NCBI RefSeq assembly: GCF_006345805.1
Contig: NC_043009.1
Coordinates: 56,358,001 to 56,422,000 of the forward strand
DNA length: 64,000 nt
DNA from: Octopus sinensis
Lineage: Eukaryota
Direction: 5' to 3'
Shown here: piece after piece, positions 1 to 64,000 of the stretch
Position numbering within the stretch: position 1 is the first letter of the stretch
How the letters are laid out: each line of letters starts with the position of its first letter
Made by a program: the position numbers and the translations under genes
Notes under the pieces: generated by a model
The model's input: only the letters and a program-made list of their open reading frames with translations
The model's database searches: none
What the model was told of the DNA's origin: nothing

Positions 1-397
1 AACGTAACGGCAGACGAAAAACATAAAAAAATTCAGGGTTAGCTTAAGCTTCAAAAATTAAATTAAAACCTTTAATATTTACACTGAATCAGAATATCAA
101 TCTGCAACATCATCATCTGCATCATCATTATCACTAAACGATTTTTCTTCCATGCTTCTATGGGTCAGATGGAAAATGTTAAGGCAGATTTTCTATAGCT
201 GGATGCCCTTCCTGTCACCAACTCTCATTTGTTTCCAGTAAGATATTTCCTCATGAACAGACATGTTTTTCTTGGAAGACGGGAAATGAACAACACCACT
301 TGTATGAAGGTTATGTTCATTAACAACTATGTCAAGACAGGAGTACTCACATATGCACACACGCATAAACACATGCACACACATATATACCTGTATA

Positions 398-428
<31 letters not shown>

Positions 429-431
429 ATA

Positions 432-1721
432 CAGGGTGCGGTGAATAAATTGTCATCTAAATGATACAGAAATGAAAATAACACTGACATCTCATTTTAA
501 CATATGTTACCAAAATTACATAAAAATATCTTGAAATACTAAAGAGTAAATTTATTCAATAAAATCACCATTGACTTTCAGCCATGGCCTCCAGATGACT
601 TCAGAATCTCCTGCAGCTCTTTGCCTTGTTTAAGTTGGTGAATGCTGCCAATAATCCTTGCCTTCAGTTCATATTTAGTGTTACAAGGAATTTTTCTGGT
701 CTCTTGTTCAGCTGCACTCCACACATAATAATTAAGGGGGTTGCAGTCTGGTGAGTTAGGTGACCATATGTTAGGGGTGATGTGGTTGCAGAAATTGTCT
801 GACAACTATGACTAGGTTCCCCTGCTTGTGTGGCATGGTGCAGAGTCCTATTGCCAAACATAGGGTCTTCTAGTAGCCACCCTCTTGACCCAGGGCAGCA
901 CTACCTCCTCCAGGCACTTGATGTAGGCCTCCATGTTGAGTCTGAGGCTATGTGGGAAGATGAATGGAGGCATAATGTTGCCAACATTAGTGATCACTCC
1001 AATTAAACACCATGATGTTGACTAGCTGTTTGATTTTTATCACTCTCAGTACATGTTTTGGGGATACAGCAAGCCAATAGTTGTTCTGTATGTTCACCAT
1101 CTGATCCTGGCAGAATGTTTTTTCATCTGAGAAAAACCAAAGCACGTTTGGTTGGAGGGGATGCTTGAGTTTGTTCAAAAGCTTTAAAGTGTGGTCTTTC
1201 CTCTTGTCCTTAATGGCTTGGGATAAAAATTGGTCCTTTCTCATCTTGTATGAGGAATACCAAATGTCTTCATGCACTACTTGTCTAATAAGAAACTCAG
1301 GCACTCCCATGACCCTGGTGATGGATCTGATTGACTTGGATGGATTGTTGTCAATCATAGCCTGGATCTCACCAACAAATTCAGGATTTCTTTTCTTATC
1401 AGAATGAGTTTTTCCAGCTGCTGTACCTTTGTAATCACCATTAGACTCATCCAACTCTTTCTGAATCCTCTGTACTGTCCAAAGAATGACACTCAAACAC
1501 TCTGAAATGTCCATAGTGGAGCTTCCGGTGCAAATGCCAAGCATTACAACATGTCGTTTCTAAATTTCTGGCAGAGTGAATTGTGTCATGGTGCTGTTTT
1601 TCTCACAGACAGTGCCCATCTGACCCTACTATACTGTGTAGTCAACAAAATCAAAAACAAACAATGCACATGCACGAAATTGAAAAATATGAAATGGCAA
1701 CAATTTACAGATTGCACCCTG
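432..1721 (-). mobile_element. Tc1/mariner superfamily, maT-type (DD37D) transposon, full length but decayed
   Basis: TA flanks at 430-431 and 1722-1723. Imperfect TIRs CAGGGTGC...AAATTGT. Transposase motifs FSDEK, WQ*DSAPCH and SPDCNPL(N)Y with 37-residue spacing. In-frame stops, and the third catalytic D reads as N. Confidence 0.9.
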
Positions 1722-1725
1722 TATG

Positions 1726-1762
<37 letters not shown>

Positions 1763-1763
1763 T

Positions 1764-1953
1764 AGGAGGTGCTGAAATGTGCCTGGTTTTAAGGGCATCA
1801 CAAAAGACTTGGTTGGAGGCTCAATCTTCTGAGTTCTTTTACAGAGCTTAGAAAAACCAAAGGACCACTGCAATAAGTGTGTGAACCTGAGAAGGGAATA
1901 TGGTGAATAAAATCATAATTAACTGATCTTCCTGTATTTTCTTTTACCTAAGC
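1764..1953 (+). mobile_element. Short internally deleted mariner-like remnant
   Basis: GGAGGTGCTGAAA terminal-like sequence and a C-terminal-like reading (NKCVNLRREYGE*) resembling a mariner KCV...GEYVE end. Confidence 0.45.
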
Positions 1954-1990
1954 TTTTTTACTCAAGTCTCACATACTGAGACACACACAC

Positions 1991-2157
1991 ACTACAGGCT
2001 TCTTTCAGTTTCCATCTACCAAATCCATTCACAAAACTTTGGCCAGCTGAAGACTATAATAGAAGACAGTTAATTGTCCTGCCCAAGGTGCTGCACAATG
2101 AGACTGAACCCAAGATAACATTGTTGGGATACAAGCTTCTTAACCACACAGCCACAC
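1991..2157 (-). mobile_element. SINE family B, 5' half
   Basis: Matches the head half of 16484-16890. Confidence 0.7.
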
Positions 2158-2709
2158 TGAATAATTTGAATGAATGTCCATCATCTTCATCAAAAAATCC
2201 TCAGATACATTTGTAAAATAAAAACATTGCACAAAATAATATTAGAGTTGCAAGACAAGCTACTAGTTACTGAATTATACACCGTGGTCATATATTTGAA
2301 ACAGTTCGTGACATCAGTGAAAACCCAGTTACTAATTGCCTGTTTCTTCTGAATTTTCATTGAATAAAAATTCCCTACAAAAAAAAATGTAACAATTTTT
2401 TCAAATTATCAATATATTGTACATATTTTTACACATTAAGGCACAATATTTATGTACAGAAAAGGTTAGTATCTCATTAGAAATAGTTTCTGATTCAGCT
2501 ATAAGGCCAGCAATTTTGAGAAGAGAAAGTTAATTGATACCATTGATTTCCAGCATTAGATCAGTATTTTATCAACCCTGAAATGACAAAAAGTAAAGTT
2601 GACCTCAGCATGTAAAGAGCCAGTAAAAATATCATACAGCATTTTTTTTCTGACGTAATGATTCTCTGCAGCTCACCACCTCAAGCATCTTTGTAATACA
2701 ATATATTAC

Positions 2710-2931
2710 CCCTTTCGTTATCATATTTATTTTGAGATGCTCTGTGTTTCATTCAATTAATTTTAAATATAACAAAGAATTTAGTAATAGAACTTAGTTA
2801 TCATTAAGCTAGTGTTGGGAACATAAATTGTGACTAAGGTTTGGTGTAAGATTTTAATTCAATACTTACGAAAACAAGACATTTGTACTACAGAGCCAGA
2901 GGTGGTCTTGGCCAGGTTGGTATCAAAAGGG
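2710..2931. mobile_element. piggyBac-type MITE (~220 bp)
   Basis: Termini CCCTTT(C)GTTA...GGTATCAAAAGGG; right flank TTAA at 2932-2935, left flank TTAC. Confidence 0.7.
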
Positions 2932-3082
2932 TTAATGAATAGAAACTATTTAAATCACAGAGAAAATTTGAGTGACAACTTAACAAATCCATAAGTTATT
3001 CTTTGTACATCATTAAACTCATGTTTTTAATTAAGGTTTGTAAGTTTCTAATATAATTTTGTTATAATAATTATAGTAGTGA

Positions 3083-3299
3083 GTAAGGTGGCAAGCTGAC
3101 AGACTCATTAGCATGCTAGATAAAATGCTTAGTGGCATTTTGTCTATTTTTACAGTCTGAGTTCAAATCCTGCCAAGGTCGACTTTGCCTTTCATCCTTT
3201 CTGGGTTGATAAAATAAGTACCACTTGAGTACTGGAGTCAATGTAATTGACTTAGCCCCCTCCCCCAAAATTTCTGGCCTTGTACCAAAATTTGAAACC
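3083..3299 (+). mobile_element. SINE family A (core GACTTTGCCTTTCATCCTTTCGGGGTCGATAAA...GTACCA; resembles the Nin/Deu-type conserved domain)
   Basis: Same ~215-bp sequence recurs many times in the window, in both orientations. Confidence 0.8.
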
Positions 3300-3434
3300 A
3301 ATAATTATAATAAGAAGTTAATTAAGCTGCTAGATAAAACTTCAAATCCCAGTTAACTTGAGCTTTGCAGTAAATTTCACTTTAATCTCATGATTGACTC
3401 AACTCCATAGTTATTCTTAAATTAGCTTTAAATA

Positions 3435-3862
3435 GTGGTTTTAAATTTTGGTGCAAGGTAAGTAATTTTTAGGGGACAAGTTGACCACATTGACCCCAAT
3501 ACTCAACTGGTGCTTATTTTATGGACTTTGAAAGTATGAATACAAAGTTGACATTGGTGGAATTTGAACTCAGAATATAAAGAGTCAGAAGAATGCTGTT
3601 AAAGCATTTTGTCTGACATTCTAATGATTCTGCCAGATCACCACCTGAAACAAGCCTTAAGTATTGGTTTCAAATTTTAATCCAAGACAAGCAGCTTTGA
3701 AGGAAGGAGTAAGTAGATTACATCAATCCCAACACTCAACTAGTACTTATTTTATTGACCCCAAAAGGATGAAAGGCAAAGTTGACCACAGCAACATTTG
3801 AAATTATAACATAAATACAGCATTTTGCCCAGTATGATAACACTTCTGCTTGCTCGCCACCT
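3435..3862 (-). mobile_element. Two tandem decayed SINE family A copies
   Basis: Reverse-complement matches to the family A core and head (~3435-3646 and ~3660-3862). Confidence 0.7.
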
Positions 3863-4070
3863 TAAACAAGCTTTAAATATTAATATTTAAGAATAATTAT
3901 ATCAACATTCCAAACCTGGAATCATTATGTTCTGTTTAAATGCCTAAAAGTTAATATGACAATACCAAAGCATTATTTAATCATAATGAGCGTGAAATGC
4001 AAGTATCATAAAGGAAGTGTTCTAGCTTAATACATGAGAACAGAATAAAATGTTAATATTGTGTGAGTAA

Positions 4071-4282
4071 CCCTTTTGTTACCATATTTCTGTTGAAATA
4101 TGCTGCTTTAGTTTCAATTAATTTTGAAAATAATTAAGAATTTAATTAGATAACTTTGTCATTATTAAGCTGCTGTTTGTAAAATAAATTAACATGAAAT
4201 TGTGGTGAAAGTTCCTAATTTAAAAAAAGAAGTTTACATCATAGATCCTAGAATAATCTCAGATAGGCTGGTATCCAAAGGG
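4071..4282. mobile_element. piggyBac-type MITE, same family
   Basis: CCCTTTTGTTACCA...TGGTATCCAAAGGG; flanks GTAA and TTAA; interior alignable to 2710-2931. Confidence 0.7.
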
Positions 4283-4393
4283 TTAATGTGAGTAATGTCA
4301 CCACAAAAGGTGCTGGTAAATTATAACAAAAATCAGGATTTTAAGCATTTCAAAAACACAAAATTAATTACAAGTATGATCATTCTCTTGGCT

Positions 4394-4607
4394 ATAAGGC
4401 AGCAAGCTGGTAGAAACGTTAGCACACCAGACAAAATGCTTAGCGGTATTTCATCTATCTTTACATTCTGAGTTCAAATTCCACCGAGGTCAACTTTGCC
4501 TTTCATCCTTTTGGGGTTGATAAATTAAGTACCATTTGCATATTGGGGTTGATCTAATCGACTGACTCCCTCCCCAAAACTTTCAGGCCTTGTGCCTAGA
4601 ATAGAAA
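4394..4607 (+). mobile_element. SINE family A, near-complete copy
   Basis: AAGGCAGCAAGCTGG head through GGCCTTGTGCCTAGAATAGAAA tail. Confidence 0.85.
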
Positions 4608-6026
4608 AAAAAAAAGATAAAGGTTTCTCTCTTTATGTGAAATATAAATTGTGTGAAATATGCTCAAGCATGTTATTTCATGATAGTAAGATTTGTCTTT
4701 AGCATGGAAGATTTGCAGAGAACAAGGTAACTGGAGAGTTTATGGGTAATAAAGGCATCAAATGATAGATACAATAGAGTCATGAAATTTCAGTTCATGT
4801 AATAAATGCTAAAAGATCATGTTTAACAAAGTTTGCGTAAAAGGGACCAATGAATATATGTGTAGAATAATAACTTTTTTTTTTGGTAGGGAGAGCTTAT
4901 GGTTGATTACTTAGTCAAATCTTGTATATTACTGGTTATTTTTATCATCATATTCCTCTCCACATGAACAAAAGGCAATGTAGTCTTGCCAGGATGAAAC
5001 ACAGAAATGGATATTATAACCTACTTTTTATTGATTTGATATTCAAACTTGCAATGGAGAATAAGCAAAGCAATCAAATTGTACAAGAAAAGTTCGACAT
5101 TAGTCTTTGAATATTCAAAATTAATGTTATGTTGTTGAAATATTTACAATGGACATTTGGATATTTAATTAATAATGCATGTGACAGGATAGGGTAATAG
5201 GGATTTTTAGCCCTTGTAGATAACATCTCAAGTGGCTTTGGCAAGATAAAAATGTCATCAGTTCAAGTTATAAAATGGTTGGTGTAAAGAAGAGCATCAT
5301 GGCATCATCAATAATATAAATACAGCAATTTGTTTTTGTACATACCTGACGTGTGTGTCACACTTAAGAGAAAGAAATTTTAACTAGATCTCTTGTAATT
5401 TCTGCCAGAGGTTTGAAACCACCACCTATATGTTGTATTACTACTTCTCAACACCCATGCCAACTGGTACATCAAAGCAGCAACAATCTTAATGGGAAAA
5501 TTAGTATACTTAAATTTGATGCATGTGTCAAACAAGGGAGAGAGGAAGTGAAAAACAAAGAGAGGGAGTGGCTGAATTCCTTTGAATTCCTTTCTACAAT
5601 TGAACTGAAATTGACCCATGGCTATTAGAGGCCCAACCACACACACACACCAGATAACATGTTAAGTCTTATGTTCCAAAATAAAAATTTTGAATTTGTT
5701 TTAATTATAAAATTACACCTGAGCTAAAGAACATCTTTTGGCTTTCGGATACAACTTTTTCTTCCTCTTTCTATATTTTTGTTAAGTTACAATTTTTCTG
5801 TTTTGGTCAGGAGTTTCCCAATTTCTTTTTTCTTGTATCAAATAATGGCTGAAAGAATTTTTTAAAAATTAAATTCATAGAGCCAAACAAAATCAAAAAT
5901 ATTAATTCTATTTTTTCCCTTTCCTTAATGCTAACAAGAGCATAGTATGAGAGAGAAATTTGGGTGTTATTTCTAGCAAATTGAACAACCACACAGAGCT
6001 GTTCAATTGGCTCATTTTTTTATGTA

Positions 6027-6071
6027 AAACTTAGACACACACACACACATACATACACACATATATATCTA

Positions 6072-6106
<35 letters not shown>

Positions 6107-6111
6107 TATAT

Positions 6112-6150
<39 letters not shown>
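6027..6150. repeat. Compound microsatellite (CA)n-(TCTA)n-(TA)n; representative of many
   Basis: Direct inspection. Similar tracts at ~9484-9612, 12323-12376, 13040-13100, 17227-17282, 31636-31710, 39279-39350, 42350-42510, 51885-51920 and 52605-52650. Confidence 0.95.
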
Positions 6151-6153
<3 letters not shown>

Positions 6154-6461
6154 TGTGTCTGTGTTTGTACCCCCAACACCATTGCTTGACAACCGATGTT
6201 GGTGTGTTTGTGTCCTTGTAACTTAGCTGTTCAGCAGAAGAGAGTGATAGAATAAGCACCAGGCTTACAAGGAATAAGTCCAAGGGTAAATTTTTTCGAC
6301 TAATACCACTAAACCAAAAGGGTTCTCTGAATATGTACGATGTATTTTGAGGTTAAGTAGTAATTCTGTTTGCGTTTGTGTAACTGAGATATTTTGGTTG
6401 GATTATATAGTTATCAGTTTTACCTTTCTTTCTATATTCTGTAACTGTCGCAATATATTTT

Positions 6462-6662
6462 TCTACTATAGGCACAAGTCCTGAAATTTTTGTGGGGAGA
6501 GGCCCAGTCAATTAGATCGACATCAGTATGCAACTGGTACTTAATTTATCAACCCCAAAAGGATGAAAGGCAAAGTCGACCTCAGCAGAATTTGAACTCA
6601 GAACATAAAGACCACTAAGCATTTCGCCCAGCGTGCTAACGATTCTGCCAGCTCACTGCCTT
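6462..6662 (-). mobile_element. SINE family A
   Basis: Reverse complement of the 4394-4607 copy. Confidence 0.85.
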
Positions 6663-7684
6663 TAACTGTCACAATATAGAAACATTTCTCATGGCACCAG
6701 CAAACAATTTACAGATGCTTACATTTTCTATAATTTCCATGAATTTTTCAGGGGTCCAGCTAGTAAAAGAACTAATATAGCAAAAATACTTGGTTGGTGG
6801 TTTTATCTGCTGTTTTGTGCATCAGAGATACTGTGCTGTGAGAGACCTATTAACATCATTGTCTTACACCCAAGTGAAATATAATAATGATGATGTGGAA
6901 GATGTTCCTAGAGATTAAAGAATAATGATATGGCTGAGTGATTAAAAGGTTTCCATTGCAACTATGTGTTTCTGGGTTCAATCTTATGCCCCTCCACTTT
7001 GGGTGTGTGTAATCTACTATGATCTTAGATTAACAAATACCTTGTGAATAGAATTTAGGGAACAGAGACTGTCAAGAAACCTATGACATATATATGTATG
7101 TATGTATGTATGTATGGCTAGATAGATAGAGAGAGAGAGAGAGAGATGTATACGTTTGTGTGTGTGTGCTTGCACTTTAGGAAATGATGCTCATTGGCTC
7201 AGAGAGAAAACAAAACTAAACCACAGGTTTCCAAAACTAGCAGAGAGAAGCATAAAAATGGTGCTTTACCATCTTTTTGCAGGAAGAGGATAATTGCAAT
7301 ATAATAATTTTTTAATAAAAATCTGTCCTGAACCTATGAAAATTTGGAAAATCAGTTTTAGAAAATACAGATAACCATTCTATATTTTAGACACTGTAGT
7401 TATTGTTCTTAAGAATATTCTTAATTCCCTCATCATCATCATCATCATCGTCATCATTGTTAACTGTGTTTTATGTCTACTTTTCATGCTAGCATGGTTT
7501 GACAGGTTGACAGAATCCATCAGATTGTAGAATTACATCTTTTTCTAGTGTCTTATTATAAATATATTAATGATAATATTTCTATGTTTTCCAGGTAAAT
7601 ATTTTTACCAGTTTACATGTGGATTTGCTTACTTCATATTCATAATTCAACATTCTTTGAAGAGTGCAGTTCAATTTTAACAGT

Positions 7685-8743
7685 TATTTTTACAAAGGCA
7701 TATTTTGCTTTATATGTTCAATAAATGCAACAATGCAACAGAAAGTGTGAGGAATGTTAATGCAGTATATGGGGATTCAACAATAAACGTAAGCCAGTGT
7801 CAGTGGTGGTTCTAGGAATTCCAAGCCATAAACTACAGCCTAGAAGAAGATCCTCATCCTATAAGATCTGTAGAGCTCGACAAGGACATCCTGCAAATCT
7901 AAGTGGAACAAAATCCCATTGTAACTGTTGAGGAACTAGCAGAGAAGCTTGGATTTGGTCATTCAACCATTCATCAACACCTGTGTGTCATCAGAAAAGT
8001 CAGCAAATTGGGTCAATGGGTTCCTGACAAACTTTCTAAGTCTAATCGTGCACAGAGAGTGAATGTGTGCTCTTCTTTGCTGTCATGTCTCACGAATGAA
8101 CCTTTTTTTGGACCAAATAGTGACTGGGGATGAGAAATGTCAAACACCAAAGACAGTGGGTAGGGAAAGGAGAAACACCGGCACTCCAAGTTAAAGAAGG
8201 TCTTCGCCTACATAAGATGTTGATATCTGTTTGGAGGGATATGAGAGGTTTAATCCACTTTGAACTTTTAAACCCAAATCAAGCAATAACAAAGGAGATC
8301 TACTGTTAGCAAGTCAGCACTAGAATAAAAACAACTGTTTTTAGTTTCAAGACAAAAGGTGTTCTTTCATCAGAATAATACTTGGCCACATTGAGCAAGG
8401 ATGACATTCCAAAGGCGGGAGCTGTTTGAATGGGAAACAATACCCCACCCACCATATTCGCTGGACATTGCCCCATCTGTTTATCATTTATTCCACAGTC
8501 TTCAAAATCATTTGGACAAAAATTATGAATTCTGTAGACAAAGTCAGAACAGTACTGGAGGAGTATTTTTCATCATGGACAAGTGAATTTTGGAAGAGGG
8601 AACTTGCAAGTCTACCAGGTAGATGGAAGAGCATTGTAGAAAATGAAGAGGAATATATTTTAGATTAAAAAGAACTTTGTTTATCTTAATTTTGAAAAAT
8701 AAAAGAAGTATGAAAAAACCACATTATTTATGGGATGCCCAAC
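7685..8743 (+). mobile_element. mariner (DD34D-type) transposase pseudogene with a right TIR
   Basis: RHILLY...AVYGD HTH region, GQWVP (WVPHEL-like), D-GDE-like, HPPYSLDIAPSVYHLF (YSPDLAPSD-like). Frameshifts and stops. Right end CATTATTTATGGGATGCCCAA followed by (TA)n; left TIR not found. Confidence 0.88.
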
Positions 8744-9185
8744 ATATATATATATATATATATATAATGACTGGCTTCTTATAGTTTCCATCAACCAAGT
8801 CCATACACAAAGCTTTGATCAATCTAGGATTATAGTAAGAAGTCATCCAAAGTGCCATGTATCAGGACTGAACCTGAAACCATTTAGTAGGGAAGCAAGC
8901 TTCTTACCACACAACCATACATACTCCTACTGTCTCCCACTCTCTTTCTCTTTTTCCCTTGCTCTTCCCTTTAGCTGGGTAACCATATATCCCCTCTACA
9001 GTAGCACACCTGTTTGTGCCCTCATTCCCTCTCTCTCTCTCTTTCTCTCACTCTCTCTCCGGGTAACCATGTACCTCCTCCACAGCAAGACACCTTCTCT
9101 GTCTCTCTGTCACACTCTAACCCTTCATCATCTGACACAAGATCACTTCCTCCAATGCCCCCCTCCCCTCTCAAAAATTCTTTGT

Positions 9186-9482
9186 CTTGCAAGTTACTTG
9201 GTGACCCTGCCGGTGCTGGTGTTGCATAAAAAGCATCCAGTCCACACTGTGAAGTGGTTGGCATTTGGAAGGACATCCAGCTGTAAAAATCATGCCAAAA
9301 CTGACCTCACTTGTGCTGGTGCCACGTAACAAGCACTCAGTCCACTCTGCAGGGTAGTTGGTACTAAAAAGAGCATTCAGCCATAAAAACCATGCCAAAA
9401 CAGACACAGAAGCCTGGTGTAGTCTTCTATCTGATTCCTGTCAAATCGTCCAACCCATGCCAGCATGGAAGGTGGATATTAA

Positions 9483-9517
<35 letters not shown>
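9186..9517 (+). mobile_element. Retroposon family C (ends ...TCCAACCCATGCCAGCATGGAA...AAATGATGATGAT) with an internal tandem duplication and a CT-rich upstream region
   Basis: Recurrent 3' end with (GAT)n tail. Other copies at ~106-330(-), 14268-14400(-), 17255-17500(-), 35975-36096(+), 41198-41419(+), 42165-42345(-), 45597-45810(-), 47975-48168(+) and 49366-49584(+). Confidence 0.8.
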
Positions 9518-9569
<52 letters not shown>

Positions 9570-10209
9570 GTGTGTGTGGTGTGTGTATATATATATATAG
9601 AGAGAGAGAGAGAGAATTACTTAGTTAAATTTAACATTATTTGTATATGAAGTTGTTATGACCACCAGGAAAGTTAGTTTTAGAGATGGTCACTGAATAT
9701 TTTATGTAACCAATGAACATCTCACAAAACCAGCTCCACTGGGGCAAAACTCACATTATTGATCATAATTGATTGTAGTATTACTACTGCATTAATCAAA
9801 GCACTCAATAACAACAGTCCTGGTATTTTTTTCTACTTAGCACTCCATTGTGAAATACCTGAAAAGTGGGTGAATTTATTCAAATTTGAAAAATGAAAAA
9901 CAAAAGTTGTAGAGGAAGAACAAAGCTACTAAAACCACAAAACACTGCAATAAGAATACTTTTTGTGTTAATTCAAATGACATTGGAGAGAACTAAAATA
10001 AATGGGGAAAAAATTGTCTGACAACCCAATAGGAATTGATATATAAATGATTTAATATCAAACAGTAAAATTAAATAATTGAATCTACCAAAAAAATAAA
10101 TAAATAAAAGGATACATATTAGAAAATAATATTTTTGATAAGAAAATGCTATACACAGAGGTCTGTATAATATAATAAACCTAAGCAGAACATTCCATAA
10201 TTATTTCAA

Positions 10210-10415
10210 GCTTAGGCACAAGGCAGCAATTTAGAGGAAGGTTGCTCAGTTGGTACCATTAACCCTTGTATTTGACAGGTACTTTATTTTATCAACCCTA
10301 GAGGAATAAAAGGTAAAACTGACTCCAGCAAGATTTGAACTCAGAACATAAAGAACCAGAAAAAAATACCACAAAGTATTTTGTCTGATGCTCTAATGGT
10401 TCTGCCAGCTCTTCA
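10210..10415 (-). mobile_element. SINE family A
   Basis: Reverse-complement core and tail match. Confidence 0.7.
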
Positions 10416-12328
10416 TCATAAGACATTCCATAATACTTTACAAAATGCTTTAGTACAGATTTTTTTTTCCTTTTAGTTAACTTATATTAATTTCAATAAT
10501 TAAATTAAAACAGTTATATCAAAAATAAAAGTTTCAGTTTATGCAAAGATATCAGCTTCAGTATTTAATTCTCACATTTTTCAAACGTCTCTATTCTGTT
10601 GCTTTAGTTCTATGTCTAATTCTACTATAGTTTCAAGAACTCTGTTGACTAGGTTACAATTGTGCAACAAAAATCTTGACATCTCAAAAATTAAAAATGA
10701 ATTTAAAGTGAATTTTACAGCTTTGTGTGTTATAAATGGCTAGAATGACTTTTTCATGATGTAACTGCTTCAGTTACAGCAGATCAAGTCACTCACTAGA
10801 CAAGTTCAGTTTTACATTCTTTAATAATAATTAATTATTTTGAAATGTATAAATAATCATTAGGGAACAGTTTCATATTGTAGATGTTCATATAGTAATA
10901 ATGTACAACATATACTAAAAACAGCACATAGGTTAATCATGTACAACCTATAGTTATAAAAGAAGATACTTCTCGCATTCAAATATGAACTACACTTGAA
11001 TATCTAGAGACAAATCAGAGAAGGTGAAAAAGTAAATTACCTCATATTAAAGAAGCCAATTAATACATAGTACATGGAATTTTGTATTTAAAATGAAACA
11101 TGCAAAAATATTAGTTTCTTAAAAAAGGCAATTGAATAAATGAAAATCTTTACCCAAAGTGAATTCAACAAATACCTTTTAGTGCAACTAAATAAATAAT
11201 TCCATCTGCTTTTAACTGTAATCATCAAAGTTTTGCATTCTCCTTGATGTGGGCTTTAAAAAAAATATGGACTGATTGAGAGGAAAGTTTTTGTTCCCAC
11301 GTTTAGATGCAAAAACAAAAAAAGAAAGAAAAAGGAAAAGGGAAAATATTTGAAATGTGATGACAGATTTTTGACATCGTTTTGCACACATTACTTCCTG
11401 TTACTTATTTTTATTGTTTTATTAACAATCAAGGCAATGCAGATGGTGCATCTGTTGAGAGATGGGGCAGATATTTTTATGATATGCAAAGTTCAGCCAC
11501 CTTATAGTTCTGTGTTCAAATCATACCAATAGTGAAATTTTATCTGCCAAACATATGGAGTTTATTGAAATAAGTATCAGTTATATATTGTAATTTGGTA
11601 AATCAATTGGTTATCAAATTGGGTTGTATTGAAAGAAACCCTCATTTCAGCAGCTGTGGTCCTGCAATCAAATTTCAATGAACAAAGTTCAGTTTCCAGT
11701 TGGTTCTATGTCACTCTGGTTGTAACATTATAAAACATAGAAAAAGTATGAACATATTTGTGGGAATTTGGAGATAAAGATTTCTTTTTCCTTTTCTTTT
11801 TTTTTTTTGCCTTGCAATTTTAAAAACTACAGAAGGAAAATTGCTGATATAGTTTATAAATGCAAGACATGGAAAAAGTGAAAAAAAAGGCATTTTTACC
11901 TGAGACATTACTTATTCCTATTTTTCGGAGTTTTCCTTTGCAACCCCATGGTTTTGAATTTGGTCTCTTGAGCAAGAGCCTTCAACCTTAGTCTTAAGTC
12001 AACCAATATTTTGTGAATGAAGTTTGGTCAGTGAACACTGTACAAAATCCCATCATATGTGTGAATGTGCAGGTATAGTTTGTGTAAGCAATTGTGAATC
12101 TTTGGTTATAAATATTCAAGAGCAATGCCAATTCTTTCAATTGGTAATCATTTTTCAGTTTCTTTAAGTGTTTTAACTACAAGAAATAAACCAATTGTAG
12201 GTTTTTTCCCTAAAAGACAAAGGCCATGTTTATTGTAGTTTAAACTTCTTTCAGTAACTCCTGATCACAAACGGATTACTATGCAGTTGAAATTATTCCT
12301 CTAAACTCTATTAGTTTATAAATATATA

Positions 12329-12379
<51 letters not shown>

Positions 12380-13066
12380 GACAACAATTCTATCTCTATC
12401 CTTTCATCTGAATCCTCTTATTTCTATGTCAGATACAGATGAAAGGATTGCTGTGTATTAATTAGAGCATGATGCTAGTTCTGTTATGAATGTTGATTTT
12501 TTGTTGGATTTATCTTATTTGCTGCTTATTTTTCCTTCTAATTACAGAGGACTCATTGAGTGTGATGTGCAATGGCTCTAAAACTAAACAATTTGTCAAA
12601 TGACCATACAGTCAATAGACAAATTGTTTAAAACTTGATTAAAACACCCAACTCTATTTAATTCAGTTTTCATGACTAACTGTAACTGACCAGAATCAGG
12701 ATCTTCTGTTTCATCACAGTTGAGTAAAGAAAGATATAAAAATCTGTCTTCAGCCTAGAAGCTCCTGAGGTGAGACTTTATCAAGGTTTCCAAGGTGTTT
12801 AAGTAGCTGAGAATACAAGACTTCACTTGAATGGAACATCTATTCTCCAAAGAGATTATCTCCAGCTGTTGTGGGTAATCATTTTCAGCTGCATGGAATA
12901 GAGCAATGTGAAATGAAGTGCTTTTCTCATGACACAGTACATCACCAGGTATGAGAATTGAACCCATGAATCTACAATTGCAAGCTCAACCCCCTAGCCA
13001 CCAGGCTATGTACCATCACAAAGAATGATATAGGATACACATGCACACACGCACACACACACACAC

Positions 13067-13102
<36 letters not shown>

Positions 13103-14521
13103 TCTAATGAGTCCAAAGACTACGTCATGCGCCAGTGTCTCCTTTGACACAGTTTCTACAGTTTGATGCCCTTCCTAACACCAATTACTTTAGAGCAAGA
13201 AGTGAGTGTGTTTTATTATTTTATAATCACCAACTCTAGTGAGGTTCAATGCAACTTTCAAGACTATAAACCCAATGGGAAGATGGTTTTTATTCTAAGA
13301 AATGAGGGGTTAAAAGTATGGGAGAGGGGGTCAGAGCAGAACAGATTTCTTACTATTGAGGAACTGTATGACTACTGACATTTTAGAAGAGATATGTGTG
13401 TAAGAGTGCTCATGTTTTCTTATCTGGACATAAACTGATATATATACATATGTAGTGAATCTTGCATGCATGAAGTGGATTCGATCCACCATAGCCAAAT
13501 TTGAATTAACACTGCAACAGAACTGTTCCCCTGGTGGAACAAAGGTTTTTCTCTGACAGCAGTTTTACATTTTCCAGATGCCTTTAGCTAGGCCAAAATA
13601 ATGTTTTCACTACTTGACCCTTTCTAACCTCTTCTATTTCACCAAAAGCTAGCATAGAGATAACAAGACCACCAACTAAATCTATTGCTCTCAATGATAT
13701 ATCTATCCTTCTAGATCTTTATATAAGCAAGCACACCCCAAGCAAAAATCAGTTCGCACAGTCGTGACAACTCAATGAGGTCTGGCTGACCAACCTTGGT
13801 CAGAGGGAGAAATGAAGCTTACTGTCAGACAACACCCAACACTTCTTTCTAGCTCTAAAATCTCTTCTCTTACAACATCATTCTATCTGTCATGGCAACT
13901 ACTACTAAACAATGAGGAGGATACAAAAACAAACTTTACTTCGCATCCTTTTGGATTTATCATAACCTGCCCGTCAAGGCATGGTATTGTAACGTAACGG
14001 TAAATAAATACTTTCTTAAAACATCATGCATTGTTCATCTTTCACATCCTACAGCATGCAATTATAACAACAAATCTTTACCGTCACACCTGCTGACTCC
14101 AACAGCAATTCATAATAACGTTTACCAATCAATTTCTCCCGTTACAATTGGTAACCTAACTACACTTATTAAAAATTAAATCATTACACATATATCACTA
14201 TAATGTTTTAACGTCCACTATCCATGATTGTATGAAGAAGATTTTCTATGGCCAGATCTCCTTCCTCTCACCAACCATCACTTGTTTCCAAGCAAGGATA
14301 TATTTTCCCATGAAATGGCATGGTTTCATGGAAGATTGGAAATCGATGACACCACTTGTATGACAGTGACATTTGCTTACAGCTATCACGCCATATCAAG
14401 ATAAGGAGACACAAACACACACATACACATATACACACATACATACATATACAAGAAGCATCTTTCAGATTCTGCCTACCAAATCGACTCACAGAGCTTT
14501 GGTTGGTCCAGGGTTATAATA

Positions 14522-15637
14522 CAGTCCCATGCAAAAGTCTTCAGTCACTTTAAACTATTGTAAATTTCTACTAATTGCCAACTTATAAGTGAATGTTTCA
14601 CATTGCACTTTTTGCAGATGAAACACTGGCCCTGTTAGAGTTATTTTCATACCTAATTATTATATTTTGAATGAGAGGGGAAGATGCGAGACAACCACCA
14701 AAAATGGCCATGCAAAAGTTTTCAGCCGCTTCACATAAACCAATCAAGATACAGTGTTTTAAAACAGAAAAATGTCTATGATGAAAATTTATTACATAAT
14801 GTTCATTTCAAGAAGTTCTAATAAGTAAGAATTTGTCAGAAGGCCTTCAGGAAAGAAAAACGACCTACATTACATGATGAAAATGGTGAAATTTGGAAGT
14901 AAGAGTCTGATGTTTTGGGAATACATAAAAAGTGATGGTTCAAGAAAGTTGGTTAAAATTGATGGTAACTTGAATAGTGCCAAGTACATCCAGCTGCTGA
15001 AGGACAATTTGATACCAGACTTGGATGAAGGTGAGATTTTTCAACATGATGGAGCTCCATGCCACAGATTGCATGCAACACAACAGAGTCCGGCTGATGA
15101 AGGTGTTACCATATTGAAAGATTGGCCAGTTCAGAGCCCTGACTTATATATCATCAAGCAAATGTGGACTGAACTAAAGAGAAGAGTTCATCAGAAGAAT
15201 CCATGCAATCTTGAAGAGTTGTGGGAGCTCATCCACAGACAATGGCATCTCATACCTGTGAAAATGGTGAAGGATTTGTACACATCTCTTCTCAGGTGCA
15301 TTGAAGCAATTATTCAAGCTAAGAGAAGCCACACAAAATATTAACAATGTATAGTAACTTCTTGAAATGAACATTATGTAATAGATTTTTGTTATAGATA
15401 TTTTTCTGTTTTAAAACACTGTATCTTGATTGGTTTATGTGAGGTGGCTGAAAACTTTTGCATGGTCATTTTTTATGGTTATCTCACATCTTCCCCTTTC
15501 ATTCAGAACCCCTACTACAAAATATAATGATTAGGTATGGAAATGACTCCAACAGGACTAATGTTTCATCTGTAAAAAATGCAATGTCAAACATCCACTT
15601 ATAAGTTGGCAATTAGTAGAAATTTACAATAGCTTAA
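14522..15637 (+). mobile_element. Tc1-family transposon with ~300-bp IR/DR-type TIRs, internally deleted (C-terminal catalytic half only, ORF 14874-15344)
   Basis: TA at 14520-14521. Left TIR ~14522-14820 is the reverse complement of ~15350-15635. The DR CATGCAAAAGT-TTCAG occurs at ~14528 and ~14709. Motifs FVRRP, FQHDGAPCH, WPVQSPDL. Confidence 0.92.
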
Positions 15638-15853
15638 CCCTTTTGTTACCAATCCGGCTGAAACCAGCTCTGATTCTGAGTACAAATGTCTTGTTTTCAT
15701 AAGTTTTGAATTAAAATCTCCCACCAAACCTTAGTCACAATTTATGTTCCTAACACTAGCTGAATGATAACTAAGTTATTTTACTAAATCCTTTGTTATA
15801 TTTAAAGTAATTGAAAGAAACACACAGCATCTCAAAATAAATACAGTAACAGA
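15638..15853. mobile_element. piggyBac-type MITE inserted at a TTAA in the Tc1 right TIR; right end truncated
   Basis: TTAA (15634-15637) followed by CCCTTTTGTTACC; interior is the reverse complement of 2710-2931. Confidence 0.8.
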
Positions 15854-16483
15854 TCGAGAAGTAAGCTTTTTAACGTAGTTTTATCTACCTATCTACTTAT
15901 CTATCTATCAATCTGTCTGTCTGTCTGTCTTCCTACCTGTATGTATATACACTTATATCAATGTAAGCACATGAAACAGCATTCAATTAAAATAATGATT
16001 TATATATCTGTTCAGAATTCTATATTGCACATACAAACATGGAAGAGTGATACACTCACACACACACCCTATCTCACGCACTCAAACACACACACACACA
16101 CACACAAGCATTCTACAGCCACTAACTGTATGTCTGTAATACACACATACTTATAAATGTTTATACATACAAACATACATAAATACATTTAGCAGCTTTA
16201 CAATGCTTATTTACATGTGTGTGTGTGTGTGTGTGTGTATGCCACTAGAAAATTGACAGACAAGATCATTTAGCTGACCTTTTCCCCTTGAAGAGTGCTG
16301 ACAACACACAATACTCAGTAGTTCTTGCCATAGACTTTTATTTGATGGTGTCATTCTGTGAAATGTTTATCCTATTCACATTCATAAACTGTCATTGTAA
16401 ATGTTTTACTTGATCACCTTTACCAGATGCTAAAGTTTTTGCCTCTTTTCCAAATTCAGTTTTTTAAAGCTTTTTAAACAATT

Positions 16484-16890
16484 ACTCTTTTACTCTTTTA
16501 GTTGTTTCAGTCATTTGACTGCGGCCATGCAGGAGCACCGCCTTTAGTCGAGCAAATCAACCCCAGGACTTATTCTTTGTAAGCCCAGTACTTATTCTAT
16601 CAGTCTCTTTTGCCGAACCGCTAAGTGACGGGGACGTAAACACACCAGCATTGGTTGTCAAGCAATGCTAGGGGGACAAACACACACACATACACATATA
16701 TATATACATATATATACATATATACGATGGGCTCCTTTCAGTTTCCATCTACCAAATCCACTCACAAGGTATTGGTCGGCCTGGGGCTATAGCAGAAGAC
16801 ACCTTCCCAAGATGCCACGCAGTGGGACTGAACCCGGAACCATGTGGTTGGTTAGCAAGCTACTTACCACACAGCCACTCCTGTGCCTAT
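16484..16890 (-). mobile_element. tRNA-derived SINE family B, full-length copy (~400 bp)
   Basis: Minus-strand head with A-box-like TGGCTGTGTGG and B-box-like GGTTCAGTCCC, internal (CA/TA)n, and an (ACTCTTTT)2 tail. Confidence 0.88.
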
Positions 16891-17240
16891 TAACAACCAT
16901 TTTTGATTTTTTTTCCATTTTATCCCTCTTTCAGACTCAATATTATGAGAGATATTCTCAAATGTTACTGATAAAGAATGACCAATGGAAAGCATAAACA
17001 TTATTGCATAAACAGAAAGAAGATTTTTCTGTATGAGGTTTTGAAAGAGGGACTGTGCGTTTGATAGGGATCTTGCCGGTTACATTTTAGGGCAGTTCAT
17101 CTGTTACTAGCTCCTGCCTGGTACCTAGTTCTCATCAATATCTCCACAAATTGTCTACTTGCAGTAACCCATCATCTCTGAAACAACATCATTGACCAGC
17201 AGTCTAAATTAGATTGGTGGCAGACATCACCACCACCACC

Positions 17241-17274
<34 letters not shown>

Positions 17275-17525
17275 TCATCATAAGCAGCTGCATTTTAATA
17301 TCTACTTTTCTGTCCTTGCATGGATTGGACAGAGTTTGTTGAGGGTGGATTTTCTAGAGTAGGATGCTCTTTTTGTCACCAACCTTCACTTGTTTCCAAA
17401 TAAGGTAATATTTCCCTATGACCAGACATGAAAGATTGGAAATGAAGAGCATTGCTTACACAACACTCATTTACAACTATTACATGAAGTGAAGGCAAGG
17501 AAATAACAACACACTCATGCACATA

Positions 17526-17717
17526 TACATGGTGCAGCAAATGCATTGTTATCTAAATTACACAAAAGTGAAAATAACACTGGCATCTCATTTTAACAGA
17601 TATATTTACCAAAATTACATAAAAGTATCTTGAAATACTAAAGAGTAAATTTATTCAATAAAATCGCCTTTGGCTTCAATCATGACCTCCAAATGACTTT
17701 AGAATCTCCTGCAACTC
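17526..17717. mobile_element. Terminal fragment of the maT family seen at 432-1721
   Basis: Direct similarity to 432-620. Confidence 0.8.
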
Positions 17718-17899
17718 ATCTGTTTGTGTGAGTGTTAAGGAAAGGAATAGCTTTGTGAAATGCATGTGGATCTGTTCTACATTTGCTGATACACAAAGCG
17801 TTCTCTTATTTTTTTATTTTATTTATTTATTTATTTTGCATTCTAGTATGTATGAAAGAACTTTTAATACTGAGCCTTGGTTTTAGTACTCATGTGATT

Positions 17900-19870
17900 C
17901 GTCACAAAGAAATTCACAACCAACTGACAGGCACTAATGATAGACATCATGATGGTGCACTTCTCTTTGGGATGATGGCTATGGGGTTGGTATTGAGATG
18001 TACAAAAAACTATTTTCCTGGAATGAAAATCAGAAGACATCAGGTGCTGTGACAAATGTGAGCTTTTATGGATGACATCACTGCCATAATAAAAACAAGG
18101 ATAGAAAGAAACACTATCCTAATTAATTTGGATGGGCAATTGTGACAATGTCAACTAAAAAGGATGTCACAGTCTGTCCATAGCATGAGTACTACTTCAG
18201 AATTACTCTGAAACTGGAAGCAGTTCCCAGGATCAGGAAGCAGGAAACTGAGAGCCTTAGTCATCTGTACAGAAGTACCTTTAAATAATGTTAAGTAGGG
18301 TGGAAATACTGAGATTGGGTTCAAGATATTTTCACATCCTGGCTATTGACAATTTCCATTTAGCAAAGAAGTTTAAAGTGTTGTGTTATTAACATAACCT
18401 TTTGCTGAGGCTCTTGTGACCACTCTAAATGAATGAAGTACTTAACAAAAGCAGAGTTTATAGAAACATGTATTAGCAAGTTACAATGGGAGTGGCTTGG
18501 TCTTCTACCAATTGTTCACAAGGATTGGGCTATATACTATTACCGCAAAACTCTACCTGCCTCTTGAATTACTCATGAAGAAGTTTAAAGTAGCAAAAGC
18601 CTTTTGTCATGCAATATGATGGTGTTCTGTGAAATCTGTTGTGTGTGTGACTAGGCTAGTAATATTAACAGGAATAAAATGGATTTAAAAAAGAGATATG
18701 GAGGCGACAGAGCACACCTAGAAATGAGTTGATTACTGTTGTTCAGAATGCATAGGCTGGACTAGTGGGAGGCTAGACAAAGGTTAGACTGATGTGGATA
18801 CCAAACAATTGGATATCCTGCCAGAATAGCAAAGGTAAAGAAACTGTACACACATTCATTTTACATAGATTTTTCCATGCTAGTAATAACAATACATGTT
18901 ATTGAGGTATTGTTTTAAAACTGGATACTCATCTTGTCATCAATAATTACCTGTTTTTCCAGTAAGAGCTTTTTTATTCTACATGTCTTCAAAAGCACAG
19001 ATTTCACCAGTTTACAGAGAACAACAACGTTGAAAATTTGTAGCTCAATATCTTTTCATGTGAAACCTAGAATGTAAATATTCACGCACGCACGCACACT
19101 TGCATGCATGCAAATATGCACAGACACATGCACACAAATGTTGTGACCACTGGAATTCACCAAACTAAAGCAATAGATTTGGACAACAAAAAATAAACTA
19201 TCACTGTGCCTGTAGCCAGTCATGTTGTGAATCCTCTCAAAAGTGGTATTATTGCTTCCATCCTCGGTCAATATTAAACAATGAACTTGGAGTGACACAT
19301 CTTTGGTGTGAAGGTCCTGCATCAGTGGAGAATATTTTGATGCTTGGTAGCATAACCAAGCCATGAAAATCCTTGTTGATACATTAAATCATTAAAGCAG
19401 CAGCATCGATGCAATGGGAATCATCACAAAGTTGCGCCTTATTGTTTTCCATGAAGTGGTTGACAAGATGGAAAGTAGGAGCATGAATAAAAAGAAACTA
19501 AAATCTAGACTTGACACTAATGACTGGAAGGTGGAGGTAGAGTTGAAAGAAGCATTCATGTCCTCAAGCTATGTTGCAATAACAGAGCAACAACCTGGCC
19601 ATACAGCATAGTTTGAGTTAATCAAAAAATGTTCAGATTATTCAGTTAACAGGACCTTATAAAGGCATTATAGAAAGTGGAAAGAAGGGGTCAAAATATG
19701 TAGAACATATAGAGTCATATGACATACTAAGATGGCAGTATATGGTGTTCCCAGTAGAGGTGAGATATCAGGGTTTGTTACTGAATCTACATTGTCCTTC
19801 TCGGCTGTCATTGGATTTAGGAGGAATTAGCAGAGCAGTGATCCAAAAACAAAGAGAAATTTAAAGAATG
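17900..19870 (+). mobile_element. Decayed HERO-like (restriction-like endonuclease) non-LTR retrotransposon
   Basis: Hand-translated motifs in the expected order: AFMDDIT (RT5), VQNA*AGL (GRAGLG-like), HNQAMKILVDTL (after the zinc knuckle), NDWKVEVEL, FPVEVR..GFVTESTLSF (RLE C-terminus). Many stops. Confidence 0.65.
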
Positions 19871-20856
19871 CCTGATCATGAATAGAACAGAGACCAGTGA
19901 AAGAAAGACCAAATCCTCAGCATCAGTGTTGCTTGAAGTCACTGTTGCAAGGTGTTGAAACTATACTGAGCTACAGTTAACAACTGATGAAGACAATGTC
20001 CCACAGGGCTAACTATACATAAAATATATAAATAATTTCTTTGTGTTTATGTTATTCATATATGTTTTATACATGTGCAGTATGAGTATCAAGACTGTTG
20101 CTATGGTAGTGGAGCTAAAGTATGCAGAGTGAAGCTGCTTGGCACAGATTGACCTTGAACTCTGTTGCATATGCCCTCTAAGTTATAGTGTTCTCACTCA
20201 TATCCATTGTTTATAACCGTACTTGGAAGTAAAGTATGTAGTGTGTAGTTATCTCAAAAAGAAGATAGGTACATGTGTCTGTGAAACACTTAGCCACTTA
20301 CATGCTAATTCAAAGAACAGATAATTCAGTAGATCAAACACCTGATCCTCATCAATGAAATAGACAGAAATCCATCCATGTTATATATTTTTATCTTGTA
20401 TTTTTGTGTATTACCAGGTGTCTTATATCAGCATCACTTGAACTGGTCTGCTTCCCAAAAGACAGGGATATTTTTTGCTTTATGTTACTAATCAAAACAT
20501 TGACCATCATATCCTTCATTACTTGCTACTCTTCTAGGTTTAAAATATTTTCTGCAAATAAATATGGTCAACTTTATTTATATTTGTTCAATGCTCTAAC
20601 AGTTCCACCATCCACCAATCTGAGTTTTTATTTTTCCTTCACACTTTTGGAACCATCCCTTCTTATTTGAAGTGGCTGTTATTGATAAACACTCTTTTTA
20701 ACATTAGCCACTAAACTTAAAATCAGGAACATTATTGCATGCACTTGAAACAGCTTTATGTTAAAACACTAGCACATATAACATTTACAATGGGTATGCA
20801 AAAGTAGAGCAACACTGGCTTTAATATTTTAACTCAGAGAATCATCTCAAATAGCC

Positions 20857-20939
20857 TCATGTGCTAAAAACAGTGAGAATGCAAAGTATTGTACTTTGGA
20901 CATTATTCTACTTTGCAGTCTCATTGTGTTGAGCCATGA
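20857..20939. ncRNA. Candidate pre-miRNA-like hairpin
   Basis: 18-nt core stem 20871-20888/20909-20926 (one G-U pair, one mismatch) plus a basal stem, about 32 paired or opposed positions overall; single copy in the window. Confidence 0.3.
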
Positions 20940-21579
20940 AGACAATGGCATTGGACATCTTTGAACTCATAACCTTTTTTTATAATAATTCAGTACATTA
21001 ACCAGTTTTCAGAAGTAACGGTTATACTTTGTTATGTTCGCAAGCTTGTAATAAGTTTTTTTCTTATATTTAGTTCTAGTAAAATTATATCATTATCATC
21101 ATCCTTTCCACTTCTGCTTTTGCTATATAAACCTGTCTTCTAGCTTCCCTTTTAATTATCTGATATGGTTCTTTGCTACCACCATTTTACCTGTTTCCAA
21201 ATCCATCTATTCTCTTTTGTAGCTCTGTCTAACTCACTGTTCCACCAACATGTCACCGTTGGTCTGGCATTAACAACTATAGAATATAAGCAGTTATATA
21301 GATGTCAATCTCTTTATTTAATTTGCATAAAAAATAATAGCTATTCTGTGAGTAAATACTAAGAACATTTATTCTCTCAGTTCCTCATCCACAAACACTT
21401 AATGAAGAAAATGAAAAAAAAGCATGTTCCATGAATTTCCTCTAGATTATAACTGTTTCCATCTTTAATGAAATGTCTCATTTCATAAAATGTCTAAGAT
21501 TATGTCTTAGGGAGTGTCATTTTATTTCTGTTAGCAATAATTTTTATATCATCCCACCTCCTGTTTTGAGTTTTTTTTT

Positions 21580-22530
21580 TACTTAGACATTTAATGTTTT
21601 TTGTTTGGCATCCACTTTCAGGAACTCCATACATTTTCTTTTTCTTACACTTGTGCATCTGGGTTCAATCACCTGTAGTGGCATTGGTACTTGAAAAGTA
21701 TCATATAACCATTCCATTGGTTTTTCCATTTTCTTGGGTTCGCTCTCAACAAATCTTTTTTTCAGTTGGTTCATGTATCTTGTATATACCTTGTCTACTT
21801 TTTACCTAGTATAGCATTTTTCCTATGCATTTGGTAATCACGCCATCTTCCCAACTCTGTTTTCCATTCTTATGTCCCCTCATAAATATCTTTTCACCAA
21901 TTTTGAAAAATTTTACTGTATTTCCCATTGCAATTTTTTTTCTTGCCAGGTAGCTATTTGTCAAAGACTGATTTTACTTTCCTCACAAACATCAGCTCCA
22001 CTGGTGACATACCTGCTGGTGTATTTGGATTTGGTGTCACATGGTAAACTCTTAAGGATTGTTGTAGAGCTACCTCATCCATGACTTCCATATTTGACTT
22101 TCTTTGGGCTCTCTTGATTGTATCAACAAAGCATTCTGCCTGTCCATTAGATCTGGGATAGTATGGAGCCATAGTTACATGTTCTACACTGAACATTTTA
22201 CAAAACTTTTTGAATTCAAAAGACACAAATTGCATTCCATTGTCAAACATTATTGCATCTGGAATGCCAAATCTGTCAAACAGCTTATGTAAAAAATTTA
22301 TCTTATTTGAGGAGGCTGGTTTTTAACACTTAAAAAATTTCTGGCCATTTAAAGAAACTATCTACTACCACTAAGCAGTAAGAACCACTTAAAGGACCAG
22401 CAATACTGATGTGTAGTGTCGACCATGGAACATTTACATTTGGCCAAGGTTCACTTTTTATCACAGGTAATTTTGCCCCTAGAGCACATCCTCTACAGTC
22501 TTTCACAAAATTTTCGATTTCTCTATCCAT
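21580..22530 (-). mobile_element. Gypsy/Ty3 LTR-retrotransposon integrase fragment (pseudogene)
   Basis: CxxC end of the Zn finger; PWSTLHISIAGP (first D lost); FDNG...SNGQAE with D35E spacing; SPVELMF. Split across ORFs 22330-22530 and 21954-22250. No LTRs seen. Confidence 0.88.
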
Positions 22531-25500
22531 TTTTGCTCAGTACACATAGCTTGTTGGAAAACAGTAAAAGGAGGAACAAAAAGCAGCAATAAATCAAGTA
22601 AAGGAAGACAGTAGTGACAGACAAAAGGGCATGCACAACATAAAACACAAAACGTCAAAAAAGTGCATAGTAAAAGATCCATAGAGAGGAAAGGGTGCAG
22701 AGGCATGTTAAAAGTAGTGTTTGAGAATTTCAGGAAGCCTGAAATTTTTGAAGGATGTAGTGTCCTGTAGTTTAACAACTGGATAATTTATTCCATATTT
22801 CAATAATTCTGTGAGAAAAATTAAATGCTCCTGAAAGTCATGAGTACTGCATTGTTTTTTGATTTTATAATAATGTTCATGGGTTGTAGAGATATTTGAT
22901 TCAAAAAGGTAACTGAAGTTGTTGGAAAGAAGAATTTAATAAAAAAAAACAAAAAAACATTAACACAAACTGGAAGTAGTAGACAAATTTTTAATTCAAG
23001 CAACTTTATTTTTAATTCAAAACAGATTCGAAATTAATTTTGATAATTAACAATTCTTTTTTTTAACATTCAATACAAAATGATATCATACAACCAACAA
23101 AATATTAAAAAATAAAGTAGAAATTTTGGCAGTTTAGAACAATGTAACTCCATTGTGTAAACAGGAATTAATTGACAAAGGAAAAATAATACTGATTGTA
23201 TTCAGTTATATAATTAATCTCATCAATATTGTAAGCAATTATTGAATAATATGGAACTAAAAGACACAAAAAAAAAATATATGTATGTATATATATACAT
23301 AAACACTGTGCTAGCTCTTTTTCATTGGACTGACTAGAATAAAGCATAAACATGAATCGAATAAATATGCATAAAAAGGGAAATTTTAAAATCACAATTT
23401 TATTGGCATATTAAGGTGAAACCATGAGCATAGTAAGCAATCCATTGAGGTTATACATAGACAATACAAAGCTACATACAAGGCACCTATTAATGCTTGA
23501 GAATCACATTAAATAGGCATATTGACAAACTTAAAAGGCTCAAAGTTTTTTCAGTAAAGCCACTGTATATTTTTCATGCCTTCAAAAGTAAACTTTTGGG
23601 CATCATTTATTCAAGTAATCAGAGGAAGATTATGTCTGCCACTGGTCATGTAAGTTTTAGAATGTGTTTATATGATAAGAATACAAAAAGTTGAATTTCT
23701 TTTTTTACTTTTCTTCATCAAAAATAGAATAACATTTGAGTATATAAGTTAGAGAGAATATAAATTTAAATGAAAATTAATTTAGAAAACACAAAATAAA
23801 CAACAACAAAAAGAGATTGGTTTTTGATTTCTTTTCTTCTTTGAAATAATGAATTCTGAAATTAAAAGTAATCTATTTGACTAGCTTTCTCAAGGTGAAA
23901 AACAAAAAACAAAAACAAAAAAAAATTAAATAAATAAAACTCAAACGATTAAAAAAAAATACAAATAGTAGTATAATAGTAATTAAACTACAATTCTACT
24001 ATTTGAAAAAAATATTTTAAGATATATTTGGTAGTTTGAATCGCCATGATCATTTTCGATTTGTTTGGGGGTTTTTTTGTTCTTTTTATTCATATTATGG
24101 TTCAGATGATTTCACTGAGTCAAGTCCCTGGATATTTCCCCTAAGTTGGTTATAACTTTAGCTATCACTATTGATCATTAACAACATCTATTACAATCAT
24201 CATTACTATATGACTATATATAGTAGCAGAACCTCAGACAGAAATTTGGCAAGGTGGAAGAAGACTGCTTTGGGCCCCAGACAAGGTGAGGAAGAGAGGG
24301 GATATTTTCAAAATTCAAGGAAGCTGTGAATTTTTTTTTTTTAAGGGAAAGGCTCAGCAGGCCCCTCCTTGGTTCTCCAAGCCCCAAACCAAAGTACAGG
24401 CTGAAGCCCAACCCCTGATAGGACTAGAATAGTATCATAATTTTGTTGTCAGAACCTGACATCCATAATTCTTATCTCATTTACATACAGCTCATTCATT
24501 GGATTCAAATTAAGCATGTGACAAATTACAATCGTTCTCATTCTTTCCTTTATTGAAGATCAACAATTTTTATAGGAATTTTTTTACTTTGAAATTATGT
24601 TTTTAAAATAAGAAATAAAAAAAAAAAGATAGAAATCTAGTCAACAAATGTAAAAATTTACTCAATCTCATTTAAATTCTTACTGCAAAAAAATTTTTTT
24701 TATATTCATCCACTGGTTATAAATCTACCATCCTTATGTATATCACAAAAATGTTTCAAACAAATTCTTTGGTTAACTTCAGGTCCTCACTAGTATAACA
24801 TGCGGCCCACACAGTAATGCATCACATCCAGATATCAATATTAAGCATTATTCCAGTAAATAAGATGGTTGGATGTTGCATTTCATCCATATGCATTAGA
24901 TACCATAACTTCTACAATGTGTAGGCGAAGTCACCAGTGCATGCCAGAAAAAGACAACTTGTTGAGTCAACAGACTAATGTTTAGCTCACACGAACTCTT
25001 ACACCTAATGACATTACATGCACTTCCATTTTTACTTTTATACATTTCTGAATGTCACTCCATGCTTTAGTGGGTAAAGTGGAATGTGCTGTCCAAAATA
25101 TAGCATATTATCAAGTTTTGGCAAGCTGATGGGACAGTGCTGGTCAACTGGAAGCGTCATGGATTCGGTTTTCTACTGTGCTCCCATAATTCAAGATTGG
25201 TGTAAAAATTCCTCATAAACTAAAATATTAAGAAAAAAAGTATCTACATCCCATAACTATGGTTCTTTAAATATAAAGTTACGAGATACCTGATATGATT
25301 TACATATCCACAGCATGTTTTGTATGTCCTATGATTCCACTGTCTGCAGAAAAAAAAACACAAAACCAAAAATATTAATAATAAAAAACATTCAACAGTT
25401 TCTAGAGCTTCAGTGGAAACAGTATCCAGAAATATAAACTGAAATTTTTTTTTCTGAATATAACAAAAAAAAAAAAAAAACCAAATGATTGAATCATATT

Positions 25501-27199
25501 TCATAGAAAAGACAATTCAATGCAAATTTTTAATTGTACATCATTTTATTTCACAGCTGTTAAACAGCATGCATTTGTTATGTCTACTGATCTTATTTTT
25601 GGTTCGTTAATTCAAATAAAAAGGAATGTACTGAAATTACTATCACAAAAACTTGACGATTCAAACATTTTCTGCCTATAAATACACATACATACATATA
25701 ATGAGAATAGCTACACACATGCATGAAAAAGAGACAGATTAATAAGATTCAATCCTTATTGAAAAAAAAGCTTGAATTTATTTCTTAGCCTACACAGCAA
25801 TCATTATCATGTTGCATACTATAGACACCAGTGCACACACACGCACATATATATATATATATACCCACAATGTCAAGTTATACACACACTGGCGTTTTAC
25901 TTGAACAGCTGCAGGAAAAACATTGGCAGGGAGCAATTTCAAATGGGCAACATTCTGACAGGGGAATGACTAGTTGAATGGGAGAGATCACAACATGGGT
26001 AAAAAGGGGAGGGGGTGACCAGGAGTTAAAGGAAGTATGGGACCAGCCATGTCTGAGGTGGAGAAGCCACTTAGTAGCAATTGCAGAAGGGCAAAGTGAG
26101 GAGACAGTATGTCTGTAGTCCACAGATTGGAGTGTGTTGGACTTTTACACACACATACACACAACATTTATTCAAACTTCAGTTATCACATCATTACTCT
26201 AAGTTTCTTGTTCATGTTCCTCAGGCAACTGAGGAATGGAAATGAGAAACTACAAATAGTGACTAACACCCACTCAAACTAACATTATTCCACTCTACTT
26301 AACAGAAATGAAAACTACTTCCACTTCAATACAAATTACTTCAGAGTGAATCTTTAATCATATATATCATTATGATGATATTCATCATCATCATCATTAT
26401 GTTTACGGTTGCTTTCTTCTATGCTAAGAGAAAGACGAGGCTTCTTAAAGTAATATTCTATGGTCAGATGCCTTTCCTGATGCTAACCCTTACTTTTTTT
26501 CCAAGTAAAATGCTTTGTGGTCTCCATATGTTAAACCATTGAGTTGTTAATGCTGGACATAAAAAAATACCACCACTAATCAAAGAACATCAATGTAAAT
26601 ACAGGTAGAGAAAAGCACACAAACCTTTACATCCTCATCCTTTAACATCTGTTTCTATGCAGACACAAGTTAGACAGTTTGACAGGATCCAGCTAGCTGC
26701 AGCACTGTATAATGTTCCAGTGTTATTGTCCAAGTTTTACTTACAAAACATTAGTCAAACTAAGGCTATAATAGAAGACACTTGCCAAAGGTACCATGAG
26801 CTCAAAACCATACATGTATGAAGTGAACTTGCTTACCACACAGCTATGTTAATGTATATTCTTACTGACAGCCATGTGTGTGTGTATATATACACACACA
26901 CACGCAGACACAGTGGAATGTTTTAATCAAGGCTTCTACAAAACATAAGCACATCTGAGTCTGATGTAGTAAACTAAAATAGAAAAACCTGTAGAGGTAT
27001 AGAAGTCAGGTGGTCAGTGATAAATATGAAAATACAAAATGAATTCAGTGAGAGAGAGAGAAACGAAGAATGAAAAATTATGCTTCAGAGCCTATGGCTG
27101 ATAGTCTGTACCCATACATATAGAACTTAGTATGTGACCAAATGTTTGGGTAGTAACCTTCAAACACTATAAGTCCCAGACAAATAATAATAATAATAA

Positions 27200-27365
27200 T
27201 CCTTTCTACTCTAGGCACAACGCCTGAAATTTTGAGGAGGGGATTGTCGATTACATTGACCCCAGAGTTTCACTGGTACTTAATTTATCAACCCTGAAAG
27301 GATGAAAGGCAAAGTTGACCTCGGTGGAATTTAAACTCAACATAAAGACAGACAAAATACCACTA
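27200..27365 (-). mobile_element. SINE family A, 5'-truncated
   Basis: Core match GGATGAAAGGCAAAGTTGACCTCGG. Confidence 0.75.
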
Positions 27366-28371
27366 ATATAATAATAATCATAATAAACTTCAATCTATGA
27401 GCAGGTTAGTAAATACAGGTAAGTCATTACTTGAAGTTCAACATGTTAATTTACAGGAATATTGTTGCCTAAATACCAAATAGGTTACCTTAAAGAATAG
27501 CCTGCTACATTATTGGAGAGGTTCCAAAAATATAAAGAAATAAATACACATAAACTCACACAGAACATATACATATAAAAAGTACACATGTACATACACA
27601 CATCAAAAGATATGTGTGCGCATGTGTGGCTGCATAGACTTGTATGTACTTAAACAAAGAGGCTTAGAGAGAGGAGAGAGAAAGAGAGCAAAACCATGAG
27701 AGCTCTGTTGGTGCTATTGAAAAATTGAAGTGCATTAAATAAATTTTCTATGAATTGTCTGTTTGATGAAATGAGATTTCAACATTTGTACATTTAATAA
27801 TATTCAGCCAAATGCTTTTGAAGATATTTCTTACAACCAACTGTTATACAGCATGAAAGCAGGAAGCAGAGTTTACATTTAGAAAAGTAGCTATGATTCT
27901 GTGTAATTGATATTAGTATTATTTCAGTTTTGATTAGCTTTTAAATGAAAATATTTTACTGACTTGAAGCAAAATCTTATCAGTAGTGCTATATATATAT
28001 ATATATATATGAGAGAAAGAGAGAGAGAGAGAGGTATTTTGCATCAGAATTTCTATACTGGCATAAGTGAGACATTTTCAGTTGCTGTTGTTGTCCAAGA
28101 ATATACACTTATACAGCCGGATGCTCTTCCTACTCTTAACCAGTGAATCCTGAGGTAGAAACTGTTAATGGCTAGTTGCTGTAGAAAGATCTGAATGAAA
28201 AAACCATCTGGTTAATAGTCCAGCAACTTAGCCACAAACATTGTGTGCCATTTTAACCATTTTAACATTTTGATTCCAGTGTATGCTGTTTATAAATTAC
28301 AAATAGCTTGTTCATCTCTTCCATTGCTAAACGTACAAAAAATTAAAGAAAGAGAAAAAGCTGAAAAAGAA

Positions 28372-28393
28372 AACATTGTGGAATGCATTTATT
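28372..28393 (-). terminator. Probable Rab30 polyadenylation site (3' UTR ~1.75 kb)
   Basis: Minus-strand AATAAA (plus TTTATT 28388-28393), a CA about 10-15 nt downstream, then a long U-rich tract (plus A-rich ~28330-28372). Confidence 0.55.
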
Positions 28394-30132
28394 TTCATTT
28401 TGAATTTGTACTCTTGTTTGACTTTTAATTCTTGCTAATTTACAATTTCATTTTTATATATTTGACTTAGAAAGGAAAAAAGTAAATCATTTTGAAAAAT
28501 AAATAAATAAAATTTAAGAATATCTAATAATGGATTTCTTATTTGGTACCAAGCCATAAATTCGTAAATAATTTAATCCTCTCATGACTGTATTTCTCAT
28601 GAAATACACAGGCCACGTTTCAACTAATTGGAAAAACCATCTAGAATTTAGCAAAAGGAATTTTATCACGTTTCCAATATTAAGATAATTTTTGGAACAT
28701 AGCATAACAAATGTTTCTAACTTAAAATTATGATGGAAGGATCTTTTTTATATAATTAATTCAAATATGAACATTTTGGAATTAGATAATTTGAATCATA
28801 AAATCAGAGGCAATTCCAGGCCAGTTAGTATGAAAAGGGATTAATTCTCTCAACAATACATTACTGGTACTTGGCTTATTGATTCCCAGAGGTATGAAAG
28901 GCAAAGTCAATCCCAGAATATAAAGGGATGTAACTAAATACAAGGTATTTAGTTGAGTCATGGAATTTTTAAAAAATAAAACAGGTGAATTGTGATCTTT
29001 CAGACAGAGCCAGTCTTTGAATTTTATTAAGGGTTTTTTTCCCCCTAATGCAGACCATCACTACTTTCCTCAAACTTTATATTTTTGTTTTATTATTATT
29101 TCAGTACTTTACTATTTCTGCCACTCTATGGCCTTTAAGACTTCTAAATTATTAACAGAAAAAAAAAAAAAAAAACTTATTTTAAAGACTCATTATAAAT
29201 TAAGAGTAAATTATTACATTTTTTTGCTCATAACAAATTTTTCATCCGGTGCCTATTTTTCCATTATGACAAAGTAGTCAGGTCTACAAATCCAACTGTT
29301 TATGTGCATGATTACTTTAGAAAAAACTTTTTTTTTTGCATGTCTGGTTGCTCTCCTTAATATCTAGCTATTGTGTCATATAATGAGAGCAATACACACT
29401 TTCATGCTAGCTAGTCATATGCATTTCCAAGTTTACAACACAAATATTTGAACTCACGACCAATAGTTCAGTAACCACTTACCACAATCCTTCTGTCGTT
29501 ATTTCACACTGTCAAAATATAACAATCTATATTAATGATAGAAATTTTTCATGAGTTATACAAGAACTTTTAAATGAAGCAACATCATTTAGTTTTTATC
29601 AACTATTTCTAAATTGTTATACATGCCAGCTTCCTATTGTTAGGTGTAGATATTCAAAAGAATCATATAAATAAGATTTAGTAGTAGGAGATACAAAATA
29701 ACTTAGTACCTTTAGATACTATACTGAAAATAGCACTAATGTGGTATATGAGTATGTTTGTGTATATCTGTATATCTATATATATAGCAGATGTGTTTTT
29801 TTCATTATGTTGTTACTAAAATGTGAAGCAAATAATACCAATGCAATTTCAGTAATAGGTTGCTGGCAAGATATCACAGTGGAAAAAAAAAAAACAGCTT
29901 TAGTAAGGAGTTATTATATTACAGCTAAGAAATATATTTCACTCCAGATTACATATATCAAAAGAAGGGCAAACAGACATCCCTGCAGAAATCCTCATCT
30001 AAACAGGATTTTTAGGTGAGGAAATAACATAAAAAGGACATTGTAAATGATAATTAGGGAACATAAAAAACAAATCTTATTGGGTCTAATAGAACTGATG
30101 GATTGAGGAGGTTTCAGAACAATATATAAAAT

Positions 30133-30383
30133 TTAAGCTTGACAACAACTGTAGCTAGATACTGGAGTTGTCTCCCCAGAGGGAAACGCTTTGTTATTAT
30201 GAGGCCGAAGTTCATGAGCTTTAGCTTGTTTCGTCAGTTCTCGTGCAATATCAAAAAATAACTTTTCAACATTGTCAGCTTCTTTTGCTGATGTTTCCAA
30301 GAAAGTCATCTCATAACGATTTGCAAATTGTTCTCCTATTGTAGTAGGTATTTCTCTGCGATTTATCTGATCAATTTTGTTAC
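30133..30383 (-). CDS. RAB30: Rab30 coding exon 4 (GNKID...ETSAKE...SSYSCCQA*)
   Basis: Not in the ORF track; translated by hand. Acceptor TTTGTAG, G4 NKID, G5 ETSAK, C-terminal CC prenylation motif, TAA at 30133-30135. The four exons total 87+84+184+251=606 nt (201 aa). Confidence 0.96.
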
Positions 30384-30523
30384 CTACAAAGATAAAGGAA
30401 AAGAAAAAACAAAAAAATCAACTCTTATACAATAAAGATATTTTCTTAAATTTAGTAGCATAAAAAATATTTCATAAGCAATATTAAATACACAAGACAT
30501 TCTTGAGCTGCCAACATTTAATC

Positions 30524-30900
30524 CAATAGGGTGTAAAGAGCACCATTCAAGCGTGAGCATTGCCAGAGCAGCTATCTGGCCTCCATGCTGGTGGCACGTA
30601 AAAGACACCATTTGAGCATGATTGTTACTAGTATCACCTTACTGTCACCTGTGCTGGTGGCATGTGTAAAAGATTCAAGCAAGGTCGTTGCCAGTACTGC
30701 CCGACTAAACCCATGCCAGTGGCACGTAAAAGCACCCACTACACTCTCGGAGTGGTTGGCGTTAGGAAGGGCATCCAGCTGTAGAAACTCTGCCAGATCA
30801 AGATTGAAGCCTGGTGCAACCATCTGGTTCGCCAGCCCTCAGTCAAATCGTCCAACCCATGCTAGCATGGAAAGCGGACGTTAAACGATGATGATGATGA
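30524..30900 (+). mobile_element. Retroposon family C, long copy in Rab30 intron 3
   Basis: Three internal GGTGGCACGTAAAAG-like repeats and a (GAT)n tail. Confidence 0.85.
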
Positions 30901-31513
30901 ATTGTAATACCAAATCATTATCTGCAGCCACTTCTTTATCTCTTGTTTGTTTCATTGTTTAACGTCCACTTTTTCATGCTTGCATGGGTTGGACAGAGTT
31001 TATTGAGATTTTCAATGGGGAGATATGCTTTTGCAAAATATTGGAAATGAATTACACTCATGTATGACAACTATGACACAGTGTCAAGACAACAAGACAT
31101 GCACACGGGTACACACAACCTCCAAATCCTTTTGAACTTCCTCAACAAAAAATAGTCTAGTCATTCAGATGAATTAATCATTTTATGCTAAATTTTTATA
31201 GCAACAAATATATTTTATCAATCAGGACAAACATCCCGGAACGTTGTATTTGGCATAAAAATGTTTCTTTTCCAATTCTCTTTTAACAATTAAAAAGATA
31301 AATAAATAAATCAGGGCTGTATTGGTGTTTTCCTACCATCTATTTTGTTAAAGAATTGGAAGAAATATTTAATATGTTCACATTTCTGAAGAAATACAGT
31401 TCTAAATTTTAGTGGCTCTGGCAAATATTTAAGAATTTTAAAGCAATGCTTTGTGAGTAGAATTGGCAGATCCATCTGCCAATGGAAATCTATGGAAGGC
31501 TGTTACATATATA

Positions 31514-31638
31514 TCATCATCATCACTTAACGTCCGCTTTCCATGCTGGCATGGGTTGGACAGTTTGACTGGGGACTAGTGAACCAGATGGCTGCACCAG
31601 GCTCCAATCTGATCTGGCAGAGTTTCTACAGCTGGATA
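31514..31638 (-). mobile_element. Retroposon family C, 3' end, inverted relative to 30524-30900
   Basis: Close reverse complement of ~30775-30900. Confidence 0.85.
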
Positions 31639-31658
31639 TATATATATATATATTATAT

Positions 31659-31693
<35 letters not shown>

Positions 31694-32357
31694 CACATAC
31701 ACACAGATAGACAGACAAATATAGATATATTAAATACAACAAATTTTTGATTCATTAAGATTATCACTCCTCCAGAGGATGTATCATTATTACCAAATGG
31801 CAATTAAGACAAGTTTCATTTGAGAAACAGACAATTTCCAGATTCAAAAATTCTCCAAAATTTCCATGCCATTAACGAAAAGGACAGGTTTATTGTCTGG
31901 AAATAAGAGGACAGTTGTGGACATGTATTTCTGATTTTGATAGGCATCATCAGCATAACAATTGTCCTGTTCTATCTCCAGTAACCAAGGGACTTATACA
32001 AAATGAGTAGAAAATATATATTTGTGTGAGCACGCATGCACACACACACGTTTAAGGAACATTTTAATCTAGACAATTTCAAAGCTGAAAGTTTGTATCA
32101 CAGAACCAGCAGCAGTTTCAGGTGGGTTGGTATCAAAAGCATTAAAGAGTGATTTGGAACAATTTAATCATCTGAGAGCAATGACTGCTTCTAGGCATAA
32201 CAGTGCTTGAATTTATATTTATTATACACATTGTTAGTTTTAAGCTAATGCTATTCCAAGTGCATATACTGATAGAATTTCATATATTCCATCAAACATT
32301 TTAAGGTTTCATATTGATACATTTGGTTCAGCCTGAATTTTGTAAGAAAGTCTAGTT

Positions 32358-34215
32358 GATTGTTTTACTAGTGCTCTGGACACTGAAGACTTTCACTGAT
32401 AGTAATGTTTGGTTATAACTTCAGGCTCCTTGGTTAGAGTTTTTCTGTAACTTCTTGGTTCATTCTTTAATCAATATTAAATTACTAAAGTGCTACCCAT
32501 CATATGACATAACTTTTGAAGTATACTTTTTGCCACCCTGGTTAATATTAGGAAGTATGGCATACATACACTAAAATATAATTTAACTTTTATCAAATCA
32601 CAGTATATTCATATTTTTCATTCTACTGGCTGTAGAGGGATGAAAGGCAAAGTTGACTAAGGCTGGTTAGGAATTAAGAACTGAAAGTAATAAAAAAAAC
32701 AAAAAAAAAACTAACAGTACAACAAAACTAAATATTGCCGTGTATTCAGCTGTCTTGTTCCCATTACCGTCAGTAATACTCCAACCAATAAAGGTCACTG
32801 GCTTTGCTCCACAATTTTCAGACTAATCAACACCTCACTTAAACCCTTCTTTCACATTTTTAGCCTGCCCTTTAATATGCTTAGTTATATTGTATAACTC
32901 ACATTCCTTTCACTCAGCACTAGGTGGAATCCTAAATTCCACCCATGAACATTTTTTTTTCCAGTCTTCTTCAACACAGCAACAACTGAATATAACCTCT
33001 CTGACACTTCCATAATAAAGAGAAACAAAGGTTACTTAGCAGCTGTGTCATAAATAAAGCAGTGATTTCTTTGTAAACAAATCTGTAACATGAAAATTTA
33101 GATTAATATCTTTGTTGCTCACTCATTCAGAACTATATTGTGTATACTTTAATAGGATTATTATGATAGTTTTACATTCTAAAATAAACTGAATTCATTT
33201 CAACATTGTTTTGTTAAAAGTCCTCTTATCATCCAAAAATCCTGTCATCAAATATGTCACCTTTGACTTCAATGCTGCTTATGAAGGCCATGTTTTTTCA
33301 AGAACAGATTTCCCTTGTATGGAATAGCTCAATATAATTCTATTCTTTTAAATCAATTGATAACTTTTTGTTAGCTTTTAGGACCATATGCAAAGAAACA
33401 ATAGTTAACAATGAAGTTTTTGTACTGATGCTTAAACTAGATGTCATTTGTTGATTGAAGAACATGTATTTTTTTCAATGGTAGTATTGTTCTGTTAATG
33501 AGATTGCATATACAGAGTTAAAGAATTAAAATTTAAAATGATAACAATCTCACAATTATGGCAGCGTCATTCTTAATTTCTATGTATGAAGGAGCTATTA
33601 TCAAAAATAAGATTAATGTGACAGACTAAGATCAAAGTCTATGTGGATAATCAGAAAACATAGTCATCACCACATCATCATATTTCATTTTGAAACTTTT
33701 ACTAACAAATTCATAATTGTCTGTTTGTGAAGAGAAATCTCTATATAATAATCAATATAAATGTTGGTTGACTGGTTCATTTCTCCAGTCATGTTTTACA
33801 TCAGAGAAAGAGGGGGCAAACAAGAAATGCAGAGAGGTGCAGGATGATTGGAGAGAAAGAATCATAGGAGGGGTGGAGAATGAGGAAGAGAGGGAGTAAA
33901 TGACAGAAGTTATGGGAGGAGCTATACAAATGAGAAATTTGTTTTAATTTTATTTTTAAATAAATATTTTGTATAAGTAGCCAAAAATTTTATAAAAGTT
34001 AAATTATATTTTATTGTATGTATGCCATGCTTCCTGATATTAGCCAGGGTGGCAAAATATATGCTTCAAAAGTTATGTCATATGTTGGGTAGCACTTTAG
34101 TAATTTAATATTCATTAAAGAATGAATCAAGCAGTTACATAAAAAGCTTTGCCCGAAAAGCCTGAAGTTATATCATTAAGAGTCTTCAATGTCCAGTAGT
34201 ACTAGGAAAATAATC
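32358..34215. repeat. Long inverted repeat: arms 32358-32593 and 33991-34215, ~1.4-kb spacer, in Rab30 intron 3
   Basis: Core 32461-32593 vs 33991-34124 differs at about 9 of 133 positions (hand alignment); the outer part is more diverged, with a 12-nt indel. Confidence 0.9.
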
Positions 34216-34797
34216 TTCCCTAATTTAAATAAAGAATTATGCCAGATGCTCCTTGGATAGTGCTATCAATGACTGAAAATGGTAAACTAACAAAATACAA
34301 TGTAATTAACAGTATAAATAACCAGAAACTGAAGACTGTGTTTTACTTAAGTGGCTCAGTAGAAAATTGTTTTACATGAGGAAATTTAGTACTGAAAGTG
34401 AAAACACAACCAAATGACTATATAAAACAAGTACACAATTAACAGGATTGCTATCACTGCTGACGTGAAAGATAAAATAAATGGTAAAATTGTAAAATAT
34501 ATACTAACAAAAAAATAATAAATAATAAAAACATGGCCAAAGCAAGTAGCATATCTATAATGACTAATGAGAAATAAATTGTATAAGATTGATTAGATAA
34601 TATGAACATAGAGAGAGATTTAGGGCCACTGAGTTGAAAAAGTAAAAATGAAAAAGCCAGTATATTCAAGCTGTTAAAAATTACATATATGTATACACTC
34701 ACACAACATCATTTTAACATCTACTTTTCCATACTTAGATGAAATTCACTAAGGCAGATTTTCATCTGTTCCCAAGCAAGGTAATATTTCTTCAGTG

Positions 34798-35217
34798 GAA
34801 TTCTGCCTTAAGCACACCATATAACCCCCTCATAATTTTTTTATTTTTTGGAAATTTCAGAGAATTTTTCCAAATTTGTGTTCTACATACAGGAAATCAC
34901 ATGATTATAAAAAGATTTTTTGTAACTTTATGAAATTGGCTTTAATGGAAGCAATAGACCATTAAATGTATTTATGAGGAGAAAGATATTCAAAAACAGA
35001 TATTCAAACAAGGAGGGTATGAGGAGGTCATCATGAGATGTGTTAAAAATAACAGCTAAACAGCCCTTAAATCATGCAGCAGTTTTTCTATTCTTAGTTT
35101 TTGCATAATCTAATGAATTCCTGCATACAGAAGACACATCCACAAAAAATTTTCTGAAAATTCCAATAAGTAAAAAAAGGTTATGAGGGTTTACAGGGTG
35201 TGCTCAAAGCAGAATTC
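34798..35217. mobile_element. MITE-like element with ~100-bp diverged TIRs and a SINE-like fragment in the centre
   Basis: GAATTCTGCCTTAAGCACACC... vs ...GGTGTGCTCAAAGCAGAATTC; TSD not resolved. Confidence 0.6.
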
Positions 35218-36679
35218 TGCTGTTTTCTCTCCTTCTTAGAGAAGTACAATAGCTGTACATGTTTTTTACTAAGAGTTAACTATTAAAACACTTGAGTGAA
35301 CCAGATACACTGACGCAAGTAGAGTTATGTACTTTGCTCATGGACACAACCTAATGGCTATAATCATTGATCCCACCAAGATTAGTAATACTACACTTTT
35401 AACACCTTAGATATTGTGCATCATTATCCATGGTATATTCATTGAACTGTTTATAGACAAGCACAAATGTTGCATCTGGCAGGCTTGATAATTGTTGAGA
35501 GTTCTCTTAGCATGAAACCAATAGTAGCTTTGTTAACCACAAATAGAGAACATTTATCCATCAATGCAGTGTTGAGCACTCATCCTCACTGTTCAATATT
35601 AACGTGTGTGTGTGTGTGTTGAGACTACAACAGAAGAAACTTGCTCCAGGCGTTACACAATGAGAGAACTCAAAACTACATGATTATAAAGCAAATCTAA
35701 TAACCACACAACCATGCCTGTGCCTGTTTGTAAGATATATTAAAAAAATTTTTCACAAGTAACAAAACTTATGAATGAATGTATTATCAACATCATTATC
35801 ATCCTTTATTCCATGCTTGCACAGATTGGATGCATTTCAAAGCATCAATTTTAGCACCTTTTCAAATTCAATATCTTTACCACTCGTGGACATGTTTATT
35901 AAGTCAAAAGCAGTGCAAAATCCATGACTCTCGGAAATACTTTCTCACACAGAGAATTATTGAAGTACCAAGTACACTCTGTAAAGTGGCTGGTGTCAGG
36001 AAGGGCATCCAGCCAAAGAAACCATGCCACAATCCTCCAAATAATCAGATCCTGTCCAACCTTCCAACCCATGCCAGCATTGAAGCTGGGCATTAAATGA
36101 ATTTTTTAAAAACACTTTGACATGTAAATGCATATTTCATGTTTAATCTAACTGTCACCAAAGAAATAAAATTTAGGCATTCAATTCTGTTATCATCCTT
36201 CTCACTGAAATCTTATGTTATTTAAAAGTAAGTCACTCAAACTTATCTGTTAAATTTTTCACCCAACACCAAAACTATTCACTGAGTATCAAGAATTTCT
36301 ATTATTAATAATAATTAAGGTAGCAGACATGCTTTAAATAATACTTTATAACAAACTGAAGTGAAACATTTACTAAAGATAGTCTTTTCACTTTTCACAG
36401 AAAAAAAATGTTTACAAAAGATTTTCTTGTTGACAGAAAAAAATCTTTAAAAAATGGAAAGACACTCGAAAGAAAAACATTTCACTCATTAAAAGATGTA
36501 CTGCTACCAGAATTGCTAGTAATTCTTGTTGGGTTAATGCTTTCTAAGAAGGATATTTCAATTAATTAAGAAGTTTTGTTAGCATAGAGCATTCATTAGA
36601 TCACTTTTTGATTTGATAATTAAATGATTTGAAAAGAAAAACATAATTAATGCTCCAAGTACAAATAATTAAAACTTAC

Positions 36680-36863
36680 CAACTAAATAAGTTAACACTT
36701 TGCTGTTAGTATGAGTTTCGATTTCATTTATCCATTGGATAAGACTGTCATAAGATGCTTGGCAGCAAACATCGTAAACGACAATAAGAGCATTTGCGGA
36801 TCTGTAGTATGACTGAGTAATGGAACGGAATCGCTCCTGGCCAGCAGTATCCCATATCTGCAG
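36680..36863 (-). CDS. RAB30: Rab30 coding exon 3 (LQIWDTAGQERFRSITQSYYRSANALIVVYDVCCQASYDSLIQWINEIETHTNSKVLTYLV+G)
   Basis: WDTAGQERF G3 motif and RabF motifs. Acceptor TTTACAG, donor G|GTAAGT, 184 nt, phase 0/1. Confidence 0.97.
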
Positions 36864-37537
36864 CTGTAAATGATAAATTATAAACATTACACAAAAGAAA
36901 TGGAAATTTCATTAGTTTAAGATTCTCTGTGAAATACATTTTATGCTGGATTAATGAAAAAAAAAAAAAAAACCATAGCTGTTACTCAGAATTAAGGCTG
37001 ACTTGGCAGCATGTACCATGCTTTTGCTAATTGTTTTAGCGACACATGTACTCACAAGTAGATACATACTCTTTTGGTCTCTCCACCCATGACCCAGCAA
37101 AACATCCAAGATGAGATAACTAGAGAAAGAGATGGCTGTCCTAGCACTAGACTGATACTTATTTCAGCTGAATATAATGAACCAGCCTTCCATAGTGCCA
37201 CAGTGTGCTATGCAACCTAAGTATCGAAACCATAAACTTATGATTGTCAGTTCACTCCCACACCAGGTCACATGGTAATCATTCAATGTCAACAGGCAAA
37301 GAAATCTAATAGTAACACTTATGTTTTTCAAAGGACTATTTTACATAATTTTAAATACAATTTTATATTTTGATATCAATTTCAGTTTTGAGATATTGAT
37401 TTCAAATATTCATTTCAAACCTTTACTAAATGATAAATAACTATATATAAACTGTGTATGTCACTTAATTTGATGAAATTCTTTTAAATTGGAATTAATC
37501 TAATTTCACTTATATCAACTTCAATACTTATTTTAGT

Positions 37538-37755
37538 CTAAGGCGGCGAACTGGCAGAAATGCAAGCATGCGGGGCGAAATGCTTAGAGTTATTTCATCT
37601 GCCCTTATGTTCTGAGTTCAAATTCCACCAAGGTCCACTTTTGCCTTTCATCTTTTCAGGGTCGATAAATTGAGTACCAGTTGCATACTGGGGTCGATCT
37701 AATCAACTGGCCCCCCTCCCTAAAATTTTGAGCCCTGTGCCTTGAGTAGAAAAGA
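37538..37755 (+). mobile_element. SINE family A in Rab30 intron 2
   Basis: Full head-core-tail match. Confidence 0.85.
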
Positions 37756-38169
37756 AAACTTATTTTAGTCTAGCACTTATTTTGTTAATTTCTGTTTGCC
37801 AAGACACTATGTTATGGGACATAAAGAGACACAACACAGACATAAACATTGTACATGTGTTTTATCTTTTACTTGTATCATTGAAACTGTGGCCAAGTGG
37901 GGGTACCACCTTGAGGGATTCAGTCAAACAAATCAACCCCTGTACATATTTCTAAGTTATTCTATCCATCTCTTTCGTCAAACTATTAAGTTACACAGAC
38001 ATAAACAAACCAACAGCACTTGTCAAATGAGGGCAGGAGACAAACATACACATATATACATGTGTGTGATGTGCTTCAACGTAGCTTCAATGTACCAAAT
38101 TCACTCACAAGGCATTGTCTGGACTGGAGGTATTGTACAAGACACTTGACCAAGGTGCCACACAATAGT

Positions 38170-38523
38170 ACTCTTTTACTTGTTTCAGTCATTTGACTGC
38201 AGCCATGCTAGAGCACTGCCTCTAATCGAGCAACCTGACCCCGGGACTTATTCTTTTATAAGCCCAGTACTTATTCTATCAGTCTCTTTTGCTGAACCGC
38301 TAAGTAACGGGGACATAAACACACCAGCGTCGGTTGTCAAGCAATGCTAGGGGGACAAACACACACATGCATATATATACGTCTACCAAATCCACTCACA
38401 AGGCTTTGGTCAGCCCGAGGCTATAGTAGAAGACACTTGCCCAAGGTGCCATGCAGTGGGACTGAACCCAGAACCATGTGGTTGGTAAACAAGCTACTTA
38501 CCACACAGCCACTCCTGTGCCTA
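38170..38523 (-). mobile_element. SINE family B, internally deleted, abutting or nested in an older B copy (~37880-38169)
   Basis: High similarity to 16484-16890. Confidence 0.85.
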
Positions 38524-40711
38524 CTCAACCATTATTTTATACATATATACATACACACACACATATAAGGGTTTCTTACTATCTTCATTGACCAAATTTC
38601 ACTGTCAAGTTAATTTAGGCTCCAGTAAAAACAGAACCAAGTGACCAGGTGACAAAGCAACCTTCTTAACCACACAACTATCTCTGTAGCAATATATGTA
38701 ATTTCCTATTTAGTTATATTCCTATATTTGCAATTTGTAAATTTCCTTTAAATAGTCATTTCAACTGAAAAACTTCTCCCAAGTAACAAGTTTCATATAA
38801 TCATATATGCTCATCTATCTGTATTAATTTTAAATTATTAGGGAAGAAGCATTTTCACAAAAAAACTAAACAGAAATTATATTAAAATTATGTGTTTACA
38901 TTAATATAATTTTTGTTTTCAATCACATTTGCGGTAATTTTTTTTAAAAAATGCATAGAAGCATTTGATGAGTATTCTAAATTTACCCAACATCAATGAA
39001 AGAAAATAAAAATCTTAATTATACCAGTTATCTCCCTTGTCCCAGAAATTGCACCTGCCATTCAAATTTTTTAACAACTAAGTTTTTAGTTGGAGAATCT
39101 TGAATTATTTAATAAAATTTTAAAATAGACAATTATACACACACATACAAGTAGATATAAAGACATAGAATACAGAATTTATAAACACAGAGGAAAACCT
39201 CCAAAATTTAAGAATGCAGCTTCTATGTACAGAATTCAACTTTAATTTGTTTACTTTATATATAGATACATACTTGCATATATATATATATATATATATA
39301 CATACATACATACATACATACATACATACATACATACATACACACACATATACATCATTAGAGATGCAAAATCATGTATAAACAAAAATGTGCCATCCCA
39401 GATATGTGAGTACTACACCAAATTTGCATGCATTTCAACCCTGTAGAAATCTGGTTACTGAAGTACAAATCATTTTCTTTCTTTAAGTGAAAGCCAAGTT
39501 GCCTTCAAGTGTTTTGGTTAGAAGCGTTCAGAAAAATTGGAGATATAAGTTCAAAAATAAGTAATGAAAGAGAACAGGTAATTGTTTATGAGAAGTACTA
39601 TTACTGATTACAAAATTGCAATAAGTAAAACTACATTATTTTTAGAACACATTCTCCAATTAGAGTTTAATGGTAATTAAACTCTTGTTGGAGAAGATAA
39701 CAACAGTTCTCACAGAAGAAATAAATGGATATCTATGATTGTTGTCACATGTATGCTATTATGTGCAATGAACAAGGAGATGAGTTTAGAGTAAACAAAA
39801 GAGTAGAGTAACTGCTTACATCATACCCAAAAACATCAATGAATTTAGTGAAGAATACAAAAGTAAAAAGGTTATGAACAAAATCTGGGAGAAAACAGAC
39901 TTTTATAAGATTCTAAAGATAGTAGAAAAGAGTTTTAAGGAATCAGTATCAACAAATGTTGATATTATATATCTGATAAAGCTACTATAGATACATAGAA
40001 ACTTGGATATAAGCTACTGAGAGGCGGTCATCATCATAATCATTTTAATGTCCCCTTTTCCATGGTTGCACTGGTCAGACAAGTATGTTTAGGCAGAGTT
40101 TTTCTACAACTGGATGCCCTCATGTTGCCAAACCTCAACTATTTCCAAGTGAGATAATTATCTCCCAATCTGCTGAACAGCACCCAACCCAGACATGCTT
40201 TTTTATATTGGGAAATTGAAACCAAGATATTTGTTAAGGATTGTTTTGTTTACAAAGATCACACAACATGTCAAGACATGCCAGAAAGAAAAGATATCCT
40301 TTTGTAGATGGATTGCAAAGCAATGATACTGGCAGGAAGCCACTGTTTAAAACCAGTGAAAACAAGGGAAGTCCATCCACCCACTCACTCTCGAGGTTGA
40401 GCCACTACTTCTCTGCATCGGGATGTCACAGCTCCGGCGCTATGGACATATGATTAAAATGTAATAGGAAAAAATCATATGATGAATTATTGAAGCCCAG
40501 CTATTTGGCTGGAGACCTAGGAGTACACATATAATGAGATAGTTGGGTAATATTCATAGTCTCAGTTGGCTACGCTTGGGAATCCAGATGGAAAATGTAA
40601 TGATGGTTGCTTCTGATAGGATCCTATATAGGTGTCTGAGGACTCTACCCTCACGACCCCTTCAGGAATAGTGGATGGAGAGGATGGAAGTTGTAAAAAC
40701 ACAATTCTTAC

Positions 40712-40795
40712 CTTAACTTTATCCCCGTCAATTTCAACGCTTTTTATCATGAAATCTACTCCTATAGTAGCTCCCTGACCAGGTGGAAACAATCC
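40712..40795 (-). CDS. RAB30: Rab30 coding exon 2 (GLFPPGQGATIGVDFMIKSVEIDGDKVK, 28 codons)
   Basis: GLFPPGQGATIGVDF effector-loop signature typical of Rab30. Acceptor TTCAG, donor AAG|GTAAGA, phase 0/0. Confidence 0.97.
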
Positions 40796-41785
40796 CTGAA
40801 GTAAAGAAAGATAATTTTGATAAATGTTCATTAAAAACCTTCCTTGATTTCAAATATAGACAATCAATCAATGCAAATATATGTCATATCTTAAAAAGTT
40901 GAATTTGGGAGAAATGCTGATGGTGTACACTGGCAAATAGTGTTGCAAAAAATTTAAACAATGGAATATCAATGGGAAAATACAGAAATTTAGTGCTTTG
41001 GGTAAAATATTTCATCAATGAGGAGGGAATGACATAGAAAGATGAATGTTGTGGAGGAGAGGACACAGAGAAAATGGGAAGAAAGGAAAGCCAAATTTGA
41101 AAAAGACATTGAAAGGAGGTGGTAAAAACAAAGAAAAGCCATGCAAAAACCCAATAACACACATTTTTTTTTCTCCTTCCTATTTCTTTCCTTTCTTGCC
41201 TTGCAAGTTACTTGGCAACCTTGCTAGTGCTAGTGGCACAAAAAAAAAAAGAAAGCAACCAGTACACTTTGTAAAGTGGTTGGTGTTAGGATGGGCATGC
41301 AGTAGTAGAAACCATACCAAAGCTGGCATTGGGACTCAACGTGTCCATATGGATCATCAAATCCTATCAAAACATTAAACCCCTCCTAGCATGGAAAATA
41401 GACATCAAATGATGATGAAGAGCTTCATATATACATTCACTATATATATAATGTATGAATTTCTTTCACATTACTTGTGTCCACTTCCAAATTCCTCCAA
41501 CTCCCTGCTCATTTCAGTCATCGCTCTATATTCACATCTCTTGCCTCACAACTTCTGATCCACAACTGACATCAATCACTCCTCATCTGCTTCTATTTCT
41601 CTCACCATCACTTCCCACCCCTGCTACAGCTTCACCACCACATCTATTCCTTCTCATCTCTTAAGCTTACTCCTATAACTTACAGCTCACAATGACTTCT
41701 TCTGAATGCTCACCACCCTCATCTACTCTTCCTCTTCCCTGTTCCATTCTCCCCACCTTTCACCCACAATCTTATTTCTTGATTG

Positions 41786-42100
41786 CCCACAAGGGGCTAA
41801 ACATAGAGGGGACAAACAAGGACAGACAAATGAATTAAGTCGATTACATTGACCCGTGCATTACTGGTACTTAATTTATCAACCCCGAAAGGATGAAATG
41901 CAAAGTCAACCTCGGCGGAATTTGAACTCAGAACATAGCGCCAGACAAAATACCTATTTCTTTACTACCCACAAGGGGCTACACAGAGAGGGGACAAACA
42001 AGGACAGATAAACGGATTAAGTCGATTATATCAACCCCAGTGCATAACTGGTACTTATTTAATCGACCCCAAAAGGATGAAAGGCAAAGTTGACCTCTCA
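41786..42100 (-). mobile_element. Two tandem partial SINE family A copies with a variant tail
   Basis: CCCACAAGGGGCTA-A-AGAGGGGACAAACAAGGACAGA occurs twice, each followed by the family A core. Confidence 0.75.
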
Positions 42101-42370
42101 ATATTTAGTTTAAGTCATCTCTCTCTTTCTCTCTTTCATGTACAGGAATCCCCTTTAAGCTCCTTAGTCTTACAAATTGCAAGGCAGCCTCACTAGTGCT
42201 GGTTTTAGAAACAAAGCACCCAGTATACTCTGTAAAGTGATTGGCATTAGGAAGGGCATCTATCCAATCATAGAAACCATATAAAAATGGGAACACAACA
42301 TGGTCCTCTAACCCAGCTAACTGTTGAACCATCCAATCAATGCCAACATATATATGTGTATGTGTGTATA

Positions 42371-42402
<32 letters not shown>

Positions 42403-42964
42403 CATACATACACATACACATATATATATAAATATATAATCATATGTAAATATAAATATATAAACAAACATATACACACAAACGCACACACATATATATA
42501 TATATATACACTAAATCCAAAAAGAACAAACACAAAAATACAATACAAGGATGTGGTACATGTAAAGTATTAGCAGATGCTCAGGGAAGGAAAGAAAGCT
42601 GGTTTAACATTTCAAGCAGACACTCTTCTTTGGAAACAGAGGAAAATCCAATAGAAGGAAGATGGAAGAAAATCTCCAATGAATACACACATATATATAT
42701 ATACACACACACACATATATATATTCACACATACACATATTATATATACACACACACACTCTACTCTCATACCCACTTGTTGGATATTGCTCTAGAAATT
42801 GGACAAGGTGGTGGGGGTGCTGTGGTTCATTGTAATTCACTGAATAAACTCTGTATCAAAGCTCTATGAAAGCTGGCAAGCATTTTCACAGATCTTCATT
42901 TCAGGTGATGACAAAATTCCCACAATTACCTTACTGTAACCATTCCCAAATACTCAATCTCAGG

Positions 42965-44640
42965 GTCGCTACCATCAATGTTGACATAAGGAAAGGAAAG
43001 AGTGGGGAAATTGTTGAAATGTTAGAGTGATGCCATGTTGATGTATGTGGCATACAAGAAGTAAGATGAAGGGGAGCCTCAGCTAGATTCAAATTCTTCT
43101 AGGTCAGCAGGAATGATGGAGTGAGTAGAGTAGGCATACTGTTAGCAGAAAAGTGAGTAGATAAGGTAATTGAAGTAGTCAGAGTATGTGATATAATCAA
43201 GATGAGGTACATGTTCTGTGAGTTCATGCATGCTAGGTAATGCACAACAGTGAATCAAGACAGCATTGGTGAAAAAATGTCTATGGAATGACAACAGTAC
43301 ACTTCCTCTTATTGACACTGAAGGAAAAAATAAGGTACAGAGATGCTATTACAAGAGGTAGCTGAATAAGGAAAATGCAAAGGAGTCTTTCTATGGTGAA
43401 CTCAACAGAGGGATCTAAGTCAATAACAGTACTAGATAGAATATACCAGTGAAATGTTTTAAATCTTTGGTAAAGTTGGTTATGAACTAATCACCCACAT
43501 AATAAATTTGGAAGTATGGAAAGATGTCATACCAAAAGACTGGTATAGTAGCAGTATAATTTACTGCTGCAAGGGTAAAGGAAATTCTCAAGAGTGAGGA
43601 AAATATAGAAGTGTCAAACAGAGTAAATAACAAAAGTTACAGACGAATTTGTAGCTGAACTCATTAGGAGGAGAGCTGACTTAAATGAGATGCAGGTCAT
43701 CAATGTGTGTGTGTGTCTACACACACTGACTGATGCCATATTCTTTGTGAGACAGCGATAGAAGTACTTAGGCAAATGTAAGCCACTAATACAGTGCTTT
43801 TCAAACTTTTTGCTGGAGCAGAACCCCAAGGAAACATTCCACTGGCTTGGGGAACCCCTGTGCAATAATTTAATAGTCTTATGCACACATATCTGCACAG
43901 GAAAATTAAAAATTACTGCCGATTTTAGCAGTTTTGTAACTTCTTGCGGAACCCCTGGATTGTACTGGCGGAACCCTGGTTGAAAACCACTGCACTAATA
44001 AATGGCATTCGATAAACCAGAGAAGACTTAAAATAGGGTTCCATACACAGAAACTGAGTGGTCTCAGAGAAAGCTGGAGGGAGATCAATGGCTGTAAGTG
44101 TTGCAAAGAGTTGCAGTCAGCAATGAGTTCAACAATAAATTAAACATTTTGGTAGGTGCATATTAGTGCTCAATCTTCAGCCCTGTTCTGCTACTTATAG
44201 CCCTCCAAGCTATAATGGAGGAGTTCAAGACTAGCTATCCACGAGAACTCTTAAATGCAGATGACTTCATTTTTACAGCTCAATTGATTTAGAGATAAAA
44301 TTCTAGCCATGGAAACAAAACATAGAATTGAAAGACCACAGAGTAAACTTAGCAGAGTCTAAAGAGAGAAAGAAAGAAGACAGGCCCCTGTTATCATTAG
44401 GGAAATGGCCATCTTCATATACAGAAAAGAAGTAGGAATTTCATCAGTGTACCCACTGTAAATTATAGAAGCACAAGATATATAATGGGATGAAAGGTAG
44501 GTCAACAGATATGCAGCAGATGCACAGGGACAAAAAGCATTAAGAACTCACAGAAAATAGATTTTCTAAAATGCTCAGAAGGCTCCCTGAAAGTAGTTGA
44601 TAGCTTTTATTACTTAGGTGACTTAATTATCAGTAGGCGT
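42965..44640 (+). mobile_element. Decayed RTE-clade LINE (APE and RT remnants) in Rab30 intron 1, antisense to the gene
   Basis: GKSGEIVEMLE..VDVCGIQEVR (APE), MAFD.PEKT.NRVP (RT3), ALQAIMEEFKTSYPRELLNADD (RT4-5). Confidence 0.8.
43792..43992. mobile_element. hAT-type MITE (201 bp) with a perfect 8-bp TSD
   Basis: TIRs CAGTGCTTTTCAAAC / GGTTGAAAACCACTG (13/15 match); TSD CACTAATA at 43784-43791 and 43993-44000. Confidence 0.92.
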
Positions 44641-44934
44641 GATTATTCTGGGGAAAATTTTATATACAACTTTTGGGAGCTGTGGAGCTTAAAGAGAAGA
44701 TAATAAATCATGGAGATTGTTTTGATGATTGTCAGCCAGATACTGAAAATAAAATGAGTTCTTTACAAAACTTGCAGTATGAATTAACAATTGAAAAGTC
44801 TCTGAAAGTGTAAAGGGCAACTGTGCAACAAGGGTTGAGAACGATTAAAAAACACATGGTGACTAAATATCTCAAATAAGTTTCAAGTCGTTTTTGATGA
44901 AGGGGATTCTAAAATTCTATATGCTCTTTTGTGC

Positions 44935-45915
44935 CAAGTCTTGGAAAACGATTATCTGTTGTAGTTATTCTAGAATCCGAGAATGGCATGGTATTATTAA
45001 AGATGCAGTCAGTATCATACAGTATTGGAAAGAACACTTGCTGTCTTCTTTTTCAGTCCCACAATGTTAGATGGTGCAACTGTTGATAGTTTATTTCAAC
45101 AAAGTTCACTTCATGGTATGCATTGCAAGCCTATGGAGGGTGAAGTAGTTCTGGCAATTAAGATCAATACTGGCAAAGCACCAGGATTAGACAGAAGCAT
45201 CCAATCCAACAGAACTATTGCAAACTAAAAGTGAAAAGTTTTTGTCTGCCATACTTAATAACAAACAACAGAAAAAGAAATTCTATACCACAAGTCTAGA
45301 TTAATGAAATTTTTAGCTAAATACATGAAGATAAAGAATCCAATGTGGTATCACTGTCTTAGAATCTATTGACAAAAGTCTATTTAGACTGTTGTTCAAT
45401 TGGTTAATAAAAGACATCTAACCCTCAATGCTAACTGAAATCCAATCAGGCATTAGATCAGGATTTTTCTCTGCAAGATAACTTCAAGAAAAATGCATTG
45501 AAGAGCAGGTGCAACTATATCAAATCCTTGTTGACTTAACAAAGACCTTCAATACTATTAACAAAAAGCACCGAAGAAAGTTCTTGGAAAGTTGGATTCA
45601 TCACCATCGTTATTTAATCTCCATTTCACATGATGGTATGGAATGGATGGTTTGACAGGAGCTGACCAGCTAAAGAGCTGTTCAGGCTCCATATCTGTTT
45701 TGGCATGGTTTCTATGACTGGATGCCTTTCCTAACATCAACCACTTTACAGAGTGCACTGGATGCTTTTACAAAGCACCAGCACAAGTGCTTTTCTGTGG
45801 CACCAGCACCTACAAACCCACAAGATAAAGGAGGCTCATGTGACATTCAGCAGGCAACTTTCTAATGAAATTGTTATAGAGAAAGGAGTTAAACAATGTG
45901 AAATCCCAGCCTTTA
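44935..45915 (+). mobile_element. Second decayed RTE-type (BovB-like) RT remnant, interrupted by a family C insertion
   Basis: AIKINTGKAPGLD, FSAR*LQEKCIEEQVQLYQILVDLTKTFNTIN, KGVKQC. Confidence 0.72.
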
Positions 45916-46004
45916 CACTAATTTTAAAGTGTACAGCTGAAAATTTGATTTTCATGTTGCATATCATATCAAGACAAAAACATTTATAATGGAATTTAAT
46001 TTAC

Positions 46005-46091
46005 CTGTGTAAATCTTCGGACAAGACATGTTTTTCCAACACCAGCATTTCCTATTAACACTACCTTGAAAAGGTATTTATAATCTTCCAT
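46005..46091 (-). CDS. RAB30: Rab30 coding exon 1 (MEDYKYLFKVVLIGNAGVGKTCLVRRFTQ, 29 codons)
   Basis: P-loop GNAGVGKT; near-identical to the known Rab30 N-terminus. Acceptor TATAG lies 8 nt upstream of the ATG (exon starts at 46099). Donor CAG|GTAAAT at 46004, phase 0. Confidence 0.97.
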
Positions 46092-48353
46092 GGAGAATTC
46101 TATAACAACAACAATAAAATAAATAAAAGAATATACAATCATAATAATAATAATAATAATAGAAACAACTGAATATAATTGCAATAATGATCAAATATAA
46201 TTACAGGTATAGAAGAAAGGTATGTTTGCTAACAGTTATGATTTGGAAACAGAATTTCAACATTCTGACAGATGAAAACAATAACATTTGTAGCAATCAG
46301 AGTACATCAGTACTGAGAAAAATTTAAAGCAAATCAGATACCAGGCACCCATCCACAAAATAACACTCATCCTTGGTGAGCTGGAAGAAAATACACCTTA
46401 CACCAGCTCCACTTTCTCAGGCTCAGTAGATGTACTTTAGAGCCCAGGTTGATGGGCTACCTGATGTAAAGAACTAAAATGTCTGGGAAAATATGTGCAT
46501 ACCAATGAAACAATGCAAGCATTGTCCACCTACATTGTTCCCAACAAGAAACATTTCTTCTCAGTACATTTCTGGGTGAGATTTACCAAACAGGATATCA
46601 CCGCATGCAAATTTCTACAAGTCTTGTGAAATGTGCTGATCTAATGAAATTGTCAGCCTCCAAAACCACTTTTATGTGAAACAGATTGAACAGGATTCCA
46701 ACTAAACCAGATCTACATCTGGTTATCTCAACCATGAAATGGAGATAGGATTTGAAGTTCACTATGACTAATCCATCCCTCTGCCTGCACCCTTTCAAAT
46801 TGCTAATGAAAAAGTGCCTACAAACACATCTTCAAGTTATGTGCTATACATCAATCCAGGACTAACAAAAACCATATCACACGAGCTATCATTACTATAT
46901 AAATATTAATAGTTTCTTCTGAGAACAAGTGAATGATTTGTGAAAACAAAATATTTACTATAAGAAAAATTTAACAATTGCAATGGTAAGGGTTACTTCA
47001 TCTTGTTTTAGGATCAATATGATTTTGTGAGGATTTACTATTAAAGATGGATTTAGAAAATGAAGTTACTGAATACAGAAGGGTAATGATTCACAAATTT
47101 TGCAGACTTAGGAACAGTTGACGACTGCTTATAGGTATTGTATGGTGTTCTTCATAAAATATTTATCTCCAAAGGATGGTAATTTTAAAAAAGTAAAGAA
47201 ACCTATAACCTTGCAGTTCTCTTTTTTTTTGGTAACAAATCTGACTCAAATCATCTCCAAAAGTCACAAAGATCCATGGTCCAGTATTCAACACCCATCC
47301 TCAAAGATAAAAAATAAATCACTAAGACACTGACCCATCACAGATAGTTTTCCAGCAGGAGGAATTGAACTCAAACTACAAAACCAATAAGTATATACTG
47401 TTGCTGCATATGTTGGTGAATATATGACTTTTGTACCCTAGTTAGAACTAGATGGCTTGATAATGGACACACATAACATTAAGAGGCAGGATACAAACTG
47501 CTAACTTCTGACATTAACTAATACTCAGCCATTTGAACTTTCATTTTAGTTATTAATAACATATTACCAGTAATACCACAAGATAAAAAAAAAAGAAACC
47601 CACAAACTTGTTAAACCTTGAAATAATGAAACAAGTACTTGAACAAAATAAAATAGACTTATGTGACTTAGTTTACACTTAATATACTTCAAGAATAAAG
47701 GAAATATATTGAAAGAAAAAGAATTTTTGCAATATATGACAGAGAAGTTATCACTGAAAGAAGGTGAAATGACAAATTACACAAAAACTATGTCATCTAT
47801 CAAATATGATTTTTACATTTAATGTAATGTCATTATTGATCTGAATTAGATCAATATTCACAATTTTCATACTTCAGGCCTTATTATGAACAGCAAATTG
47901 GAATAGCCATTAGATCATTAGATAACATGACTCACAATATTTGTTCCAATTCACTGTATGCTGTACTGGTGCCTGTGTCACGTGAAAAAGTGTGGGTGCC
48001 ACATAAAAAGCATCCAGTACACTTTGTAAAGTGGTTAGTGTTAGGAAGGGCATCCAGCCATAAAGATTATGCTAGAACAGACAATGGCGCCTGGTGCAGC
48101 CCTTGACCATACCAGCTCCTGTCAAACTGTCCAACCCATGCCAATATAGAAAATGGACATTAAATGATAAGAACATTGAACTGGATACCTTGCAGTACCC
48201 GTGAAAGTTGTAACCCTTCTGAATTCAAACCTAATCTGTTACCTGGTTTAACTCCACCACCTGACATTTTGGGTACCTTTAATGGAGTTCATGCAGGTGC
48301 AAGCTTTCAAATCTGGTTTCTGGTTTGATAATATTTTCAAACCTTCCTCTTAC

Positions 48354-48412
48354 CAGTCTTGGAAGCACTGTAAAGTGTTATGAGCTTTGCTGCTCTTGTT
48401 GAGTAAAAGATT
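48354..48412 (-). other. RAB30: Candidate Rab30 5' exon (59 nt)
   Basis: Acceptor TTTTTTTTTTCCTTTTTTAG and donor CTG|GTAAGA; lies between the promoter and coding exon 1; contains no ATG. Confidence 0.55.
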
Positions 48413-48464
48413 CTAAAAAAGGAAAAAAAAAATGTTCCTAAAATCTGTGATTATTTCTTTTAAG

Positions 48465-48765
48465 TGCAGACGTTTGCTTCCCAACCACATGGTTCCAAGT
48501 TGAGATCCGCTGTATGGCACACTGGATTGTCTTCTACTATATCCTTGGGCCAACCAAAGCCTTGTGAGTGGATTGGATAGATGGAAACTGAAAGAAGCCC
48601 ATCATGTCTTTGTCCCCCACTGCTGCTTGAGAACCAGTGTTGGTGTGCTTACATCCATGTAACTTAGTGATTTGGCAAAGTACCAGGCTTAAAAATAAAT
48701 AACTTTCCGTTCATATATGGCTGCAGTCTTATGACTGAAACAAATGGAAATGGTAAAAAGATAAA
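48465..48765 (+). mobile_element. SINE family B, decayed
   Basis: CCAACCACATGGTTCC...GTGAGTGGATT..AGATGGAAACTGAAAGAAGCCC match. Confidence 0.75.
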
Positions 48766-50789
48766 CAGACACTGCAGAATCCCAAATTACTTTCCCCTTC
48801 TACTCTTTCTGCATTCATTCACTGCTCCCGCTTAGATTTTTCTCTCAGCGTCCTCTCTCTACAGCCTCCCCACCAGGGATATACTTTCTGCTCTCATCTC
48901 TACTTCTATGGTGCCCTCCGGCCTCTTTCTCTCCCTGCTTTTGTAGAATTCACCATTCCTCTGCTCTCTGCCTTACATTCTCTCCCCACAGCTCCTCCAC
49001 CACCTCATTTCACCATCTTTAGCCTATTCCCATGAACACCCAGACCACTCTTTTCTTCAATTTCTCCAGATGCGCATCACACAGGACTACAGCTCTTTTA
49101 TATTCTCTTCCCCTGACACCATCCTTTCATGCTTGCCCTTATGATATGGTTAGCTCTAAAACTCCCAACACAACTCATCACCCTGTCCCTCCCTTTCTCG
49201 TTAACCCTTCCTTGCCCTCCTCCTTAGTGTCTATTTTGTTACTCTCCCCACTTCCACCCTCTCACAACTATCAATTTGTTCCTCTCTGTCCTTTACCCTC
49301 TCTCATTAACCTGTCTGGAATCAGCATAGCCTCTCTCTGTTATAAGGACTCTTTTAGACCCCTAGACTTGCAAACAACAAGGTGACCTCACTGATGTTGG
49401 TGCCACGAAAAGCACCCAGTGCACACTGTAAAGAGGTTGGAAAGGTAGCCAGCTGTAGAAACCATGCCAAAGCACAGAGAGAGAGAGAGAGAGAGTACAA
49501 TGTGGCCCTCCAACATGTTGAATGCTGTGAAACCGTCCAATCCATGTCAGCACGAAAAACGCACATTAAATGATGATGATGATGATAAATATTATTGTTG
49601 TTAATAGTCCTAAGTCTGAGTTTGTATTCTACAATGAACATGAACGTTCCTTATCACAGACTCCAAACACACAACCATTCATGGTAACCAGACATAAATG
49701 TGTTACGAAAAACAACTGGGTTTATGAGTGGAATGGTCACATAAGAACCTATAGAATTTAAACCATTCAGGTCTTAATATACTCAGACAAGGTTGAATAT
49801 ACATAAAGTTAACAATTGTTCTCACAATAATTTAAATACAAATCTGGACGGTGTGAAAAAAAAACAAAATATTTGCATACGTGCTATTTAAACAAACTGT
49901 GGTGGACAAGTTGGGTTAAGCATCAAAGAAATGAGAGATGTTGAGCGAACTGCCACTTCTGCCAACAATGTCAATGCTTATCTCTGCATCTGAATAGCAG
50001 ATTGTGTAATTCTTGAGTGTAAAGTATGAAATAACAAGGTAATGAAGAGGAGAAAAACCTACAGGTCAATGATCGACTGGATATAAGGTTTCGAGTTTCA
50101 ACTCTGCAATAGCTATTGTACACTTGTCTCCCAATAAGATACATGTTCCATTTGCAAGTGGGTTGTCATTTGATTTTTTCAAATAAACATTTAAAAAAAT
50201 GCGTGTAGTATGTGTGTGTCCGTGCGTGTGTACACACACGTATACACCTGGTGAATTCCGAAAGAGGCTTCACTACGTACAAATACTGCATTGCATTATG
50301 TATTAAATCAATCAATCCCAATGTAAGAAAAGACAATAATAATAATAACAACCTTCCGTTTATATATTAAACTAGGTAAAACAGGAATAGAAAAGAATTA
50401 CCATTCAATAATAACAATCTGGTTGACTGTCGACTATGTTATTTATGACGAAGTATCAAAGAATACCTTTTAGATCTAAAAAAAAAAAGCCAGTAGACTT
50501 TATACTATTACTCTTTAGACTCTAACCTATTATATGACACTTGGTTAAAAAACAAAAAACTGTTCATGGCAATTTTAAAATGGGCTATTCGCAGTTAGGA
50601 TTTGTAGGGAACAGTGATTCTCACTGAGTGCTAAAACCAAACCTTTTTGGAGAAATTTAGTTCTTCGTAATCCTTTTGCAATTTCCAACTTCAGAGACAA
50701 CCACTTACAGTGTTTTAAAAATGGTTAAAAATAATCACTTTTTTCAGCTTACATCATCAACAAGAATTGTATTTTCGCCAGAATATTTA

Positions 50790-51520
50790 TTGCTATTTAG
50801 CCTTGAGTCAGTCCAGATCGGGCAGGCCTATCATCAAAAGCGTTCCAGCCGTAATCATCCCGTCTCTTGTATATTTTTATGACTACGCTATCCAACGTGT
50901 CTTTCTGATTTCATGATGATGAGTAAACTGAGGAAGATCTGGCTGTTATTTCTAGCATATCGAGCAACTACGAAGAAGATCCCCCATCTATCTCTCCCTC
51001 ACAAATATACATCATACATAATTGGTCCCATTACACATTTGTTTATTTCCATTCTAATGTCCTCTTTTTTGCCCTTGTAGAAAATAAAGTAGTCGGCATC
51101 GTCATTGCTATTACATTTCCCTCGTTAAATTTTCGTCAACAGAATTATTATTACCATAAATGTCCAAGTGAACCTTGAAGAAATTCCTATAAATCAATAT
51201 ATGCAATGTATTCAACATTACCAAACATAAATGTATTGTTTAATGCAAAGCCTTATTCATCGTTACCATTATCTCACAACCACTTCATCCCGAAAATACC
51301 GAAAAGACACAGCTACAAGCTAACGTGGAAGCCTCTATGTGGTAATTCGACCCGCTAAAAACAGCATCCAAATCTCTCTAAATCACACATTTCTGCATTA
51401 TGAAAATGAAAAAAGATGTAATTGATAATGTAGAAATATATATACACACACACAATTTTTAAAAAAAAGATTCAAACAGGAGGGTCACAGAATGCTTTTC
51501 ATCATAGGTCTGCTCGCCCA
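50790..51520. mobile_element. Two diverged copies of SINE-like family D in opposite orientation (~50790-50983 minus; ~51319-51519 plus)
   Basis: Shared GCTTTT-ATCATAGG-CTGC and CTAGAAATA-CAGCCA-ATCT segments in reverse complement. Confidence 0.55.
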
Positions 51521-51878
51521 TGGTAAAATCTATTGTTAAATAATAAATTCAAAAAAGAAGCCTTTTTTATATATATATTTGTATTATGCATCTCAGAATA
51601 ATTCGGTGATATTCATATTTAGAATCAATTACCTATTTAACTTCAATCTGATATATATTTTAGGGTCCGAAGTTTATAATAATACTACCTATACTGCTTG
51701 GTTATTCTGAAGGTGGACGAGCTCTATACTGCACTACCAAGTTCCTAACAAAATACAATATAAATGTCTATATATATATATATATATACGTGTATATTCA
51801 TTACTCGCAACAGTAAATATTCCTAGGAATATCTCTCTCTACCTTATATATATTATACGCACACCTATCTACTCATAC

Positions 51879-51923
<45 letters not shown>

Positions 51924-52386
51924 GCATAATCTGTAGCAGTGTACTTTATATTTGTATGAATTCATATTTTCAGTAGAATGAATCAAAATAAGTATTAAAG
52001 CGAAAGAAGGAAAAAGATAACCAAGTTTAATATTTGGATTTAATTTGATTTGATTTGTAGTGATATATATATATATAGACACACACACAGGCATAATTTA
52101 TTTCTAAAATCAATTTACAGCTCACAAACAGACAATAGAGATATACATCCAAGAGAATTAACAACGTAGATGAATATTTGCAATATTTAGGTTTGGGGTT
52201 TTTTAAGAAAAAATGCTACATTATCATTAGAAAATATATAAAATTTAAAAGGCAACACACCCACTTCGTCGTCTGCTCACATCCCATACAGACACTTTAG
52301 CAAAAGCTTCAATGATTAAGCAATTAATTTAAAATGTGATCAGTTGATTTAATAGATAAACAAAAAAAATATAATAATTGGCTTAC

Positions 52387-52430
52387 CTTATGGAAGATCT
52401 TCGCGAAAAATAGTAATATTCCTGGGGAAG
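52387..52430 (-). other. RAB30: Candidate Rab30 5' UTR exon (44 nt)
   Basis: Consensus donor AAG|GTAAGC at 52386; pyrimidine-rich acceptor ending TTGTACAG. Confidence 0.4.
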
Positions 52431-52601
52431 CTGTACAAGAATTTAAAGATCAATGAGAGAAGGGTGGTGATGTAAGATATTAAAGGTTTATATATAGGGG
52501 CAATCAGAAGAGAATCATATCAAGAATAGGAGATAATGTGGCACTAAAGAAAAGAAAAAAGCTGTATTAAAGCATAAAATATATTTTACTTTTAATTATC
52601 A

Positions 52602-52655
<54 letters not shown>

Positions 52656-52837
52656 AGATGTCTATATATATGCACACATACACAGAGGCAGACAGTCAGA
52701 TGTTTATCTTCCAGAAATAGGTCTAACAAGTTATTGAATGGCTTTTATAAATAAGGCGTAAAATATAGAAAAACATAAGATTACTGAACGTACATCTAAA
52801 TAAATATATATCTAAATAATGTTTATGGAATCATATA

Positions 52838-53440
52838 AAAATGGCGTTAACCTCTCACACTGACAAATAATTTTAAATAATATTGGCAACAAAACAAAAT
52901 ACCAGAGATTCACGGTGACCAAAAAGTTCGGCAGTAAATCCCGTTAGCTTCCGGTTTTTTTAACCATTTCTATATTTGACTTTATAATTTTCTGTTCCTT
53001 TTGAATTTAAATTAGAATAAATATAAGAATGTTTTATTTTTGTCGATATTTTTTTTTAAAGATTATGAAAATATATTTCTTTTCTCGCGAACTAATTTTT
53101 CAATCACATATGTAGACTTATTTACCGCAAAAACTGTATTAACTGTTCGCTAATTTGACTGAACTCGATCTATATTTTTTAAGTGTTGATAAAATTTCAA
53201 CATAAACTGCATAAATTCTTAAAGCGCATTTTATCTTAAATAGAAAAAGGAAGTAGAAGCGAGTGTTATTCTATTAAAATAAATATATAATGATTCCAAG
53301 AATTCAAGTGAACTTCTTTCCTTAAAATTTATTTCTTTACAATGAAAGGGGGGGGGTATTTCGAATCACGTGTGCAAACAATATAGACCAATGAGAACGT
53401 CAGTCGGTGATTCTGCGTAAGCGCGAGCCGTCTACGTCAT
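52838..53440. promoter_or_regulatory. Putative bidirectional promoter between Rab30 and PCF11
   Basis: Locally CpG-rich. YY1-like CGCCATTTT on minus (52838-52846); ETS ACCGGAAG on minus (52948-52955); E-box CACGTG (53367-53372); NF-Y consensus GACCAATGAG (CCAAT 53388-53392); two CRE/ATF half-sites ACGTCA (~53397 and ~53434). Confidence 0.65.
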
Positions 53441-53702
53441 TGTCCTGCGTCTCTTAGCTGTTACTTCGACTTCTCTTGAAGATGTCTAACAGAATTATAG
53501 CATTGTGAAAGAGAACAGCAACACTAAATATATATATCGCTACTAGAAAGTAATTTTGCAGGCAGGAAGTTTTTTTTTTTTTATATATTTTTCCAATATC
53601 TATTTTTTATGGAGCAGTTCTGAAGTTGGTGAAATTTCTCCTTATATCAAAAAGCTTTAAACAGAAGATTTCACTAGACTATATATATATATACATGAGA
53701 AA

Positions 53703-53861
53703 ATGGCTGATGCCGAAGAAGTGATAGATAGCTACCGTTCGTCTCTTGCTGACTTGACGATTAATAGCAAGCCACTAATCAGTATGTTGACCATGCTTGC
53801 CGAAGATCATATCCAGTATGCCCAACACATCGTTCAGCTGATCGAGCAGCATTTACAAAAG
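53703..53861 (+). CDS. PCF11: PCF11 (cleavage and polyadenylation factor) exon 1, N-terminal part of the CID domain, 53 codons
   Basis: YRSSLADLTINSKPLISMLTMLAED matches the PCF11 CID motif Y.SSL.DLT.NSKP.I.MLT.LAEE. Donor AAG|GTTTCG, phase 0. Confidence 0.95.
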
Positions 53862-53957
53862 GTTTCGCTTTCTACATTTTTTTTTTAGGATTCTATCAAT
53901 TCGCCATCGGATTTCAATCAATATTTTTGTTTCTTTTTTTTTATGTTTATTCCGCGA

Positions 53958-53967
53958 CCGCCATCTT
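53958..53967 (+). promoter_or_regulatory. YY1-like motif near the start of PCF11 intron 1
   Basis: CCGCCATCTT in a CpG patch about 100 nt into the intron; mirrors the minus-strand YY1 motif on the Rab30 side. Confidence 0.45.
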
Positions 53968-56759
53968 TGGTTTTGTGTGATTGAAATTTGAGTGCGAAAT
54001 GAAAGGTTCTCTTATTATTATTATAATTCTACTTTATGTGTTTGTGTTTTTTTTTTATACTTTTTCTCCTTCTTCTTCCAGTAATTGTATTGTGTAAATT
54101 TTCTTATTCCTTCCTTCCCTTTTTTTTAAAATGCGAATCATATAAGTAAATAATTCAGTATAGTATAACTCCTTGATTGAATTCATAATATAGGTCAGTT
54201 AACGTTTGTTTCATGACCTCTAGTTGTAGCTTTTTTTTCTCCTTTTTCCGTATATAATATTTTATTTCAAACTGATTTATAATTTAGTGGAACGTTTAAG
54301 CTGTCATAATCATGATCATTTTATTTATTTATTACTATAGGTTCAAATATTTCTTATAATGCTTAACGTTTTTAGTAAATAATTCAATGGACGACAGACA
54401 CACAGTCTTCTCTAGTTTGAGACGAGTTGGGTGTAAAACTACAGAATTAACAATCTGAAACTTGTTACACAACCATAAGTAATGATTCAGAGTTAAATAC
54501 GAAAGGCAATTTTTGTAGAAACTGAAACAGGATTGTACACACACTTGGTTTAGTAAGCAATAATGGAACTAATGTATTCTTAATGTTAAGCATACGGATG
54601 GATTTGAAAAAGCTTCAAACAAGATCGATTCTTTTTTTTCTATTCATTTTAGCTTTGCAAAGAAAGCAACGTTTTTAGAAAATTTGCAAATCCTCGTGAT
54701 TACAAAAGAATCTTCTCAGTTCCATCAAGGTGTTTTGTATTGCTCTATGGTTATTTTATTTAGATTAACGCATTCGACATAACAGATTGGTGTCCCACCC
54801 GACTCTGCTACCCTGTAACTGTATTTTTTTAAATGCAATATTTTTTTAATTGTTAGTAATTTTTGACAAAATTAGAAGCAAAAGTTGGGGTGGGAGCATT
54901 GGCACCCTCCTCCCTGTTACCGCTAATTTCTGTAGCTTTAGCATTTAATTTATTTATTTTAATGATTTATGTTTGAAACCCTTACATTCGCAAACCCATA
55001 CCCTCGAAAAAGTATTTCCATACAATTTTATTTTGAATTTTTCCCCCCTAAAACATATCTAAACTCTACGAAATTCCTTTTAAAATATGCTGTTTCAATT
55101 TGTAGTTATTCCTAATTTTCATCTTCCCTCTTATTGCGAATTTTAGTGTGTAAATCGTTATTAAATGCAATTCATTTACTTGCTTTAGATAGGATAATTA
55201 ATTATTCAGTTAATTTTCGAAGAGTTTTTAGTTATTTTGGAACGGCGTGTTTCTCGTGTACTTAAATCTCTGAATTTTGTGTGTGTGTATTTAATTTACT
55301 TCTATTGCCAATATTACTCCTATTGTCTTTCCTATTATTTTCACATTCTTCTAAACTTTAGTGTATATGTACTTCGTGGAAGGAATCGCGTATGTTTTAG
55401 TATTCTAAGTTATTTCTACTAATATCATGCAATATGGTGCCACTGGAGTCGAATATTTAAAACTGTGTATGTATATGTGTGTGTATATATATATAATAAT
55501 GATTCGTGCTAGTTTGCAATATTTTTTTAACCACGCGGTGTCTGAATTTTTATCTTCGTTTGTATGACTTCATGTGTAGTGTGTGTATGTATGTATATAT
55601 ATATATGCATCCACAAATATGGTATACATGATACACAGCCTGTGAGGTGGGAGTAAAAGTAAATGAAGGATGCTTTCTTTTTTTTTTATACGTTATTACG
55701 CTGCATTTTATTTATATATATATAATTTAATCCGTCCATTTAGTGTTATTTCGTAATCATTTCATGTCTGCACAGGTCTTTACACTATTAGAGTATATGT
55801 AATATATGTCTACCGTCGTAGCAGTTATCACTGTCGAACGCGTATGAAAGCCAAGCTTGTACAACTTGTGACATACAATGGTTGGCTTGTGCAGGGTGGA
55901 CTGTAGCCCGAACACATTGATTCGTTTTCTAGTCTGTTAGATAAGTTTTTATTCTGAAACCCCCCAAAAAATTACAGGAGATAAAACGTCAGTAATGAAT
56001 TTCAGAATGGGCATAGCATATAGTAGTCAAAAAAAAAACAATTTTTCGATTAGCATAATTTTATTGGGTCAATATTTTCGTCTTGACCCTATTGGGTTAA
56101 TGTTGTATACTATGTGAAATTTAGTTTCATCCGTCTCCAGTTAGTATTTTCTTTGTATTTGTTTTCCCTCCGACAACTAAACCACCTCCATGTTCTTGAA
56201 ACCTCCTTGTTTAGTAGTAACTGGGCGGGGTTTCCGTTAATAGACCTTTCACCCTCTCCTTCCCCGAATTTTATTCTAATTAGCATGGTTGTTTCCCTTT
56301 TATCACTTTAGCACAATAGAAATAACTCGTAGAAAACGTCAACTCTGTGTGTATATATATACACACACGATGTTGTAGTCTTTGAAGTAAAGGAGCGGCT
56401 CTAGAGTTAACTGCAATGCAAGATTTGTTTTGTTTTTACCATTATCTTATGGAAAGCTTAAAATTCGTCTTTAAAAATTGTACTTTTTGTAATGACATAC
56501 TAACTCTCCCCTTGCTTGCCATTAGAGGTTCGTCATACAAAAATATTTAAAAGAATTTTCCGATAATCTTTTTAATCTTTGTACATATAAAATGTCGAAC
56601 ATCATACTGGAGTAGACTAAAAGCGAACAAATAATCGTTATAATTGGCAGTATCAAATAGCAGGATGTCTTTTTTTATATTTATTAGTTATTTCATATAT
56701 TTTAAGTCTTTAGTTGTTTTTCCTAGTAGCTATAAAAATGCACTTTTACAAGAAAAGAA

Positions 56760-57034
56760 GGCATTCTTTCTATATAACTCGACAAAATCAAAACATTTCA
56801 CTTCGGTTATTTTCGTGGGTTGTGGAGTATAGATATAACGAAATTATGCCAGCCATGTCTCATTTTGAACTTGAAGAAAAAAAAAGCCTTGCATATTTGT
56901 CCTTACCTGTTTCATATATGTATGTAAAATTCGCAAATTTCCAAGCAGAAAACAGAATCGAACTGTCATTTGCTTCCACGGAAATACCCGAAGTGAAATG
57001 TTTTGATTTTGTCGAGTTATATCGAAAGAATGCC
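56760..57034. mobile_element. MITE (275 bp) with 59-bp TIRs and a perfect 8-bp TSD, in PCF11 intron 1
   Basis: Arms 56760-56818 and 56976-57034 with 3 mismatches; TSD GAAAAGAA at 56752-56759 and 57035-57042. Confidence 0.9.
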
Positions 57035-60000
57035 GAAAAGAAAAATTTATCTGGATAGCCTTTTTTTTAAAGGTAAAGTTTACTTTGATCTCCATCTTAC
57101 GGTTATTATGTAAGTTTGAAAACCTATTTAAAAGTTGCTCTGTATATAAAAGTTAAATAAAAGATCTGGAAATACCTTTAAAAAAATTCTTTGTATTTGT
57201 CACTGCTGGTTATTGATAATTTTGATTTTAGTTTGTATCACTTTGTTCGATATTTTATGTACAAAGATTGAAAGGTTACAGTTTTTCTAAAGAAGTTTGT
57301 CAAAATACATTGACTGACTCGTAATTCTCTCTTTAGAAAAAAATGACGGGCGAAAATATCGGGTATTCTCTGACACAAAATTGACAAATTGCTTTAACGA
57401 AATATTTTAATTTTAATAGCTTGAACCAAGTTGTCATTTTAAAAAATAGATAACCTGGTGGTGAGTTTGAGAGAGAAGTTAAGAAAAATAAAAGCTTTAA
57501 TTATGGTTGGCAAATCCAGCCATATGCATGCTTTTTCTTCATTTCACTTTCTTTTCTATGTTCATTTGTGGATTTTATATATTAAAGCACATGCTAATTG
57601 TCATTCAGTCCCTTCGTATGATTAAAATTAAAATCGAACAAGAGGTAAGCTCAAGTTCTACTAGCCTACGATCTTGATTTAGTTTCTGTTAAACTTATTT
57701 TACACAGTTCAAGATCAGTGATTGGGAGAATATATATCTTAATCATATTGATGTCTTAGATTGCTGCAAGATATATTTGATTGTATTGCCTTGGCGTGTT
57801 ATTTGCTTTGTCTGCTCCAGGTGGCTTTAGTTTTGTGTAACTTGTTTAGGTAATGTTCTGACATCTAAATTGGAAACAATTTACTAATATCTTACAGAAC
57901 AAGAAAATGTTGCTGTTTCATTTAGTGTTCTTTTTTTTCTGTTGCAACAAGAAGTGTTACGACCTGTTCGGGTAAATCCAGTTAAATGCTTCACTGGTAT
58001 TTTCTATGTCAGATAGTAATCTGGTAGTAGTGTTTCAAATTGTCATAGTTGCTGGGAAAACAAACAAACAAAAAATACTTTGTCTCTAAAAACACTATTT
58101 CCATCTAAATTTCAGAAAACATCTTGGCAACTTCTCTGCTTTCTTTGCAGGAAATCTTTTGCCTGCTTGTCTTGTGTGGACTGACTTAATATTGAAAGGT
58201 TTCTGTGCCAATCCTCAAATTTATTCTGTACTTTTATGGCTTAAGAGAAATTTGAAAGTGAACTTAATTGTCAATTTTGGTTAAAAGAAATGTTTGGTAG
58301 TTAAAACTTTCAAAGTTAAGCATTTATACTTTTGTATCCATACGCTTATATATGGTTAAAATGGTGGGGGTGGATTGCATGGCAAAAAGTATACATTGAT
58401 ATTTATAGGTTAAATACCAAAGCCGCATGAGGTTATGCATATTGGTTAACAGTGTGGAATGATAGATATATTTTAGTATCTTCATGTGTTCGGGTTCAAT
58501 AATACAAGCCTATGTAACAATTGTTATGGACTTAACAGCTTCAGGTGAACATTTGATTCTAGATTAGAAACAAGTGTGGTGGGTGGTTTGGTTTTGAATC
58601 ACCCATGCTTTGGAAATAATTTTGTAGAACCTGTGGAAATGTTTTTCACAGCAATTTTCTGTTCACATATAGAATATTTTATTGTAGTTAAACTCTAGGG
58701 TTTTTTTTAAAAAATCTTAGTCTTCTTTGCAAGTATATGTTTAATCATTAGTTTTTGTCTGCTTTTCCCTTATTACCATTGATTGGAGGAGTTTGAGACA
58801 GTGTTCTACAGCTGGATGCCCAGCTGGCTTTTTTTTTTTAGAGTAAGGTACTATACATCATACAAATTTACAAGTTGCTATACTTTTCGCGTAGGTCATG
58901 AAAACCATCTCTGCCAGCTGAATGATCTCAATTGTTTTAACATTTGTTTTTCCATACTTTCATGAGGAAGAGATTTCTACAGTCAAGGTGCACTTCTCGT
59001 TTCTGAGCAGGGTAGTAATCCCTCCCAATCTACTAGACAACAAACAGTCCAGGCAAGGTTATACTGAGCCTTTTGTTTACAGAGATCACACATGTCAAGG
59101 AGCCCAGCAGACTTTCACATTAAATTGCAAGCAGACATATTTATCAGCTGTGAGACTTGTTTCCAGTCAGTGAACATATGTGAAGACTGGGGAAATAATT
59201 AGCTATATTTCATCTTACATCTACCAGTTTCATTCAAAAGGCATTAGATCAGCCAACAGCAACCACAGTTGGGCAGGATCACTCACCACGTTCTGAAGCA
59301 TGATGAAGAGCACTTGCCCAAGGTGCCATCCAGTGGAGTAAGCCAGAAAGCACTGCTTATAATATTTTGTGATGTATATATATGTGTTTGTCATTGATTG
59401 TTTGTTAGAATTAACTCTAGAAAATATATAACCTTTTGTGTCCATCACATGGTGATGGCTTTTGATGTTACTCAGCTGAACTCTCATTAACACTTAGCTG
59501 ATGAGTATTAATACATTCACCATATTCCACTTTACCTACTTATTAACACCAAACCAAAACTGAAAAATATTCAACTTTTGAATTAGGCTTTCGAGCTATT
59601 TAGATAACTGTTTTGTGACATTAACAGTTCCTGAAAATATCACTTCTAATAACTTGCTGCATGATATTGAATAATCAACACATAATTTTATTAGTATTTA
59701 CTTTGGTCATTCTAAATGTTGCTGGTGTTTTGTGACATGGACTCTGGCTTTTGAGATAGTTTTATTGGGGTAGAGATTTCCTTGCACTTTTGGGGGTCGT
59801 TCACTGTTGAGTTCCAATTTTTCCAACACAAGTGCACTCTCTTTTACAACTAGGTGTACTCGACTGTTTTGAGAGCAATATTTCTAGAACAAGCTGCTGG
59901 CACTTTGCTTGTCTTTTGCCCTAAACATTCAGGCCATTTGTTGGGGTCCAGTTTTCATCTGCCTCCTATTCTCACTTAGCTATAGAATAGAGGCAACCTT

Positions 60001-61267
60001 TGTATCCATGGTTTATATAGTTATGTATAAACCCCTTGGTAGCCACTTTAAAATGTTCAAACAACGGTTTGTTTGGAATGTCAAGGATTAGAACCTTTTG
60101 TCCAATCAGAGACTGCCAGTAACTTAAAATCCACCCAGTTCTTGCTACACCTTGATAAGTGATAGAGAAGTGACTCATGATAAAAAGGTCATTTAGCCAT
60201 AAAAATGGAATCTCTAAGTAAAATATGTACATTTCAAGCTATCTAGGACCAAGCACTGAATAAGAACTGACACCGAATAAAAGAGATTCTGTAATTCAGC
60301 TCCTTTGGTATCACTGGTGTGATAAAACAGTCCACCCTGTATGATATGCAACAACAAAGCCAAAAAGTATCATCAATCAATAACTTAAACCCTTTAGACT
60401 TGCACTACCTATGGACACTTAACTGTCCAGCTAATTGTTCACGTCATATTTATTGGGAGTTAGTATTACATATATCAACTAACACTTAGCCAATTCCCAC
60501 GGCTTTGTGTTTGTAGTTGTGGGCCTAGGCTCAGTACCATGCAGCCCACATTCTATATGTTCTTTATGCAGTCTACCTTGTGCATAGAGCCTGAGAAACT
60601 TTGGATGCCTTTAAGTCAACTAGGTGTGTGTCTATGTATAGGGATAAATTTTAAGAGTTACTATTTCCTTGATGATAAGTTGTAACTATTTCTAATAAAC
60701 GTTTAAGGATCATTGGTATTGTTCATTTGAAGTGTGTGTGAATCCTATACAAGCTAAGGTAGGTAAGTACACACTTGAATGGTTCTAGTTTGGGTTATGG
60801 TTTGAGTATCAACCATTTAACAAAATTGAATTTTCCAGAACTAGATTAAATTGGCTGTGTTCAACAAATTTTATCCCTAGTAAAACTTGAATCATTTGGG
60901 TGTGTATTTCACTCTTGCTTTTTGTGGAGTTGGGAAGCAATATGCATTTTGTATGTGTGTATTGAAGGTGCTTGGTATTGATTCTCATGTTTTGATGAAT
61001 GTTCAAGTAATTTTTGTGGTCATGTGAACTTTTGTGTGAGTATGGCATGATGGCGTATATGACAGTAATATTCTTTATTTTGTTGAAAATATAAATTAAG
61101 TGCATTTGTGATAAGGGGTTACACTTGTTTTTATCCAATAAGTTTGGATTTTGTATGTGCAAACACAGATACATATGTAAATTAATAAACTCAAAACTTA
61201 TCTTAATTACACTTGTGTGTAATTTTCTTTTTTCTCTTTCTCTTTTTTTTTTTTTTTTTTTTTCCAG

Positions 61268-62100
61268 ACAGGATGGTGACTCAGTAGTAGAGTGCTGGCA
61301 GTTGGGGTTATATTATTACTATTAGTATCACAAGAATGAATGCATTAATTAGTTTATGAAGTACGATAATTACATATCAGAGGTATTGATTAGTTATGCT
61401 GTAAATTTTACCCAATAGATTATTTATGAATGGCTGCCGCTCCATCCAGTAAATAATTGTTCATAATTTTAGTCTTTAGCTTGATGAAGAAATGGCTGAA
61501 GAAATTTTCTCCCTTGAAATTATTTTATCATATATAACTCAAAATGTGATTTCCATTTACTACGGAATCATTTTGTTTAACCGTGGGTTACTGTGAAAAT
61601 ATCTCAAAATGTTAAATCAGTATCCCAGTAAAGGTAAAATTGAGTATTAATACAAATTAAGAACTTTTCATTGTAGTAAAGGTACCCTCCTTGGACAACT
61701 CATGGGCTATCTGTTCTGTTAATAAAAAGTATGTCCAGATAGATTGCTGATGTATTAATAACTTGTCTTTGAAACAGCAATAAACAAAAGTTTATAATTA
61801 TTGGCCACTTGAACCTTAAATTTACTGTCTTGAATTACAGTATCGGAACAAAAAACCCGTGAAGCATAATGCGTGTGTCTAAGCATGTAATGCAGATAAA
61901 AAAAATAATAAATGATTAATGGGTTATCTTTGAGTAGAAATAAAATGAATTTCATTTGAATTGGCTGCTTTTACACTCTCTTACCCTGAGAAGCTACATC
62001 ATCTCAAGCTGGATTCAGCAAAAGTATCAAGAAATTTCAGCTGGCGTTTGTTGAACAGTTAGAAACTGTATTAGTTTATAAGAATAAATTATTGCCAGTC
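61268..62100 (+). other. PCF11: Candidate alternative terminal or poison exon in PCF11 intron 1
   Basis: ~44-nt polypyrimidine tract plus CCAG (61222-61267); in-frame stop after 3 codons; AATAAA at 61721, 61779, 61907 and 62083. Confidence 0.5.
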
Positions 62101-63348
62101 AATATGTCTTGCCTTCTGAGTACTTAACATGCAAGTTTGTTTTGTTTTTATCATAAATGAAGTTTCAATTTTGAACAGATGCAGGTTTAGTTGATCAAGT
62201 TGGCTGGCAGCATGTTTTTCAAAAATTTCTATTTTTAAATAATTAGCTTACTTTTGATGCTAATTAATTATTATTTTAACATATTGTGATTATAAAGTTT
62301 GAAGTTTATGTCGCCAACTTTCTCTAAACTTGTTTCTTTCACTCTTGAGAGGTTCCCAAATCAATTAGATGGTTTACTGTGAAATGAATGTTCTTTATAA
62401 GAGTTATTGTAACAACAACTCTGAATAATTTTATGTTTGCTGCTAATGTTGGTAATTCATTTAATAATACAAAATCTGATATAAATTAACATGTATTTTA
62501 ATTGCAAATCATAAGATTGTTTGTTTTGTGTTGTTACAAAACTCTTTGCCATCTATTTTGGGAATCTTTATTGGGTTTATTTTGCCTTAAACTGGCTAAG
62601 TTGTATCAATGGAATCCATTCATTTTGCAAAATTACGAAGAAACCCTGTTGTGATTCACTGGACAAGAATCATTTTCCATCAGATAGTGGAGCTTGAAGA
62701 AGGAGCATCAAAAGAAAAGCTGTAGGAATGAAGATGCTACACACTTTCTTAAATGAAGATGGTTTTCTGATTATGCATTTACATGTGAAATATAGGGCGG
62801 TGTTATTTCTTTTACACCGTGCTGTAACAAACATTAGAAATTGATAAACAGGTGGAAAACATCGCTCCTGCTGATCATTGATATTCTTGGTAATAAATAC
62901 TTCAAAAATATTTTTGTATCCTGGATTTGTCATTCTTTGTTGGCCATTTACTAGGTCATTTCTGACCTAAGGAATGTATCTTATAGTAAGCATCACGATT
63001 CCTTCCAAAGCACCTGTTAAGTTCCATTCTTTTGGATGTCAGGTAAGAGTTTGGACATTTCTTCATACTCTTTATATTTCAATTATATTTTTAAAGTAAG
63101 CTGTGTAATTTGGCTCCTTGCCAATATTTAACAATTATTGACATGTGAATTATTTCAGTGTATTTTCAAAGTCACGGCTTACTCAAAACACTGAACTTGG
63201 TCACGCTAGTTCATTTATATAAACTGAATAATCGAGCATTCGGTTTTTTCCCCTCTCCCTCAGAACTTGAGATTATGGTGATTTATTTTGTGTTCACATT
63301 TCCAAAATATCATATTTCATATTTTGAGTCTGTTTTTGTTCTTTTCAG

Positions 63349-63477
63349 GTGAAACCATCACAGAAATTGCCAGTTCTATATTTGATTGATTCGATAATAA
63401 AGAATCTGGATGATTGTGAATATCCTCAGCTTTTCAGCAAAAATATAGTTGCTATATTTTGTGATACTTTTGAAAAG
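63349..63477 (+). CDS. PCF11: PCF11 exon 2 (VKPSQKLPVLYLIDSIIKNLDDCEYPQLFSKNIVAIFCDTFEK, 43 codons)
   Basis: Translated by hand. KLPVLYLIDSIIKN is the CID signature. Acceptor TTCTTTTCAG, donor AAG|GTTAGG, phase 0/0. Intron 1 spans 53862-63348 (9487 nt). Gene continues beyond the window. Confidence 0.95.
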
Positions 63478-64000
63478 GTTAGGATGAGTTGCAGTGATTT
63501 TTATGTAGATTTCTAAACCTTAATATTCAGATGGGTGGGTTTTGTGAAAGGTAATTTGGATGCTCTTTAGTTGAATAAAGTTTAGCTTTTTTTTTTTTCA
63601 ATTTTGATTATCTCTAATTTTCAATTCTCTTGTATTGATTGCTTTATTAAAGAATATATTTCAATGATTTTGTGATGTGCTTTATACATCAGATGTTTTA
63701 CATTGAACAGAGAACTTAAGTTATCAATTAATTAGTTTGTAAAGTTACTTGGCTATTTTTCTATTTTGAGTTCTTAGTACTGTGCCAAGTAGATTTGCTA
63801 CACATTAATTCATTTGCTGAATATGTTTGTAATGGAAAAGGTTTCCGAAATGTAAGAAGATTGACAGACTGACTATTGGGTTTGTATTGCTAAATATACA
63901 GGTTTTTTTGGTATATAGGTGGATGAAAAAACCAGAGGATCCATGTACAAACTTAGACAGACTTGGCAGATGTTTTTCCCTAACCAGAAACTATATGCAC

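Follow-up and report, generated by a model that had tools for sequence, protein, structure and literature searches.

Conserved ancestral microsyntenic pairs (CAMPs) include a co-regulated class arranged 5'-5', such as HSPD1-HSPE1 (Irimia et al. 2012, PMC3514665). The Rab30-PCF11 pair described here resembles CAMPs in consisting of unrelated genes that are divergent neighbours in both protostomes and deuterostomes, with a conserved orientation and a short intergenic distance. Unlike CAMPs of <1 kb, the human RAB30 and PCF11 genes, which are in divergent orientation at 11q14, are tens of kb apart. The same two genes are neighbours in humans and octopus, with the human adjacency evident from an intergenic SNP between both genes in one GWAS table. 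The spacing differs, being much larger in human than in invertebrates, where 1-8 kb lies between the start codons and, in the cuttlefish, 0.55 kb lies between Rab30 exon 1 and the PCF11 ATG.

Mammalian bidirectional promoters are reportedly the subject of Trinklein 2004, Lin 2007 and, with respect to GABP, Collins 2007. The octopus locus shares with the CpG-island bidirectional promoters of mammals (Adachi & Lieber 2002) both divergent genes and retained CpG, as well as a motif set comprising ETS/GABP, NF-Y CCAAT, YY1, E-box and CRE. Unlike mammalian CpG islands, the octopus region is AT-rich (26-34% GC), such that only its CpG o/e is high, and its transcription start sites (TSSs) are predicted. 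PCF11 itself is autoregulated in vertebrates through PAS1, within intron 1 (Kamieniarz-Gdula et al. 2019, PMC6458999).

A divergent gene pair in the octopus window

The window is a 64-kb stretch of Octopus sinensis, with 100% identity to chromosome CM016871.1, in which Rab30 (minus strand) and PCF11 (plus strand) diverge 5'-5' with 7,612 bp from ATG to ATG, in agreement with the first-pass annotation of this DNA, which had described them as head to head with start codons 7.6 kb apart. The first coding exon of Rab30 (46091-46005, with the ATG at 46091) was located by tblastn and direct reading, and corresponds to exon 2 of the predicted transcript. It is followed on the minus strand by coding exons at 40795-40712 and 36863-36680, and by a last coding exon, which includes the stop codon, at 30383-30133. 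The assembled protein of 201 aa has a Pfam Ras match, and is identical to the Rab-30 of both O. bimaculoides (XP_014775221) and O. vulgaris (CAI9732058). Its identity to the Rab-30 proteins of molluscs, arthropods and chordates is 64-80%, and its best matches across phyla are Rab-30. This combination of full-length identity and best matches indicates that the octopus gene is the Rab30 orthologue.

On the plus strand, the first coding exon of PCF11 (53703-53861) contributes 53 codons, forming the start of the CID domain, with 53792-53891 showing 100% identity to O. bimaculoides. An intron of ~9.5 kb separates it from exon 2 (63350-63478), with exon 3 starting at 63919 and continuing onward. The positions 46005 and 53861, by which the pair had previously been delimited, are the distal ends of the first coding exons of Rab30 and PCF11. 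The part of PCF11 inside the window is the CID part only, and this domain was matched; matches to Pcf11_helical, Pcf11_C and zf_PCFS4 were found in the PCF11 neighbours of Sepia, Branchiostoma, Lingula and Athalia. The CID and Pcf11-specific domains together argue for PCF11 orthology. Rab30 and PCF11 are not paralogues, the former being a Ras-family GTPase and the latter a CID-domain termination factor.

The two genes diverge without an intervening gene or RNA gene. Rfam and tRNA scans of the window returned no matches, and the sole ORF of at least 110 aa between the two start codons (49032-49385) sits in a repeat insertion.

Rab30 and PCF11 are head to head in ten bilaterian species

In Octopus sinensis, O. 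bimaculoides, O. vulgaris, Argonauta and Sepia, the N-terminal exon of PCF11 lies upstream of Rab30 and is read from the opposite strand, and the same head-to-head arrangement was found in Lottia, Lingula, the sawfly Athalia, Saccoglossus and Branchiostoma. The pair is present in ten species of six phyla, spanning molluscs (6 species), a brachiopod, an insect, a hemichordate and a cephalochordate. These fall on both sides of the split between protostomes and deuterostomes, bearing out the earlier proposal of an ancient bilaterian microsyntenic pair. Across the nine scanned loci from species other than O. sinensis, the PCF11 N-terminal exon matches at 55-92% identity, O. vulgaris having been matched via 96% DNA identity instead. 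Spacing between the start codons is mostly ~1-2 kb in non-cephalopods.

Intermediate taxa keep the linkage, rather than all lacking it; only the annelid Capitella and the nemertean Lineus were negative, with PCF11 absent from the 10 kb around Rab30. Hence the linkage is not indispensable. The adjacency of non-paralogous genes in distant lineages nevertheless suggests that this is a conserved ancestral microsyntenic pair. Coleoid genomes are heavily reorganised (PMC9023564), and the Rab30-PCF11 pair is not mentioned in the supplement of Schmidbaur 2022.

CpG retention and promoter motifs

CpG o/e is 0.265 over the whole window, and ranges from 0.0 to 0.28 over 44-49.75 kb, being ~0.1 at 44-48 kb. 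The sole CpG-undepleted, and presumably unmethylated, domain in the 64 kb extends over 49700-57500, centred on both 5' ends. The first-pass annotation had recognised one promoter-like CpG patch at 52.8-54.0 kb, which is indeed single, although its extent is broader (~49.7-57.5 kb). Among 500-bp windows, CpG o/e peaks at 52751-53250 (1.72) and 53001-53500 (1.67), the latter also being the richest in CpGs (n=19). A similar CpG-undepleted pattern occurs in Sepia, Argonauta and O. bimaculoides.

The ETS, E-box, NF-Y (CCAAT) and CRE motifs previously listed for this patch were all found in place. An ETS/GABP-type motif, CCGGAAG (52948-52954, minus), lies at the predicted Rab30 TSS. The YY1-type motif CGCCATTTT (52838-52846, minus) falls inside the predicted Rab30 exon 1, in the sense orientation for this gene, and is present in O. 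bimaculoides too; within the interval between the Rab30 and PCF11 start codons, ETS and YY1 motifs are found only at 52.84-52.95 kb. The Argonauta Rab30 side is without exact ETS and YY1 matches. Closer to PCF11, a core promoter block at 53367-53439 contains an E-box, CACGTG (53367-53372), a CCAAT (53388-53392), a CRE half-site (53397-53402) and a further CRE half-site, TGACGTAG, on the minus strand (53432-53439). The block has 98% identity to O. bimaculoides, and its ATGACGTAG is invariant across Octopus, Argonauta and Sepia. A second ETS-like motif, CAGGAAGT (53563-53570, plus), 133 nt upstream of the PCF11 ATG and kept in O. bimaculoides, is probably part of either the PCF11 5' UTR or its proximal promoter.

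Mirror-image YY1 motifs had been described on each side of the patch. Both exist, although the PCF11-side copy, CGCCATCTT (53959-53967, plus, sense for PCF11), is in intron 1 of that gene, 257 nt after the ATG and not upstream of it. A sense YY1 motif recurs in PCF11 intron 1 of O. bimaculoides (+252), Argonauta (~+337, with the ATG at 1848) and Sepia (+229).

The four patterns searched have 2-3 matches each on both strands of the 64 kb, with five of the nine matches in the 1.1-kb patch, a clustering that is partly expected because CpG survives there. In each of the nine species scanned, a TGACGT CRE precedes the PCF11 ATG by 175-454 bp; the background probability of such a match is 0.008-0.175, depending on the species, and this 175-454 bp window was picked after the data were seen. 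The two core blocks have 0.97-0.98 identity to O. bimaculoides, versus 0.88-0.91 for the sequence between them, in a comparison of genomes that are ~92% identical in introns, which is too close for strong footprinting.

A predicted non-coding first exon of Rab30

An AG acceptor with a polypyrimidine tract is found 8 nt upstream of the Rab30 ATG, at a position common to Argonauta, O. bimaculoides and Sepia, and is used by Sepia transcripts. Therefore a non-coding exon 1 must exist upstream. In Sepia pharaonis, Logan RNA-seq contigs (n=10) place this exon beside PCF11 (L015 9462-10336), with the ATG exon 43.6 kb downstream, across intron 1. The 5' ends of the ten contigs lie at +545 to +665 bp from the PCF11 ATG, putting the two TSSs <1 kb apart, provided PCF11 is without an upstream non-coding exon. 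Most of these contigs start at an ETS motif, and their 5' ends are followed ~50-170 nt later by a YY1 motif in matching orientation.

Four indirect signals point to a corresponding exon in octopus: the same order of ETS then YY1 as in the cuttlefish, the best donor, the CpG profile and a switch in skew. The putative non-coding exon 1 would span 52387-52955 on the minus strand, its 5' end being approximate, with a donor after 52387 in which CATAAG is followed by GTAAGC. This donor-like site has the top score across the minus-strand interval 53100-46092 (~7 kb) and is kept in O. bimaculoides, and the predicted exon is similar in length to the transcript-defined cuttlefish exon 1. The cumulative A-T skew has its maximum at 52938, with A exceeding T on the plus strand up to there; three Octopus species have this peak at +723 to +787, and Sepia has it at +463, beside the transcript 5' ends. 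The same four signals favour the spacing of ~0.5 kb between TSSs that the first-pass annotation had suggested, with predicted positions of ~52,950 for Rab30 and between ~53,440 and 53,700 for PCF11. A Rab30 TSS near 46-48 kb is contradicted by both the acceptor 8 nt before the ATG and the cuttlefish exon 1 beside PCF11.

The predicted 5'-UTR intron of ~6.3 kb (intron 1, 46092-52386, minus) is CpG-depleted to ~49.6 kb and carries lineage-specific insertions. A GC-richer, SINE-like repeat insertion at 48650-49550 is absent from O. bimaculoides. A blastn comparison of Argonauta with the window aligned exons only, revealing no conserved non-coding element in Rab30 intron 1, and sensitive local alignment of the Rab30 exon 1 and promoter between Octopus and Argonauta or Sepia returned low-complexity matches only, similarity being limited to short motifs. 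When cuttlefish and squid transcripts were compared with the window, the coding exons aligned (78-85% identity) and the UTRs did not. A homologue search found the exact octopus Rab30 protein in genome assemblies only and in none of the RNA-seq assemblies, and therefore no octopus 5' UTR was recovered. The corresponding search with the PCF11 N-terminus for octopus transcripts with a 5' UTR gave six distant matches, none of them cephalopod.

The O. vulgaris annotation includes a Rab30 isoform, 'MLMREEFS', whose CDS starts in a TE-derived alternative 5' exon corresponding to ~49311-49296 (minus), the ATG of which reads AGG in O. sinensis. As this exon is repeat-derived, within a 0.9-kb lineage-specific insertion, and its ATG is lost in O. 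sinensis, it was ruled out as the ancestral first exon. Given its annotation in O. vulgaris, other Rab30 start sites or exons may be used too.

A probable shared promoter and its alternatives

We consider it probable that Rab30 and PCF11 are an ancestral bilaterian divergent pair that, in octopus, most likely uses one shared promoter region at ~52.9-53.6 kb. Both genes would be transcribed outward from this TATA-independent, CpG-retaining region, with PCF11 starting just downstream of the conserved CRE/CCAAT/E-box block (53,367-53,439) and Rab30 starting at the ETS site near 52,950. The Rab30 transcript would begin with a non-coding exon 1 of ~0.55 kb bearing the YY1 site, whose donor at 52,387 would be joined over 6.3 kb of intron to the acceptor 8 nt ahead of the ATG (46,091). 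The exact octopus TSSs and the donor at 52,387 are predictions from the genomic sequence. The two core promoters appear to have elements in common, and we infer that shared cis-regulation holds the genes together.

Two separate promoters would instead place the main octopus Rab30 TSS at 49.7-52.3 kb, or in the ~49.3-kb repeat exon, >1 kb from that of PCF11. The CpG-undepleted domain does reach 49.7 kb with an o/e of 0.6-0.87, and O. bimaculoides matches several 100-bp blocks at 50.0-51.4 kb with 96-99% identity, yet the skew maximum (52.94 kb) and best donor (52.39 kb) are not at 49-51 kb, the ETS and YY1 motifs are confined to the far end of the interval, and cuttlefish transcripts begin beside PCF11. 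Similarly, the O. vulgaris isoform that begins at the ~49.3-kb exon has to be set against the absence of the surrounding insertion from O. bimaculoides and the AGG in O. sinensis, and we regard an arrangement with two promoters as improbable. Mere chance, with an adjacency that has not yet been broken and motifs that are generic to housekeeping promoters, seems extremely unlikely to explain why ten species of six phyla have kept the same neighbour in the same 5'-5' orientation and at short spacing over >500 My, or why coleoids retain the pair despite the heavy reorganisation of their genomes (PMC9023564); only ~600 such pairs were found among 17 genomes (Irimia et al. 2012, PMC3514665). It remains the case that CRE, CCAAT, ETS and YY1 motifs are common in CpG-rich promoters generally, and that Capitella and Lineus have lost or loosened the linkage with no obvious consequence.

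The linkage may alternatively be kept by a shared unmethylated or open-chromatin domain, or by PCF11 elements inside Rab30 intron 1, as in a regulatory block with a bystander gene; this has a limited chance of being correct. Intron-borne elements would mean that breakpoints were penalised even when TSSs drift apart, as in human, where the genes are adjacent in the GWAS table and divergent though tens of kb apart. In Octopus, Sepia and Argonauta alike, a single CpG-undepleted domain of 7-8 kb covers the 5' ends of both genes, and both mechanisms have been described for conserved pairs (Irimia et al. 2012, PMC3514665). However, neither gene is a developmental transcription factor typical of regulatory blocks, the comparison of Octopus with Argonauta gave no conserved non-coding element in Rab30 intron 1, and most sampled invertebrates have 1-1.7 kb between the start codons, such that the simplest constraint is the lack of room for a neutral breakpoint.

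Implications of the conserved pair

Rab30-PCF11 is a very old, though not unusual, conserved bidirectional pair, of a kind already known from conserved divergent pairs, and reveals no new kind of system. Rather, it is a well-delimited example of a gene pair that has been head to head since the bilaterian ancestor, and that is retained even in coleoid cephalopods with extensively rearranged genomes. The shared promoter reading amends the octopus Rab30 gene model with a putative non-coding exon 1, 6.3 kb upstream of the ATG exon, flags the CRE upstream of PCF11 as positionally conserved across six phyla, and delimits a small fragment (52.8-53.7 kb, ~0.9 kb) suited to tests of a cephalopod bidirectional promoter.

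PCF11 acts in a dosage-sensitive manner to terminate both promoter-proximal and divergent transcription. It is conceivable, albeit very doubtful, that the pair forms a feedback unit, in which the level of PCF11 sets how strongly its own promoter fires in either direction, via the invariant promoter with its CRE and the conserved sense YY1 sites that lie shortly within each of the two transcription units. Such feedback would tie Rab30 to PCF11 dosage throughout Bilateria, and would explain the survival of the linkage through the reshuffling of coleoid genomes. No evidence was found for an equivalent of the vertebrate PAS1 in cephalopod PCF11 intron 1, where the stretches scanned (~1.7-8.8 kb) contained no tandem AATAAA, with zero AATAAA on the sense strand of the first 2.2 kb in O. 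sinensis. As in vertebrate PCF11, the cephalopod intron 1 directly follows the first coding exon, and its first kilobases are CpG-undepleted and contain the conserved YY1 site.

Conservation of the divergent pair

The window matches chromosome CM016871.1 of the Octopus sinensis assembly GCA_006345805.1 at 100% identity across 35,959 bp, and shares approximately 96% identity with O. vulgaris and 90% with O. bimaculoides. By Rab motif scanning and tblastn, Rab30 has four coding exons, all on the minus strand, at 46091-46005 (the ATG exon), 40795-40712, 36863-36680 and 30383-30133. The spliced 201-aa product is the annotated Rab-30 of O. bimaculoides and O. vulgaris at every residue, and is 64-80% identical to Rab-30 from other molluscs, arthropods and chordates. 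PCF11 occupies the plus strand, with exon 1 at 53703-53861 (start codon at 53703), exon 2 at 63350-63478 and exon 3 from 63919; the 123 residues that it encodes here give a Pfam CID match (E = 3e-19). The genes diverge as described by the first-pass annotation, the boundaries of which (46005 and 53861) mark the far edge of each gene's first coding exon, and its spacing of about 7.6 kb between start codons measures 7,612 bp.

The sequence 10 kb upstream of each Rab30 orthologue was surveyed, with the neighbour checked by tblastn using the octopus PCF11 first exon as the query. PCF11 was head to head with Rab30 in all ten tabulated species, with start-codon distances of 7.6 kb in O. sinensis, 6.2 kb in O. 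bimaculoides, an estimated 7.8 kb in O. vulgaris, 8.2 kb in Argonauta hians, 1.0 kb in Lottia gigantea, 1.2 kb in Lingula anatina, 1.7 kb in the sawfly Athalia rosae, 1.0 kb in Saccoglossus kowalevskii and 7.0 kb in Branchiostoma floridae; the 0.55 kb of Sepia pharaonis runs from the PCF11 ATG to Rab30 exon 1, not between start codons. Pcf11-specific Pfam domains were found in the neighbours of Sepia, Branchiostoma, Lingula and Athalia. Hence the pair is older than the protostome-deuterostome split, and the proposal of an ancient bilaterian linkage holds across these intermediate taxa. The human genes are divergent but widely spaced. Their adjacency, also part of the original proposal, is backed by a GWAS table containing an intergenic SNP between PCF11 and RAB30.

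PCF11 was not found within 10 kb of Rab30 in Capitella or Lineus. In Capitella (locus L019, 5686-14574), the Rab30 coding range spans just 874 bp, nested within a different Ras-family gene predicted on the other strand, and the upstream neighbour is an NAA15-like gene in place of PCF11, so the Rab30 locus is rearranged in this annelid. In Lingula (loci L021, 4923-5075 and 8663-8812, and L022), PCF11 exon 1 and the first Rab30 coding exon occur twice, 3.7 kb apart; either the shared promoter unit has been duplicated locally in tandem, or the assembly is at fault.

Composition and conservation of the intergenic region

The window is strongly depleted of CpG (observed/expected 0.265), falling to about 0.1 around the Rab30 ATG exon. 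The single CpG patch previously placed at 52.8-54.0 kb is indeed the sole undepleted domain in the 64 kb, but extends more widely, over approximately 49.7-57.5 kb, with a peak of 1.7 at 52.75-53.5 kb. One such domain likewise covers both 5' ends in O. bimaculoides, Argonauta and Sepia. All the motifs named by the first-pass annotation were found: ETS (CCGGAAG, 52948-52954, minus), E-box (CACGTG, 53367-53372), NF-Y (CCAAT, 53388-53392), CRE (TGACGTAG, 53432-53439, minus), accompanied by a second TGACGT half-site at 53397-53402, and YY1-type motifs at 52838-52846 (CGCCATTTT, minus) and 53959-53967 (CGCCATCTT, plus). Both mirror-image YY1 motifs are thus present, but the plus-strand copy lies within PCF11 intron 1, 257 nt past the ATG, rather than upstream.

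The four motif patterns searched turn up just two or three times apiece, counting both strands of the window, with five of nine occurrences inside the patch; because most contain CpG, this clustering partly follows from the CpG profile. The remaining ETS, CRE and YY1 copies (1522-1528, 13120-13127 and 21841-21849) are isolated in CpG-depleted sequence, and there was no sign of a second promoter at these copies within the window. Motif conservation is the stronger argument. All nine scanned species carry the CRE half-site TGACGT between 175 and 454 bp ahead of the PCF11 start codon, against a locus-specific chance of 0.008-0.175 per species for an interval picked after viewing the data; CCAAT boxes accompany the half-site. 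A sense-oriented YY1 site lies within PCF11 intron 1 in all four cephalopods scanned, and upstream of the PCF11 ATG in amphioxus and Lingula.

Position of the Rab30 transcription start

Within the sequence collection searched, the exact octopus Rab30 protein was matched in genome assemblies only; its closest cluster representative (97% identity) came from decapodiform cephalopod RNA-seq assemblies. Ten independent RNA-seq contigs, aligned to the Sepia (Acanthosepion) pharaonis genome, define a non-coding Rab30 exon 1 (locus L015, 9462-10336; donor CAG|GTCAGT) and a 43.6 kb intron 1, joined to the ATG exon 8 nt before the ATG, at the same position as in octopus. On the opposite strand, PCF11 has its ATG at 8917. 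The distance from this codon to the contig 5' ends is 545 to 665 bp, and 664-665 bp for six of the ten. Read in the Rab30 sense, this 5' region contains ACTTCCGG (ETS), CACGT and then CGCCATCTTG (YY1). Rab30 extends over about 93 kb in Sepia (L015, 10001-103021), versus some 23 kb in octopus. The Sepia protein model of 237 aa starts within the non-coding exon 1, probably an annotation artefact from an upstream in-frame ATG.

In octopus, a long pyrimidine tract and AG end 8 nt before the Rab30 ATG. Therefore the ATG exon is internal and a non-coding exon must lie upstream, which argues against a start near 46-48 kb, the case raised earlier against a compact promoter. The order of CCGGAAG (52,954-52,948) then CGCCATTTT (52,846-52,838, minus) is that of cuttlefish. 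The top donor-like site on the minus strand between 53,100 and 46,092, CATAAG|GTAAGC after 52,387, is kept in O. bimaculoides and would give an exon of about 0.55 kb, comparable with that of cuttlefish. The plus-strand cumulative A-T excess climbs across Rab30, reaches its maximum at 52,938 and drops across PCF11; in three Octopus species the peak lies between +723 and +787 relative to the PCF11 ATG. The cuttlefish peak (+463) adjoins the transcript-defined 5' ends, calibrating skew as a start-site signal. The blocks 52,692-52,991 and 53,392-53,491 share 0.97-0.98 identity with O. bimaculoides, and the sequence between them 0.88-0.91. CpG is depleted from 44 kb to about 49.6 kb, as in a transcribed gene body. 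Donor, skew, conservation and CpG content indirectly agree on a putative octopus exon 1 near the ETS site; a start deeper inside intron 1 is unlikely. The PCF11 start would fall downstream of the CRE/CCAAT/E-box block and ahead of the ATG (53,440-53,700), placing the two predicted starts roughly 0.5-0.75 kb apart. (TA)n microsatellites at 52600-52660, within the putative Rab30 exon, and at 53680-53697, directly upstream of the PCF11 ATG, vary in length among the three Octopus species.

Maintenance of the linkage

The evidence best fits a housekeeping-type bidirectional promoter region with retained CpGs. Its two core elements, about 0.5 kb apart, may be spaced too tightly for a breakpoint between them to be harmless, and this would account for the survival of the pair. 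It is less likely, albeit compatible with this, that a shared chromatin domain or intronic regulatory elements kept the linkage, rather than overlapping core promoters; neutral retention of the adjacency is very improbable.

Conserved 5'-5' pairs with short intergenic distances form an established class. Nearly 600 conserved pairs, enriched for divergent orientation, were described by Irimia et al. 2012 (PMC3514665), and Rab30-PCF11 resembles them in being conserved and 5'-5'. Euprymna keeps 275 metazoan microsyntenic blocks of at least three genes despite coleoid reorganisation (Schmidbaur et al. 2022, PMC9023564), the supplements of which do not mention Rab30 or PCF11. The literature search found no discussion of RAB30-PCF11 as a conserved pair, which an unsearchable supplement may nevertheless list. 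Hence it is an added case of this known class, not a new kind of system.

PCF11 intron 1 and local insertions

At its 5' end, PCF11 intron 1 keeps its CpGs for roughly 3.7 kb (53862-57500; observed/expected about 0.7-1.2). In vertebrates, PCF11 autoregulation works by way of a conserved intron 1 poly(A) site, PAS1 (PMC6458999). No tandem AATAAA equivalent was found in the cephalopod intron-1 stretches examined, and the first 2.2 kb in O. sinensis contains no sense-strand AATAAA, despite being 68% A+T. Lingula PCF11 has three AATAAA in 40 nt (+760..+797), recalling PAS1.

An alternative O. vulgaris Rab30 5' exon, corresponding to about 49.3 kb, was rejected as the ancestral first exon: it lies inside a 0.9-kb SINE-like insertion that O. 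bimaculoides lacks, and O. sinensis has AGG in place of its ATG. It is taken to be a lineage-specific exonisation. This GC-richer insertion (48650-49550; 9700-10200 in retrieved locus L013) is shared by O. sinensis and O. vulgaris, and has related copies at about 9300-9500 and 31500-31570. In the O. vulgaris annotation, part of it supplies the 5' coding exon for one Rab30 isoform (MLMREEFS...). Rab30 intron 1 contains a second block, about 0.6 kb long (46650-47250), with no O. bimaculoides counterpart; it reflects an insertion or deletion and is probably another repeat. Transposase-like ORF remnants lie at 987-1544 (minus), resembling the N-terminal region of a Tc1/mariner-type transposase but giving no Pfam match, and at 14874-15344 (plus), matching Pfam DDE_3 (E = 6e-8).

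What the first reader, a model, noticed from the sequence alone, without database searches (positions are those of the whole stretch)
61222..62130. Candidate premature-termination exon in PCF11 intron 1: very strong acceptor, immediate stop, AATAAA cluster
Seen: a ~44-nt almost pure pyrimidine tract ending CCAG at 61267, longer than the tract at the real exon-2 acceptor, while the exon-1 donor (AAG|GTTTCG) is weak. Splicing exon 1 here gives LQK-TGW* (stop 61277-61279, 56 aa). The tandem acceptor 4 nt downstream gives 17 aa and also stops. Four AATAAA follow within ~370 nt (61721, 61779, 61907, 62083), with TGTA motifs; the last has a CA ~12 nt downstream and a GU/U-rich tract. Known: vertebrate PCF11 autoregulates through premature cleavage/polyadenylation in its first intron (Kamieniarz-Gdula 2019; Wang 2019). 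Inference: this animal may have a conserved or convergent feedback loop, here using a spliced (skipped-type) terminal exon. Caveat: AATAAA is common by chance in ~70% AT DNA.
Basis: partly seen in the sequence, partly recalled or inferred. Interest (0 to 1): 0.8.

Follow-up and report, generated by a model that had tools for sequence, protein, structure and literature searches.

The report
Conserved poly(A) site in PCF11 intron 1

Summary
The described sequence is all present. There is a 43-nt pure pyrimidine tract plus AG at 61223-61267. Splicing exon 1 to it gives LQK-TGW-stop (56 aa). AATAAA occurs five times, not four, between 61721 and 62083.

The parts differ in weight. Only the last hexamer (62083) is supported. 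It lies in the one strongly conserved island of the 9.5-kb intron (61983-62151), seen against two cuttlefish-type genomes. The core is 47/52 identical, while fourfold-degenerate exon sites are only 44% identical. The island carries UGUA, AATAAA, CA and a GU-rich tail. It has no ORF, RNA family, stable fold or repeat copy.

The exon-1 donor is AAG|GTTT in every genome fetched: this window, cuttlefish, another mollusc, two fishes and two amphioxus. The intron position matches the vertebrate intron that carries the autoregulatory PAS1.

The pyrimidine-tract acceptor is not conserved in sequence. The other four hexamers are not conserved, and equally dense clusters occur elsewhere in the window.

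A conserved strong donor-like motif (CAG|GTAAGAGT, 63040-63050) lies downstream and is unexplained.

My reading is a PCF11 intron-1 premature poly(A) site, a new member of a known kind. Usage, feedback and the route to the site (read-through or splicing to 61268) are untested.

The parts
53703..53861 (+). PCF11 exon 1 coding part (53 aa, N-terminal part of the CID domain), phase 0
   Evidence: Translation. 92% identical to exon 1 of the cephalopod relatives. Junction confirmed by cuttlefish mRNA L017.
53859..53867 (+). Very weak exon-1 donor AAG|GTTTCG, conserved as AAG|GTTT across phyla
   Evidence: PWM score is -3.75, and 186 of 619 GT dinucleotides in its own intron score higher. Orthologous donors: GTTTTA (A. 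pharaonis, amphioxus), GTTTTT (Amia, Carassius), GTTTAT (L012).
61223..61267 (+). 43-nt pure pyrimidine tract plus AG: candidate acceptor (exon start 61268, tandem start 61272). Not conserved in sequence.
   Evidence: No alignment to L001 or L019. Not a repeat copy within the window.
61277..61279 (+). In-frame TGA if exon 1 is spliced to 61268 (product ...LQKTGW, 56 aa)
   Evidence: Uninformative on its own in AT-rich intron DNA.
61721..61944 (+). Four non-conserved AATAAA hexamers (61721, 61779, 61907, 61939)
   Evidence: Not in any conserved island. Context ranks 31, 57, 39 and 59 of 170.
61983..62151 (+). Conserved island of intron 1: the putative poly(A) site region
   Evidence: blastn E = 2.7e-24 against the L001 intron and 2.9e-20 against A. 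pharaonis L019. Three-way alignment. nhmmer finds one copy per locus. No ORF, no Rfam family, no stable fold.
62067..62070 (+). Conserved UGUA upstream element
   Evidence: invariant in all three species.
62083..62088 (+). Conserved AATAAA hexamer. Core 62080-62131 is 47/52 identical to L001.
   Evidence: Context score ranks 5th of 170 hexamers in the window.
62096..62101 (+). Conserved CAGTCA with two CA dinucleotides: expected cleavage zone (inferred)
   Evidence: The position 8-13 nt after the hexamer fits general knowledge of poly(A) sites. No 3'-end data.
62104..62150 (+). Conserved GU/U-rich downstream element (TGTCTTGCCTT ... GTTTGTTTTGTTTTT)
62320..62440 (+). Two weakly conserved collinear patches (62320-62385, 62410-62440)
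   Evidence: About 65-70% identity. Function unknown.
63033..63065 (+). Conserved strong 5' splice-site-like motif TGGATGTCAG|GTAAGAGT (junction 63042|63043). Unexplained.
   Evidence: PWM score 7.1, second of 619 GTs in the intron. Hairpin not supported.
63349..63477 (+). PCF11 exon 2 (129 nt, 43 aa). Same length and phase as in fishes.

Best explanation
Intron 1 of this cephalopod's PCF11 gene contains a functional, evolutionarily maintained cleavage/polyadenylation site. Its hexamer is at 62083-62088, and cleavage is expected near 62097-62102. Because the exon-1 donor is extremely weak, the intron is committed to splicing slowly. A fraction of polymerases are therefore cleaved and terminated at this site before exon 2 is joined. 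The resulting transcripts encode at most 53 residues of the CID domain plus a few junk codons. I infer that site use rises with 3'-processing activity, including PCF11 itself, giving negative feedback as at vertebrate PAS1.

Shown here: the conservation, the poly(A)-site grammar, the weak donor and the homologous intron position.
Inferred: that the site is cleaved at all, and that it responds to PCF11.
Undecided: whether transcripts reach it by read-through from exon 1 (composite terminal exon) or by splicing exon 1 to the 61267 acceptor (skipped terminal exon).
For: (1) The island is the only strongly conserved block in the 9.5-kb intron. The comparison is against decapodiform genomes L001 and A. 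pharaonis L019. The core is 47/52 identical. Exons are 81% identical, and fourfold-degenerate sites only 44% (15 of 34).
(2) The invariant columns include UGUA, AATAAA, CAGTCA and a GU-rich tail, all on the sense strand. The context score ranks 5th of 170 hexamers.
(3) Other readings of the block fail. There is no ORF of 35 aa or more, no Rfam hit, fold z-scores run from -0.84 to +2.08, and the block is single-copy.
(4) The exon-1 donor is the weakest of the 11 resolved donors of the cuttlefish gene (-6.1 against -0.9 to +6.8). It reads AAG|GTTT in all seven fetched genomes with a readable donor; the eighth, L001, reads AAG|GGTTTT.
(5) The intron position and the 129-nt exon 2 match those of Amia and Carassius. 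In those fishes the only conserved island of intron 1 is an AATAAA block, as published for PAS1 (PMC6458999, PMC6428223).
(6) The single AATAAA of B. belcheri intron 1 is conserved in the second amphioxus genome, with a GU-rich tail.
Against: - There is no transcript evidence of any kind. Exact look-ups of 19 distinct predicted short products found nothing: three for the window, and sixteen for the cuttlefish-type exon 1 joined to L001 or L019 acceptors. Cuttlefish RNA-seq assemblies are in that collection.
- Conservation rests on effectively two lineages, because L001 and L019 are close relatives (98% CDS identity).
- The block was not found in the more distant mollusc L012.
- It has no detectable sequence homology to the fish or amphioxus blocks.
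- A conserved CAGCTG (E-box-like) lies in the island, so a DNA-level regulatory role is possible.
- An AATAAA in a 123-nt AT-rich block is expected by chance about 13% of the time (my estimate from the density).
- The site lies 8.2 kb from exon 1, against about 1 kb in fishes.
- My poly(A)-context score and donor PWM are ad hoc. The PWM uses approximate human frequencies from memory.
Confidence: 0.55

Rival explanations
1. Exon 1 is spliced to the very strong acceptor at 61267 (or 61271). That creates a skipped-type terminal exon of about 840 nt, which ends at the 62083 poly(A) site or at one of the four upstream hexamers.
For: - The acceptor is the best in the intron by pyrimidine content (25/25) and has no AG in the 18 nt upstream of it. 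By eye there is also a CTTAT branch-like motif about 65 nt upstream and no AG between it and 61266.
- No donor-like site scoring 2 or more lies between 61277 and 62100, so nothing would turn the segment into an internal exon.
- Decapods have a candidate CCAG|ATTGA acceptor 470-495 nt upstream of their hexamer. It gives an immediate stop (IEIL*, IDIL*). The L001 to A. pharaonis alignable segment begins about 40 nt before it.
Against: - There is no sequence conservation at the acceptor between the window and the decapods.
- The long T-runs of L001 are absent from A. pharaonis at the same place.
- A. pharaonis has 22 sense-strand pyrimidine tracts of 20 nt or more in 39 kb, so such tracts are ordinary there.
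- The predicted junction products are not in the protein collection.
- Published vertebrate PAS1 transcripts are described as intronic poly(A) products without such splicing (PMC6428223, PMC6458999).
Confidence: 0.25
2. The conserved island is not a poly(A) site. It is another kind of conserved non-coding element, such as an intronic enhancer or a splicing regulatory element, and the AATAAA is incidental.
For: - A conserved CAGCTG motif lies 40 nt upstream of the hexamer.
- Further weakly conserved patches and a conserved donor-like motif lie downstream. The whole last 1.4 kb of the intron could therefore be a regulatory region.
- The chance presence of AATAAA is about 13% (my estimate).
Against: - The best conserved 52 nt start exactly at the hexamer and cover the cleavage zone and the GU-rich tail. 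UGUA is invariant.
- The same gene, the same intron and the same weak donor carry a proven poly(A) site in vertebrates (PMC6458999).
Confidence: 0.2
3. The pyrimidine tract and the four upstream hexamers are neutral sequence. The tract would be a T/CT microsatellite and the hexamers chance matches in AT-rich DNA, with no role in PCF11 regulation, whatever the conserved island does.
For: - None of these features is conserved.
- The window holds three other clusters of 5-6 AATAAA.
- Hexamer context scores are average.
- T-runs come and go between close relatives.
Against: - The tract is the longest in 64 kb and ends in CAG.
- The cluster reached its density in only 0.8% of Markov simulations of the intron.
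Confidence: 0.55
4. The island and the downstream CAG|GTAAGAGT motif belong to a separate transcript architecture. The island would be the 3' end of a short upstream or nested RNA. The donor-like motif would be the end of an alternative first exon, or of a long poison exon, that splices to exon 2.
For: A perfect donor-like motif is conserved in all three cephalopod genomes. It lies 960-1160 nt after the hexamer and 300-520 nt before exon 2.
Against: - The two full-length cephalopod mRNAs recovered (L017, L018) start at exon 1 and join exon 1 directly to exon 2.
- None of the 15 listed cuttlefish protein variants starts as expected for an exon-2-initiated product.
- No ORF or RNA family lies in the region.
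Confidence: 0.1

Closest known systems
Vertebrate PCF11 PAS1 / intron-1 IPA autoregulation (Kamieniarz-Gdula et al. 2019, PMC6458999; Wang et al. 2019, PMC6428223)
   Same: - Same gene and positionally homologous intron: phase 0 after the lysine that ends exon 1, followed by a 129-nt exon 2.
- Very weak AAG|GTTT donor.
- One conserved island in the intron, built around AATAAA with a U/GU-rich tail.
[quoted passage not shown]
   Different: - The cephalopod island has no detectable sequence similarity to the fish or amphioxus blocks.
- It has a single hexamer rather than tandem ones.
- It lies 3.8-8.2 kb from exon 1 and 1.3-1.7 kb before exon 2, against about 1 kb after exon 1 in the fishes.
- A strong upstream acceptor and a conserved downstream donor-like motif are present.
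- Usage and PCF11 dependence are untested here.
CstF-77 (CSTF3) / Drosophila su(f) intronic poly(A) autoregulation (Luo et al. 2013, PMC3708835; Audibert and Simonelig 1998, as cited in PMC7471841)
   Same: - A 3'-processing factor gene with a large intron, a weak donor and a conserved UGUA, hexamer and GU-rich site.
- Kinetic competition between splicing and cleavage.
- A precedent that such loops exist in both vertebrates and an invertebrate.
   Different: A different gene and a different intron (intron 3 in human). The fly and vertebrate sites are not shown to be homologous either.
Composite versus skipped terminal-exon poly(A) sites (classification used in PMC3708835; IgM as the classic composite case)
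   Same: The window offers both routes. Read-through past a weak donor would be the composite route. An upstream strong acceptor would give the skipped route.
   Different: No data show which route, if either, is used here.
U1 snRNP suppression of intronic poly(A) sites (telescripting; discussed in PMC7471841 and PMC3708835)
   Same: A weak donor upstream and a strong conserved donor-like motif near a poly(A) site are the kinds of elements through which U1 modulates premature cleavage.
   Different: The conserved donor-like motif lies about 1 kb downstream of the hexamer. No effect of it on the site is shown, so this is only a lead.

Membership tests
PCF11 intron-1 autoregulatory poly(A) site (vertebrate PAS1 type) | Located in the first coding intron of a PCF11 orthologue, at the homologous intron position | tested here: met
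   Exon 1 ends in phase 0 after ...LQK. In Amia and Carassius it ends after ...QIAK, and in amphioxus after ...QLNK. Exon 2 is 129 nt in the window, L001, A. pharaonis, Amia and Carassius.
PCF11 intron-1 autoregulatory poly(A) site (vertebrate PAS1 type) | The poly(A) signal region is conserved well above the rest of the intron | tested here: met
   It is the only strongly conserved island in 9.5 kb, against two decapodiform genomes (E = 2.7e-24 and 2.9e-20). Core 47/52 identical, fourfold sites 44%. Caveat: effectively two lineages.
PCF11 intron-1 autoregulatory poly(A) site (vertebrate PAS1 type) | Very weak 5' splice site of intron 1 | tested here: met
   The donor is AAG|GTTTCG, and 30% of random GTs in the intron score higher. 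It is the weakest of 11 resolved donors in the cuttlefish gene. Fishes and amphioxus share the same GTTT type. The PWM is approximate.
PCF11 intron-1 autoregulatory poly(A) site (vertebrate PAS1 type) | Canonical poly(A) site grammar (hexamer, upstream UGUA, downstream U/GU-rich). Tandem AATAAA are described in human. | tested here: inconclusive
   UGUA, AATAAA, CA and a GU-rich tail are all present and conserved, and the context ranks 5th of 170. But the conserved core has a single hexamer. Tandem hexamers are seen in Carassius (3220, 3243) and not here.
PCF11 intron-1 autoregulatory poly(A) site (vertebrate PAS1 type) | Cleavage and polyadenylation actually occur at the site (short isoform) | not testable with these tools
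   No read-level data are available. Exact look-ups of 19 distinct predicted short products were negative. That is weak evidence, because small ORFs may be neither assembled nor called.
PCF11 intron-1 autoregulatory poly(A) site (vertebrate PAS1 type) | Site usage responds to PCF11 level, and deleting the site raises full-length mRNA | not testable with these tools
   Needs knock-down, over-expression or deletion experiments.
PCF11 intron-1 autoregulatory poly(A) site (vertebrate PAS1 type) | Sequence homology of the site to vertebrate PAS1 (common descent rather than convergence) | tested here: not met
   An nhmmer profile of the cephalopod block finds nothing in the Amia, Carassius, amphioxus or L012 loci. 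Only the weak donor and the intron position are shared.
Skipped (spliced) terminal-exon intronic polyadenylation | A used 3' splice site upstream of the poly(A) site, inside the intron | tested here: inconclusive
   The acceptor is very strong in silico at 61267 but is not conserved. Decapods have only a moderate candidate at a similar relative position. Junction reads cannot be tested.
Recursive splice site (zero-length exon, YAG|GTAAGT) | A strong pyrimidine tract and AG directly fused to a strong donor, both conserved | tested here: not met
   CAG|GTAAGAGT is conserved. The upstream pyrimidine tract is good only in the window and is A-rich in L001 and A. pharaonis.

The most novel reading that the evidence does not exclude
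The PCF11 premature-termination loop is not a vertebrate invention. It would be ancestral to bilaterians, with a deliberately crippled AAG|GTTT donor kept for more than 500 million years in chordates and molluscs. Cephalopods would have elaborated it into a three-part switch: a strong internal acceptor, a conserved poly(A) site, and a conserved donor-like U1 site downstream that tunes the choice.
Probability: 0.3. Interest if true: 0.75.

Novelty: new member of a known kind. Interest (0 to 1): 0.6.

Why it matters
PCF11 is the limiting 3'-end processing and termination factor in vertebrates. Its self-limiting intron-1 poly(A) site sets genome-wide poly(A) site choice (PMC6458999, PMC6428223). 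In the literature I could search, the loop is described only for vertebrates.

A conserved intron-1 site in cephalopods would move its origin to, or before, the protostome-deuterostome split. So would the shared AAG|GTTT donor in molluscs, amphioxus and fishes. Together they give a concrete, testable element in animals with unusual RNA biology.

The result also shows how to find such elements: look for the single conserved island in an otherwise saturated intron. And it warns that the most eye-catching features here, the long pyrimidine tract and the hexamer cluster, are the least supported.

Tried and rejected
- Exact look-ups of predicted short products. I tried three for the window (TGW*, the 17-aa variant and the read-through product). 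I tried 17 for cuttlefish-type exon 1 joined to the best acceptors of L001 and A. pharaonis, 16 of them distinct. None is in the collection. The window species itself seems absent, because even its genomic read-through ORF is missing.
- Scan of JGI metagenome contigs with the 21-base core pattern. It gave four hits, all unrelated bacterial-type sequence with no flank similarity, so they are chance matches.
- The block in the more distant mollusc locus L012. Nothing was found by blastn word 7, by pattern with 3 mismatches, or by nhmmer.
- Structured RNA or microRNA reading of the island. There is no Rfam match at E of 1 or below in 53000-64000 apart from three weak microRNA-like hits elsewhere. 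Fold z-scores are not significant on either strand.
- Coding reading. There is no ORF of 35 aa or more, and indels of 3, 6 and 2 nt lie between the species.
- Transposon or retroposon-tail reading of the T-run. The 60900-62300 region has no copies elsewhere in the window.
- Hairpin around the conserved donor-like motif. There is one compensatory pair only, and 178 of 500 shuffles do as well. The minimum-energy folds differ between species and are not significant.
- Protein searches with the N-terminal peptide missed the cephalopod transcripts. Their cluster representative lacks the N-terminus, so absence says little.
- Xenopus P0142 and A. pharaonis P0039 were not on record for locus retrieval.
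Full report
WHAT IS THERE

The window is AT-rich animal DNA. Its last 10 kb holds the 5' end of a PCF11 orthologue. Exon 1 has its ATG at 53703 and ends at 53861 (159 nt, phase 0). It encodes MADAEEVIDSYRSSLADLTINSKPLISMLTMLAEDHIQYAQHIVQLIEQHLQK, the start of the CID domain. Its donor is AAG|GTTTCG. Intron 1 is therefore 53862-63348 (9.5 kb).

A 7.2-kb RNA-seq contig of a cuttlefish (L017, run SRR8281669) joins the orthologous exons 1, 2 and 3 exactly at these junctions.

CHECK OF THE OBSERVATION

All items are present.
- A pure pyrimidine tract of 43 nt (61223-61265) is followed by AG. It is the longest tract on either strand of the window.
- Exon 1 joined to 61268 reads LQK-TGW-stop (56 aa). 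Joined to 61272 it adds 17 residues and stops.
- The last hexamer has TGTA at 62067, CA at 62096 and 62100, and a GT-rich run to 62150.

The chance assessment differs by part.
- The tract is an outlier: there are 8 plus-strand and 5 minus-strand tracts of 20 nt or more in 64 kb, and the next longest is 30 nt.
- Early stop codons are expected in any frame of such DNA.
- Five hexamers in 370 nt arose in 0.8% of second-order Markov simulations of the intron. But the real window has clusters of 5-6 at three other places. Real sequence is patchier than the model.
- The sense hexamer deficit in the intron (11 against 23 antisense) is what the T>A skew predicts (my arithmetic).

RELATED SEQUENCES

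A protein search with the exon 1-3 peptide found read-through ORFs of exon 1 from relatives. Their contigs were then fetched.
- L001 is an unnamed ENA assembly, 20 kb around exon 1.
- L002-L011 are short Logan contigs.
- L012 is a more distant mollusc.

A later search with the full-length cuttlefish protein named the Logan species. P0039 and P0040, annotated 'PCF11 [Acanthosepion pharaonis]', are 100% identical over the aligned part. The annotated gene with its introns was fetched as L019 (GCA_903632075.3).

L001 is a close relative of A. pharaonis, with 98% identity over exons 1-3. The window is far from both: 81% over these exons and only 44% (15 of 34) at fourfold-degenerate sites. Neutral positions are therefore close to saturation. 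I infer that the window comes from a different cephalopod lineage, probably an octopod. This was not tested.

THE KEY RESULT

Comparing the whole window intron with the L001 intron at word size 7 gives a single significant match. Window 62025-62147 matches L001 14604-14733 (E = 2.7e-24). Everything else is at noise level, apart from one short collinear match discussed below. The same block matches A. pharaonis 13856-13985 (E = 2.9e-20).

A gapped alignment extends the island to 61983-62151. Its core, 62080-62131, is AAGAATAAATTATTGCCAGTCAATATGTCTTGCCTTCTGAGTACTTAACATG. It is 47/52 identical to L001, which is better than the exons.

Columns invariant in all three species include the following:
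- TTCAGCTGGC
- TGTATTAGT
- AAGAATAAAT
- ATTGCCAGTCAAT
- TGTCTTGCCTT

So the last hexamer, an upstream UGUA, the CA-containing cleavage zone and the GU-rich downstream element are all preserved on the sense strand.

A crude context score uses UGUA count, the best GT-rich 20-mer and the GU-trinucleotide count. It ranks 62083 fifth of the 170 AATAAA or ATTAAA hexamers in the window. The other four hexamers of the cluster rank 31, 57, 39 and 59.

WHAT THE ISLAND IS NOT
- Not coding: the largest ORFs are 21-34 aa and differ between species, with indels of 3, 6 and 2 nt.
- Not a described RNA family.
- Not a stable fold: z-scores are -0.84, -0.67, +0.31 and +2.08 for both strands of two species.
- Not a repeat: one copy per locus, and none elsewhere in the window.

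THE DONOR

The exon-1 donor scores -3.75 with an approximate donor matrix. The matrix uses human frequencies from memory and serves for ranking only. 186 of the 619 GT dinucleotides in the intron score higher.

In A. pharaonis, mapping the mRNA on the genome resolves 11 introns. There the exon-1 donor (AAG|GTTTTA, -6.1) is the weakest by far; the others score -0.9 to +6.8.

The weak type is shared far beyond cephalopods:
- GTTTAT in L012.
- GTTTTT in Amia calva and Carassius carassius.
- GTTTTA in Branchiostoma belcheri and in a B. floridae hybrid.

The intron sits at the same codon boundary in all of them, and the fishes share the 129-nt exon 2. Wang et al. reported that mouse Pcf11 intron 1 has a 5' splice site in the 3rd percentile (PMC6428223). 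The data here show that this weakness, down to the letters GTTT, is shared with molluscs and amphioxus.

COMPARISON WITH THE KNOWN SYSTEM, ON REAL SEQUENCE

In Amia against Carassius, the only conserved island of intron 1 is L020 3179-3267 against L021 3211-3294. It is built around TGTGACAATAAA followed by TTTTGTC...TTTATTTCCC, with tandem hexamers in Carassius. That matches the published description of PAS1 (PMC6458999).

The cephalopod intron has the same architecture: a weak donor, an otherwise unalignable intron, and one conserved hexamer block.

In amphioxus the single AATAAA of the B. belcheri intron (L022 2619) is conserved in the second genome (L023 2814), with TGTACTTGTGTG downstream. 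Those two genomes align over much of the intron, so this is weak support.

An nhmmer profile of the cephalopod block finds nothing in the fish, amphioxus or L012 loci. Common descent of the site itself is therefore not shown. The shared donor and intron position are the only direct links.

The positions also differ. The hexamer lies 8.2, 4.5 and 3.8 kb after exon 1 in the window, L001 and A. pharaonis. It stays 1.3-1.7 kb before exon 2. In the fishes it lies about 1.05 kb after exon 1.

THE ACCEPTOR

The tract region does not align with either relative.

L001 has two long T-runs, ending ...CCCAG|ATTTGA (exon start 14077) and ...GACCAG|ATTGAA (exon start 14199). They lie 470-600 nt before its hexamer, and both give immediate stops. 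That looked at first like a positional analogue.

A. pharaonis, however, lacks the T-runs at that place. It keeps only a moderate GCTCTTCCCTTTCC...AACCAG|ATTGAT. It also has 22 sense-strand pyrimidine tracts of 20 nt or more in 39 kb, so such tracts are common and short-lived in that lineage.

Two things remain in favour.
- In the window, 61267 is the best acceptor-like site of the intron. No donor-like site scoring 2 or more follows it before the conserved hexamer, except one 8 nt inside.
- In decapods, the alignable stretch between L001 and L019 begins about 40 nt before the candidate AG.

I rate use of this acceptor as possible but unproven.

TRANSCRIPT EVIDENCE

None could be obtained for a short isoform. 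The protein collection can be queried only by exact sequence. Twenty look-ups were made for 19 distinct predicted products: three for the window and sixteen for cuttlefish-type exon 1. All are absent.

The collection does hold 16 PCF11 variants from cuttlefish RNA-seq, all 220 aa or longer. The window species appears not to be in the collection at all. This is a weak negative, because small ORFs on rare or unstable RNAs are easily missed.

FURTHER CONSERVED ELEMENTS

Downstream of the island there are two weak collinear patches (62320-62385 and 62410-62440).

At 63033-63065 there is a sharply conserved TGGATGTCAG|GTAAGAGT...TGGACATTTCTT. It is a near-perfect donor: score 7.1, second of 619 in the intron, and above every real donor resolved in the cuttlefish gene.

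It lies 960-1160 nt after the hexamer and 300-520 nt before exon 2 in all three genomes. A hairpin around it is not supported. A recursive-splice-site reading fails in the decapods for lack of a pyrimidine tract.

It may be any of the following:
- the donor of an alternative 5' exon;
- the donor of a long poison exon;
- a U1-binding site that modulates the upstream poly(A) site.

I could not tell which.

MECHANISM I COMMIT TO

The conserved island is a poly(A) site used for premature cleavage and termination of PCF11 transcripts. It is made competitive by the conserved crippled donor, and so acts as a brake on PCF11 output, as at vertebrate PAS1 and as in CstF-77/su(f) (PMC3708835, PMC7471841).

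- Shown: conservation, poly(A)-site grammar, donor weakness and intron homology.
- Inferred: cleavage at the site, feedback by PCF11, and the kinetic competition.
- Open: the composite or the skipped route, the role of the donor-like motif, and common descent or convergence.

My confidence is about 0.55 for the poly(A)-site reading and about 0.25 for the spliced-exon version.

NOVELTY

The searchable literature describes the PCF11 loop for human, mouse and zebrafish only. I found no report for invertebrates. This would be a new member of a known kind, with lineage-specific features. The cross-phylum AAG|GTTT donor is, to my knowledge, not described.

Noticed in passing
window 63033-63065 (junction 63042|63043); L001 15824-15858; L019 about 14975-15010: A near-perfect 5' splice-site-like motif, CAG|GTAAGAGT, with conserved flanks lies inside intron 1. 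It is about 1 kb after the conserved hexamer and 306 nt before exon 2, and is conserved in all three cephalopod genomes. Its function is unknown.
   Followed up: partly
window 53859-53867; L019 10157-10165; L012 about 10151-10159; L020 and L021 2166-2174; L022 and L023 2151-2159: The PCF11 exon-1 donor is AAG|GTTT in cephalopods, another mollusc, two ray-finned fishes and two amphioxus genomes. The intron is at the same codon boundary in all of them. This is a deeply conserved weak donor.
   Followed up: partly
L022 2619 and L023 2814 (amphioxus PCF11 intron 1): The only AATAAA in B. belcheri intron 1 is conserved in the second amphioxus genome, with a TGTACTTGTGTG tail 470-660 nt after exon 1. 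It is a candidate amphioxus counterpart of PAS1.
   Followed up: partly
window 53862-63348 compared with 1-53000: Intron 1 is almost free of the interspersed repeats that fill the upstream region: 1.2% against 16% covered by within-window repeat matches. The 18-26 kb stretch is also repeat-free, so this may mean little.
   Followed up: partly
window 14550-15637: A DDE_3 transposase relic (ORF 14874-15344, Pfam E = 6e-8) lies between inverted repeats 14550-14817 and 15356-15637. It is a decayed DDE-type DNA transposon. A second ORF that looks transposase-like by eye lies at 987-1544 on the minus strand; it had no Pfam match.
   Followed up: partly
L001 10157-10166: The exon-1 donor of L001 reads AAG|GGTTTT, with one extra G relative to A. 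pharaonis. It is probably a homopolymer error in that assembly. Otherwise the donor is shifted.
   Followed up: no
A. pharaonis RNA-seq proteins P0025, P0026, P0028, P0033: Several cuttlefish transcript variants, on 16 or more contigs, end in ...KRMCTDQGMELQLDRHLKTKEDLRWVYYLSSRC after about 560 residues. This suggests a second truncated PCF11 isoform further down the gene, by intron retention or an internal poly(A) site. It lies outside the window.
   Followed up: no
A. pharaonis annotation P0039 and P0040 compared with transcript P0036: The annotated A. pharaonis PCF11 proteins (1179 and 1241 aa) are much shorter than the 1912-aa product of the RNA-seq transcripts. The public gene model is incomplete.
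   Followed up: no
window 62036-62045: A conserved TTCAGCTGGC, which contains an E-box-like CAGCTG, lies about 40 nt upstream of the conserved hexamer. It could be an upstream auxiliary element or a DNA-level binding site.
   Followed up: no
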